A stretch of 57,096 nt of DNA, filler included, from Circinaria calcarea (Eukaryota), in the NCBI GenBank assembly GCA_051942165.1. It is 6 parts of 6 records of this genome, joined end to end, with 100 filler letters (N's around TTAATTAATTAA, not from the genome) between each part and the next. Parts side by side here need not be neighbours in the genome. Positions count along the whole stretch, not along the records: positions 28,627 to 38,050 come from JAVECS010000936.1; 5 more parts are not named here. One strand, 5' to 3'. The notes beneath the pieces are model-generated. The model worked only from the letters and a program-made list of their open reading frames with translations. It was not told the DNA's origin and searched no databases. This document shows, in pieces, positions 1 to 57,096 of the stretch (the stretch's first letter is position 1; the number at the start of each line of letters is the position of its first letter). The position numbers were made by a program, and so were the translations under genes.

Positions 1-758
1 CGAAGTCATGCATCCACAAGAATACATTATCATGGGAAAACTGATGGAAAAGCTTACTGTTCAAGGTGGGCTAAATGAGTTACCGGGTGGGATGCACTCG
101 ATGCATGTAGGGGAGAAGGAGAGTAGGAAAAGAAGTATTCATTCCCTGTGACCGAAGAGATAATTCCCCAAGGGACGAAATTCTTTTCTATGAGCAAGAC
201 AAAATTTTGGCTGCAGGCGAGCTTTGACCGGGGCTTTCACTGTTCCTCGGCGCTTCGACCATTTTCCTTTTTCATGTCTGCCCAGTGCACGGGCATAAGG
301 CGCAATTACGAGCATGTTCAAAGACGTAGCCTGGCCTCACGGCTTGTATTCATTCTGTGCGAGCGGGTATTACTTGTATCGTTTGCGGGAATTATCAGAC
401 ACTGTTTTCAAACCACCGGGTTTTAGGGGTATTGAGACACGGAAATTATAGCTAGCATCCAGCAGCTGTGGAAGATGTGCTCTTAGCACGGTGTATACAC
501 ACAATTATGAACGAATAGGATGGGTATAAAGTTAAAACTCTGGGTGCGCCTGTAGGCAGTGCATCCAAGGAAATTTCCAAGTTATTGCAAGCGAAGTTCC
601 GGTCGATATAGTAGTCTGGTCTCCAAATTCCTCATCGTTCTGTATCAGCACTCCGCGAATCGTGATCTGATAGACATGTACTCCCAGAACGCAAGCTCCC
701 AATGGTCAATGGTCGAACTAATGGATAATTGTCGAGTTCGAAAGAGGCCCTCTCTACG

Positions 759-3447
759 ATGACGCAACCACCGTTGCGATCTCCTTCGCATTTATTACTT
801 CGTCCCAAAGCGGCGGCAACCTCCAGTAGCACTTCTCTCGAGGCACTCGTCACGACGAGTCCACCACCTCATTCACGGGCATCATCTCAAAGCCGGCAAC
901 CTTCGCCCTTGCAGGCTTCTCCGCCCACGGATGTCTCCGACAAAGCTACCTCCACCCTAATTCGACGTGTACTCGTTGCACATTCCCATGGAGGAACTAC
1001 GGAATCCAAACCCATTGACGAACTGTTACCGCCACTGACTAGTAGCAATGATGTTGACCTGCAGCTCTACGCCATTGTTGCGATTGTGGTCAAGGAATTC
1101 GTGGCTAGCTGGTATGGGAAGATTACGCCGGATCAGAGCTTCGTCGAGGAAGTGGTGAGGCTTATCGCCCATTGTACCAGAGCTCTAGAACAGAGGATCA
1201 GGAGCCTGGATCTGGAGATTCTCGTTTTGGACGAGATTCCAGAACTCGTCGAAAGACACATCACCGGTGGGCGATCACCGCGTACAAACCGTTTGATAGG
1301 GCTAGCTGACGAAGGCACTTGGTAGCGTTTAGGGCGAGCCACGAGTTTTTGCGCCGTCCTCCCATTGCTACCCGTCCAGCAACTGTATATCACGCTCTAA
1401 TACCACATCCAGCATTATCACCCGTGCCCGATCCCGATGTCCCGTCCACAATTGGTGAGCAGTCAGGAAATGAAGCAGCCTACAGACAGCTACTCGTCCA
1501 AGGTATATTGGCTGTGCTGCTGCCGGCTGAAGATCTAGTCAATCCCTGTCTGCGAACACTCCTAGCAGATGTCATGGGGGAGATGGTACTGGGCAATGGT
1601 GTTGGCGGTAAGGCATGTGAAGGTTGGCTGATTTGGGAAGGCATCACGAAGGTTGTGATGAATGTCAAAGCGCGAGTCACGCCGAAAGAGAGCAGAGGAG
1701 AGACCGTACTCGACGGGAGAAGTCGACTGGAGAAGTTCGGGCTATTGTCGGAGAAGGATGAAGAGCCAAAGCCACAGATGGACCGAAGCAGGTCACCGGT
1801 CGTGTCGAAGATTATCTGGCGCTTCCTTCAGTACGGTTATTTGATTTTCACAACCATCCGGTTTATCGCCGTCGGCTTCGTGACAGCATCCTCCGGTCCG
1901 TCGCGCTCTCCTCCCACGTCCAGCGCAGCGAATCAAGACGTCATTCCAACGAAAGAGAGAGCCAAAGCGCGAGCATCCAAGCGCCCAATCCTGACGGGTA
2001 AGATCTTCTCGCTGATATCCCTCATCCTCGGCCTATCTGAGCGCATGCCGTGGCTATGCGGGTCATTGTCTCTCGTCCAATATCACCTCATCCACAGCGC
2101 ATTTAAGGTGGGCGCCACGGACGGCCTTCTTGACAAGTAAGTGACGAGTCCTTTGATCCTGCCCTCCCGTTGGCTGCGAAGCTGCATGCGGGCGTTCCGT
2201 CCTCGCATGAGCTTTTGGTCACTTGACCTGGTATTGTCTGCATGCATGCGCCAATGAAAGATACGCTTGTCGTATCCTTGTCATGACAGCGCGGAGCGGC
2301 ATCGTTTTAATGCATCTGCATCCCGGCCTGGCTCGTTACCATAGCGCCGCCGGCTTGCATCTGATAAAACCCACGAATTCCTTTTGGCGACCACACGCCT
2401 CGATCATCCTGCGCCGGATAAACTCAAATTCCCGTTCGGGTCGAAAGTTCATTTCCCCAACTCTGCTCCTTTCTCCCATCGCTGACCTCGCTTGGGGATG
2501 CTCACGGTACATCCGACCATCTGGAATACATCGCACATGTGCAACGTTGAGCTCCCACGATTTCTGTTGCACTGGGCCGACTTTCCCATCGGAGCTGTTA
2601 TGAAACGTTGTTCTGCGACCTTGTTCCTATCCAGCTAACCTCGCCTTACGAAGCCATTGATCTTGATGTGCGCAGACCCACTTGCATAGAGACTGTCTAC
2701 TCCCTGTCCTCGCGCATCCTCTTCCTCGTCCTATCATATCTACTCGTCAAGCTTTATACTTTAACATTTTCTTAAGATCTTGCCTGCGTCTCGGGCTGTA
2801 CATCGACTTCCGATTTGATTCTTTTTGGCCACTCCATACAACACTTGCTCACCCGGCATGACCCGAAATCTTGCCGGCCTTTATCAGAGCCCAGCGTTTG
2901 CCTCGGCGTTGTCTGCTGCTCGTGGAACCTCACTAATTGATACACTTTACCGCCTAGATTCCTCCATCACCTCGTCACAACGCATGTTCTCCGGCCCTCT
3001 TTCCTCCCACCCCTTCTTCTCACCCTTCGAACCTCCATCTTCCCTGCAAATACCCTCGCTCCTGCTCGACCTATTCCATCGCCCGCGCAACAAGCAGCTA
3101 TAAAAAGGATTTGCGCCTTAGAAATTATTAGCTGCATCCCGGGCATGGTGGGAAAGAGATTCTTACTCGGGTCTTCCCGTGCACATCATCATGATAAGGT
3201 GTTGGTCACAAATAGCCAGACAGGAGATGGTGAGTTGCCGGTAGCAGAAGATGTTAGGATAGCAGAGCTAGATGACCGAGAAATCATGATCAAGGAGTTT
3301 GAGGCCGTGCTAGACGTTTTTAGCGATTCGTACTGTAATAAACATCTCATCTATGGACTACTCGAGCTGGTGCTTGTCAGGCTGGTACCTGAAATTGGAG
3401 AAAAAGGCGTCAAGCAGTTGATGGAGGAAAGGTTAGGGGAGGGATGA
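759..3447 (+). CDS. PXA (PX-associated) domain protein with Nexin_C-like C-terminus; 3 exons (759-1266, 1326-2136, 2958-3447)
   Basis: Motifs LLPPLTSSNDVDLQLYAIVAIVVKEFVASWYGKITPD and LDVFSDSYCNKHLIYGLLELVLVRLVPE are typical of fungal PXA proteins. GT..AG introns at 1267-1325 and 2137-2957 join the ORFs in frame. Confidence 0.85.
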
Positions 3448-6400
3448 GATGGGTGAGGCCGGATAAGAGGCATATCTCTTCAGGTCGTTCCATGTGTTTA
3501 CTAAGTATGAGGTGGTGTGGTACATGAAGGGATTCCCCTCGATATATATACTGAGCCATTCTTCAGTCCACCCTCTTCATTCCTGCAACAAGACACTATT
3601 CAAACCCAAGTATACATAGGTAATTTATAACCGATCAGCAGCTTTGCATTGGTCCCGTTCAGGCGCAATCCTTATCTAACTTTAGTGGCCTTTCCTTGAT
3701 GTGATCCACCTCCACTTATTGTGGTAAACACATTTAGGTTTACGTGCTGCGAAATACCAAGGTACTCGATCAGAGGTCTCTGATTGGCTAGAAGCAGCCA
3801 AGTATACTAGCAGCCACTGTCCCATACAACTTTCCCGAGAATTCAGTCAGGTTTTGAAGAGCATTATTCAGCCAGGATGCTGCCAGTTCACACAGGTCGA
3901 AAACAAGTGCCTGCTGCCTGATTGGCTTTCTCTCCCGTGACTTTCTCTCCTCCCTCTGCCGCATCGTATACTCCAGTGCTATTTGACTGACACCTCTCTT
4001 TTCCTGGGAGATCGCATTGTGCCTGCCCTCCATCTCGCTTGGTCGTTAAGTTCGCGTTGAAAGCAGTTGCTTTGCGAAATTATCGCTTCTGATCTTATTC
4101 CATTTAGCAGCAGTGGTTCAGCCGGTAGGGGCTTCTCCTTTTGCCCAGGCGTGGGCAGGTTCAAACCGGTACAGTTTGGTCGTACGGTCGGTTCTACATA
4201 GCCACTTTTACGATCATGTGAGGCTTAGCACAGAACTGGAGTTCAGCTAATCGCTCGCGGTGCAGGCCTTGCTCTTGGTGCTCTGTTCTCTTTAGGTAAG
4301 ACTGGACAACCACACGCTTTAGGAATTGAACGCCTTCGCATGAGTCGAGCGAACTGATGGCTGAGGTATAATGAGAAGGGAGACGAGGCTACATGGAGAG
4401 TGGAATTTACCTCCCGAATTCTTGACCTTGAAATCCTAGGGCAGCTTTTAGTGCCGGTGGTGGAGAGAGAAGACGCCATGGTGAACTACTTTTCGACAGA
4501 CGTTGCCGGAATAATCATTGGCTACCACAACCAAACTCTTTCCAAAACACATCGCGCTACAATTCCGCGTTTAGATTTGTGTGTTTTATGGAAATCTTGC
4601 GGTCAAAAAGTGGCCTAGCAGAGCTACCTGGGCAATGTCTTGCGAGAATCCGACTTTACCACGAGCTCATGGATCCTTATGTGAGTCCGCTGAATTATGC
4701 TAGGGAAAAAAACCATGCGAAGTCTTTCATAGGATCACCAGACAAGTTGAAGCTCTTCAATTCACCATCAGTAAAACCCTGCCAGGCCCTTTTTCCCGCA
4801 CGCGTGTTTGGACACAGTACACGGCTTGCTATCGGAAAACTCGACTGATGGTGCCTTTAACTTTAAAATGTCCGACGCACAAAATGTATCCTTTTCTAAA
4901 TTTAAGTGCCATTAGAGCTGTCATGGTCGGTCCAGGCCGGGTGGCGCTGCAGTGACGATATGCTAATGCCATATGCCTTTTGTGGACAAACGCCGGAATG
5001 TCAAGGCTGCTACTTATACTATCAATCGTTACTAGCTTACTGCGTCTGGCCACAGCAAGGTCGATTTCCCAAGTATCGAACCTCATCCGTCAAGCCACTG
5101 GATTCCCATATCCTAAGACGGAACAGATGTCTGCCTTGCTGCTCTGAAGCTGCTTTATGCAATAGGGAATCAAAATGCCGAAATCCGCTGCCAGAAAACT
5201 GACCGACAACCATGGCTTATATAGCCTATATCCTAATGAAATGGTGAAGGTGAAATGATTCTTTTCGGTTCTGGTTGTATATTCCTTTTCCTAGCCGGGG
5301 GAAAATTTGCACAATACTGATTCACTGTCGAATAGTACCAACCTTTCGCGCAAAGGGCGAGAACAGACAGGGCAAACACCACGAACCCCCTAATTAGGCT
5401 ACTTTTGGCAAAATGATAGCAAGCACCGATCTGAAAGGCATCGATCGGGAGTAACGTCACCGGAATAAGGGAAAGAAATCACCGGAGAAAGGGTATGAAA
5501 TGGCTGGAAGTTCAAACGTACAGCGTCTTTCGTCACTGGCATATGACATCAAAAACAGCAAACTACATCAACTCCCAACTCTTCCATCTTGATAAATGCG
5601 TTCCGACTGTTAGAATGTGTCAGCACGCCCTGCTAGTAATGGGCTAATGCCGATGCTGCGCGTATCGGGGTTACGTTAAGGGGCTCAGGGTCCAGTGGGC
5701 ATGCCCTGCATTCTTACTATTTCACAAGCGCTTTTTCTACATTCTTTTTTCTTACTATTAAATCAGTTAATCTTTCCACATTGTAACATCCATATGTATA
5801 TACGCGAGAACTACAATCAGATTCAGCGATACACATGTTATAAGCATCTCCGAGTTGGAAAATGTACTGATACCGTCAGCACAGAGAATGGGCGTTATGC
5901 TTTGTGGCGTGTTTCAGTTTTGAAGGTTTATGGTTTCCTTGGGTTTTGGATACTTTCTTTGCTTGTTTTGTCTTTTAGTTATCAATACCCCTCTTTTTGA
6001 CGCACATCGTTCAGCTTCTCTCTGTAACCCAGCCCTGTAGACGTTAACAGTGCGGCTGAAAACATAATGCTTGAAAAAATTTGTACTTTTTGCCGCGGCC
6101 GAGAAAATTCCATTTGAATATGCAAGAATTGAAGAAGATCGATTGGCTTTTCATATATCGGAACGAAGGGGTTGAAAATTTATTTATTACTGATCTTAGT
6201 CACCGTTTCCTCCAAGTCCATGCAAAATAACTCTATTTATTCAACAACTTTCTTTTTTTATCATCTTCATAATTGTTTCTCTACCGGGTCAGACATGCCA
6301 TCCTTAATAAACTGTCATAACCAGGTACACTAGACGTGCTAACAAATGTCTTATATACCTTCCTTACTACATTGTTTTTTTCTCCTCGGCTATCTCCTCC

Positions 6401-7287
6401 CAAGCAAAACACGGCTTGGTTTTTACCACTGGAATCTATTGCAAGCCCGTACGAGAAAGGAATGCGGGCCCATGAGAATAAAATCGCGAAAGCTTACTGC
6501 TCGCTATATCACTATAAGTAAGTATTTAGATTATCAGGTTGAAATTCAAAGGGAGGCAGACAAGCTGCCTTTTGGGAGAAATTCGGACAGGAGAGAGATT
6601 TTGTTTGTACCTTTGACTTATGGCGGCCCTATCTGGAAGAAAAACCCTAAGACTGGTGGTAAGCTTTCACTCTCGCATCTTTTTTCCCCGGTGGATAAGT
6701 CTTATTGGTTTTCTTCGGAGATGTTCGAACAAAGAAGCATAGGGGTAGGACACCATCTCCAGTATATTAACAGCTAATAACAAAATATTGCATCTAAACA
6801 CACTCTAGCTAAGTAAGCCATTGGATTATGTAACCGTAGGTGTGCATTAACTTAATCGAAATGATAAATAATGACGAAAAAGAACTTCGTTCAGGCCACA
6901 TTTGAATGGAAAAGTTAATACCATCATACCTCTTCTCGCTTATGCAAGCCTATACATGGAGGCCAAGTTGAGAATAAGATGGGAGATAGCTAAAATGAAT
7001 TGGTGGACGATGAATGAGGAAGGCACCTGCACTAGCACGGTTCAAGGACGTGCCAATAGAAGAATTTATTGGAAAGCATTAGGGCTTACCGAGTCACCGT
7101 GTTATGGTAACACGAGATCCATGCTCAACACTTCCTGCACATCTTTTAAAAGCGGTTTTCCTCTGTACGCTGCTTAAGATAGTTACACCACTCAGATAGC
7201 AATACATGCATGCCACCACACATGCTGCTCAACAGAATTAAGTGGCTGCCTCGGATCTGCTTGGAGTGAGTAATGAATTGGAGTATT

Positions 7288-8330
7288 TCAGCTGTGTGAT
7301 AGAGTCTGCTTAGATTCTGAGGCTAAAAGCACAAAGCTCACACCCAATTTTTCGGGTTCACTGATTTCCGGATGCAAGTTGCTCTTCTTCGTGCACTGCA
7401 AGTACTTCATGATTCGAAGTGCCCGTTCAAAGATCCTTGGCGTATAAGCAGAGGGTGACCCATAGATGCTTTGGTGGAGAGGCATAACCCAAATTCGGCA
7501 CTCTATTGCGCCAATTGCGAGTGGGATGAACCAACAATATCGCCATAGCATCTTGCATCATAACATCGTCGCATGGCTAGCAATGTGTTGCGATAGATCA
7601 CCTTCTGTTCTGGCTCCTTCTGTGCCTTGGAGAAGATTGAGTGGTCGAGAGCCTCGAACTCTTCCATACTTCGACAATATCCGTGCCTAGTGTTTCCAAG
7701 TCCGTGCATGGCTCGACACCGAGATGTAAGCTCTGTCAGAAGACTATCGTTACCCGTTCCCGGTACTTCGAATTCTGTCTCGACAACCCTCTCGTTAGGC
7801 CCTCCGATAATCGGTAGCTTCTTTCGTCTCTAAACATTTGGCTAACGTCACAGGACCTGCTGGTGATAACGATCTGCAAATTCACCAAAACCAAAGGTCC
7901 CACGATGTGGTAGGCATGCGGAGCTTCATCGAATATGCTATGGCTGACTCGAAGTAATGCTGATGCAAATCTCAATGAATGGTGACCTGTATATGGCAAC
8001 TCTCTCCCTGCCAGAAATGCGAGCGTAGACCCAGAACCGGATTTTGGGGGTTAACGAACGCCGTTAATAGCATAATGTCCGGGCCATCTTTGTCATCTTG
8101 GCTGTCAGTATCCTCTGCTGCACTAGCACGTCATAACAGTTGCAGGATTAACGAAATGCCAACGACACATGTGTAGATTGTGACTATCCTGTAACCACAG
8201 CCAATACTGCTCTTGTGGTCTCTGAATGCAGTAATTATGGAATAATAGACAGGGAAACACCGTTTAAAACACCTCGCCGGAGCATTTGCCAAGAAAAAGA
8301 TGGTGATTTTGGTAGTGGCATGACATGGGA
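7288..8330 (-). pseudogene. Fragmented fungal hypothetical (F-box-like) gene relic
   Basis: Short ORF pieces in shifting frames, one with SALLRVSHSIFDEA, which resembles the ALLRVxRxIYxEA motif of fungal F-box-like proteins. No continuous frame. Confidence 0.35.
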
Positions 8331-8941
8331 CGTAGAAGCAGTCAATCAGTTCCCAGCCCCCGCAAGTAGAAGCACACAAGTCCCAAATATCTGCAAAGCA
8401 AGCAAAACTCGATCAAAGGTTTAGGGATCTGGGGTTGAGGTATATCATCCGCTCAAAATGATTACTTGGAATAGGTTTAGAAAAACTCTGACCGGAGAGA
8501 AGGAATTAGAGCTTGCTTCCGTAAAGACTCTAAAGCGGGGAAATTTGAAAAAACATAGACGGGGGTTGCGACAAAGGACAAGGCGAGGTCGAATTTCTTT
8601 GCAGAGGGAACGGTTATGTTCTACCTAGCTGCCTTCATTATGTGCCCTATTATCTCATTACAGGTATATATTTCTATTGCTAATCTATGCCTAGAGGAAC
8701 GTCTTGACCTTCCGACACAAGAACGCCTAGGTGCAGCAACTGCGCTTTTATGCCCTGATGTGGACGCCAAAGGCAAGGCACAGGTAGGTGGAAGAATTGG
8801 CTGGTAGTGGCGTACGGGGTTCATGTTGTAACAATCAAAGAGCCAAGTGTGCGGATTCGCAGGAAGACGATGAAGGATTATCTAAGTCTCTCCGCCCTGT
8901 TCCAAGGAACCCAGACCCATAGAAACCATGCAACTTACGCC

Positions 8942-9445
8942 TTATGTTGACGTTTGCATGATGTCTGAAATGCTGCTAGCCGCCGTGGTTGCGAAATACC
9001 TCACATCAACATCTTCGTCCTGCTGCAGCTTTTCAAGGTTGGGAAGTATTTGCTGCTGTATGAGTTCATGGCTTTTCGATGAGGGACCACCAGAATACCC
9101 CGACTTTTCCATTGATAAAATTGTCCCTTCGGCAGGTAAGCGCTTGAGGACTTCGATGAGGACCGCGTAGGATTTAGCAACGTTGAACCGAATGTTTGGG
9201 ATATCGTCCGCAACCAGCCTATCCATCATTGGTAGGATCGACGTTTCAATAACCTCCAGATTTATTGCAGGTGCCAAGGTCTATCGTTCATTAGCTAGGA
9301 AGAACATTAAACGTAGGTTACTAACAGATATTGCGAAGCATGTGGTCATTCTATATAGGTAGTTTGGATGTTGGCCCATCGCCATAACCTTGGGAATGAT
9401 TGCCTCGCTTGCCCATTCCACTCCGAATACCTCGGTGAGCTTCTT
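8942..9445 (-). CDS. TPD3: Protein phosphatase 2A scaffold (A) subunit, C-terminal part; 5' end cut by contig edge
   Basis: HEAT-repeat text [48 protein letters not shown]. One short intron at ~9281-9327. Confidence 0.92.
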
Positions 9446-9545
9446 NNNNNNNNNNNNNNNNNNNNNNNNNNNNNNNNNNNNNNNNNNNNTTAATTAATTA
9501 ANNNNNNNNNNNNNNNNNNNNNNNNNNNNNNNNNNNNNNNNNNNN
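9446..9545. other. Artificial contig linker (N-TTAATTAATTAA-N)
   Basis: 100-nt spacer carrying a 12-mer that places stops in all frames. The identical spacer recurs five times. Confidence 0.97.
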
Positions 9546-10730
9546 TACTCGCCTCTCAACTTCACTGTAGCTCATCTTGTCTTTCGGTCTCCCCGACCGC
9601 GTGAACCTTTCATAGACGTGTATTTTGCACCTCCGGGCTGCTTCGGCCCAGTACTCTCTCGAGTTGGCCTTCATGCCGAGCACATCCAGCGCCGCAGTCA
9701 CGTCTTCCTTCCTGACAACACGTCGACGCGTATAGCTACCGGTATCTGAAGCTCTGAGTCTAGACATGGCAAAGTACAACGCTGATTGAACCAATCGTTT
9801 GATGATGCTATTGACTAACGCGTGGAAGTCTAGGAAAGCCGTGCAAAAGATAGAAGGCGATTCTCCGTTATCTGTGTAGTGGCTCCAGTTACTTTGCATG
9901 TCGGACGAGTTCATAAACACACGCTTGGAAAGTTCAAGGAAATTGGCCAGCTTCAAAAGCTCTAGGGCACTATGTAGCTGAGTGGGCTTAGCTATATCTC
10001 CATCATCACTCGTATTGCCTTGCTCGAAATGTCCTGTTGCCTCTTGGTTCAGTAACCAATTCTCACCGTGCCTCCGTTTCTCAAGCTTTGCCTCACGATC
10101 CAATTGCTTTACTGAGAGACCGTAGGCGTCCTCATCCAAGACTTTCTCGCATTCTGGACCGACTTCAAATGCGGCAGGCAGATCTGCCTGTCCCAATAAT
10201 TCGTGATGACAATGATGTAGATGGTGCTCTATCGTTGCCTGATACAGTAGCTGTGTGTAAACATGGACCTCAGACTCCGACTTGGTTTGCACGGCATCTG
10301 CAATACTCCGCAAATCATGTCTGCCTTTTCTATCTAAGGTGGCAAAGAAGGCTTGTTTCTCTTTGGCTGACCAACTCGTTACGCCGATTTGGCTTGCCAT
10401 CAGGGGCTCCTCTCCGATTAGGTTAACCCGGTCTCCAGCTTCAGAGATGACTTCGTTCAACAGTATACGATACGCATCGCTATAATTCAGTCGGCGTCGC
10501 TTCGATCGAGCCTTGGAACCTTGACCACTGCTCTGCCTTCTCTTCTTGTTCAATAGGTTCAAACTTTTGGTACCGGTACCCTCTTCGCTTGACTCGGGAC
10601 TTCCAGAACCGACAGAGATAGCCTGAGGCGAGCTTGGTCCGCAAGATGAGTTTTCACTCAGTGGGTCATGGGCGATACAAGCAGCCGATTTCTCCTCTTC
10701 TGATGGAGCATGTTCTTCGGTATCGTCCAT
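9546..10730 (-). CDS. RRN5: RNA polymerase I upstream activation factor subunit Rrn5-like (SANT/Myb-like plus histone-fold-like); 3' end truncated
   Basis: SQIGVTSWSAKEKQAFFATLDRKGRHDLRSIADAVQTKSESEV..PAAFEV and a C-terminal VRKEDVTAALDVLGM segment typical of Pezizomycotina Rrn5. Confidence 0.75.
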
Positions 10731-10991
10731 GTTGAATGAATGTGGGTTTGTAACCCCATTTTCAAGGGAATCTTTTTACTTCCCTTGCCGATTGATAGAA
10801 AAAATCAGGTGTAAACTAAACATTTGTCTAGATATTGCACTGGCACTTAGCAGGTGAACGACTTGACTTACATCTTAAACGGTGCATTTCGTTATGAAGG
10901 ACTCCCGCAAATCCCAATAAAGTTATCGGCGGAAATTCAGCCCTATGCCCAAGGATCTTCATGTTGCACTTCTTGACACTTTAGACAAAGC

Positions 10992-13105
10992 ATGCCAGCA
11001 GTCTATCGCACTGCTTCCCAACTTTGTAGGTCCATCATAACTTGTCAGTACAGAACTGCGCCGTTACGACGAGGGATTGCAACAGCCAAATCTGCATTTC
11101 CGAATAAAGCAGCTCCTGCCTACGGTGTTCCTACTGAAGTTAAGTTACGGGAGTATCAGGAAGAATGTATTCAATCTGTGCTCTCATATCTAAAGAAAGG
11201 CCACAAGCGATTGGGAGTGAGTCTAGCTACGGGTAGCGGCAAAACGGTAAGAGAGCGTCAATTCTGGGAGTCTCTAGCTAACTGTTCCAAAGGTTATTTT
11301 CACCCAGCTCATTGACCGCGTTCCACCTCCGAGGCAGGATGCTCAGCAGACCCTTATCCTTGTTCATCGTCGAGAACTCGTCGAGCAAGCCGCTCGGCAT
11401 TGCAGCAATGCCTACCCTTCCAAGTCCATTGAGGTAGAGATGGGTAATATCCATGCGACTGGGGCTGCAGATATCACAATCGCCTCCGTAAGAAGTCTAC
11501 TTTCAGGAGATCGAATGCTGAAATATGACCCCGAGCACTTCAAATTGGTGCTTGTAGATGAAGCCCACCACATTGTTGCTTCGGGCTACATGGAAGCACT
11601 ACGGTACTTTGGCCTGATGGAACCCGATGAGCGTTCTCCAGCGCTGGTCGGCGTTTCGGCGACATTTTCAAGATTTGATGGTCTCAAACTTGGTGCGGCA
11701 ATTGATCACATTGTATATCACAAGTTGGTTTCCGCGCGCATACGTATCTGATAGGTTCATACTTATTTTGCTTAGGGACTATGTAGATATGATTGGCGAA
11801 AAATGGCTTTCCAACGTTGTCTTTACGACGGTCGAGTCCAAGGCTGACATCTCGAAGGTGAAGAAGGGTTTGAATGGTGACTTTCAAACTGGCGACTTAT
11901 CCAAGGCCGTCAACACCAACGAGACAAACGAGATTACTGTTCGAGCGTGGCTAGCACGTGCACCAAGTCGAAAGTCGACGATCGCGTTCTGCGTTGATCT
12001 TGCCCACGTGTTCAGTCTTCAGGCTACGTTCCAGAAGCATGGAATCGACGCCAGGTCCATTACCGGTGACACCCCGAAGCAACTCCGTGATAGACAACTA
12101 GATGCATTCAAGCAGGGCGAGTATCCTGTACTGCTCAATTGTGGGGTTTTCACAGAAGGAACCGACATTCCGAACATTGACTGCGTCTTACTTGCACGAC
12201 CGACCAAGTCTCGAAATCTCCTCGTGCAAATGATTGGCAGGGGTATGCGCCTCTATCCCGGCAAAGATAATTGCCATGTCATAGACATGGTAGCGTCCCT
12301 CGAAACTGGCATCGTTACGGTTCCCACCTTGTTCGGTCTCCACCCTGCGGAACTAGTCAAAGAAGCCACTGTCGGACAGCTTCAAGATTTACGGGGGCGT
12401 AAAGAGCTTGAAGCTCAGCGACAAGAGCTCCAAGGCGGCCTCAATCCGGACGCATTACTAGGGGAAAAGCCGCTCGACCGCAAGATTACATTTACGGACT
12501 ACGAGTCTGTATATGATTTGATCGATGACACGTCTGGGGAGCGCCACATTCGGGCGATCAGCCAGAACGCATGGGTTGAAGTCCAGCAAGGTCGATACAT
12601 CTTGTCCATGCTTGAGGGCGAGTACTTGACGCTTGAGACCATTGAAGGGAGCGCCGACTCCGTTGCGACTTATGTCGTTCGATTAACCCCCCGAGTGCCA
12701 AGCAGCACCGCGATAAAGGGAGAATGGCGACCTTTCCAGCGCACCAGGGAACTTGCAACGGCTACGACGTTCATGGATGCAGTTCACGCCGCCGATACGT
12801 TTGCTTCAGGACATTGTGTCCGGCAGTTTATGGACAAAGATCAAGCATGGCGGAAGGCTCCTGCGACAAGCGGGCAACTGGCTTTTCTCAACAAATTGAG
12901 AAGCGTCAAGGATCAGCTGACGGCCGATAGCATCACCAAGGGCAAAGCCGCGGACATGATTACGAAGGTCAAGTTCGGTGCCAAAGGGCGTCTCGACACG
13001 ATGAAGAAGACGAAGCGCATGATGACGAGATTGGACGAGAAAGACGCACAACTGGCTGCGCTGCGACAACGCGAAAAGGTCCACGTTGGCCCAGTGCCGA
13101 ACTGA
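10992..13105 (+). CDS. IRC3: Mitochondrial SF2 DNA helicase Irc3-like; 2 introns (~11247-11292, ~11723-11777)
   Basis: [36 protein letters not shown] and QMIGRGMR helicase motifs. Arg-rich N-terminus resembles a mitochondrial presequence. Confidence 0.9.
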
Positions 13106-14072
13106 GACATGAGCTCGGGGCGGTCGAATAGCCCGCTAATTTCTCGGCTTCTTCACGCCCGCGTCTAGATGGCCGTACGCTTTGATGAAAATGTAAGAAT
13201 AGTATTCAGGTGGTGACTTTGATCTGATCCCCACGTGCCCTGGACGATTCCGCGTCATGGATGAGCATCCCGAGCTCTTTGACTTTGAATCGTACATGCA
13301 GTCCATGTTTCAGCAAGTCGACCTACGACTGTCTTCCTCCGTAGTGTAATTCCGCGTAATCGTTACATCAGTTCCGTTGAACCCGGCAAGCCATACGGAG
13401 TGCCCACCAATTCCTTTCACTACCGACAGGACTGAGGGCTGGAATATGACTGTATCGTGACTTTTGTCCCTACCAAGGACCGGATGAACTTGAAAGTGGC
13501 ACTGTCTCATGGCATTTATTCAGAAGCACATGGAGCACCCCCTTCGTACTACTATTGCCCATCGCTGGGAACGCTTCACCACGCCAGCCAGTCAAACAGT
13601 GTACCGGGTTTTGGCATTTCCCCCAACCTCCTCTTTAACTTAGCACAGCTTAGGCTGCACCAAAAGTAGTTCGCGCCTGCGGTCGCTCGATAAGAGAATG
13701 GGACGGCCTCTTCGGCTGATAAGTAAAAAGCTTGACTTGAGGGTAGTGCCTGCTAAGTACTTTTGACGGCTGCACCGCGTGTATCATCGCCTCGTCTGCT
13801 TTCTGGGGATCCGACTACCTACGCTCGTTCATGTATGTATCAACTGCGAGGCTGAAGTTCTGTTTGCGGGAGGCGGCGTCAGAATTGCCAACGGTGGCGG
13901 AGAGATCACCTTTCACGCTCGTTTCATAGCGTCGCCAATCCTATACCACCCCCCATCCTTGCCGCGGGAACCTTCTTCACCTACCTCGTCCTCGGCCCTC
14001 CCCAGGTTAGTTTACCCAAACATCATTCCCTAGGTGGGCAAAATCATTGGATGCGGTCGGTCGTCAGATTCA

Positions 14073-17000
14073 ATGCGAACAAGGTCTTCGGATTCGACCG
14101 AACACGACGATTCCGACGAACCCATCCAACCTGAGCCTCGCCTCTCGGAAGACGATGGGCGGAAGAGAAGCTTCACGTCAGCAAAATTCGATCGGACCCG
14201 GCAATCAGACACGTTGGACAGGAGGAAAGCTGAAAGGACCAGACCGTCCATACAATTAGCGCGTCATGCTTCAATCCAGCAAGCAAATACCTGTGGGGCC
14301 TTGGAAAAGCCGAAGCAACCGGTGAATCCAGTTACAGTCCACCCTTCGACAGATAAGATGGTCGATCCGTCAGACCACCGACGCGCTCGTGTGCGCAATC
14401 CTTGGAGATGTTCGCTGTTGACCTTGGTGGCGACTGCCCTTGCTCTCCTTCTTTTTCTCTCAATCGTTCACTCTATGACTACGCGGCAATTGGACCCCAA
14501 AGGGTGCAAGAACTGTCGGATGCGACCAGCCTACGCGAAACTATCGGGTTTCGATACCGAACACACTAGGTTTGCGAGTAAATACTCCCTATACCTGTAC
14601 AGAGAAGGGGGCATTGACGAGGACATCATGGTGAGTTGGACGGGCCAAAATCGCGCATATCAGGCTGACTATAGACAGGTTAAGGGGGTGCCTGTCTTGT
14701 TCATACCAGGCAACGCTGGAAGTTACAAGCAAGTCAGGCCGTTGGCTGCCGAAGCCGCACAATATTTTCATGATAGTATTCAACAAGACACGAATGCAAT
14801 TCAGTCGGGTACAAGGAACCTGGATTTCTTCACCGCCGATTTCAACGAGGACATTACAGCCTTTCATGGACAGACGCTGCTGGATCAGGCCGAATACCTG
14901 AACGAGGCGGTAGCATACATACTCTCATTGTATCATGACTCGAGGCGCTCACGACGAGACCCAGGTCTCCCCGATCCATGTTCGGTTATTCTCATTGGAC
15001 ACTCCATGGGAGGTATCGTTGCTCGCACCATGCTCGTCATGCCGAACTATCAATCTAACTCGGTAAACACCATCATCACGATGTCAGCCCCGCATGCGAG
15101 ACCGCCGGTGTCGTTTGATGCAGACATTGTCAGCACGTATAAACAGATCAACGACTACTGGCGCGAAGCGTATTCACAGAAATGGGCCAATCATAACCCG
15201 TTATGGCACGTTACTCTGATATCAATCGCTGGTGGAGGGTTGGATACCATTGTTCCGTCAGATTATGCCAGCCTCTCTTCCTTGGTTCCTGATACCCATG
15301 GCTTCACTGTCTTCACGTCGTCCATACCCAATGTTTGGACTGGTGCCGACCATCTTTCGATTCTGTGGTGCGACCAACTTAGGAAAGTGATTGTTAGATC
15401 ACTAGTAGAGATCGTTGATGTTCATCGGTCAGGCCAAACCAAGCCTCGAGCAGACCGAATGCGGATATTCAGGCGATGGTATTTACCAGGTCTGGAGGTG
15501 GGAGCCCAGAAATCCTTACTAGGCAAAGAGCCAACCACACTTCTTACGTTGGAAGATAATTCGAATGCTATCATCCCTTCAGGGGAGCGTCTTACGCTCC
15601 GAGGATTTGGGGAAAGTGGAAAATCTAAAGCCTACCTCTTGCCCATACCCCCACACGTCGCTTCTCGAGATAAACTGTTTACTTTTCTCTCTGACCAGCA
15701 TATCGACGTATCTGGGGCCGGGGGGAAATTGGATGTGCTTTTTTGCAGTGTATTCCCGTTACAAGCTGGTCAGTCCGCCGCTGTTTTTGCCATGAATATG
15801 GACCTTTCCGGAGCTAGCTCAGGCTCAACGAGACTGGCGTGCAAAAACGCCGCTTCCGATGTTATCTTCTTACCTGCATCGACTAGGACTTCAAAGCATT
15901 CATTCGATGAGACGCAACCCTTTACATATCTGCAGTACAATGTGGCAGACCTTGCAGAGCATCAGTTTGTTGCTATTGTGGATAAGTGTCGACGACAAGA
16001 AGGAGGCTGGGCAATTGCAGAGTTTAGTGATAAAGCCGAGTCACGAACCCAGATAAGGGTTGGCTTAATCCGTCTACTCACCTTTGGCCTGCGTCTCGTT
16101 CTCCCCGCTGCGCGGCCAACCGTCAAGGAAATTAACGTGCCGGCCTTACACTCGAGTCTCTTCGCCTACAAGTTACGAGTTGGGGCACAAGCATGTGGTG
16201 ACGACGGAGAGTTGTTCACGCCACTACTGCGGCAATACCTTTCTGAGCCGTATGAATCGAAGTATTTTGTCAACGTCAAAGAAGCTGACATCAATCTTCA
16301 TGGGATTGCTCCCTTTATGCCACCGCCATTGCAAGGGCAGCAAACCTATGAGGGTGTGTCCCTACAGTTTTGGTCCGATCCTACTTGCAATACATCTATC
16401 GATATTTCTCTGAAGGCCGACATTCCCGGAAGCATTGGCAAGCTATTCGTACGGTATAGGATTGTCTTTGTGGCTTTCCCGATCCTTATCATGGCATTGG
16501 TACTTCGAAAGCAATTTGCCATACACGATGATAGCGGTATGTTCACTATCCTTTTAGCCCGACAATACACTAACATCAACTGCAGGTGTCTTCATCACTT
16601 TTGCCGAATCTCTGAACCTGTGTCTATGCTCGTCATTACCGCTTCTCTTCTTGGCAATGTCCTTCCTCGCCATGATACTAGCGAACTCTAGTACTGCTAA
16701 GCCAAGGTCGCCTTCTCGAGGCCTTCTCTTTTGGCGCGGAAACGAGACCGAGTCCTTGTTCGACTACACGAAAAACGATCTTCTCCTCGGCTCATCGGAT
16801 CCCTTTTTCTGGTTCCTCGTTCCCCTCTTTGGCCTTCTCAGCACTGGCGTCTGCGTGATTGTGAATTTTGCTGCGCTTGCGGTAATAGATGTACTGTGTT
16901 TTACGTATACACTTGCGAACACTAGGCCGGCATGGCTTCGAAACGATGACCGAAGGTAACTAACTTCATTTCTAAAGCGGGATACAGTCCGTTGCTAACA

Positions 17001-17749
17001 TGCCCTAGGCGACATATGGCTCCAGCATTCGCCGCCGTCTCCCCTAGACGGCGCCTCATTACCACCAGCGTGCTCCTCCTTATGGTCTCAACCGTTATCC
17101 CTTATCAATTCGCGTATGTGGTAGCTTGTGTTGTACAGATAGCGACCTGCGCGCGGGCGTTGCGGTTTGCTAAGGAGACTGTAAGCCACGATAGACATAC
17201 GTGCAACACATGACTGGTGCTGACTGTCCCAGCAATCGGGTGCCCACTACAACTTCTACAACTATGCACACTCTATCCTCGTCCTGATGCTTTGGATTTT
17301 GCCGATAAACATACCTATACTCATAGTTTGGGTACACAATCTGGCCGTCCACTGGCTAACACCGTTCACGTCACACCATAATGTCTTGTCAATAATGCCA
17401 TTCATCCTCCTCGTTGAAACTCTGACGGGCGGGAAGATGATTCCCAGAGTCACTACAAAGTATGTCTTTTTCACTATTGGTTCACCGCATCTACCTTCCT
17501 CTTTGCACAATCGAGGCTAAGACCTCCTCATCCAGGTTTCGCTACATAACCAACATCCTGTTGTTCTCCCTCGCGGTTCTGACTGCCCTCTATGGTGCAA
17601 CCTACGCCTACCTCCTGCACCACCTTGCAAACGGTGTCTGCGCCTGGCTAGTCACCATCCATTTTTCCGGCAGTGGCTTCTCCTTATCCGCCCTCATCCA
17701 GATCCTTGAAGGAGGGGACCTCGAAAGTCACGTCAAGAAGAGGCCGTGA
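14073..17749 (+). CDS. BST1: GPI inositol-deacylase (PGAP1 family); multi-exon
   Basis: PVLFIPGNAGSYKQVR, lipase motif GHSMGG, DHLSILWCDQ, and multiple C-terminal TM segments (WILPINIPILIVWVHNL) spread over the downstream ORF pieces. Confidence 0.93.
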
Positions 17750-18987
17750 TACCTACCGCAGCTAGACTGGGTAGGATTGCGGTCAAAATTAAACAGGATC
17801 GAACAGGGCCAATGGCCAGCCTCGGAATGGTCCAGGGTTTAATGTACATATGGGTCTCCTCGGGGCGTCACAGATGATGAATTGCGTAGCATTCGTCCTT
17901 GATTGTAGATACGCCGTCATGCTGGGTATAAAGCGGGTGTATAGAGACGGGGTACCCTGCTGTACTCTAGAGATATTAATATATAATGGATAGATTCTTC
18001 GCTTCTCCGTCCTCAGGTGGGAGACTTGATATGATAGATTAGCGGTCTCTGCCAGGGTGTATGCGATGGGGGATTTGCATGTTTATGGTTTGCTTGATTG
18101 CTCTTCCGAGTTGATGAAGCTCGTAAGCGTTTACAGCACAGCAGACCCGTGTGGTATTGTAAACTACCCATCTCATCGCTACCGAGTGTTACATGGTTCA
18201 GTGGCTCGGCCCGTAATTTAACTTGCTCCTTCTTCACGTCACCCAGGTGCAAGGGAGCAAGGAAGCAAGCCAATATCATCAGGTTGCCGGTAATGTATTC
18301 ATCTTTTATCGTATTTGGAATCTTTGTGAGATCTAAATCTTGGCCGTGGCAAGATCGCAATACTACCTTACTCTACAGGTTTGGGACACTGTAACCAATC
18401 AACGACAAACCTTGCCAGGAACCCTTCACCTGTATGCAGCACGACTCCCTCCCATAAAACACAGCGTTTCTGCACGGGGTGTTACTTCCACGAAAATGTC
18501 TTCATGCAGTACAGGGGGAATTACTATTCTAGGACGCCCATTCCACCGAAGAGTGTCCTTGTTTTTTCCGCTCCTCGAGTTTCAATACTTACTTCTCGAC
18601 GCGGTCTCTCGTTTTCAGCTGTCGATACCGCTGGCCCGGGGTTACCACGCTGTGTCTGCCCGAGCTCCCTATCTTAGACAGGTCAATATTTCTGCATACA
18701 TGTTACTTGAGTCTAGTTAAGGAAATTGTTCGGGTTTTTTTCAGCACCATACTGCAACACGTATATAATACTTTCAATATCAAATACGGTGGTTCATAAT
18801 CATGAGCGGCGCTATTCCGTTGTCTCAGCTCACTCGTCGAACTGATACAAGTTCGGATACCAACTATAACGATTTTGCTAGAGGTATTCAGGGCTTTCTA
18901 GCCAGAGAACTTGGATATATCGAATATCCGCTGCCGGAGCACGTTTCGGGGGTAGAAGGGTCCTTTTGTGCTAGGATAGGTTATTTA

Positions 18988-19087
18988 NNNNNNNNNNNNN
19001 NNNNNNNNNNNNNNNNNNNNNNNNNNNNNNNTTAATTAATTAANNNNNNNNNNNNNNNNNNNNNNNNNNNNNNNNNNNNNNNNNNNN
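18988..19087. other. Artificial contig linker
   Basis: N-TTAATTAATTAA-N spacer. Confidence 0.97.
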
Positions 19088-20915
19088 CCGAAACCCTTCC
19101 TCGAGTTTCTCCAACTCCTGTACCACGTCCTGGTAGAAGACAGCTTGAAGTTTCGGATTGCCAAGATCATCACCGCAACCAAAATCACAGTAGAGACATT
19201 TTTTGACAATTTCGCCGTATGTGCTACCCATCTCTCTGCTTATAGAACTGACGGCACGCGTTGCCCCGAAGAACTCGGTAAGACAGTTCTCACTGTCTTG
19301 GATGTCTCTTGGTTGCTGTAATTCCCGCAAGGTCTGCGCATACCCTAGTTCTAGAAGCACCACGCCAAGGCCGAAGAGGATCGTATTACGAACGCAACTT
19401 GGTGGTGGGAAGATGGCGGTACGACATAGAGATCCATCGGGTCCTTTAACGCGAACATTCAAATGAGGCGCTGTCAAAGCAGGTGGTTGCTGCATAGGCA
19501 AGGCTTCGTCGATGCCGAAGAAATAAATCTCCTCACTGCGTAAGGACCCTTTCAGCCAAGGTGTTGCATGATATTGGAGGACAGCAGTAGCAAGTGATCG
19601 TGCAAGATGTAACCGCTCATACTGGGAAATGCGAACCGAGGGCCCCTGCTTGGATAACGAAGATATTATCTGCTCTAGCGACGTAGCATGACGATGGTTG
19701 CGTTGAGGCGTTGACGGTGGGAAGTAGATGAAATGTTTGTAGCACTCTACATCATCCAGTACCCCTAGGCATTTGTCGGTGTGCGGCAACTGCAAGACAC
19801 TTCTTAACTGATCACAAAAGTTCTTCCGCGTACATAAATTCCGCAAGTTGATTAAAGGCATGAGAGGAGTGTCAGTAACAGAAGGGACAGTAGCCTGGAA
19901 TCTCACACTCTTCTTGGTATTCCTGACGCATACCTCCGATGCCCCATCATGCTGTCTCTTGAGCGTCTCCACTAGACTAAAATTCTGCGCATCCGACCTT
20001 ACATGGTTCTCTTGGCTTTGTGTAGGATCCCCAACAATAGACTCGACGAGGAACCACACTGGATCTCCAGGGGTTACACTACCCGACAACGTCACATGTG
20101 TGAACGCCAACTTGAACCGTACTTGCCGCGTAGACGTATTCTCAGGAGCAAAGGGCTCCAGACAAAAGTGAGTGAGGTGTTCGGTATGCTTCGTGCAGGA
20201 GTTCGACAGTGCCCCGTATACATGCTTCGAAGCCTCCTGTATCAACCTGAACTTCTCAACGTTCTGGCTCAAGCCCTTGGGTGGTTTCTCAGCTTGGCGT
20301 CGGTGGCCTTCCAGTCTAGAAATCTGGGCGGAAAGGCGGATGAAGTCGTCATTCAGTGATTTGAGTTCGGCCAGTGTCTCGTTGAGGCGTGATTCCGAGA
20401 AGCTAAACTTCAGCTTCTTAGCCACACGATTGCGCCACTTCTTGTCACCGGGGATTTCTGGCTATATCTCCATAGTGTCAGTTGGAATCCGATGATTTCT
20501 TCATTGGAGGAAGGTATACTTGACCACTTTGTTCCATAGCCTCATTCAAACCCCGGCTCTCCTTCTCAATACTTTGCAGCTGCTTCGTAACCTGTTTGAT
20601 GATGATCAAGCATGCCTCCTTGGACGACGCCAGTTGTTTCAACAATTTTGCTTCAATCATCTGGGAGCTCCAATTGACATGCGTCTTATCTTCCAGCATC
20701 CGAATAGCGACATCTTGCTCGAGAATCGATGCAAGTAAGATACGGCATTGGTTGTGAAATATAGTATTCTGTACTTTGAATCTTTCTTGAAAGTTGGACA
20801 CCTTAGACGTGAACTTGTAGTATCGCATGAAAGGCTTCAAACAATCTTCATAATGCTCTGCAGCGGATATTAGCAAAGGGAGGACTGCAAGTACGAGTCC
20901 CACAGCTTCCGCCAT
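19088..20915 (-). CDS. Fungal protein with helical (HeLo-like) N-terminus and kinase-C-lobe-like C-terminal domain (resembles DUF7580-type proteins); 3' end truncated
   Basis: Starts MAEAVGLVLAVLPLLISAAEHY. C-terminal RLHLARSLATAVLQYHATPWL..LFGLGVVLLELGY..YGEIVKKCLYCDFG. One intron at ~20475-20519. Family name is from memory. Confidence 0.65.
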
Positions 20916-21209
20916 GAAGTTTTTTGGGTCTTTGTCGCCGACTTTTCTCATGTAGAGGAGAGGTGGGAAAGGAAAAGGTCCGACTGCCAGTAAATATTAA
21001 GGCAATGCCGCCGAGCAAGGCTGCGAGTCTGCACACCAACCAATCATTCACACATACTAGATGGGGCTATGCACCTAACCTACGTGAGGCGATCCACAAG
21101 TGCAGCGCTTACATCAGGCATCCTTCGAGGACTCATGATGATACCAATGCATTTACTGTCGCCGGAGATTATCTATGCAACACGTGAAACGCAGCAGCGC
21201 CACTAGTGA

Positions 21210-24076
21210 ATGATGACCACCGCATCTAGTACTTTGGTCTCTACTCAGGAATGGTTAGATGGAAATAATTTTGAATATCTGCATCATGAAGATCAAGTAG
21301 ATCTGGGCTTTGCCCAAGAGCTATACGATGCATGTATCGGATTTTTCACCACCGCTTTGCAATGCATTTCCAACTCGGGCAACGTCATGGCTGGGGAATA
21401 TCAGTTTAGCACCTTAAAAGAACAGTTGGGTAGGTTATACCTGTGGGGCCGCGGATTTGAAGATGGCAAACTCGCCTATGTACTTGCTCAGTCGGACAAG
21501 CTACGAGACAATGTTCTCGGACTACTCTTGGGTACTAGTCAACTGCTCATCGACAGTAAGTAACCCGGTAATCCTCATTGAAATTGAGTAAAGAAATGAG
21601 GATGGACGTAAGTGACTCCTCATAGATCTAGCTTCTTCACCTTGTATCCAAGCATCTAGAGGCTTGGCTACTCAAGTCGCTGGGCTACGCAAGCTCGTCG
21701 ATCAATCCAGAATCATCGCCTTTAATCCTGTTGATAAGGACTTTGACGATGCTGCATGTTTGGCCATTGATGAGGATGACGACCCAGAAAGATCAAGTTC
21801 TACCTCAGTAAGACGATACATGGAACCCACTAGTAAGACCTAGCTGACGGCTAAAGCGAACACAAACGGTTGCCTATCAGGAGCGCTCTGCATCATCATC
21901 CTCTTCAAAGCACGATCTAGCAGTGTATAGTAGAGACTCTGATTCCGACGGGGAAAGCTGTGATGGGTCTTGCTCTGATTTCTATTCAACGCTTCAGTCT
22001 CGAATAGACTGTCTGATGGATCTACTGCCAACAATGGAGCAAAGCCTTGCTCACTCCCAGGCAATAAGGACGGTACCTGCTACCGGAATCCCATTTACTG
22101 TGTCCGAGGCTGCTCGTCCCTTTGTGCTTAATGTGCTTGACAAGTTTCCTTTAGCTGATAGCAAACTTATTGAGCGGCTGGGTGAGTCTAACTGGCAAAG
22201 ATATATGACAATTAGGGCCACGATGGACCAAATCAACAAGCACACAATATTCGGGAAGGAACCACCGCGATCTGTCTTCACACCATATTCGGTTTTCCAT
22301 GATTCCGGCATGGGTACAAGCATGGCATCGGCCTCACATTATGCGGCATCAGTGGCCTCTCATACCTCATTCATCTCAAGTCAAGCGGAGGAAGGCAACT
22401 CAACAATGCGTGTGCCACCAACGCCCCCAGAAGTAGCCCTAAACGAGCCGTTTGAGTGCTTCATATGTGGTCACGAGCTTTTCAAAATCCGGAATCGTGT
22501 TGATTGGAAGTGGGTCAATATGCAAACGCGTCATGGAATTGTGCTAAATTATCAATACAGATTACATGTTTTTGCCGACCTGCAACCTTATATCTGTACT
22601 TTTGAGTCATGCAAGAGTGAAATGGTGAAGTTTCCAACACGAAAGTTGTGGTCCGAACACGAGTTCTCTGAACATCGACATAGTAGCATATTGCACTACC
22701 CATTTTACCCAACCATTTTTGACAGCTCTCAGGGTTTTGAGGATCATCTTTCGATTGGCCATGCATACAGTGCGACTTCTATGCCGTTTCATCCCATACT
22801 CAATACAGCTGAGATTAAGAAGGTTGAGCCCGTCGAAGAGCAGTCATGTCCTCTATGCAAGGTTATACTAGGGAAATCACGGCGAGACTTTGCTAAGCAT
22901 GTGGGCCGGCACATGGAGACCATTGCATTGGCTGCTCTCCCTAGAGCCTTTGAAAATGACTCGGATGAGAGCTCCCTTGACTCTGTCGCAGACAATTACA
23001 CGTCCGTCCGTCTAAAGAACGGTTTGCCAGAACAGGGAGATTCCGGATGTCAAGATAGTGACTTGCCGCCAAAACATTGTCCTGACACATTAAAGTCTTC
23101 TCTGGCTTGCCTCACTGAAACATCCCCCGTAGAAAAAAGTAAGGAAAGAGGACGCTGTCCAAACCCGGCTTGTAACAAATTCTTTAAAGATCTCCCGGCG
23201 CATATGCTTACACACCAGGAACGCCCCTTCAAGTGTCCAATAGTCACTTGCGATTATCACCACAAAGGCTTCGTACGTAAGTATGACCAGAGTCGCCATA
23301 CTTTAACACACTTTAAGGGCACTATGGTCTGTGGATTTTGTCCCGGCGTGGGTCCGGCGGCTGAGAAGAGCTTTAATCGTGCTGATGTATTCAAGCGCCA
23401 CCTTACTTCTTTTCATGATGTTGAACGGATACTGTTGCTTGGGAAGAATGTGAAGAGCATTTCAAAGAACCCTACTGGAGCCTCAGGTAAATGCTCTATT
23501 TGTTCGGCAGCTTTTGATGGTCCCCAAGAATTCTTCGAGCATCTTGATGAATGCGTTCTTCGGTTTATACAACAAGATGATACTCTGCACATGAAAGGCC
23601 AGCATTTAACGCCTCAGGGGCACGTCGTGATGCAACAAGGTATGCAAGAGGTCAGTAATAGTCTACAATCTTGGAACGAGGAAGAAGGGAACGAGTACGC
23701 AAGCACACTTGGAATAAACAATCCAGTACCAAGCCGACCGTCAGAACAACATCAGCAGGAGAAGCAAAAGATTCCAATACAGACAACGAGCTACTGGTCT
23801 GTTCCTGAACAGAAAGACTTTATGAATCTGATCGCACATTATGGAAAGGATTGGCAAGCAATTGCCGACATCCTGAAAAGCAAGACTCCTGTGATGGTTA
23901 GTGTGGCTGACCATATACTTTTCTGTTTGCTGACGCAGTCTGACGGGCGTGCCAAACAGGTTGAGAACTACTTCCACAGGACACTCGAAAACGGAGATAT
24001 TGATTTAGAGAGAATAGCGATGGCACGGGAGGATAAGGCCCAGCAGGGTGTCCCAATGGGTGATCTGTCAAAATAG
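21210..24076 (+). CDS. Multi-domain C2H2 zinc-finger/SANT protein with helical fungal N-terminal domain; ~5 exons
   Basis: N-terminal LKEQLGRLYLWGRGF; central HVFADLQPYICTFESC module; C2H2 array at 23156-23554; SANT SYWSVPEQKDF..HYGKDWQAIA. GT..AG introns at ~21557-21625, ~21808-21880, ~22510-22560 and ~23897-23959 give a continuous frame. Confidence 0.75.
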
Positions 24077-25009
24077 TATATGCATACAATACCAAAAGAC
24101 AGAGCAACATTCCAGATTGCAACACAACAAGACCTGGGTCCAACAAAGTCTGTAATAGTCACTAGCTCGGAGATTGGAGATGTCAGCAGAGTTCTGGAGC
24201 TTTTTCAGGAAACAGGCCAACTCGGTGTTTGGAGAAAAGACTCGAGTATCGGACGGACAATATGAGACTTTCCACTAACGAGGACGGCAGGGCTCCCTGG
24301 AGAGACCAACCAGAGCAAGTGTAAGCGATGGAAATGAGAAGGTCATGTCTCCATCCGTTCGATGAGTTCCGACACGGATGCTCTTGTTCGAACCAGACCG
24401 TGCGACGCTTACGAATCTTTCAAGCATGCTATTTCTCTGTTTTAGTCCAACTTTGCAAGTATCAGATAGGTTAACTTTGGTTACAAGCGTGTAATCTTAA
24501 GCCCTTTCCGGTCCACTAATAGGCCTATATGGATACCATGTACAAAATCCTCTCCGTGCTCTGGGACCCCTCATGCCCCTAACTTCGAACTAGTTGTTGT
24601 GCCAGCGCGATATATCTTGACAGAAGCGAAGGAGGAAGCCGAGCAAGGGATTGCAAGCCGAGGAAAGCAGAGGAGAAGAAGGGTGGTAGTACTGCTTACC
24701 ACCATCTATCTCTTCACAATCCGTGTCCCAGCAGCCTAGGATAATATCTCTCCTTCTGTCTGGTCCTCGCACACCTTCTCCGTTCATCTTCCAGCCAGGG
24801 CTGCCAGTAGTCCAGATACGAACTGACAGTTCACCGCAACAGTCCAAAAAGTGTGTGGAAATTGCAGGCAAGTGAGGCGTTGACTGGGAAACATGCGCGC
24901 GTGTCAATCTCGGCTAGGTACACGCAGATCTTTATTTAACTTTGTTCTTCCAGTCAAAGCTTAATGCCTGTTCTGGCTTTACTAATAGGAAAAACAGGCA
25001 TGTGATCCC

Positions 25010-25814
25010 TTAACTCGTGCCTCGAATCGTGCCCATCCTCTCCGCCGCCTCTTGCGCAATCATTCTCGTCTCCTCATCTAGCTCCTCGTTCCTCCCTGCT
25101 TCTGTAAAGCCCTGTCGCCACCTTCCCCAAGCCTCCCGACTGCGTGGCATGCCAAGCTCCGAAATCGAGAAGTCGCTCGCGTACATTTCCTGGCCGGAAA
25201 TCAGGATCCACTGGGCGGCGGCTGGCACGAGGCCGTCCAGCGCCCGGGAATTAGCGGACAGGGTGGCTTCTTCTGTCTGGCTTTGCTGTGGTGGAGAAGT
25301 ACTCTCCAGAGCCTCACGGATCGTATAAAAGCCGAAGCGCAGGAACGATTCGTCGGGCAAGCGGTGTAGGAGGCGTGCGGCCCAGGCGTTGATGTTGATC
25401 CATTGGGTGCAATCTTCGGAGTGATAGGCAGCCGAGGTATCTGAGTCGAGATCTAGAAGCGGTGGTCAGCACCGGGTTTTAAAAAGCGAGAAGAGGACAG
25501 AGAAAAGGGGGGGAGGGGAGCTTGAGCATACGGTTCCAGGCCTCGCGCAGCTCGATATATAAGCCAGCCATGCTATTAGCGCTGGACTGCTTCATGGCTG
25601 CGACGATATCCACGAGCTGGTTGTGCGCGGCCGGGAGCTCGGAGGCGGCGCGTACGAGCATGTAGCCTGGATCTGGGTCTGCGGCTAGGATCCGTTCCGC
25701 TGTGATTTGAGCGGTGAGGGGAGGGGTGCCGTTGAGGTAATGCTGGAGGATTGCGAGCGCGGAGTCGTTTATGCCGGAATCTTGCATGGCTTCTGAGAAG
25801 AAGCTTTCGGACAT
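25010..25814 (-). CDS. DUF3632-family protein; one intron (~25455-25530)
   Basis: WININAWAARL, FYTIREALE, LVPAAAQWILISG and RxxWxRWRQGF motifs typical of this fungal family. Confidence 0.75.
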
Positions 25815-26661
25815 GGTGTAAGCTTTATTGCGGGAAGATGAGTTGGGTGCTGATTTCGGGTGGGTGAGGTTGGATTTAGTAACTAGTAGGTAAGATGGAA
25901 TGGTATGGTTAGTGTTTCTTGCTTTGGATGTGATAAAGGAGAGAATGCGAGGAGAGTGGGGGTTATTTCATTCTTATCAGGGAGCATGCAATGAAGGGCT
26001 AGTGAAGGTTCTGCGAGTTGGCTACGCGGAGATTTGTGCTTAGGGCAGTTGGAGTTGCGGTTAGACGATTTGTGATGCAAAAAGGCTGGCCTGTGAAGGA
26101 ACGTAGACGGAGAGTCGTCGGATTTCGTCTGCACGGGTTTGCGTGAAGCCTTGCGTTAGAAAGGCTCAGCTGGAGATCGAGTTTCAAGTGTGATGAGGTG
26201 AAGAAGTTAGGGTTGGTTTTCTGGGCGCTGGCCTAGTAACTACGATTGGCTGGCTGGCAGCTGTGCTGTTTCGAGTATTTCTTACCGTGGTACTATAAAC
26301 GGGTTACTCTAATAACCGTGGCTTTAAGCGGAACGAACCATGCACCACACACCCAGTATCACCAACCTGTATCTTAAAGCCCAGGAATGCAACAGTTCGT
26401 TCCACTTCAAGCAACGGTTTAAGGGATCACAAATTTTGTTCGAAGCGCCCCCGAGTGCGGAGTCCGCACTGCCAACAACAAAATGCAATATGGGACCTTG
26501 CAATGCACTAACTGCATCATTTAGCGGCGCTGGCGGCGGCGAGTCTGCAGCGTTTTGAAATCTTCGAAACCTCCCGGTTTTCCTAACGTATATTTTCTGC
26601 AAACCAACAATCAAAGGAATTCGTTCTCTGCTTAATATTAACACATTAACCCTAATTTTGT

Positions 26662-26892
26662 ATGCCTAAGGATTTCCACAACCACGAAGCACTGAGCTTT
26701 CCCAATTGCGCCAGGAAGCCCTTAAACGAGTTTCTTATCCTAAGCAATAGTGGCGTATTTCCCGGAGATGTTAGAGTCGGTTGGGGTGAACCCGCTCGCG
26801 TTATTTTTATAATTAATAATGGATCGGTGACTTTCTGTGGATTGATCTACCACGACGGGGCGAAAAAAGGTGGAGTTGCTATTTGCAAATAG
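26662..26892 (+). pseudogene. RNase T1/N1-like secreted ribonuclease relic (C-terminal core only)
   Basis: PKDFHNHEALSF..NEFLIL..PARVIF..FCGLIYHDGA..C aligns by eye to RNase T1 YPHKYNNYEGFDF..EWPIL..ADRVVF..GVITHTGA..C. The upstream frame has stops and no intact signal peptide was seen. Confidence 0.55.
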
Positions 26893-28226
26893 TTATCATG
26901 GCATTAGGCCATACTAACTATATAACCTTCGGAAAACGGGGGGACAATACCGCCCGATGCTCAAAGTGCTCAGAAGACTTTAATAGGAAAAATAATTAAA
27001 TATAGAATTGCTCTAAAACGAAAAATAAACAAAAAAAGGTTATTATCGGCCGGGAAATATTTCGATCCGTTATTAAAATTCTTTGAAGATCGCGAAGGCT
27101 AAGGAATTTTGACTGGATATCTGTTTAATTCTTTGTATACGGGTCGCTCCATCCTTTGAAACGAGCCGCAGGTTCCGGGTGTATACAATCTTGATTGTTG
27201 AGGATGGGCTGTTGACGGTGCTAGGAAACCGAAGGGATTCAGGGAGAAGTGGAGATGGGGACGGTAGAAGATGCGATCCTTAAGTATTCCCGTCATTACG
27301 ACTGCTCTGCAAAGGATAAGGGAACAATTGATGCGTAAAGAAAGTAAACAAATGACGCTCTCCTGCATAAAACTTATGCACGTTATATGGTTCGGTGGCC
27401 CTAATGACGTGGGCTCTATTCTCAAGCCACCCAAAGATTTGCCGAGTGATCTTGAAGCGGGCTGATGTATAAGACAGACTTTAGGGTTTGATCGGCCACG
27501 CTTCATATTTCAATAGGGACCAGTATCACGGCATTCCAACTCGTCATGGAAAGACGCTGTACGTGTATACCTTATATGAGATCGAATCTTCTTCCCTTCC
27601 TCCCTGCCTTTTTCTCTTGGCCGTCCCTAAGCCCAAACATTAGTAAGCCGTATACTCTAAATGCGGCGACTGTGATATGCTAGTAGCCGAGAAAGTGGCA
27701 TTGCGTGGATGGTAAATACATCCTCACTCTATCCGCTTCTTATCGTTGAAATCCGCATGCTCTACCTAAGAGGCTGAGCTTTCCAGAAACACAGCCCAAG
27801 ATAGTGTAAAAAGTAGCCACACACCGACTCTTAGCAAAATCCCGTTGGCGGTGGCATATTACATTAGCTCTTGAATAAGGGTTTTTGGCGAGATCTTGAG
27901 CCTTTTACTCTTGAGTTTGAGGGTACATACACCATCAATGGGGGAGCAACCTGGGAAGTGGCCTAGACGTGTGAGAGGGGGACGACGAGTGACCCAACAG
28001 CTCCTTCAGTAGCAGAACCATGAATCCTGCATCAGTCAGCTTTGAATCGAGCTCGGGACGCGGTTCGAATGATCATACTTTTTACACAGTTCACCAACCG
28101 TAAACCTCATCCTCACTGCTTTTTCTCGCCATTATCCCAATAGGTTCCTTGTCCCTTGCCTCATTCTTCAAGCCCCGGAGAATCCTAAAATTTCATCTCC
28201 CTCCTCGCTCTAACGTCTGCCCTTAT

Positions 28227-28526
28227 TTAGAAATCCAGAATCAACTGCGGCGCCAACTTCTCCAGATCCTCGACCTATAATAACACCAACCCACCAGATT
28301 AGCACGACCACTTTCCCCCACATCCCACACCATAGCCATATACCTCTAAAAAGTCCCCTTCCCCTCCCTTGTTGCCTCCACCCTCCTGCCTCTCAAAGGC
28401 CGCCCGCGCAATTGCCTCCCTCACAAACGTCTCCATATATTTCCCTACCAGCGCACTCGCATCCTTGCCGATGCGCGTCTTCTCATCTTCGAAATGGTGG
28501 TGCAGAAGCTTGGTGAGGAGTTTGGG
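28227..28526 (-). CDS. MHF2: CENP-X/Mhf2 histone-fold protein, 3' part; 5' end cut by contig edge
   Basis: Manual translation gives KLLTKLLHHHFEDEKTRIGKDASALVGKYMETFVREAIARAAFER..DFLE, then an intron, then VEDLEKLAPQLILDF*. Confidence 0.88.
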
Positions 28527-28626
28527 NNNNNNNNNNNNNNNNNNNNNNNNNNNNNNNNNNNNNNNNNNNNTTAATTAATTAANNNNNNNNNNNNNNNNNN
28601 NNNNNNNNNNNNNNNNNNNNNNNNNN
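28527..28626. other. Artificial contig linker
   Basis: N-TTAATTAATTAA-N spacer. Confidence 0.97.
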
Positions 28627-28634
28627 TCCCAAAC

Positions 28635-31600
28635 CTAGATATAAAACATCGTATTCTTCAAATTCGGATGAATCAGCACATCCTCTGCCCTCGGCTCCCC
28701 TAATACCCCCTCTCCCACTACACTCTGCGCGGGCGTCGCACTCGGCGTCGCCATATCAAACAGCCCACTCAGATAACACCGCGCCCTCTCGCACACAATA
28801 TCTGCATAATACGCCGGCGGGCAAATACTCACCGCCTTGGTCGCACGTCCGAACAGGTAGCACATACTGTGTGTCAGGTCCTCGAGCGCATCCGCGGCGT
28901 TCTGGTGCGGCGGAGCGACCTTGCGCTTGGTGAAGATCTCGTCCAGCACGATGTAGTAGTGGGCTGGGCGCGCCGTACCCTGGATAGCGGCATGGGCTTG
29001 TATGAAGAAGTCCCAGTTGCGGGGCTCGGTGACGCCGCGATCGACGCAGGTGCCGTTTTTGGGGTTGCCGGAGCGATCGGCATCGGCTTCCTTGGTGGGA
29101 TAGAAGCGCGTGTGGTGGCGCTTGCCGACAATGACGATGGTGAATTTTGGAAGCCCCTTTTTGGTGTCGGCGGCCGGGTATACGTTGGCGCAGGCTTTGC
29201 GAATCAGGGGGAGCTCGGTGTCGATGACGATGTCGTATTGCCCTTCGGAGACACCGTCCCGGTAGATGAGGAGGTTTTCGGGGAGGGAAGCGTGTTTGCC
29301 TAGGGTTTTCCAGAGGCTGAGGCGTGAGGCGATCATGCTATCGAGTTCGGTAACCATTTCCTTGCGGGACTCTTGGATACGCAGGTCGGCGGGCCATTGG
29401 CCGAGCCAGCGGTCGACGCTGGCGACGACAGCAGCGACGCTGGGTGCGTTCGGTGCGGATCCGGGAGATGGGTGCGTCACGTCGATACCGATCACCATGG
29501 TTTTCTCTTCGTTGATGATGCCTAGGTTTGTATTGTGAACCAGTTGATTGATGCCGCCTAGCTTCAGGTTGAATTTGAGAGTGACATTGGCGTTATATTG
29601 GTCGTTTTCCTTCACAAATTTTGAACCTACGACGCATATCGTGTGGGTACCGAGCTTAACATCCCCGATGAATTTGACGCGATTGTACAGTTGCCTATCT
29701 GCCCTTGGCAGAACAACGAGTAGGAGTCCGAAAGGGTTTTTCAGATTAGCTTCAAGTGTTGGGTCGTCGGGACTATTAATCGCGACTTCCTTCCCCCTCA
29801 GCGGAGCGGCAGCTGTTATGCCCACATCTTGCAGTGCTTTGTGGAATTTAGCGATAGTGGATTGTAAGCTAGCCAAATTATATTCGTTTGAGCCGCCCAT
29901 AGAAATGATTAGATACGACCACCGGGGTAAGTTGGCTGCAGAGTTGAGCCTGTATTTTTCCATGTTCCAGCTCCCAAATCTGACATTAGCCTGTACCTCC
30001 TTTTTATACCGGACGGATGGGGCTGGCAGGACGCGTCCCAGGACCGTGATCAAATTCGGAGGAATAGAAATACCGAATCGACTCAAAGTGGCATTATCTT
30101 GTGGCAGAAGACCCACTGTCCTGGGACCGTTCATGGTGATGGAGCTAGCATTGTCCCAAGGCTTACGAACGGCGAATCGGATCATCTGCTGCGTCTGGTT
30201 TGGATCAAGCTTTGAATTTGAGTTCTGTCCAGGCATGACGACACAGACCTCTGCCGGCAGATAGCTCGGATTTTCACGATTTCCAACGTTAACAACGGGT
30301 ATGTTAGGGTTCGCTATCACCCTGTTGTGGACTACCTGCAGTGTAAGCAGATCATAGAGTGAAGAGTTGAGTGGATTGTACAGAAGTACGTACCGGTTTT
30401 GAAGAAATCGTAAACGCTTATGTACCTGCCCTGGGAAGTACTTGAACCTGGTTGAGTCGGTATATTTTCAGATGGCCCCCCTTTCTTGCCTTTACCTTTC
30501 TTACCGCTAGATTTACTTGGTTGACCCGTCGCCGTACCAGACACCGCAGACGAGCTTCCAATAGCTTGGGGAGAGTCACTCAGGAAGAACTCTACTTCTT
30601 TTGCATTTGCACCATGCTTTTGCACCCGCGGTGGATGCTCCAGACCATGGCCATCATTCTTGGTAGCTAGTCCAAATATAGTTTTGACTCTCGGGACGAC
30701 CTGACCAGTTCTGTTTGTCTTCTCTTTCAAATGGGTCGTTCTAACTCGGACTCGTTTGATGAAGGACTCTACCTTAAATAGGTTGAAGTGTTGTTCCCGG
30801 CCGTACTTCTCAATCAACTGGTTCAAAGGAATTGGATCATAGAAGGCTCCGTGACTGACGTTGATGTTCACCAAGATACGGCTGGCCGCGACTCGTACGC
30901 TTGAGAAGAATCCTCTGAAAGCAATGAGACCTGCTCCAAGATCCCCTCTATCGGAGCCTTGACCCAAAGCAAAGGCTTTACTGCTTCCGATGGTGGAAAT
31001 CGCAGTAGAGGACTTTGCGTAGTGACCTACCATTATATTTAGAGCCTGAATAATTGGAAGCTTGTTTGAATAAGCCGCATTCACGTTGGTAGAGGTTAGA
31101 AAACCTGTAAGCTCGGCGACAGTGAGAGTTCCCGTGTCTTCAACGTGTACCGTGTAGCTCAATGCATTATCTCGCGGCTCATCTTCACCTTCGACTCGGT
31201 ATTTAATCACAGTTTTCACCTCGCCACTACTGAGCTTCCGGCGAGAGATCAACGTGGATTTGAAATCGGTAACTATATCATCCCGGAAATCTATATATCC
31301 AGGGGCTTCTAACAGCAGTCTTATAATTTGGGTAAGTTTTCTACCCGTCGCAGCTGGTAACACATTAACGTGGTAGCGGTAGAGCACCAGGTTTGGTGCC
31401 GGTAATAATTCGAAATAATTGGTCCACAGCACAACTTTTTGCCCTCTCGTCCCGTAGCCTGGCCGGCGAGGAAAATTATCAGTAAGCCCTAGGCGAGCGG
31501 CATCCAGCGGGCCGCCAGATGAGAGATTCTTCTGGTACAGATCCTCTATTCTTGTAGCCTCGGCATTAGGAGCGGGAATGATGTGACCTGGAGGTCTTGC

Positions 31601-31792
31601 ATGACAAGTTAGCCACCAAGCTTCTGCTGAGTTACCACAGGACACTGACGAATAAACATGCACAGGGCCTCCACCGCGTCCTCCACCTCGCCCGCCTCGA
31701 AAGGATCCATCGCCACCACGACTACTGCCTCGATCGCTACTACCTCTTCCACGATCGCCGCGACCACGACCACCTCGATCTCGTCCTGACAT
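28635..31792 (-). CDS. qde-2: Argonaute, QDE-2-like (RGG N-terminus, N, PAZ, MID, PIWI); introns ~31596-31649 and ~30332-30393
   Basis: RPGYGTRG..WTNYF, GFFSSVR, YLPAEVC, LKFNLKLGGIN, GIDVTHP, IYRDGVSEGQY, KRHHTRF, GTARPAHY, PPAYYADIVCERAR and C-terminal TMFYI. Acidic slicer-site residues are retained. Confidence 0.95.
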
Positions 31793-32440
31793 TGCACTTG
31801 TTATAAATACTCAAGGGAAAGAGTTTGGAAGAGACAAGGTAGGCTCTATGTTTGGAGTATAATCACCCAAATGCTCTGGAAGCAGTACGCTTCGTGTTTG
31901 TGAGTCTCGGCGGCAGCTGGCGGCGTTTGGCTTCCACGAGCGGGGTAATTCTGTGTAACCGTAATAATCGGCTGGGAGCCGATATTATATCGCAGGAGTC
32001 GTCAATGCTCGCACGACTTCTTGTCATATGCATTCCTTCAGCTACTTCATCGATCGAATAGGAAATAGCTGACCGTAACGGATTGGAGAAGCTGGGGTCC
32101 ATACCTCCAACAGCGCTCCCACTGTGGACTCCTTCCCTTTGTCTTTGAGCCTTCGCTAAGGCCCTCTCCCTCCGTTCTTAAAGGTTTCGCCAAGATGCTG
32201 TGACACCGCAAGCTCCCAAACTGGCTATGCTTCGCACTCACTTTCAAACGGAGTTGAGGGTCCTGTATGCTCTCTATCTACTTGTATTTAATACTTGTTA
32301 GCCGAATGTCGCTAACGAATTGCTCCGCAGGAACTATGACTTACCTTCATGCCGGCTCCCCGGCCGTATGCAACATTTGATGCTGTACATCGCTGGATAA
32401 CGACAAACCACCCTTATTTAAATCTATGATATTTCTTTAA

Positions 32441-33106
32441 ATGGCTCATGCAGTCTTACACGCCCCAAACCCAAGGAACATATACATTATTGGCGCTCAA
32501 TCCAGCGGTAAAACCACTTTGATAGCCGCTCTCAAACTTTATTTCGAAGATAAGTCTGAATTGGCCTCAAGAGCTATGACCGCTCAAAAGCCCTATATAC
32601 TAGGAGAGGTCGCACGGCGAGTTCTGCAGGACCATAACTCCACAGGCAAAGACGTATCCGAATCAAAGTCGCGAGCTCTGGAGTTACAAACCTTGATTTT
32701 GGAAGCGCAATACGAAGCAGAAAACGCCATCAAAGACTCCTGGTTTATTTCCGATCGTTCAGGCGTGGACGCTATCGTCTATGGCAAATGCTACGTTGGT
32801 GAGAGTGGCGTGGAGAAACTTTTGGATACCATAGCATGGAAGCATTTGGAAAAGTCCTTGCGGGACTCTCTGATAATTGTCTGCGAGCCCGTAGATGCAT
32901 GGCTTAAGGAGGACGGACTGAGGTTCATGCCCAAAAGCCGCTCGGCGAGGACTAAGCTGGTTTCCTTCATCCACGAGAGGTTTTGTGATTTCCTTAGTAC
33001 TGCTGGTTTTCAGTATGTAGTGCTTCCAAACAATCTACTTGAATTAGGTAGCAGAGTACATTTCGTTATTGGCGAGTGGGAGAAGTTCGGGGAGAAGCTT
33101 GGATAA
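32441..33106 (+). CDS. AAA_28 (NadR/Ttd14-like) P-loop protein, nucleoside/nucleotide kinase fold; intronless
   Basis: IYIIGAQSSGKTTL Walker A, EVARRVL, ISDRSGVDAIVY (DR motif of the dNK/TMPK-like kinases), EDGLRF. Confidence 0.8.
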   Translation: MAHAVLHAPNPRNIYIIGAQSSGKTTLIAALKLYFEDKSELASRAMTAQKPYILGEVARRVLQDHNSTGKDVSESKSRALELQTLILEAQYEAENAIKDSWFISDRSGVDAIVYGKCYVGESGVEKLLDTIAWKHLEKSLRDSLIIVCEPVDAWLKEDGLRFMPKSRSARTKLVSFIHERFCDFLSTAGFQYVVLPNNLLELGSRVHFVIGEWEKFGEKLG

Positions 33107-33693
33107 TTGAGTTATTTACAAGGAAGCAAATACGGAATCAGAATACACTACATCCTACGGCATCTACTACCAAAGGTCTTGCTAGAAGAACAATTTAATC
33201 AGCAGAGAGTCCATACTATTCTTATGAATGTCCATCAAATGCTAGCAAAAACGAATCAAAGGCCCAAGAATGCTACAGCAGGAGAACGACCGGCTGAGCA
33301 GGGAAAGGAACGATTAGACTCGAGGGTTAGCCTGCTGTACAAAACATCACCTTCGTCGGAGAAATCTTAGAACCAGATTGTCCAAGGGAGTGGGACTACA
33401 CCTGTATTCATGTCGTAAGCTACATATTAAACATAGCCAACGAGTCACTTATAGCTTGATGATCCATAAGCCATTCTAATCGTAACTGGTATACTTGCTC
33501 CAGGACACAAGTTGATACACCCGAAATTAAAGAACGCAAAACTTGAAAACAGCCTTTAAATCGACAAAGCCTCCTAGCCCTTGAAACCCAGTTCCTTCGC
33601 ACTCGGTCTTCTAATCCTTCCAATGCTCATCTCAACCCATGGCGTAGCCGTCCAGCGTCGTGGTATAGTTATTCTCACATCGACCATGCAATG

Positions 33694-34704
33694 TCACCAT
33701 TGCAATTCTTTATTTTCGCCAGTTATATACGCAGCGCTGGCTGAACCCTTGCTCCAGTCATATATTCCACCTCTTCTTACAAAACTGTCTTGGTCCCAGT
33801 AAACTTGGGAGAGCGCTGCAAACACACCAATGTCCAGTATCGATGACGAAGGTTTACGTCCATCCCTATCCAAGAATCGCATATATTCATCTAGAATTAG
33901 ATACGATTTTGCCATAAGATTGTTTGGTTCTGCGATGAAACATGATTGGTGCTGATGTCGAAAGCAGAACCGTTGATACTCGTCATCTGTGATCTGGAAT
34001 TTGCGAACATCGCGAAGAGTCTCATCGGAGTCGTTCTCTCCAGCGACAAGAAGAACTTGAAAGCATTTCCATCGAAATGGCTGAAGTCGCTCCACGATCC
34101 CATTCATATCTTCCATGTGATTGAGGCGACATACGACGGTGTTGAGTTTGAACTTGATCCCGAATTCCTTGCACCAATCTGCTACCTGAAACAGTTTCTT
34201 GACCTGGTCTCCGCTGCCTCGCCCGATCTCGATGTTTGTCTGCTCATAGAAGGAATCACAAGAGACAGCTAAAATGTCGATGTGTTTGCCGTACTGCCTC
34301 AAAAAGCTTTTGTCTACTAGACTGCCATTTGTGACGATTGAAACGGACTCGAGACCTAGTTGTTCCTTGGCAAAGGCGACCATGGTTCCAAGAAGCGGCT
34401 TATACAAGAAAGGTTCGCCGCCTGCGAAGTTGATCTTCCTCATACCGGCCGCTTTGAGCAAGGCCAGACCACGTTTCGAGTTCCCTTCTGATTGTTTGTA
34501 TGATGTCGTCGCCGTATGGAAACAGAATCCACAGCTTTTATTACATTGCCGCGTGAAGTGAAAGTTGACCGATACAGGAACGTCTGACCGGAGCCTAGGA
34601 GAAAACCGACGACGGAGGTATCGACTAGTCAGTATAAGGCCAATCGCGATGACGAGAGTAATGAAGGCAGCTGTACTTCCAAGTAGGTACTCTGCGAGGA
34701 CCAT
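33694..34704 (-). CDS. RSAD2: Viperin (radical SAM ddhNTP synthase); intronless
   Basis: SVNFHFTRQCNKSCGFCFHTA (CxxxCxxC), KINFAGGEPFL, SIVTNGSL, AVSCDSF, FKLNTVV, RWKCFQVL, SYLILDEYMRFL, FVRRGGIYDW. N-terminal hydrophobic helix and C-terminal Trp. Confidence 0.96.
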   Translation of the reverse strand: MVLAEYLLGSTAAFITLVIAIGLILTSRYLRRRFSPRLRSDVPVSVNFHFTRQCNKSCGFCFHTATTSYKQSEGNSKRGLALLKAAGMRKINFAGGEPFLYKPLLGTMVAFAKEQLGLESVSIVTNGSLVDKSFLRQYGKHIDILAVSCDSFYEQTNIEIGRGSGDQVKKLFQVADWCKEFGIKFKLNTVVCRLNHMEDMNGIVERLQPFRWKCFQVLLVAGENDSDETLRDVRKFQITDDEYQRFCFRHQHQSCFIAEPNNLMAKSYLILDEYMRFLDRDGRKPSSSILDIGVFAALSQVYWDQDSFVRRGGIYDWSKGSASAAYITGENKELQW

Positions 34705-34902
34705 GTTGACGTTGCTGTTCTAAGAATATTGCGACGCAAAGAAGATCAACGATAATTAAGGATTTGCAACCTCTCTGCACCACTTATGAGCTTTGATCTC
34801 TCTGCCAAAGCGGGGTATCAAGAGTCAGCGCTTTGTGTAACTTCAAAGAATCTTCCCCTGATCGCTGTTAAGATATCCTCCAGAATCATCTGCTGGGTCG
34901 AG
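34705..34902. promoter_or_regulatory. Probable bidirectional promoter shared by viperin and the NMP kinase
   Basis: Only 198 bp separate the two divergent ATGs (34704 on -, 34903 on +). Confidence 0.6.
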
Positions 34903-35671
34903 ATGGATTGGTCAAGCAGTTCTTACTCCCTTGTCTACGTTCTTGGTAAGTGTCAATAACATACTTCATAAAACCAAACTAAACAAAGCCGTAGGAGCGC
35001 CTGGATCGGGGAAAGGGACCATCTGTCATAAGCTTTCACAGGACTATGACTTTCGCCACCTTTCCGTTGGTGACTACATGAGAGAGTTGAGCCGAGATTC
35101 AACTTCCAACAATCGAGAAATCATAGAGGACCATCTACGGCAAGGAAGACTGCTGCCAACACAAGTCATATTACCAATTCTGCACAAGAAAATAGACGAA
35201 GAGAAAGAAAAAGGTCATCACCACTTTCTGATCGACGGGTTCCCAAGGCAGTTGGCGCAAGGTGTTGAGTTCGAGAAGCAGGTTACATTTTCCTACAATG
35301 TATACCAACTCAAAAGCTAATGACTCAATAGATTGGAAGTCCCACACTTGTCATCCTCTTCCAATGTCCCAAAGACATAGCTCAGCAGCGCTACTTAAGT
35401 CGTAGGTTACCAGACAGACTTCTTGATAACGAGGAGATGTTCAAAAAACGATTTGAGGAATTCGATAAAGAGAACTCAAATATTGTGGATTATTACCGAT
35501 CAGCAGGAACGTTAGAAGAGGTTGCAAGCGTTCCTACCACTTATCAAATCGTTTCCATTCTAACAAGCTTAGATCGATTCAAGCAGTGAAACAGAGGTAA
35601 CCTATACAAGATTGCTTGCAACCATAGGAAGAAAATACGAATGGAAAAGTAGAACCAGTCATAGCATCTGA
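34903..35671 (+). CDS. UMP/CMP kinase (adenylate kinase family); exons 34903-34945, 34995-35281, 35332-35520, 35573-35671
   Basis: Spliced product MDWSSSSYSLVYVLGAPGSGKGT..HLSVGDYMRE..FLIDGFPRQLAQ..DNEEMFKKRFEEF..IDSS. Short LID as in UMP/CMP kinases. All three GT..AG introns keep frame. Confidence 0.88.
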
Positions 35672-36027
35672 CCTTATTCTATTGTTAGAAAACTCGTCAT
35701 TCCCAAAGGCTTGTGGGAAATGCTAGATGTTAGAATAGGATCGTAGCAAAGGTTGAAATAGAATTGGATTTTAAAATTCCACGATATCATGTAAACCTAT
35801 GGGTCCTAGCTTGATCACGTGCTAGTCTGCTGCCTTGCCGAAAGCAAGGAGCCATGGGACAATGGTCGGTTTCTCGCGTTTTTCAATCACACTGCAGTGA
35901 CACTTTCCTCAGGCGCGCGAAGCTTCCTTATGCTACACATCACAGAGACATTACATAGCGGTATGTTGAAGCACCACTTGATGACTCCACTAGCATTCAC
36001 TACTGATTCCTACTCGAACCCATTCAG

Positions 36028-36693
36028 ATGAGACCCACAGCCAAACCCCTTTTCCGTCGATTGGTTATTGAAGTTGAGCGGAAGTTCAGGTGTGAACCTG
36101 GATCTATGGATCGCCTTGATGCAAACCAGGGACTGCCTGCCTTTCGAGTCTTGAAATATCTGGGGCGAAGTAGTTTCAAGGACACATACTACGATCGTGA
36201 TGAGACCCTGTCTTCAAATGGAGTATGGGTACGGAAACGTAGCGGACGATGGCAGGCCAAAGTCCGCGAAGGGGGTGATTACGCAAACTCGCAATTCGGA
36301 GAGCTGTCAGAACCGAAGGAGATAGCTCAGATGATCCGGAAATATAATCTTGACGCTTACCCTCCATCAGATGACTTTGGTTTAGAGAAAACCGCACAAT
36401 ATACTACTATCAGGGACGCATGGAAAGCGGATGATAGATTCGAAATCGTCCTTGATACTACCGATTTCGGTCATTCTGTTGGTGAGGTGGAATTACAGCA
36501 AGTAATAGAAACAAACAGTGATGGGGGGCCTCCGATAGCCGTGAGGCAAGATACGGCAAAAGAGATGGATCGCCAAATCGAGGCTTTCATGCAACACTAT
36601 TCATGGGCCTTCCCAACTGGAAAACCTGTGGGGAAACTGTCGGCATATTTTACTTGGAAAAGAGGATCACATTGTCCAAGTTCGCACGGCTGA
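36028..36693 (+). CDS. CYTH / triphosphate tunnel metalloenzyme, thiamine-triphosphatase-like
   Basis: IEVERKF (ExExK), DTYYD, WVRKRSGRWQAK, VLDTTDFGHSVGEVEL, GKLSAYF. Confidence 0.88.
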   Translation: MRPTAKPLFRRLVIEVERKFRCEPGSMDRLDANQGLPAFRVLKYLGRSSFKDTYYDRDETLSSNGVWVRKRSGRWQAKVREGGDYANSQFGELSEPKEIAQMIRKYNLDAYPPSDDFGLEKTAQYTTIRDAWKADDRFEIVLDTTDFGHSVGEVELQQVIETNSDGGPPIAVRQDTAKEMDRQIEAFMQHYSWAFPTGKPVGKLSAYFTWKRGSHCPSSHG

Positions 36694-36849
36694 TTTGCCG
36701 ATGGATCTCAATACCATCCATATGCGAGTCACTATGGTTCGGCAGAGAAGAGACCGACATTAGCGTAAGGGAAAGTGGAGGGGGCGGGGAAAAGAAAGAA
36801 GGGGATACTCATGGCGGTGATAACAGTGTTTTCCATATACGGTTAAGGA

Positions 36850-38050
36850 GATATGTTTTGTGTAATTAAAACTATGCGTTATAGCTCAAGGTCTTTAAAG
36901 TATTGGTATCGTATCAGTTGCATATTGTGTTTCTTGTGTGTTCTCTTATGCTTTTTTGGTTTATCTTTCCTGTTAAATTATGTTTTTTTAGAACGCTCTG
37001 GCGAGAGTAGTTTTCTGAGTCTAGCCCTTTATAATTATACTCTATTCATGCATTATTTAATATCCTATCTCATGCTCTGCTTCATGCTCTGCTTCATACT
37101 CTGCTTCATGCTCTGCTTCATGCTCTGCGCCACACCATGCACCATATTTATATTATACTCCATGCCATACTCCATGCTATATGCTATGCACCACGCACTA
37201 TGCGCTATAATCATGCTATTATAATATATCAGAATAATAGCCTATGATCGTAATGTATTAAAGTAATTAAAGTAGCTAAAATAGTTGATCGTTGAAGCGG
37301 TACTACTAAATAAGCTATTCATGGAGGGGGGTGCTGCTAATTACTAGCTATTTACGACCCCGAGTTGTTAAGTGAGACGTGTAGCTAGGACATATGCTAA
37401 ATTGGCCAATCGATTAATAGCTAGCTAAATAAGCTGATTGCTAATTAATTAATGTTAAAAGCTTATTTATTTATTGCTTCACAGCATAAATACCTCTAAT
37501 AGAGACCGCACGCCGTCGAGCTTGCTGATAGAATAGGTGGTGAAAGGTTGCTCCGGTATAAGTTATAAATTAATAAAGAATAATAATATAAAGGTCGCCA
37601 ATATTTAACTGCTTCACGATATTTTTTTTATATTTTTAAATAAAAAAAAATCTTCTGCCTAATACTAGAGTCTAGGATTTTATTTAAATAAATAAATTAT
37701 ATAAACAGCTCGCCGTTGATTTTAAGAAATATATTTTTATTTTTTATTTTTCTATCTGCCGGTCCCTCTAATAAAATAATTTCTATAATTAATATATTTA
37801 TCTCGGTAGGCTTTTCTTTTCGGAATACTTTTTCGTGTTGAGGAGATAAGCCGAGTTTTTAATATATATCGAAAAAATTTATTAATTATTGGCATTATAT
37901 TATGTTTTATATAATTAATTTTTTTTTTCGAATTATTTTTAAAGCACGTAAAGATCGGTTTAACGGAAAAAAAAATTTAATTATAATATTATCGTCCCGT
38001 GCGCCGGCCTGTAGAATTATAATATATTTATTAATTATAATAATAAAATT
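36850..38050. mobile_element. AT-rich, RIP-like degenerate repeat/transposon DNA
   Basis: Abrupt shift to very AT- and TpA-rich sequence with no credible ORF, running to the contig end. Confidence 0.55.
37071..37130. repeat. 12-bp tandem repeat (CATGCTCTGCTT)x5, with degenerate copies to ~37215
   Basis: Units read directly at 37071, 37083, 37095, 37107 and 37119. Confidence 0.9.
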
Positions 38051-38150
38051 NNNNNNNNNNNNNNNNNNNNNNNNNNNNNNNNNNNNNNNNNNNNTTAATT
38101 AATTAANNNNNNNNNNNNNNNNNNNNNNNNNNNNNNNNNNNNNNNNNNNN
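38051..38150. other. Artificial contig linker
   Basis: N-TTAATTAATTAA-N spacer. Confidence 0.97.
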
Positions 38151-38185
38151 AATTTCCATAGTGCGTGGAGAATGTATATGATATC

Positions 38186-38326
38186 CTAGAGTTTTATATA
38201 TATAGTATTAGCATCAATTATTGCTTAATAGCGTGCTTGTATTGATTTAATAAGTCACGTAAATACTTTTCTGTGACAAAATCCCAGGCCTCCCTCACTG
38301 CTCTTCTTAACGGTGGAAGCTCCATT
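38186..38326 (-). mobile_element. Tc1/mariner transposase C-terminal relic
   Basis: LRRAVREAWDFVTEKYLRDLL followed, after a frameshift, by AIIDAN..IKL*. This matches the L..AV.EAW..I....L..LI.SM..RC.AVIDANG..TKY tail of Tc1-type DDE transposases. Confidence 0.6.
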
Positions 38327-39469
38327 ACTAGAAAAATAAGGGTGAGCAGAGTAGTAATTAAATAGGCAGCATAGCGCGCAGCATAAAAGTGCGTAAAACA
38401 CTGGACGCGTAAATTAAGAAGGAGCTCTGTCAAGCTACTGAGTCACTACAATGCATCGATACTGAATGAGAGAATGACTGCCAATGCCACCGTGTATTGT
38501 GTGTGTGTATGTTCTGCTATGCTGCAAGCAATGCAGCACGAGTAACTAACTATGTACGCGTGTGTGGGCGCTAGGATAATCGTAGGCCCGAGGAGCTAAC
38601 CGCAAAGGTTTAACAAGCTCAGAATTGTAACGATATTTTCGGCAGGGGATTTAGTGCCACGCTAGCAATAAAGATGCCTATATACCAATACTGCGGTCGC
38701 ATGGGAAATAAACCCTAGCTCGGCGCTAGTAGATCAATGCCTAATTTAGTTAAACTCCAGAAAGCTTTATTATTTACTTTTAGTATTCCGTATGCATACC
38801 ATTTAAACCAATCAGAAAAGGAAATGGAGTTACAATACCTGAAAATTTCAATAGTCTGAGCAGGGATTTTAATGATTTTAGCGCCGAGCTGTCGTTTGTT
38901 TCTCATGTGACGCCTATTCTAGCTAGCGCCTTCGCTTCGCCGTTTGCGGAGATCGGCAGAAGAAAGTGGACCCGGCAGACCAAGAGGGTGCGTTCCTGGT
39001 CAAGCTAGCCTAGCACGCACCAGGAGCTGGGTTGGCAGGGTTCGGTCTGCCAGAGCAACAGCTTTAGGGATAGTTGAGTTTCCTTCATTTTGAGCCTCCC
39101 TTTGTCTTGAGCATGCGTAATTCAGTCAATCAGATGGAGCAAATATGCACGTCGGTTTGCCAAGCAACCCTTTGACCGTGGGGGGCATCGCGCAGTAGAA
39201 GACTATTCATGGAGATCAAGAAGTAGTATGATCAATCCGGCCAACGTGGGTTTGTACCAACTGTTTCAAGAAAGGTCAATACATGACTTCACTCCTGAAT
39301 AGGAGACCAGCAAGATTGCACCCCTCCCGGACGCGGATAACCATGGCTGGAAGCTGAGCTGCAGATACCTAGGTAGGAGAAACAGGACGGGAGACACACT
39401 TTATTGGGAGTCTGGAACCAATCCTGGTTTTATCCCCTCCCCAGCCTGATTGCGCTCCCACGCACTTTC

Positions 39470-40252
39470 AGTGAGGTTACGACTTCAATCGTGGACTTCC
39501 CGCAGCTTGACGAACACAATGGTGAACACGACTTTAATGATGAGACTTCGATGATGGGGTGTGAAAAATTACCAAATTATAGTATAAATTATATTAGAAA
39601 ACGATAGAGCTCCATAGTCTCAAGATAATTCCCAGCGAAAAAAAATTATGACCTTTATAAATTTGAATTATCATATTGCATTCCTATCTAATCTATAATA
39701 AATACATCGCGATTTCTGTCAAGGCAAACGGTCGTATTGTACACGTTATGATCTATTTTCGCTAGAATCCACCTGCCTCCTTGCGCCCTTATCTATAGAT
39801 GGAGTATAGATGATGTAGATAAAAACGAGTATACGCGCAATAGTGTCCAGGTGGGGAATTTCACTAGAATTAGGTTTAAATCCCATTGACGCTTGCTTTT
39901 GGCGGCCTGGTGGTTTTCAAGTCCCGTTTTCTTTAGGTGCGCGTATGAGGAGATAGCTGGAGAGGAGATTTTTCGTTTATCGCGATACAATATAGAATTA
40001 TACTGTACGCTGATAGAAATATCTGTAATATTTTGTACCCCATCATCGAAGTCTTACCATTGAAGTCGTGTTCACCGTCTTAATCGCCAAGCTGCGGGAA
40101 GTTCATTATTGAAGTCGTGCTGGTCCACAAGCATATCAGTCGTTAGTGAGCTTGGCAAAACAGGGTATGTTTCAAGTGTAGTGACCAATAAGATCCCCGG
40201 TATCAGCAGATCGTACTAACGACTGATATGCTTGTCGACCAGTAACCTCACT
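39470..40252. mobile_element. Non-coding element with nested inverted repeats (MITE-like)
   Basis: Outer IR AGTGAGGTTAC/GTAACCTCACT (39470-39480, 40242-40252). A ~95-bp imperfect IR (39479-~39573 vs ~40025-40118). A 28-bp IR with 27/28 match (40120-40147 vs 40215-40242). Confidence 0.6.
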
Positions 40253-41592
40253 TTCAGCAGGTACTAAAATAGTAAATCTGATCTGCATGACTGTTTCCAT
40301 AGCGGGTCTTAAGTTAACTCCTGTATGCAGGTGATTGACCACGATTGACCTTGTCAAATATGCATCGTTTCTATGGTAGAGATTGGACCGTGCCTATCAG
40401 CAGCACTGCGCTCCTAGACCCAGTCTACTTTCCTACACACACCAGCGGGGAATATCGGATGGTTATTCCCAAGGACAGGCTTACCACATGCTTGATCCCC
40501 ACAAACCACGGCTAATTTCTCCGGGTTTATAACCAAACCTCCGGCACAATTGAGTGTCACAACGGAGCCTCTCTCGCGACATCAGAACGTTTCTCTCTCC
40601 CAAAGACCAGCTGCGTCACCTCAATCATGATAGCTTGCGAAGCTACAGAAGGGCGAATAAACAATGCTCTTTGAAAACAGATTCCTATAGAAAATGATAT
40701 ACACATTGACAAAGCATGGTCATATTCTGCGGGGGAATAGGAGCCCGGAATTATTCGATCCTAGAGTCGACTTCGGACAAAATGCCAATATACTATCGGC
40801 GAGTAGGAGTACCGGCGAGCGAAAGGCTTTCGCCTCGAGTAAGTCGGGATGAGGTTGGCCTCCCCGGTCGTCATATCAGAGGTCTTCGATCAGGGCCAGA
40901 AAGCCCAGGTCGGCCAACTGTCGCTCTTTGGCCTACCCTCCAGGCCCGTTTGTGTAAGATCTGTCTTCCGCTTGGGGACATTGAACGTCGCTTCATAGCC
41001 TTGCCCTAAGTACGTCAACGCTCTCTTATGCTTCCTAAAATCTACTATCCGTTTCTCCCCTTGCTTCCATATGGTCACATTGGTTATCTGCCGTATAAGG
41101 TTCCTATCCTAGGTGTTGTTATCATAATGGTTGATGATGTGTTGAGATCCTATTCGATGCTACCCTCCTTATTGCGTTCGAGCTGCATAATGGAGGGTAC
41201 TGATGTGCATCCTCCTTCGATATTCCTAGCGTGGTTGCTCACCGGCCAGCACTTCGACCAGCCATAGGCCACATGTCGAATTAGTTTGGCCCGTTGAACT
41301 CCTGGTCTGTGGGGCTACCAAATTCTTCCCATGTCTGGCCAGCAGGTTGACTTTCCTAGGTGTGGGTCAGAGCACAATTCCTCATCTCGTCTTCCTAGTT
41401 TTTAATCCGCCTTTGCGTCCTGATGTAGCCTCTCTGTCCTTCACGTGTACTGGGTTTGGCCGACCTCTGACACTGCTTTTTCTGCTCTATACCGATGTCC
41501 TAAATTAATATCCTACTTTCTGGCCGTCACGTGATTGACGTCTCTATTACCTTCAAATTACTGGAGACTTTTCTTCCGTAGATATTAGGGGC

Positions 41593-43353
41593 ATGTTTAT
41601 GTACCACATTACATCTTCCAACGCATCTTCGGATTCTACGGTCAATAGCGTTGACCAAAGCAGGGAGACTCCTGCTCGCTTCGTTATCTTGGCTGGTGTA
41701 GCCATCGCCTTTGCTATTGTTATTATCCTTATTTCAAGCGCTACTATTTTTTACCTTTACACAGAGAGACATCGGTACGGCAAGGAATCAATGCACCCGC
41801 TTCGAGAGGCCGGCGGCCATGAACCTATCGGCAGTATGCCCTGGGATGGCTCTGACCAGTATTCAGCCTTTGATTACCATGGCGATAGCACATGGCCATC
41901 TGCTGAAACCACCACAAATACATTCCCTACGCCGGCTACAAATGATGATACACTCAGCTATGGACCACCGACTGAGATAGCCACCGGAACCTTGGACATA
42001 GACTCGCAACGTTATGACTCCGATATTCTTGCATATTTACAGCTCTTTCCCAAACCAGGAGCCTCAGTCGGAGCCGCCCCTGAGTCGTGGGAAGTTGACG
42101 CAATTGGATCAGGGATTGGCAGTCCCAACTCATCTTCAGGTGGATATCTTCTAAGTACCGCTTCGGGTCCTGCTCATCGTGTACCTCAAATCTATCCTGG
42201 TTCTCTGAATTCAGAAACGGAGTCCTCGAGTTACCAGTCAAGAATAGCTACTGAGTCGCCTCAGATTGTATACTCTCGACTTGACCTAGATAAACCTTTG
42301 CCGCTTGAGCCAGGACAGGGATACCCAAAACCGAGGATATTGCAGAAATCACAGGGATACTCAAGCAACGGTCGCCGACCACCCATCCCAGACTTGACGC
42401 TTGATTCCTCTTTCTTTGGTCTCACTGGCCGTTCACATGTAGAGGAAGCGTATTCGGGAAAACAACAGCCAAGCCTATCAGAACTACCACCGACTTCTGC
42501 AGTCTCGGCGTTTACGTCTCCCCAACCGTTCTCACCCCCATTCCAATTCGGAATTACGCAGAACGAACCGTCAAGTTTTTCCCAGTCCCATCCGCCCCGA
42601 CCAGTACATATCACAACTGCTGCCAAAAACTATCCTGTCGGGAGTCAACGCTACATTACACATCGGACATCCTCTTCTGCAAGTAGGTCACCCTTTCCTC
42701 TAGGTCTGCCAGATGTCAACCTCAGTTCAATACTGACCCATCAGAACCTCCCTTACTGACGCCCGCAGCAACATCGGAACCTACAACTGAGCGTTTTGGG
42801 CACTCTCCCGACTTTTGGCCTAATACCTACCCTTTGATGACAGCAACAGCCTCATCTCCAAGCATTTACAGCCCTGACATCTCATCCGACGGCGCTTATG
42901 ATCAAGCACAGTAAGTATTCCTAATCTTCCACGAAATGCAAATGAACGCAACTCATACAGCCTACTAAGTTTGATAGATATTTTGATGATACCGCCAAAC
43001 AAACCGGATTGCATGCTATGACAGGGCTCACTCAAACCAACACTTTTCCAACCCGGAGCCAGACGCTTGAGCAGTATTCGCCACCATCGAGAAAACGTAC
43101 GCGTTCAGTACAAGACAACGCGTCCGAATCTACCATTTGCCCGGAGCCCGATTGTGGTGTTTCCATCCGACAGGGAAGATCTAAATCTACCAACCTCAAA
43201 CGGCACATCAAAGAGAAGCATTCAAAGCAACCCAAGCGATATCACTGCGAATCATGCGGCCGAGGTTTCTCTCGTAAACACTACACAGAAACGACCCACC
43301 AAATGACATGTTTATCGAGGATCTGGTCGCTGAGTGTAGGAAGCTCGAAGTAG
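41593..43353 (+). CDS. Putative single-TM, Ser/Pro-rich protein with C-terminal C2H2 fingers; the join near 42680-42720 is uncertain
   Basis: TM segment FVILAGVAIAFAIVIILISSATIFYLY. Fingers CPEPDC..NLKRHIKEKH and CESCGRGFSRKHYTETTH. A GT..AG intron at ~42911-42977 links the 42700-42910 open frame to the finger exon. Confidence 0.5.
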
Positions 43354-45835
43354 TGCTAGAGTAAAATCACAGACAGGATATCCTTGCCACTGGAATGATA
43401 ACGATCTCTCCTGCGCTGGATCATGTGTACGATTCCACCGGATGGACCCCCTGAGCTCGGGAGCTTATCAGAGAGAGTCAAGCTTGGCACTTTCTCTTCA
43501 CAGGAAGCCGGTCTTTTTCATTTCTATTCCATCTTCAATCAGTCTTACTCGAACTGGCTACCATACCGACGATTAATGAACACTTGAGAGTACCAACGCT
43601 GATAAGTATTTCCTTCGGCGGGGGTGTGTTCGCATTTGATGACTATCTATGCAAGACTCACCTTGTCTACATATCACCCTCGTTAACTTTATCAATACGA
43701 TGGTATCTTACACGGATGCTCACCGCCGCATAGCTATGCTCTGATGTATATCTCCACGACTTTGTGACCCTGAGATATGGGTTCAAGCTCTTATGCATGA
43801 ACCCGTATTGTCACATCCCTACCCCTTTCTTCGCCATTCTTCTCCACTCCCATTCCTCCCATCCCCTCCCGGTCTTCTGTCCCAAATCCCTTCTCGCCCC
43901 ACCCGTCTCCCTTCTCCTCCCTTCCTTTTCATCTCCCCCTACACTCACCCACCGACTCCTTGTCCAATTTCCCTAATGTCTACACCAGCTCCTCCCCCCT
44001 AAGCCATCGCACCTGAGTTTGACAGATAGATCTTCATAGACAGGAGTAGAATAAAGGATTGTCGGAGAGTGGGTGAGTAGTATGAATGGTCACAGAGTAA
44101 ATGTCTAAAGCAGTTCTAGTCCGATGGCTGGGACTACTACAATTGGGGGCGGAAATTGCTCCGATTAGTGGTTTCCTTGGAGGGGCGGGGTGCAGTAGAG
44201 CAAGGGTACGGAGTACAAGTGGTTCGGAGCGCTTCACGCTGACTTGTCAACTTTGGGGGGAGGAGGGGTTGATTGGATCGCAATCAAAGCTTACGGCGGT
44301 CGTTTGTTGAAATGAAGCGAGTTCAGGGAATCTAGAACGTGGAAGGTTCTGGTTTCGTCATGCGGCTCTACTGTATGGTACACATAAGGGCTTTTGCCCA
44401 GAAGTGTCCTTCAGCAGTTTGCGCCAATCTTAGTATAGGTACTCATATTCATTGCCTGTCCAGCGCTATACTTTCAACGGCAGTTGTTTAGGGAGTAGGG
44501 AGCCTCAGCCTTTACTCAATCTGTTCTAGCCTCGCTGAGCTTTTCCGAGTCCATCGGACCCCTGCCACAAGGCTGAGCTGTTGAGCTGGTCAAACCCCCA
44601 TTGCTTGTTGGTCTGAGCATCCTTCACGGGCAGTTTCCATCTATCGATTGGGGGGTTTGGAATGGACGTTTCAGAATCACTGCTTTAGAATGGCTACCAA
44701 TGCTGTTGGAGAGAGAAGAAGCCAGATGAATCCAACACGGGCGGCATATCCTGCGGAGTGTAGGGCTTATGGTAGGCCGATAGCTGGGCCACAACTCTGG
44801 CCGGAGTGCATGAGCTGAAAGGTTTGCAATCCTCTGCACTGCATACTCATCTCTCAGCTCTCCAAACATGCCGAACTCAGATTCAACATTGTATGGGGCG
44901 GGAAAGCGACACCACTATCATCCGTACCATGTTGGTCCCCGTCAAACGTGGCGTTGATTCCATCCTTCCTCAACTGCCGCCAAGCCCAAAACCCTGACCG
45001 TACTTCTCCGGCTCTCGGTTTTTAGATGGTGGCTTATTCTACAGAGTGTGGATGGATTACTTTTGTCATCTGGGGACATGTCGACGTAGGAATACCGGGC
45101 AGTTTGGCTCAGTGTGCCCAAAGCCTGGTATGAGGTTGGAGGGGTCCTTCTTTTTGCGAACCTTGCACTCCGACCAAGTCGCGGCTGAAGTCCAGCGGAG
45201 ACGTATGCTACAATGGTTTAGAGAAAACGTAAATAAAGGGGGCTGAGTTTGATCGCCGCGTGAATTCCTCCAGAGACCAGCAAATGCGTTCGGTTGGATT
45301 CCCGCCTCGAGGACACTCCAAGAGGCGTAGGCTCATTCATTGAAATCTTACGGCAGCCAAATAACGGAGTGAGATATCACTATTATCCCTTCAGATGAAT
45401 GCCCAGAGCGGCATTGAGAGATGGACCAACATTCTTGGCGTTGGTAGCGCTAGCTGAAGAACATATTCTCCATACTTTCTATCCGTCGAACGGCTCTCGC
45501 ATCCTTGAGGGTTTCTCACCCCCCTAGTCTATTGACAGGCATCTAGTCTCCTAACCGAACTGTCAACCTGCCGCTCTAACATCGACAAACACAACAATGT
45601 GGCCGTGGATGGCACAGTTTTCTGCGCACTTGCCTGAGATTCCTTCCGGCAGCTCTGTCCTTCTGAAATCTAAAGAAAGGGGGCCCTACGTCCGGTATTC
45701 GGTTGGTTATAGTATAAAGGCATCTATTCTTCCCACGATTTTCTTCTCATTATCAAAACCAACCCTTCTCATAGCCTATACAACCTATTCACACCTACAC
45801 CAAGTCAAATTGAACCGATTCTGGCAATCGCTACC

Positions 45836-46732
45836 ATGTCTAGCCTCAAGATCTCAACCCTCTTTTCCTTATCTCTTCTTCTAGCACTCGTTGCTTATAC
45901 GGCTGTTTCTTCAGCCAACGACCACAGCATCATTGCCCGCGATGCTGATCCCCTAGAACACACCTTAGCGATCCGAGCTCTTGTCGACGAACTTATCGCT
46001 AGAGATTTCGAAGAGCGCGATTTTGAAGAGAGGGACTTTGAGGAAAGAGACTTTGAGGAAAGAGACTTTGAAGAAAGAGACTTTGAAGAAAGAGACTTTG
46101 AGGAAAGGGACTTTGAGGAAAGAGATCTTGAGGAAAGGGACTTTGAGGAGAGGGACTTTGAGGAGAGAGACTTTGAGGAGAGGGACTTTGAAGAACGTGA
46201 CTTTGAAGAGAGAAGCGCTCGAATCCTCCGGTCCGGATTTGGAGCCCCATCTTCGCGTGGATCCAGGCTGGACTTTGCCGGAAATGTGTTGGCTGCTGGA
46301 GGAAGTGTAGCTGGAGCCGTCCTTCCCCGCGATGCGAAAAGAGGCGGGAGCAGAGGCAAAGGAGCAGGCCGAGCTCCTCCACGCGGATCCAGGCTTGATT
46401 TTGCTGGACAGGCACTTTCTGCTGCAGGAGACGTAACTGGAGCTGCCCTTTCCCAACAAAAGCGCGATGCGAAAAGAGGCGGGAGCAGAGGCAAAGGAGC
46501 AGGCCGAGCTCCTCCACGCGGATCCAGACTTGACTTTGCTGGACAGGCACTTTCTACTGCAGGAGACGTAGCTGGAGCTGCCCTCTCCCAACAAAAGCGC
46601 GATGCGAAAAGAGGCGGGCGCGGAGGCAGAGGGGGAGGCCGAGCCCCTTCACGTGGATCTAAACTCGACTTCGCCGGGAATGCGCTTAGTGCTGGAGGAG
46701 AAGTTGCTGGAGCCCTTACCTCGCAACTATGA
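45836..46732 (+). CDS. Secreted Kex2-processed repeat protein (KEP) / peptide precursor
   Basis: Signal peptide, (D[F/L]EER)x14, then four GS[R/K]LDFAG[N/Q]xLxxxGxVxGAxL units separated by (K)RDAKR. Confidence 0.85.
   Translation: MSSLKISTLFSLSLLLALVAYTAVSSANDHSIIARDADPLEHTLAIRALVDELIARDFEERDFEERDFEERDFEERDFEERDFEERDFEERDFEERDLEERDFEERDFEERDFEERDFEERDFEERSARILRSGFGAPSSRGSRLDFAGNVLAAGGSVAGAVLPRDAKRGGSRGKGAGRAPPRGSRLDFAGQALSAAGDVTGAALSQQKRDAKRGGSRGKGAGRAPPRGSRLDFAGQALSTAGDVAGAALSQQKRDAKRGGRGGRGGGRAPSRGSKLDFAGNALSAGGEVAGALTSQL
46004..46213 (+). repeat. 15-bp coding tandem repeat x14 (DFEER)
   Basis: 210 nt = 14 units. Variation is almost entirely synonymous, with a single DLEER. Confidence 0.95.
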
Positions 46733-47574
46733 AGACATGATCTCTAAACTAGAGGTACTCGACGGGGAATAGTTTGTTCGGCTCGGCTTGGGCGTTGTCT
46801 TTGTTTGAGGCAGCCAGGGTATAACCAATTGGGCAAGCTCGTATCGGTTATGAGGTGGATTTGCTGGGGTTGCGCTTGAGTTGTCCTCCATTTGGTCTAT
46901 GATGTTTCTGCGTGCCTTGCTTTTTTGTTTCCTCTTCTCCTTGCGTAGAGATTGAGTTTTGTGCGATAGTCTCTCATTTTGTTTAGCTCACTTGAGAATT
47001 CACTTTTTCTGCGGAACACTTATCAACCTCAAGTGAATGGATAAGAGAGAACAGCAATGGAGTCTGATCAATATCCATGCAGTGAATCTAAATACTTCAG
47101 AGTTATTGCGTACCAAACATCCAATTCATGAAAGGGTCCTCGGTGGATACCAATTTTTGCAAGTCACTCCTTGGCTCCTGACGAGAGATATTCTTCCCTG
47201 TCCTTTAATAAAGGTACTAGGTCTGGAGAGACTCTGGAAACCTATTCCAGGCTATCAGTTCAGCGTAAGTGTATGCAAGCGGTCCCCCTAAATCAGCCTG
47301 TACCTCCCTAGATTACTGCCCTGTAGCCCACTAGCCGTAGGCTCTAGAACCAATCGACCGTCTATTTCAGTCAACCCCCGCATCGCGTAAATTCGCGTCG
47401 TGCCTAAAACCCCCCCTTCTCCCTAAAACCCAAACTCAAAACCCACAAAACGCCCTTCTCGATGACAACCACCAACACCTCCATTCCCACTCCAACCGCG
47501 GACCCGCCTCGACCCTCTACACCACCACCACCACCACCTCCTTCCTCCTCAACCTCCAACCCCATTGTTCACCC

Positions 47575-47674
47575 NNNNNNNNNNNNNNNNNNNNNNNNNN
47601 NNNNNNNNNNNNNNNNNNTTAATTAATTAANNNNNNNNNNNNNNNNNNNNNNNNNNNNNNNNNNNNNNNNNNNN
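47575..47674. other. Artificial contig linker
   Basis: N-TTAATTAATTAA-N spacer. Confidence 0.95.
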
Positions 47675-48302
47675 GTGGAGGGAGATGGGGAGGCCATGGG
47701 TTTATGGTATGGGAGGATTGAACGTGGGGGAATGTGAGGGTATTGTGAAAGGGAAGAAGTGGGAGTTTGTATTATGGTGGAGCTATGGGTGGTTGTCAAT
47801 GTTAGTACATTTGAAGTTGAAGTTGGAATCTTTTACACGTGCTTTCGACATCATAATGGAGCAGCCAAGACAATTTCTACAGCCTCACTGGGAGGTATCT
47901 TCATTAGCGAAAATTAAAATCCTACTCCATATAATACCTTTACCAGAAAAATTCACTCTACCAGTTCAGAACAATTGGGATGAATGAAGAGGATTGCAAG
48001 AAGCACATGTCCCAGCTAGCAGAAACCAGAAACGGAAACATGCTCGAAAAACAGGTAACCAGTTCATCAATCTCATCATCACTACGAAACAGCAAGACTA
48101 TATAATAGGGAGTTTCACCATTGTAGCACCCCTGCTTGGGTATCGCTGCCTTTGACCTTTATCCATGTGGAAGCCCCAAGATACCCTATGTGTGGAAACC
48201 AGCTCCAGTTTAATTCACTTCTAGAATAGATACACCTCTGAAAAATGTACACCCCTAAAAAGAGATACCTAACCCCCCCAAATGAAAATGCTGAAATTAT
48301 CT

Positions 48303-50485
48303 TCATTGCGAATTGTGCTTGAAAATCTCATCGCCTCGAGAAGTAAAAAGATATATGGTCACAACCACAGTGAGCGTGATACCCAAGCAAACTCCACCAA
48401 TGGACGCTTGTCTACTCACTTGAAGGACCTGGGCATCGGTTGCAAACAGTATGACCCACCCCGTTCTCCCCCCGTTCGCGTTACACCAACAAGTCTCAAA
48501 TGCTCCGGTGAATGGAATGACTGACTCGGTGATGACCCACAAGGCACTAGCAACCGCAATGCTTTTGCCAACAAGTCGGCTGAGAACGGCGAGTGGCCCC
48601 AGTCTAGATCGTTGACGTAGACTCCCACTCTCTTTCATGCATGACCATCTATGGGAAAGATGGGCCGATAGAACAAGTATCAGCCAGGCCGAAGTGGCGG
48701 CTAACCCGTAGATTAGATGGCTGCCAGCATAGCAACCAATGCCAACAATCGGAGTAATAGAGAATGAGTCAATAGTCGCTCAGATAGAGTACAGGGTAGT
48801 AGGTACCTGTAAGCGACGAGAAGAGCCGACCCTACAGAACCCCATTGGAGGATGATAGCCACAAACGCAGCAAGGATGCAATTCATCACCGGAAGTGGTA
48901 GCTGACTCACATGAACAGGGATATCAGCCACATCTTTATAATCGGCCGAGATGTACTTTGACATCATCTCAGGTGATCCGTTAAGATTCCGCTCCCATTG
49001 ATCTTGTGCCGAGTTCCAGCGTCCCCGATTCACAGTCTGTTTCCTTCGTTGCCTCTCCCTCACCAAAGCAAAGGCCGTAACGACATGATTGACAGCATTC
49101 ATGTGACTCCAAAATCGGGCGTAGTTGTATATCGGACCAGGCTGGAGATCAGCCCCCGTTATAGGGAAGCCGAGAAAGGTATGTGAACAGGAGTTGAAGT
49201 GTTCCCTCTCCTCAAGTAAGGTTTGTGGTTGTTGTTCCACGTCCGGAATGGTGTTTGTAGTTTTTGGACGGCCATTGATATATTCCACTAGTTCAATATC
49301 TCTTAGGCATCCTAATTGATCCGGCGACTCATCGCAGGGTTCGAAAGATGAAAATGTACGTAGTGGCTGCGAGTTTAGGTCTATTGGGTTCGTTTTTGGA
49401 TTTATGGCCACTCTTACTGGGTCCTCAACAGCTGAGCCTGATAGGAGTCTTTGTGATTCTGTAGTCATCCCATCCTGGATGTGTTCCTGCTTGTAGGGAT
49501 CATCAGAGCCGAAAAAGGTAGCCAATCTTATACGCGGATTATTATAAATTGTTCGATCTCGTATTCCAATACACTCGCCGTGGATATTTGGTACGGAAAC
49601 AGAGGTAAGGGCGGCTTTGATTGATCCTGCGGAACACTGTGTTCCAACATAGACCCATCCAAGAACCACTGGGATCATCCAGATCCAAAGACAATTGATA
49701 GCAAGGGCGTTGCTAATCACGGTATTATCCACTGCTGAGGTGAAGAAGGCGACAATCGCCCAAAACTGTGAAAGACAGACCCATGCAACTTGTATATACA
49801 GGGAGTATGTCCACTTCCGTTTTGTTTTCCGTATCTCCTTTTGTAAATTACACCACCAGGCCCAGTTACCGGGGTCCACAATAAGTTGAGCTATTTCTCT
49901 GTTTGGACCATTGTACACCTGAATCGGAACATGCTGGCTCTCAATGAGGATGGCACGAGCAGCCTTGATGACTTTGGCCTGCTGCGGATGAATGTCTGAG
50001 GTGTTGTTCTCTCTGATCTGTCGGAATTCCCGGTTAATCGACCTGGAGTTTAGAATCGTAAGGGCTAGCGAGTACACGACAAGTGCTGGACTGCCCACCG
50101 CAAGCAAGAGTGCCATGAAGTTACCCTGCCTGTCTTTGGTTTCGAATGGTAACTGAGCGGTCAGGGCAAGCCAGGGTAAAAGCCATTGTGAAAGGCCTTG
50201 GGAGAAGAAACTCCAATCGAATGAGCTGGGACCGTCGAGAGATCCACAGAGAGTATTACAAGCCTCGTAAGATATTCCCCAGGCCTGGGACTGATTGGTA
50301 GTAGGAACCCCATCCTGGTCGAGGAGAGTCGTGCTGTTGGTAACATCTGCGACAGATGCACATTGGTTACTAACGAGCGGAGTTGCCTGGACTGCTACAA
50401 TAGCATGGAATAGCCATATCCAGAATATGTGAATGCGACTGGATCCCGACAAAAGATGACCCATTAGGCTAACGCAAATGGGCAT
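48303..50485 (-). CDS. Fungal multi-pass membrane protein of unknown function; one intron near 48750-48806; start codon uncertain
   Basis: QWLLPWLALTAQLPF..LLAVGSPALVVYSLALT and several TM segments. A last exon reading IGIGCYAGSHLIYGLAATSAW.. joins ORF 48303-48638. Confidence 0.7.
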
Positions 50486-53021
50486 ACAAGTTGGTTGCTC
50501 GTCTTGAATGAAATAGGCCAGGCAATAAGGCACTCAATCTTCGTCACAAAAAACCTCACACACAGGATGCCGAAGATCATATTTCTACGATGCATTGATA
50601 TGATCATTGAAAGGAAACGTGGAAAGTCTGCCTTGTCCACCTGAGCCATCCGCATAGGGAGGAAACCGAGGCGGACAAGGTTGAAAGCCTTGTCTTCAAG
50701 CTGTAAGATACGGATATAGCACGACGAGGCATAGGTATATAAATTTAGTGGACGTTCCAGAAGAGCCCCCGGAGACAAGAGAACCAAGCAAATCACAAGG
50801 CGGGAGGCGAAGACCTCCTTGCATGAGGCGTTGACCATCGAGGCAGATTTTGATCGATGGAGAAGAGGGCCAGGGGCCCAGTCATAAAATTGCGGAACGC
50901 TGTAACCCAACGATCTCCGGAAACCTTATAGCAGATAATTGACTCCAAAAAAAAGGCTCGTAGATAAGTATCCGGGTGGAGTGGCAAAAGTTCTCGGACG
51001 TCTTCATCCCCGGGTAGTCGAGCACAATTCACCCACCGCCCACCACAGCCAAATAACAATAGATGGTAGATAGTGAGCTCCCACCACCATCACACTCAGA
51101 TGCTCGAGGAAATTCCTCAAAGCCCTCCAACTTAACAGCAACTCGCCCATCTTTCTCCCTCATAGATAATAAGAAATCGCACATCCTCGCTTTGCCCTCG
51201 CCCACGCCCTGCCTCTCCCATATCCCCCACTCGTTAGTTTCCTTTCCATGTAAGGCTATTTCAAGGCCGGGTCGTAGCCCGCATTTCTTACTGTAGGAAG
51301 GGCGAAGGGGATCGTGTGGGGCAAAACCAGAGCAGGAGAGGTTGTGGTGTAATAGATATACCAATTCATCACATTGGCATATCAACGCGAGGCAAGCGGT
51401 ACAGGTAGTTGTGGAGGACAGCCGTGTAACCAGCAACGTCGACACACACTGAATCAATAGTAATAATGATGGGTATCGTGGTTACTACGAACTATAAAAT
51501 GTTGCTACCTATGCTGATATGCTATTCCTGCTTTCTCAAAGCCAGAATCTCCAAGACCAAAACCCATCACAGCGGTGATCCATGCCATCATCCCTAATAT
51601 CTCCGTATGTTCTGGACCTGTCAGACCTCCATCATCGCCCACCCGCCCTCGACCGACCGAAGCCAGACGCCAAGAGACGGGTCGAGATCATCACCACTCT
51701 CTGCCCTCCGAAGAGAACCCTTTGCAGGACGAGAGTACAAGGTATCACTCTAGGGCATCGAGGACACATAGTCATCAGCCAGGTTGGAGATTCTGTGGCT
51801 CTGGTAAGGAGCTCAGAAGAGGACGTTTACTATAGAATAGATTCTCTGACTGTGGTGTTGAAGATAAAAGGTCAGCAATCTCTCGTTTCCACAGAAGGTG
51901 TTGTGTGATGGTAGGAATATAGTGGTGACAATGAAGAGCAGTGACGACAAATGCAGGATAAGAGCGTGTAATAGTGGTGGTGGAATTTAGGGGTGGGTTA
52001 CTCACAGTAAAGTCGACTGAAGAAAAAGAAAAGAAGAGAAGGAGAATTTTGGTGCGAATATATACCCATCAGAAACTTCGCTTCACTAGCGTGGAAAGGG
52101 TGATCCCGGAGAATAGCTAACCGGGAATGGCAAATTCCTACGTCGCCACTCTCTTAAGCGATCGCCGGGTAAGTTGAGGTGCGAGTGAGCAGTAAAAGCA
52201 TTGGCAAAATGCGTGCAGGGAGTTTCCCATTCAGATAAGCCTTTGTTGTGTAGTAGCCCATTTCTACTGTGTCCTCAGACCAATGGTCATTCTATTTGGA
52301 GCAAGGCCAACGTACCATGGACATAGTACTTACCCAAGTTACTCCCCCGTTTAAGGCTCGGACAAACTCCCCTACCCATCGAGCATTGAATAATTCTGAC
52401 TACCGCTTTATAAAGCATATGGATTAGTACTGGGTCAAGTCTACACGATACTTGGCTATTCGTGGATGAGGCTCTGTACCACAAGCTACGTCACGGGAAG
52501 GCAAACACATATTGCCGCGTTCGCTTTTTGGTATTTCTGTAGGTGAAAGGTCGGGAGCAAACGATACAGAAATCATGTTGTCTGTTTAGATGTTTCTATG
52601 TACACACATGGGACGCCCGAGCCTGTAGTAGTACTCCATTTCTGCACGCCTTGTAGCATGTAGACAGCATTGCAGTAGTGGTATCATAGCGCATCCAGAA
52701 TAGACAGCCACAACACCATAAGACAAGCCTTTTCAACGAAATTCTGCAGGTCCATCTAACAACGTGTCGATTATGTCCATCACCGACGTGACCGGATATG
52801 GAACAGAGCAGAAGCCTGACTGAGTTGGTAGGAGCGTCTCCGGATAAAACAAGCAAGGCATACATCTTATCGAAGGGCCGAGGCAACAAGCTGCTTGAGT
52901 AAGGAAAATAAGGCATGCATGAACATTTGCAAGCAGAGTGAAATGCTCAAGGACATCCGAGTAACTTTCAAGGTTATGAGAATAACCTTTACTCAGGCAT
53001 TCACGGCCAAGATTTTGCAGT

Positions 53022-55965
53022 TCAAATATCTGCAGCCTCCAAGCCGGCAGCCTGAGCAGCTTTAAGTGCGTCCGCGATAACAATGTGCCTGTTAAACTCG
53101 ATTTGTGCTGCAATTGGATCGTCCCTACCAGCGCCCATTGATGGTTGAGCAGGAAGACGAGCCATAAGGTGCTCTTCGGCAGTCATTGGTGGTGGAACTG
53201 TCATCCGCGATTGCAAAGCCATGGGAAAGTTTCGATTCCCTAAAGTAGGTTCGTTAGCCAAGCGTGATGGCGTCGCTTGATGCCCTCGGATGGATGGCGT
53301 TGGCCTCTGCTGTTTGCTCAGATTCGTACCATCAATCCGGTTTTCCGCTACTGCACGAGAAGTGCCGGGTTTGACCACATTCGCAAGTCCGTTAACCATA
53401 TTAGTGGAGACTTCAGCAGCTGTTCCATTCCCATTTCGCACACTACCCTCGCCTAGGGAAACTGCTCCCTCCGCATTCTCTAGATTCCCAGACTCTTCAC
53501 TACCACCCTCCTTTTTCCCTTCCTCGTTCTTCGCCGCCTGCGCCGGTGCTCTAGTTTTCAATTCGCCGGTTACAAACTGTAAGTAATACGGGACCTCGAT
53601 ACCGCTCTTGAGGAAGAAGAGTTTCAAATTACGCGCTTTATCTTTGAGCTGTACCTGGTTTCTGTCTTTGAGCGATTCATCAATTGAACCCCCAGCACCA
53701 TACATAGCCAGGATTTGCGACCAGTGCGGTCCTTTGACGCGATCAAGGCCTGCCATCAAAGAGTTCTCTTCTTCAGTCGACCAAGGACGACGCTGGGAAG
53801 GAGTTCCTGCGCGACGGTTTGTAGGTGACGCTTTAGCTGTTGCAGCCAGGCGAGCACGCTCATAGAGTACCCGTGTTGGTTGCGTCTGGGTAGGGTACGG
53901 GATACCATTCTGCTCCGAAAACCCGGAAGGGTGCTGAATCATATGTGGATGACCGTTCATCTGAGGCTGACCGTTCAGGGGATGCCAGTATCCCTGGGGA
54001 GGGATGTGCAAGAACTGTCCTTGTTGATGCTCGAAGTGATATTGAGGCTGTGGCGCTTGTGGGTGGGAATGAGGAAACTGTTGCTGTAAGAATTGATGTT
54101 GCGGGTGCGGTATAGGCTGTCCGTTGTGTATACCATATCCTTGCGTTTGGATGGCAGTCTGGGCTGCGTGTGCTGCTTTTCGTGCAAAGTCATCTGTGCT
54201 TGACGGTAACAACTGCCCATTAGGATTTGCGTAGGGAGATTGCCATTGGTGCTGCTGAAGATGGTGTTGCCCTGGTTGGCTTGGACGATGTTGCTGATCC
54301 ATGGGCGGCTGCATATGCTGTGGCGACGGTTGCGCTGGAGATTGGGAGGCGGCATCAACACCGTTGAGTTGGCAATCTCGGTTAACCTTTCAATCATCAG
54401 CATGGTCGTGACAGCCACAACACTTGTGAATCGAAAGCATCCTTACAGTCCCCTTCACAAGCAAGTCAAAGTGCCTGCTTACGTAACCACTAACGTTTCT
54501 TAAAAAGTCGTCCCAGGAGTACTTATCAGGCAGAGCCGCAACACCTTCTTCAGTATCCGGCTCTTCAAGAAGGCTTTTACGGCGATTATGCGCACGTTGC
54601 AAAAAGTCCACCTCACTTGGCGCAAGCTGCTTGGCGCCAGTCCGTCGACTTAGTAGTCGTTCTTCGAGGTCTGCAGGAAACAAATCTTCGAGCAGGTCGG
54701 CTCTCGACCATTTTCCGTTCGTCAACGCAGATATGTAAGCTTGAGTCTTCAAATCTAGAAAGAGTTGCGCTTGCGTCTTCAGTAGTCGGCTTCCATCGGC
54801 AACGAAAACGTCAAGAAAGTGCTCGTTGAGATGGTAAAAGCCAACTTCTTGACTTCCAAAAATACTCGACACAAAAGTTGCCATATTAGCCTTTCGTATG
54901 ATTTCAATTTGTGCAGGATCCCAAAACTCTAGTTTGAAGGGGTCCAGGAAAGGGTGTATCGAGTATACTTTCTTCGTGTGATCAAAGAGCGACTTCAAAC
55001 TGTCGAAGTTCTCCCCCTCCTTCGAGTCAGGCTGTGTGATCATGATGAGGATCTGCGAATGCGCAGTTTTTCCTAAGAGGGTTAACATTTGGCCGGCCTA
55101 TTCTCGCGTCAGCATGTCTACATGTACATAGGTTATAGATATCATAACTGTACCAGGTTGTCCAGGATTGGGAGACTTTGTTTCTTTAGGTCATAACTTG
55201 CTCCTGTCGAGTCCAAGCATTCGTTGTCCACGTTCTCCCATTCTTCATCACGTTCTCGAAGACTGTTGACATGTTCACCGTGATTGATGATGTTTTGTAT
55301 TGTCAAATTGATCGCAGGCGCAAGATAAGAGTTGATCGGGTCTTGCTGTTGACTGGGCACAACCGGAGTATTGGAGGGATGAGGTAGATGAACTAGTGGT
55401 CCAGATTCCGTAGCTGCTGCAGTAGATCGTAGACTCGAAATGGATGACCTTGGTGAAGATATCGTTGAATCTGAACGTCCCACACTTGTCTGGAGTTCGA
55501 GTGCGGGGGAAGAACTCTGTTGGGTACGAGTGGTACGAGAACGTTTTCGGTCCAGGGACGTTGTATTCTGAGCCTTTGAAGGCTCTGGAGACGGGTCGGT
55601 CCTATTTGCAGGCGATGACCCAGTCCGCCGCCTCTTGCGCAACCTTGAACCAATCGTACCATCTTGTTCGTCTTGTACGACCGTACTGGGTGTCTCTGTC
55701 GCTGCAAATTAGCCCGGGGCTTCGAGTCAGCCTTCGAGATCAGATCAAGACTTTGCGATTGGAAAAGGACGGCGACAGAAGTGATTGTATGGGATAGAGC
55801 ACATCCGCAATACCGTAAAGCAGGCATGTGTACTAAATGGCGACTCAAGATGAAGTGTGAAGTGGAGTATTTACCTGGTTTGGATGCTGGCTGGTCCGAA
55901 GCGGCTTTGCGAACGGTAATTCCTTGTGCTGCAGCAGCAGGCTGCTTACCGCGTGTGGTTACCAT
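53022..55965 (-). CDS. TBF1: Telomere-repeat binding factor Tbf1/Trf1 (TRF domain plus telobox Myb); ~4 exons
   Basis: [34 protein letters not shown] and [41 protein letters not shown]. Confidence 0.9.
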
Positions 55966-57096
55966 GACGATGATCCTTGGGTTTACGTGGAGTCGGTCGT
56001 CTCTGGGGATTGTGAGCTCGTCGTTGATGCTCACTCAGGATTCCTCCTCTACCAAAAACCCTGCCCTTAACCTAAGCCCTATTCTGGATCCCCGCTAACC
56101 CACTTTAAGAGCAAAGGCCTCGAATGGGTAGTTTCCCCGCCATCTGGAAGTATTCAATCCTTGTAGCAAATTAGGTGGTGACGATGGGATCTAAAGGATA
56201 CGGAAAGCTACAAGCCGTAGAATATATTAAATCTATCACTGGAAATTCATTAGTAAGGGTCATGTTCCAGAGTCTTTATTCGTCGTCTATTCTAAACATG
56301 TATGAGATTCTCGTCCAAGACAACGCGCAAGCGATGCTGAACCTTTGTCAAGCTTCAATGTTCGACAAACAAGGTTGGATTAGTGCCTGAAGGTTCCGGG
56401 CGAGAGATCAATCCTCTCACCGATAAACAAGTTTGGGCTTGCGAGATAATGATCATGATGTGCACGAAGGTATCCCTTGATTCTGTAGATCCCTTCCGAA
56501 CAGCATCTGTGGCAGCCTCAGGTTTCTTGCAGTGTAGAAGAGTCTCAACCATTGGTGCTGGGGCTACCACCCTACTTCGGGATCAAAAACCTTATCCACC
56601 TTCTTTTACATGTACATGACATGACCTATACTTAGCAATGTGACTTCATCGGAGCATTGGCTGGTCAATTACTACCTGATTGGTCAGAGAATTCTAACCC
56701 CGCCCTCCCTTCCTTCCTTGGCCTCCAGCTCCATAAGCCTGCAACAAGACTGTTAGCTCCAGGTAGAGGAATGGAATGCGCCACTGAACCGGAAACGCAT
56801 TGCGAAGAGACGCCATGGAGCTGGGAGACCTTATTCAATGCCTTGCTGCTACTGCTTACCTATTTTTTTCTACCTTTACTTCGACCACACTGCAGTTGAT
56901 CCGCCGGCATCTGAAGTACTCTGCCGTGGCCACCACATCTAAACAAAGATGCTGACTGTCAAGAATAGGGGTTCTACACTGCGTGGAGGAACTAGTATTC
57001 GGAGCGGTTGAACTATCCACCGAACGCACATATGGCAGAGCCTTCTGCCATGTAATTCCATAGTGAAGTCCATACACATAGAGTGGTAGTTACCAT

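Follow-up and report, generated by a model that had tools for sequence, protein, structure and literature searches.

A conserved cluster of viperin, UMP/CMP kinase, and CYTH genes on a contig of Circinaria calcarea and in other fungi

The stretch of DNA analyzed here (the window) spans 57 kb of Circinaria calcarea sequence and comprises six contigs, each about 9.4 kb, joined by linkers of the form N44-TTAATTAATTAA-N44. One such artificial linker, at positions 28527-28626, forms the left boundary of the contig of interest and does not reflect biology. Positions 28627-38050 represent a single physical contig of 9,424 bases that carries five genes in the order Argonaute (minus strand), AAA_28 (plus), viperin (minus), UMP/CMP kinase (plus), and CYTH (plus). 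The preliminary description of this locus proposed five intact genes on one contig, and their order, orientations, and coordinates are all confirmed by Pfam domain matches and by reading frames that are unbroken in all five. The genes are separated by gaps of about 200-650 bases, and no further domain-bearing open reading frame (ORF) was seen between them in the Pfam scan, which covered ORFs larger than small intergenic ones such as 31863-32177.

The viperin gene (33694-34704, minus strand) is a single exon encoding a 336-amino-acid member of the radical SAM ddhNTP synthase family. Its product carries the Pfam Radical_SAM domain, scores 245.9 bits against the NCBIfam model viperin_w_prok (cut-off 180), and matches the solved fungal viperin-like enzyme 7n7i with an E value of 3e-135. 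A hydrophobic N-terminal helix, the CxxxCxxC cluster motif, and a C-terminal Trp are all present, and C54, C58, C61, and W336 are invariant in the alignment. Upstream lies a 198-base region (34705-34902), a putative bidirectional promoter common to viperin and the kinase, which are arranged head-to-head. The kinase gene (34903-35671, plus strand) has four exons (34903-34945, 34995-35281, 35332-35520, and 35573-35671) and encodes a CMPK1/URA6-type UMP/CMP kinase of 205 amino acids with a Pfam ADK domain. Its top NCBIfam match is UMP_CMP_kin_fam, it matches yeast uridylate kinase (1uky) with an E value of 4e-22, and the spliced model can be aligned to about residue 200 with the kinases of loci L001, L002, L026, and L039.

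The CYTH gene (36028-36693, plus strand) is a single exon encoding a 221-amino-acid triphosphate-tunnel enzyme that resembles thiamine triphosphatase (THTPA) in type and scores 25.8 bits against the Pfam CYTH model (cut-off 23.2). Human and mouse ThTPase are its top matches both by sequence (E 8e-13) and by fold (E 1.9e-13, TM 0.63-0.77). The ExExK motif and other CYTH residues are invariant among 36 fungal homologues, and equivalents of ThTPase residues Tyr39, Trp53, and Lys65 are retained, the roles of which we take from the portion of a review that was available (PMC8615392). Because these features are conserved, the enzyme looks catalytically competent. According to the same portion of that review, the Trp residue is the source of thiamine specificity in mammalian ThTPase (PMC8615392), and its retention makes it possible that the fungal protein is a true ThTPase.

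The preliminary description suggested scoring fungal viperin loci for nearby ADK, AAA_28, CYTH, and Piwi domains. Here, 80 metagenome viperin loci were reduced to 66 distinct loci, of which 20 extend 2 kb or more on each side of viperin and 12 extend 5 kb or more. Among the 20, 16 carry the ADK-type kinase and 16 carry CYTH (13 have both and 19 have one or the other), a single locus has AAA_28, and none has Argonaute. Among the 12 loci with longer flanks, 11 have the kinase and 10 have CYTH. With both partners no more than 10 kb away from viperin in 13 of these 20 independent loci, co-occurrence of the trio is far beyond chance. The linkage is not universal, in that CYTH is missing from 4 of the 20 well-flanked loci and the kinase likewise from 4. 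All-against-all clustering of ORFs from 21 loci revealed only the kinase (17 loci) and CYTH (17 loci) as recurrent beside viperin, with every other family found in at most four loci. In all 18 other loci having an upstream kinase, this gene is head-to-head with viperin.

Named genomes show the same association. Of 17 named fungal genomes, 13 have viperin and CYTH at most two gene positions apart, namely those of Arthroderma sp. PD_2, four species of Xylographa, Aspergillus coremiiformis, Parastagonospora nodorum SN15, Glonium, Melanomma, Amniculicola, Phaeosphaeriaceae sp., and two genomes of Monosporascus. The two genes are on separate contigs in Polytolypa hystricis, two strains of Trichoderma gamsii, and T. 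harzianum CBS 226.95; the fungal viperin that has been studied best also comes from Trichoderma. CYTH varies in position, being found either upstream, past the kinase, or immediately downstream of viperin, and in either orientation. That this gene changes place and yet stays adjacent favors selection for linkage over frozen synteny. Viperin, the UMP/CMP kinase, and CYTH constitute a conserved physical cluster in Lecanoromycetes, Eurotiomycetes, Dothideomycetes, and Sordariomycetes.

These data bear on whether CYTH is no more than the orthologue, in fungi, of the thiamine triphosphatase of animals, with a function that has nothing to do with viperin and an adjacency that is inherited synteny. 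In favor of this view, the C. calcarea protein shares with mammalian 25-kDa THTPA (PDB 3bhd, 3tvl, 5a64) the CYTH/TTM fold, 24-28% identity, the ExExK motif, and the three residue equivalents, and Trichoderma and Polytolypa retain a CYTH gene unlinked to viperin. However, most genomes show the fungal gene and viperin physically linked, and this adjacency has outlasted repeated changes in the position and strand of the gene in four classes. Furthermore, four viperins fused to a triphosphatase or cyclase domain are mentioned in the accessible part of a preprint by Shomar et al. (10.1101/2023.09.13.557418), and 26 of the 120 CYTH homologues listed were paired with a listed viperin by an indirect genome proxy, compared by eye. 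In addition, according to the available portion of the review, no fungal enzyme has been identified as a specific ThTPase (PMC8615392). We therefore regard an unrelated thiamine role as unlikely and favor a functional association of CYTH with viperin.

The AAA_28 gene (32441-33106, plus strand) is a single exon encoding a 221-amino-acid P-loop protein of the NadR/Ttd14 type (Pfam AAA_28, 82.7 bits). A single-sequence search against solved structures gave no match; a profile search matched the NadR ribosylnicotinamide kinase 6gye (E 1.7e-7). The best Foldseek matches of an AF2 model (pLDDT 89.5) are NadR, the nucleoside kinase AbmG, and thymidylate and deoxyadenosine kinases, and the protein is accordingly predicted by fold to be a nucleoside or nucleotide kinase. 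It resembles the NadR kinase domain and AbmG (8j5f/8j5g) by profile and by fold (TMq 0.60), but is a stand-alone protein in the fungus, and its identity to them is only 12-20%. Although rare in metagenome data (2 of the 66 distinct viperin loci, L024 and L015), AAA_28 adjoins the cluster in Endocarpon (EPUS_07751/07752) and Diploschistes (LQ340_006507/6508). In Aspergillus coremiiformis, CYTH, AAA_28, and viperin have consecutive accessions, and one Alternaria panax gene model carries both Radical_SAM and AAA_28. AAA_28 is a recurrent, optional fourth member of the cluster.

The fifth gene (28635-31792, minus strand) encodes a QDE-2-type Argonaute of about 1013 amino acids with Pfam ArgoN, L1, PAZ, L2, and Piwi domains and an RGG-rich N terminus. 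Its exons (31792-31650, 31595-30394, and 30331-28635, stop included) follow a splice model picked by eye for frame continuity, and its stop codon is 8 bases short of the contig end. The closest solved relative is the MID-PIWI region of Neurospora crassa QDE-2 (2yhb, E 1.8e-102). It might be reasonable to view all five genes as a single antiviral island, selected as a unit, in which RNAi is coupled to the synthesis of ddh-nucleotides, given that Argonaute is intact and QDE-2-like, that it shares a divergent intergenic region of 648 bases (31793-32440) with AAA_28, and that RNAi and viperin pathways are both antiviral in other organisms. However, Argonaute is near viperin in none of the 80 metagenome loci, including the 20 with usable flanks. 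Locus L081, whose viperin is 71% identical and whose gene order is otherwise that of the window, lacks Argonaute, and no Piwi match is present anywhere in the entire 6.65-Mb record behind it, in a search whose control was positive in 2 of 14 genomes. L024 likewise has AAA_28 without Argonaute, and no independent sequence found bridges the Argonaute-AAA_28 junction. A single co-selected island is thus quite improbable, and the physical link to RNAi claimed at the outset is not conserved. Based on the 20 loci and the L081 record, we exclude Argonaute from the conserved cluster; it looks like an ordinary RNAi gene that is a chance neighbour in this lineage, its proximity to viperin having been found solely on the C. 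calcarea contig.

The unsupported junction, together with the fragmented assembly (contigs of about 9 kb), could also signify a chimeric contig. This is highly improbable, as independent genomes and metagenomes also have four of the five genes side by side, and no N run or composition break was found within 28627-38050.

The five-gene arrangement had been presented as one not known to have been described. This holds in part, since the linkage of fungal viperin and kinase has already been published by Shomar et al. (bioRxiv 10.1101/2023.09.13.557418). As described in the accessible part of that work, viperin is beside a CMPK1/URA6-type UMP/CMP kinase, and the viperins of Trichoderma virens and an Aspergillus make mainly ddhUTP. 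In that part only kinases were scored as neighbours, whereas here a separate CYTH gene is as frequent a partner as the kinase, and AAA_28 is a recurrent fourth. Beyond the four fusions, we found no account of CYTH or AAA_28 as viperin partners in the sources as available; the main text of the preprint contains none of the terms phosphatase, hydrolase, Argonaute, and AAA, although its supplementary tables 5 and 6 may list such neighbours.

Comparable gene pairs occur elsewhere. In vertebrates, RSAD2 (viperin) is adjacent to CMPK2, which feeds its substrate pool, and the accessible preprint text treats the eukaryotic pair as a retained functional linkage (10.1101/2023.09.13.557418). There the kinase is CMPK2 rather than CMPK1, the main product is ddhCTP rather than, probably, ddhUTP, and a linked triphosphatase or nucleoside kinase is not known to have been described. 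A thymidylate-kinase-like gene is beside viperin in 9 of 79 bona fide prokaryotic loci. CYTH was found in none of the 150 neighbouring ORFs scanned at these loci (of 153 mid-size ORFs, 110-300 amino acids, within 3 kb of viperin); at a few of the loci, a histidine phosphatase gene is present in its place. According to the available part of the review, Arabidopsis TTM1 and TTM2 (PDB 7z67) combine a pyrimidine-nucleoside-kinase-type (uridine-kinase-like) domain with CYTH, and a link between TTM1 and resistance to pathogens is described (PMC8615392). These differ from the fungal neighbours in being domain fusions without viperin and, per the same text, in preferring pyrophosphatase over triphosphatase activity.

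As judged from the gene families, the cluster most likely serves to supply pyrimidine NTPs, to make ddhUTP or ddhCTP, and to trim the triphosphate or turn it over. AAA_28 would convert a pyrimidine nucleoside or a salvaged ddh-nucleoside to the monophosphate, the UMP/CMP kinase would produce the diphosphate, and a housekeeping NDP kinase would yield UTP or CTP. Viperin would then form 3'-deoxy-3',4'-didehydro-UTP and some ddhCTP, which are RNA chain terminators as demonstrated with two other fungal viperins in the accessible preprint text (10.1101/2023.09.13.557418). Finally, with a probability that we place at or slightly below even, CYTH may cut off the gamma-phosphate of the ddh-nucleotide or a closely related triphosphate, which would limit self-poisoning or begin conversion to the ddh-nucleoside. 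The coupling of substrate supply, synthesis, and turnover initially suggested thus fits four of the five genes by linkage and by the kinase fold of AAA_28, with Argonaute falling outside. We infer the substrates of all of these enzymes, and the genes would presumably be co-regulated and antiviral in fungi.

One alternative is that the genes form a small biosynthetic cluster whose product, a ddh-nucleoside, acts as an antimetabolite against competitors or hosts, rather than a cell-autonomous antiviral defence. The kinases would feed viperin, and CYTH would start dephosphorylation toward an exportable nucleoside. Secondary-metabolite genes are typically clustered in fungi, and the cordycepin cluster, which this arrangement resembles, also has kinase and phosphohydrolase steps. 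Such steps here are paired around a nucleoside-modifying enzyme, the cluster is patchily distributed, and the partner genes diverge more rapidly than viperin does (identities at the same loci of 27-50% for the kinase and 24-58% for CYTH, versus 47-75% for viperin). In addition, ddh-nucleosides are reportedly excreted in animals. However, the ORF clustering of 21 loci showed no recurrent gene for a transporter, a regulator, or another tailoring step within 8 kb, and the N-terminal anchor of viperin is hydrophobic, like that of the animal antiviral enzyme. TTM enzymes, moreover, usually take off the gamma-phosphate alone, so that extra phosphatases would be needed (family knowledge and the available part of PMC8615392). 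We consider this alternative rather unlikely. Instead, the contig likely harbors an intact fungal cluster for nucleotide modification by viperin, one that acts through the pathway outlined above, with the trio as its core, AAA_28 as an option, and Argonaute as an incidental neighbour. Beyond CYTH, the contig ends in an AT-rich non-coding tail (36694-38050, GC about 0.38) that includes a 12-base tandem repeat at 37070-37128.

Few immune enzymes are common to bacteria, archaea, fungi, and animals; viperin is among them, and the nucleotide it makes is a natural antiviral that terminates chains. Gene calls based on stop-to-stop ORFs and Pfam matches bear out the order and orientation previously proposed for the viperin gene and its four neighbors in Circinaria calcarea. 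The viperin gene (33694 to 34704, minus strand) is a single exon encoding 336 amino acids, with a hydrophobic N-terminus and a C-terminal Trp. Its translation carries the sequence CNKSCGFC, which conforms to the CxxxCxxC motif for a [4Fe-4S] cluster, and the three cysteines (C54, C58, and C61) are invariant across 26 fungal viperins. The protein scores 56.2 bits with Pfam Radical_SAM, matches the solved fungal viperin-like enzyme 7n7i over residues 34 to 335 (E 3e-135), and reaches 245.9 bits against the NF038283 model viperin_w_prok (cut-off 180); its score with the animal-tuned model TIGR04278 is 357.8, under the cut-off of 450. Judged by its motif, its core, and its score above the family cut-off, the protein is a predicted member of the radical SAM ddhNTP synthase family. 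Its tail (33697 to 33705) reads Leu-Gln-Trp; among the 26 fungal viperins the Trp never varies and the Leu is conserved in at least 90%. This is close to the [LIM]-[DES]-[WF] tail that, according to a preprint, is recognized by the cytosolic Fe-S assembly machinery, but the middle position lies outside that pattern.

The divergently transcribed neighbor (34903 to 35671, plus strand) has four exons that encode 205 amino acids. It carries a GAPGSGKGT P-loop, both main exons are covered by Pfam ADK, and the last exon is backed by alignment with the kinases of other viperin loci up to residue ~200. Its top match among solved structures is yeast uridylate kinase (E 4e-22), and its top NCBIfam match is UMP_CMP_kin_fam, with a score under the cut-off because the query was one exon only. 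The sequence thus assigns the predicted enzyme to the ADK family, with UMP/CMP kinases of the CMPK1/URA6 type as its nearest members. Viperin-linked kinases share only 27 to 50% identity with one another, which hints at a fast-evolving paralogue.

The next gene (36028 to 36693, plus strand) encodes a CYTH protein of 221 amino acids. Its apparent relatives, the thiamine triphosphatases (ThTPases), are enzymes with an enigmatic physiological role. By sequence it is closest to human and mouse ThTPase (E 8e-13), and its best named fungal relative is a protein of the lichen-forming lecanoromycete Diploschistes diacapsis (70% identity). The Pfam CYTH score is 25.8 bits (cut-off 23.2), and the ExExK residues E15, E17, and K19 do not vary among the fungal homologues. 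An AF2 model (pLDDT 91.4) matches ThTPase by Foldseek with E 1.9e-13, TM 0.63 to 0.77, and 24 to 28% identity, and it matches other triphosphate tunnel metalloenzymes as well. Membership in this enzyme superfamily is therefore predicted both from ExExK and from the modeled fold. Tyr39, Trp53, and Lys65 of ThTPase align with identical residues in the C. calcarea protein, and in the fungal family Y54 and K78 are invariant and W67 is at least 90% conserved. A review of thiamine triphosphate (PMC8615392) gives Tyr39 and Lys65 as the catalytic dyad of ThTPase and Trp53 as the specificity residue, and it knows of no specific ThTPase from fungi. By the dyad and the Trp, the CYTH protein fits the THTPA subfamily and is predicted to be a ThTPase-like enzyme.

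To examine linkage, metagenome contigs were scanned with a fungal viperin alignment, which yielded 80 loci with flanks of up to 10 kb. Merging at 95% nucleotide identity leaves 66 distinct loci, most of them too short to judge, which were searched by tblastn with the window proteins and also by profiles that drew on homologues from databases. Kinase and CYTH genes recur near viperin in these independent loci: among the 20 loci with at least 2 kb on both sides, 16 carry the kinase, 16 carry CYTH, 13 carry both, and 19 carry at least one of them. With flanks of at least 5 kb on both sides (12 loci), the corresponding counts are 11, 10, 9, and 12. The loci that hold all three genes span Dothideomycetes-, Sordariomycetes-, and Eurotiomycetes-like sequences, to judge from the named viperin that each matches best. 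Among 27 loci whose upstream sequence extends 1.5 kb or more, the kinase is on the opposite strand in all 18 cases where it lies upstream of viperin, which argues for a conserved bidirectional viperin–kinase promoter; no 6-, 7-, or 8-mer was common to 24 viperin–kinase intergenic regions beyond the level of 100 shuffles. CYTH is found past the kinase or immediately downstream of viperin, and its strand varies.

At 21 loci, ORFs up to 8 kb from viperin were also clustered all against all without prior choice of families, which returned the same two partners, with kinase at 17, CYTH at 17, and every other family at no more than 4. The minor recurrent families, where coordinates were checked, are alternative frames over viperin or CYTH, and no recurrent family beyond kinase and CYTH was detected in these intervals. 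The trio of viperin, kinase, and CYTH is ordered as in C. calcarea at locus L081 of a 6.65-Mb single-contig record, where the fungal-type viperin is 71% identical. There the kinase appears as two separate matches, as if split by an intron, and the CYTH protein is THTPA-like. This record is filed as an actinobacterial MAG, has fungal-looking content, and may be a eukaryotic chromosome.

Adjacency was also read from locus tags and accession numbers in 17 named genomes in which both positions are visible. Viperin and CYTH are at most two gene positions apart in 13 of these: Arthroderma sp. PD_2, four Xylographa species, Aspergillus coremiiformis, Parastagonospora nodorum SN15 (SNOG_07908/07910), Glonium stellatum, Melanomma pulvis-pyrius, Amniculicola lignicola, Phaeosphaeriaceae sp. 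PMI808, and two Monosporascus genomes. In the other four, namely Polytolypa hystricis, two Trichoderma gamsii genomes, and T. harzianum CBS 226.95, the two genes are on separate contigs. The fungal viperin studied best comes from Trichoderma, and in T. gamsii and T. harzianum the THTPA-like CYTH is kept but the viperin cluster is broken up. These genomes bear on an unlikely alternative reading, in which CYTH is an unrelated true ThTPase kept beside viperin through synteny: retention of CYTH outside the cluster would suit that reading, and adjacency that persists through changes of position and strand speaks against it.

The fourth gene of interest, AAA_28 (32441 to 33106, plus strand), is a single exon encoding 221 amino acids with the Walker A sequence GAQSSGKTT and a Pfam AAA_28 score of 82.7 bits. 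As a single sequence it has no match among solved structures and is placed by profile and fold search. A profile of 34 homologues matches the ribosylnicotinamide-kinase domain of NadR (E 1.7e-7), and the AF2 model (pLDDT 89.5) gives NadR, the AbmG nucleoside kinase, thymidylate kinases, and deoxyadenosine kinase as top Foldseek matches, with TMq ~0.6 and 12 to 20% identity to these solved kinases. The protein is best read as a predicted nucleoside or nucleotide kinase. Its family is small, with 82 database matches that are mostly ascomycete, and the closest named relative is from Icmadophila ericetorum (76% identity), a lichen-forming lecanoromycete like the one that gives the best named match to CYTH; the contig is itself probably lecanoromycete.

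AAA_28 was found at 2 of the 66 distinct metagenome loci (L024 and L015), being present in one of the 20 loci with 2-kb flanks and in none of the 12 with 5-kb flanks. In A. coremiiformis, KAE8353773, -774, and -775 are CYTH, AAA_28, and viperin, respectively, and AAA_28 adjoins CYTH in Endocarpon pusillum (EPUS_07751/07752) and D. diacapsis (LQ340_006507/6508). AAA_28 is thus a recurrent accessory of the viperin cluster that is rare in metagenome loci. An Alternaria panax gene model, P0091 (405 amino acids), has Radical_SAM and AAA_28 domains together. This is either a true viperin–AAA_28 fusion or a pair of adjacent genes merged in annotation, and adjacency in a dothideomycete is supported on either reading.

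The preliminary description also included Argonaute in a five-gene antiviral island and took it as a physical link to RNAi. The gene (28635 to 31792, minus strand) is well preserved: a three-exon model encodes 1013 amino acids with a single terminal stop and no internal stop. Pfam ArgoN, ArgoL1, ArgoL2, and Piwi all score over their cut-offs, PAZ is just below its own (25.8 versus 28.8), and the closest solved relative is the MID-PIWI portion of Neurospora crassa QDE-2 (2yhb, E 1.8e-102). The protein is, as predicted from these matches, a QDE-2-type Argonaute with N/L1/PAZ/L2/MID/PIWI architecture and an intact frame. The alternative of a full island, Argonaute included, draws on this intact neighbor in a single contig. 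Across fungi, no Argonaute was found near viperin in the 20 loci with 2-kb flanks or in the 80 loci overall, and none in L081, whose entire 6.65-Mb record matches neither the window Argonaute nor Pfam Piwi. The Piwi control was positive in 2 of 14 genomes. A search of that record with PF01928 overlooked the CYTH gene beside viperin, although tblastn and the profile had both detected it, so negative whole-record Pfam searches carry little weight. In the loci examined, Argonaute is not part of the viperin cluster. What stands of the earlier interpretation is a conserved viperin, kinase, and CYTH module with AAA_28 as an accessory, and the link to RNAi falls away.

To our knowledge, the one known partner of viperin is a substrate-supplying kinase. 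Among 153 mid-size ORFs (110 to 300 amino acids) located within 3 kb of viperin at 79 prokaryotic loci, CYTH was present in none of the 150 scanned by Pfam. The fungal CYTH and AAA_28 profiles likewise had no match in the 79 loci. Given the absence of CYTH from the scanned ORFs, the CYTH partnership seems to be something new to fungi, or at any rate to eukaryotes. Thymidylate-kinase-like genes are beside viperin at nine prokaryotic loci. Genes with a His_Phos_1 domain occur within 3 kb of prokaryotic viperins at four loci (L111:9035-9652, L123:9228-9812, L135:9200-9808, and L156:6928-7596), and bacterial viperin may have gained a “phosphatase partner” of this kind by convergence.

We consider it likely that the viperin module is as described here, with intact families and motifs, conserved linkage, and a promoter shared by viperin and kinase. 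The favored account of its operation is that AAA_28 and the UMP/CMP kinase enlarge the pyrimidine nucleotide pool, from which viperin would make ddhUTP or ddhCTP, and that the ThTPase-like CYTH protein would then take the terminal phosphate off the ddh-nucleotide. Such a step might cap a pool of chain terminators able to hit host polymerases too, or it might begin conversion into a nucleoside. That ddh-nucleotides are the CYTH substrate strikes us as slightly short of an even bet. Two fungal viperins, from T. virens and an Aspergillus, convert CTP or UTP to ddh-nucleotides, mainly ddhUTP, according to a preprint (Shomar et al., bioRxiv 10.1101/2023.09.13.557418), from whose main text the words phosphatase, hydrolase, Argonaute, and AAA are absent. 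The human mitochondrial RNA polymerase reportedly incorporates ddhCTP in error (PMC11982959), which makes a turnover enzyme plausible. Less probably, the genes form a nucleoside-antimetabolite biosynthetic cluster; conversion into a nucleoside would suit such a role, and the limitation of recurrent families within 8 kb of viperin to kinase and CYTH speaks against it.

A more specific and rather unlikely proposal returns to turnover of viperin products: the THTPA-family CYTH protein would be the missing ddh-nucleotide triphosphatase of the eukaryotic viperin pathway, serving as an off-switch or self-protection or as the first step to ddh-nucleosides, with some fungi coupling it to a NadR-type kinase by which nucleosides would be phosphorylated again. 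If this is right, viperin products could also be substrates of animal THTPA, long a puzzle. Across four fungal classes a predicted triphosphate-cleaving enzyme is kept beside viperin, and some lineages add a second kinase; this suggests that ddh-nucleotides are kept in check or processed further, and the linkage offers a candidate function for the enigmatic ThTPase family. The cluster is also a rare, well-supported case in which selection keeps related immune or metabolic genes together in eukaryotes. Two of the partners are apparently undescribed as such: CYTH, conserved as the third, and the kinase-fold gene AAA_28, which recurs as the fourth. The available part of Culbertson and Levin (PMC10732462) does not discuss viperin gene neighbors, and searches of the openly accessible literature found no relevant paper that joins viperin to a CYTH domain, a thiamine triphosphatase, or the triphosphate tunnel, and nothing relevant on a fungal gene cluster of viperin and kinase.

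The window comprises six pieces in descending length, from 9,445 to 9,422 bases, split by five N44-TTAATTAATTAA-N44 linkers (9446 to 9545, 18988 to 19087, 28527 to 28626, 38051 to 38150, and 47575 to 47674). It is six contigs of a fragmented draft assembly placed end to end, not one genome stretch, and because the linkers are artificial, features on either side of one have no physical linkage. All five genes lie within the fourth piece (28627 to 38050; 9,424 bases), where the Argonaute stop codon is 8 bases from the contig end. A chimeric contig is a very unlikely alternative explanation for this arrangement. The contig pieces from three runs of one study, which come from relatives and are short and mostly less than 90% alike to the window, include none that spans two genes or bridges the Argonaute–AAA_28 junction, a result that tells neither for nor against chimerism; adjacency of the other four genes in independent genomes and metagenomes favors a genuine arrangement for these. 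The other five contigs (1 to 28526 and 38151 to 57096) hold ordinary fungal genes, including PXA, helicase C-terminal, PGAP1 GPI-inositol deacylase, Myb-like, and TRF telomere-repeat-binding genes, together with several long ORFs that have no Pfam match. The final 1.36 kb of the fourth contig is AT-rich and non-coding, with a tandem repeat at 37070 to 37128 (12-base unit, 4.9 copies). Rock-metagenome contigs match this repeat and the interval at ~37150 to 37190 with many rearrangements and loose ends, so that it looks like a variable repeat of low complexity.

Follow-up and report, generated by a model that had tools for sequence, protein, structure and literature searches.

A possible three-gene viperin module beside an RNAi-type gene pair in Circinaria calcarea

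How do organisms that make chain terminators avoid poisoning themselves, and how are ddhNTPs turned over? The literature passages available to our search named no enzyme for either ddhNTP turnover or self-protection, and a viperin locus of the lichen-type fungus Circinaria calcarea touches on both. The window (the whole stretch of DNA analysed, 57,096 nucleotides) joins six contigs through filler, and positions 28627–38050 (contig G000:C936, 9424 bp) are the sole part contiguous with the viperin gene, the remainder being N-linked contigs. Along C936, Argonaute and an AAA_28 kinase diverge, the AAA_28 gene converges on viperin, and viperin in turn diverges from a second kinase that is followed by a CYTH triphosphatase (Table 1). 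These five antiviral or nucleotide-handling genes, with their two short divergent spacers, occupy 8.1 kb of the contig, and AT-rich, repeat-like sequence marks the end of the block. Contigs of three DNA runs covered it only in part, through diverged relatives, and none spanned the block. We lean towards reading the block as a three-gene fungal viperin module (viperin, kinase and CYTH) abutting a separate RNAi-type gene pair, while the whole block may be one joined antiviral unit.

Table 1. Features of the viperin contig, in window coordinates.
Feature	Position	Strand	Basis or content
Argonaute (ArgoN, L1, PAZ, L2, Piwi; RGG-rich N terminus), QDE-2-like	28635..31792	-	Pfam, QDE-2 2YHB; start codon 31792; introns partly modelled
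Argonaute/AAA_28 divergent spacer, 648 bp	31793..32440	.	GCGGGGTA...TGTGTAAC at about 31940-31959; motif a weak lead
AAA_28 (NadR/Ttd14-like) P-loop protein, 221 aa, single exon	32441..33106	+	Pfam, profile, predicted fold
Viperin, 336 aa, intronless	33694..34704	-	NCBIfam NF038283, 7N7I, motifs
Viperin/kinase spacer, 198 bp; candidate bidirectional promoter	34705..34902	.	GCGGGGTA...TTTGTGTAAC at about 34810-34841
UMP-CMP/URA6-family kinase paralogue, 205 aa	34903..35671	+	Exons 34903-34945, 34995-35281, 35332-35520, 35573-35671
CYTH triphosphate-tunnel enzyme, 221 aa, thiamine-triphosphatase-like	36028..36693	+	Pfam CYTH, human thiamine triphosphatase

Viperin and its head-to-head kinase

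The viperin scores 245.9 bits against NCBIfam NF038283 (cut-off 180) and 357.8 bits against TIGR04278, below the cut-off of 450 for that model. Its radical-SAM CxxxCxxC motif reads CNKSCGFC (residues 54–61), and it carries a hydrophobic N-terminal tail (hydropathy 2.44 across 19 residues from residue 7). The closest solved relative is Trichoderma virens viperin (7N7I, E 3e-135, residues 34–335). The UTP pocket of fungal viperin has been described in the available passages of Shomar et al. (bioRxiv 10.1101/2023.09.13.557418), and the arginine of the fungal UTP-selecting position is present here as R280. In a hand count, R280 falls opposite chain residue 279 of 7N7I, in the β8 loop, and would equal T. 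virens Arg257 if the 7N7I chain has a 22-residue tag; the C. calcarea protein, known from sequence, is like the T. virens viperin (PDB 7N7I, 6B4C) in having Arg at this place. Such close solved relatives suggest ddhNTP-making activity, and the membrane-anchored viperin would then turn UTP into the chain terminator ddhUTP. The C-terminal tail of fungal viperin can broaden its substrate range, according to the accessible part of a preprint (10.64898/2026.09.10.750538).

The earlier note placed the divergent viperin and kinase start codons 198 bp apart and described the kinase as a four-exon gene of which the ORF track gives only a part. The intronless viperin frame and a four-exon kinase model confirm the spacing, and the stop-to-stop ORF list indeed shows a 152-aa piece of the kinase gene. 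The predicted exons form an open 205-aa frame with a stop, interrupted by three introns (49, 50 and 52 nt), all GT-AG. A 208-aa Polytolypa relative aligned through exon 4 (51%, 189 columns) backs the model, as do matching positions of all three introns in other paralogues of this genome. The public model (P0020, 153 aa, 100% identical) begins past the P-loop and runs into intron 3, and so looks truncated.

Exon 2 of the kinase matches Pfam ADK (E 2e-23), the best solved relative is yeast uridylate kinase 1UKY, and alignment reveals the P-loop GxPGxGKGT, a DGFPR motif and a short lid. The kinase joins URA6 in a short-lid clade at 97/93. TIGR01359 is the best NCBIfam model, against whose cut-off of 207.6 bits exon 2 alone scores 90.3 and the full-length relative P0024 scores 125.2. 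No match to PF02223 (Thymidylate_kin) was found at E ≤ 0.1 in kinase exon 2, P0024 or the AAA_28 protein, with 4/4 plasmid viperin kinases matching as the positive comparison. The assignment of the partner to the adenylate/UMP-CMP family rather than CMPK2, as first proposed, therefore stands on Pfam ADK, 1UKY and the lack of a Thymidylate_kin match in exon 2. The RxDD motif of the lid has Leu at its first Asp position, so the kinase may have an activity unlike that of URA6.

A distinct housekeeping URA6 was expected elsewhere in the genome, and a canonical URA6-like gene is present on contig C179, so that the viperin-linked gene is not the housekeeping URA6. The two are 36.8% identical, and a tree with them as sisters is rejected (p-AU 3.5e-9); the viperin-linked kinase sits in a clade of seven of the 17 rows (support 98/98), apart from the genome's own URA6. 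The introns of the two genes also differ, the three positions in the viperin-linked kinase recurring in other non-housekeeping paralogues of this genome and being absent from URA6.

A second viperin of the same genome likewise faces an ADK-family kinase head-to-head, their ATGs 557 bp apart, which argues that the pairing is more than chance. The 10 kb retrieved to each side of this second pair contain no CYTH, and CYTH would therefore be dispensable. The second kinase falls near URA6 on a long branch, and one clade with the first kinase is not rejected (p-AU 0.26); given this and the shared intron positions, we do not claim two independent kinase recruitments in the genome.

In vertebrates, RSAD2 and its head-to-head neighbour CMPK2 are induced together. 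Literature passages available to us describe the two genes only as 'neighboring'. The vertebrate pair and prokaryotic viperin–TMPK/dNK arrangements resemble the C. calcarea locus in setting viperin beside a nucleotide kinase, as do 4/6 plasmid regions in which a nucleotide kinase adjoins viperin. Compared with RSAD2–CMPK2, however, the head-to-head partner in C. calcarea is of the adenylate/UMP-CMP family, whereas the AAA_28 protein, of thymidylate-kinase fold, has its gene tail-to-tail with that of viperin, and its sequence is not that of a CMPK2. The search for viperin elsewhere gave 12 loci in a metagenome scan, two of them with near-whole viperin (L013, 1.3 kb and lacking flanks, and L014), two weak radical-SAM loci in prokaryote genomes, no viperin locus in viral contigs and no viperin match in phages.

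Convergence on a CMPK1-type viperin partner, the main point of the earlier note, is supported and was right, yet it is already in print: the available passages of Shomar et al. (bioRxiv 10.1101/2023.09.13.557418) report that fungal viperin-adjacent NMPKs are CMPK1-type, arose separately from CMPK2 and go together with a preference for UTP. The C. calcarea locus is like theirs in UTP pocket, kinase origin and proposed role, but the same passages mention neither gene orientation nor CYTH, AAA_28 or Argonaute neighbours, all of which this locus has. The 198-bp spacer, a candidate shared promoter, probably switches viperin and kinase on together. The kinase would boost the supply of viperin substrate, a role that Shomar et al. 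already propose in the passages available; here a dedicated CMPK1-type kinase, rather than URA6, would lift UMP to UDP and so sustain the UTP supply.

A CYTH enzyme linked to kinase and viperin

The CYTH gene starts 356 bp past the kinase stop, on the same strand, and was absent, like the flanking AAA_28 and Argonaute genes, from the earlier account of the locus. The protein matches Pfam CYTH at E 1e-5, above the cut-off, and human thiamine triphosphatase is its best solved relative (E 8e-13, residues 13–156). An EXEXK motif occupies residues 15–19 (E15–K19), Y54 and K78 match the Tyr39/Lys65 dyad of THTPA, and W67 matches Trp53; these residues are named for THTPA, and the Trp confers thiamine specificity on the human enzyme (PMC8615392, in the part available). 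The fungal protein is thus like THTPA in its EXEXK motif, Tyr/Lys dyad and stacking Trp, but the similarity is modest, and in the fungus the gene has ties to a kinase and to viperin.

These ties extend beyond C. calcarea. Among 12 longer relatives of CYTH in other fungi, five are joined to an ADK kinase domain (gene models from Emydomyces, Uncinocarpus, Alternaria, Neofusicoccum and Teloschistes), with 4/5 of the kinase halves lying in the clade of the C936 kinase; against this, the remaining 7/12 are fused to other domains or to none. The joined proteins may be merged predictions, and the link there is known without viperin context. On metagenome contig L014 (5.1 kb), a THTPA-like CYTH gene is tail-to-tail with viperin and no kinase was seen, although its likeness to the C936 enzyme is distant (E 1e-4), which counts against the link. 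No annotated CYTH lies within 4 kb of viperin in the six plasmid regions, no CYTH match was found in the plasmids searched, and PADLOC holds no model for CYTH or the kinase and gives only weak P-loop matches for AAA_28.

The literature searched, as far as it was available, contained no viperin–CYTH link; supplementary tables 5 and 6 of Shomar et al. (neighbours and fusions) may already show it. The accessible text of that preprint (bioRxiv 10.1101/2023.09.13.557418) does report four fusions of viperin with triphosphatase/cyclase domains, and the available parts of PMC10732462 and PMC12754623 hold nothing on viperin neighbours.

Could the enzyme instead belong to thiamine metabolism? The kinase and CYTH would then form a thiamine-triphosphate pair, or CYTH would be an ordinary thiamine or inorganic triphosphatase, its adjacency to viperin being incidental or indirect, for example through clean-up of a kinase side-product. 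All five of the solved CYTH relatives found are thiamine triphosphatases, the equivalents of Tyr39, Lys65 and Trp53 are kept, and the genome search turned up no match of this kind besides the C936 CYTH. Thiamine triphosphate is also a by-product of AK1-type kinases, and THTPA has been proposed to act in metabolite repair; against this, the kinases form it more than a million-fold more slowly than ATP (PMC8615392, available part). The L014 arrangement, in which CYTH accompanies viperin with no kinase seen, and the existence of the viperin–triphosphatase/cyclase fusions also speak against a thiamine role, while the stacking Trp may hold a nucleobase as well and is replaced by Tyr in 1/10 aligned relatives. 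We consider these alternatives unlikely. In the three-gene module that we favour, CYTH would remove the terminal phosphate from a pathway triphosphate, most likely ddhUTP, and could thereby act as an off-switch shielding the fungus's own RNA synthesis.

The Argonaute/AAA_28 pair

The pairing of viperin and kinase in fungi is already known; in the literature available on fungal viperin, we found no Argonaute or AAA_28 neighbours described, and this half of the locus is the new element. The Argonaute matches Pfam Piwi (E 5e-73) and ArgoN (E 1.5e-18), with Neurospora QDE-2 (2YHB) as its best solved relative (E 1.8e-102) and the three Piwi aspartate motifs aligned. A paralogue on C2373 is 42% identical, and genome-wide, Piwi matches occur on four contigs and RdRP matches on five.

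The AAA_28 protein matches Pfam AAA_28 (E 4e-23), and G23, K24, D105, R106 and D110 are invariant among 79 relatives. Its profile matches the NadR ribosylnicotinamide kinase 6GYE (E 1.9e-9), and the predicted model (pLDDT 92) has NadR as its best fold (Z 18.2, rmsd 3.1 across 186 residues), with thymidylate kinase the next match (Z 16.0). By profile and fold, the closest known system is thus the NadR kinase domain (6GYE, 8X7F), but the AAA_28 protein stands alone at 221 aa, lacks an adenylyltransferase domain, is 18–20% identical and sits beside RNAi genes; against TIGR01526 (NadR), it scores 19.8 bits (cut-off 341). From the profile and the fold model, its probable identity is a nucleoside or NMP kinase, one that would serve RNA-silencing genes. 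Lying on the other side of viperin, it has a fold of thymidylate/deoxynucleoside-kinase type. As a lost CMPK2 partner it was rejected, having no PF02223 match and only 26% and 9% probability in hhalign comparisons with two plasmid viperin kinases.

Each of the two AAA_28 genes of the genome faces an RNAi gene head-to-head, the Argonaute on C936 and an RdRP–SF1 helicase on C1689, a locus with no viperin. The search for AAA_28 fusions gave two longer matches, whose Pfam domains include none of RNAi or viperin type, and viral contigs gave seven weak AAA_28 loci, of which the two inspected had no useful neighbour. If the viperin–kinase pair alone were functional, CYTH, AAA_28 and Argonaute would be unrelated neighbours in a variable, repeat-flanked region, as the second viperin (paired with a kinase and none of the other members) and the AT-rich end of the block would allow. 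Kinase–CYTH adjacency in five genera together with the L014 viperin–CYTH pair is unlikely by chance, however, and both AAA_28 copies face RNAi genes; we find it very improbable that the function stops at the pair.

The opposite reading takes all five genes as a clustered, co-induced unit that couples RNA silencing with chain-terminator defence. An element shared by the Argonaute and viperin promoters (and by those of RdRP–helicase and Dicer) would drive it, two kinases of different folds would load and reload pyrimidine and ddh nucleotides, and the THTPA-like enzyme would switch ddhNTPs off. AAA_28 would take part in the viperin chemistry, either starting the route uridine to UMP to UDP or re-phosphorylating ddh-nucleosides that are stripped with the help of CYTH and travel from cell to cell. 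The compact block with its two divergent spacers is consistent with such a unit, as is the ribosylnicotinamide-kinase/dNK/TMPK fold of AAA_28. So is TGTGTAAC, present in 3/4 divergent spacers, the 10-mer form of which also precedes one Dicer by about 130 bp, though it is absent from the other four of five held-out RNAi genes. Shuffled sequences share an 8-mer among 3/4 spacers in 17% of cases and two colinear 8-mers in 23%, so the sharing is not significant; the 10-mer occurs 70 times genome-wide against 57 for a control, and none of the 111 ORFs around 30 of these 70 sites is an RNAi gene. The composite pattern occurs twice in the genome, a circular count since these two sites were the source of the pattern. 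The other AAA_28 gene accompanies RdRP and no viperin, and a five-gene unit seems to us unlikely. Were it true, it would give the orphan AAA_28 family a function and hint at ddhNTPs as substrates of THTPA-like enzymes, and five genes acting jointly would make a rare eukaryotic defence island combining two antiviral chemistries.

We therefore return to the three-gene viperin module, beside which Argonaute and AAA_28 would form a separate antiviral unit that now shares a defence island with it; this is our best reading of the pair, seen linked to viperin in this genome only. For the question of self-poisoning, a CYTH enzyme that travels with fungal viperin is a direct candidate for ddhNTP turnover, and the AAA_28 genes that face RNAi genes are predicted to encode a second small enzyme with a likely antiviral role.

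The viperin–kinase pair and its contig

The contig that carries the viperin gene, the only stretch contiguous with the finding (28627–38050), holds Argonaute (−), AAA_28 (+), viperin (−), kinase (+) and CYTH (+) genes in that order, with successive gaps of 648, 587, 198 and 356 bp. The window sets unlinked contigs of similar length end to end (linkers N-TTAATTAATTAA-N at 9446–9545, 18988–19087, 28527–28626, 38051–38150 and 47575–47674), so genes on opposite sides of a linker are not adjacent. AT-rich, repeat-like DNA (36900–38050, GC ∼0.31, short tandem units near 37070–37200) closes the contig and looks like a decayed repeat.

The viperin protein passes NCBIfam model NF038283 (245.9 bits, cut-off 180). 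Its closest solved relative is 7N7I (E = 3e-135), the Trichoderma virens enzyme according to the available portion of Shomar et al. (bioRxiv 10.1101/2023.09.13.557418). The CxxxCxxC motif is present, the N-terminal tail is hydrophobic, and Arg280, within FLDR, aligns with 7N7I chain residue 279; provided that this chain has a 22-residue tag, residue 279 would be the UTP-selecting Arg257. With Arg280 at this position, the predicted main product is likely ddhUTP. The C-terminal tail of a fungal viperin can broaden its range, according to the accessible text of a preprint (10.64898/2026.09.10.750538).

The earlier note had placed the viperin head-to-head with a kinase of the adenylate/UMP-CMP family rather than CMPK2, and this is borne out. 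Both frames were recovered, their start codons separated by 198 bp. The kinase matches Pfam ADK, with yeast uridylate kinase as its closest solved relative, its best NCBIfam model is the UMP-CMP kinase family (score below that model's cut-off), and a scan of exon 2 gave no thymidylate-kinase match. The predicted introns are GT-AG (49, 50 and 52 nt), a Polytolypa relative aligns up to and including exon 4, and all three intron sites recur in other paralogues of the genome. P0020, the public model of this gene (labelled Circinaria calcarea), has no P-loop and looks truncated. The pairing itself is already published: in the portion available, Shomar et al. (10.1101/2023.09.13.557418) assign certain NMPKs adjoining fungal viperins to CMPK1, whose origin is separate from that of CMPK2, propose convergence, and link the CMPK1 partner to UTP preference.

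Features of the viperin, kinase and AAA_28 loci (C, contig; L, fetched locus)
Feature	Location	Strand	Description
Viperin	34704 to 33694	−	336-aa frame, no introns
Kinase	exons 34903–34945, 34995–35281, 35332–35520, 35573–35671	+	open 205-aa frame, predicted exons
Second viperin	C295, L031 8206–9180	−	59% identical to window viperin
Kinase facing second viperin	C295, L031 9738 onward, probably continuing at C718 start (L033, reverse)	+	ADK family
Contig-end pieces, two (probably the preceding kinase)	C295, C718		ADK matches
URA6-like gene, canonical	C179		ADK match
Long-lid adenylate kinases, two	C49, C251		ADK matches
HD-domain fusion	C1157, L036 ∼2160–3620	−	ADK match
Viperin remnant	C307, L035 ∼4850–6290	−	broken
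Second AAA_28	C1689, L034 1–657	−	171 bp from partner
RdRP-helicase partner	C1689, L034 829–6052	+	faces second AAA_28

Kinase paralogues and a second viperin locus

The genome search returned 12 ADK matches over 7 contigs, including a canonical URA6-like gene whose protein is 36.8% identical to the window kinase. In a 41-row tree the window kinase falls inside a 21-row clade (support 95/92) with URA6 outside; in a 17-row tree, which omits exon-2 fragments, two long-branch rows and most of the distant rows, it belongs to a clade of seven rows (support 98/98), and sister grouping with URA6 is rejected (p-AU = 3.5e-9). Given this rejection and the separate URA6-like gene, a result that the earlier note had named as refuting its proposal, a window kinase that is the genome's only URA6 orthologue, was not obtained.

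In the second viperin a Lys (FLNK) replaces the Arg of the UTP pocket; its gene is head-to-head with an ADK-family gene (ATG–ATG distance 557 bp). This kinase is interrupted by the end of C295 and, since its complementary part opens C718, the two pieces are probably a single gene. In the trees the second viperin's kinase sits near URA6 on a long branch, although grouping both viperin-linked kinases in one clade is not rejected (p-AU 0.26). Intron 1 (on C295) and introns 2 and 3 (on C718) coincide with those of the window kinase, and URA6 has one, different, intron; the simpler reading is that both viperin-linked kinases come from one old non-housekeeping lineage.

The HD-domain fusion joins an HD_3 protein to a degenerate ADK domain without the DGFPR Arg, with all three introns at window-kinase positions, and may represent a nucleotidase-pseudokinase derived from that kinase lineage. 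The viperin remnant retains the N terminus, interrupted in frame by a stop codon at the motif's first cysteine, and a single short piece further on.

The CYTH gene

In five of the 12 longer CYTH relatives the gene model puts an ADK domain ahead of the CYTH domain (Emydomyces, Uncinocarpus, Alternaria, Neofusicoccum and Teloschistes, representing three ascomycete classes), and the kinase halves fall in the window kinase's clade in all but Teloschistes. These models, of which viperin adjacency is not a part, may be merged predictions, the gene order being the same either way. The other seven carry ankyrin, isomerase, acyl-CoA-binding or no additional domains. One of 12 metagenome loci (L014) has a THTPA-like CYTH gene ∼240 bp from a viperin, tail-to-tail; this viperin is 44% identical and the CYTH protein only distantly similar to those of the window. 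No CYTH gene lies beside the second viperin–kinase pair in the 10 kb read on either side, which would suit a two-gene core amid chance neighbours; in view of the recurrent ADK–CYTH order, we consider such a core distinctly improbable as the full account of the cluster. Twelve plasmid viperins were found, and in the six regions read none had an annotated CYTH gene within 4 kb and four had a TMPK/dNK-type kinase. Immediately upstream of a Candidatus Thiodictyon plasmid viperin (L108 3086–3910) lies a gene of the inositol-monophosphatase family, a further case of a phosphatase adjoining viperin.

All five solved matches place the CYTH protein nearest to thiamine triphosphatase, and it keeps the EXEXK motif, Tyr/Lys dyad and stacking Trp, named as THTPA-type features in the accessible part of PMC8615392. 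The stacking Trp, and a known side reaction of AK1-type kinases (same part of PMC8615392), would suit a plain thiamine or inorganic triphosphatase, a reading that we rate unlikely. The openly accessible text searched gave no CYTH partner of viperin beyond four fusions with triphosphatase/cyclase domains.

AAA_28 and its RNAi partners

Residues G23, K24, D105, R106 and D110 of AAA_28 are invariant across 79 aligned relatives. The best solved match to its profile is the NadR ribosylnicotinamide-kinase domain (E = 1.9e-9), and its confidently predicted structure (pLDDT 92) aligns with NadR at Z 18.2 (rmsd 3.1, 186 aligned; Foldseek concordant), against 16.0 for thymidylate kinases, 15.4 for deoxynucleoside kinases and 11.0 for uridylate kinase. 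The likely role of AAA_28 is that of a kinase for a small molecule, either a nucleoside or an NMP; CMPK2 was ruled out by sequence. In the protein P0191, a cytochrome P450 carries a C-terminal AAA_28-like domain.

Each of the genome's two AAA_28 matches (45% identical to each other) faces an RNAi gene head-to-head. In the window the partner is a QDE-2-like Argonaute; on C1689 it is an RdRP with a fused SF1 (AAA_11/AAA_12) helicase. As the genome's Piwi matches are confined to 4 contigs and its RdRP matches to 5, this pairing, a pattern spotted post hoc, is unlikely by chance.

A shared promoter element is a weak lead. TGTGTAAC is present in three of four divergent spacers, with GCGGGGTA ahead of it in both spacers of the five-gene block; shuffled spacers reproduced these two patterns in 17% and 23% of runs, respectively. 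In a held-out test, the 10-mer form lay upstream of one of five RNAi genes having upstream DNA, ∼130 bp before a presumed Dicer ATG (C995, L071 3143–3152), in a 13-base run that recurs unchanged in the RdRP/AAA_28 spacer and includes the viperin-spacer 10-mer. From the copies in 31.5 Mb (70 of the 10-mer, 716 of the 8-mer), chance over five 1-kb regions is ∼0.01 and ∼0.1, respectively; the 10-mer is not enriched (70 versus 57 for the control), and the 111 ORFs around 30 of its 70 sites included no RNAi gene. Such an element would suit a single co-induced unit of all five genes, which on these counts we hold to be rather improbable. Two other copies of the 10-mer, at L076 1501 and L104 1501, sit in divergent spacers, beside an OGFr_N-domain gene and a tRNA-ligase (RNA_lig_T4_1) gene, respectively, a placement that may be chance.

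The Argonaute/AAA_28 extension, from one genome, is without match in the literature searched. From the observed families, paralogy and adjacency we infer activities and co-regulation, and rate the following scheme slightly better than even. Viperin would convert UTP to ddhUTP, and the dedicated kinase, probably driven from the common 198-bp promoter, would sustain pyrimidine supply. The Argonaute/AAA_28 pair would form a separate antiviral unit alongside this module, in which the CYTH enzyme would act as an off-switch, cutting the terminal phosphate from ddhUTP and so lessening harm to the fungus's own transcription.
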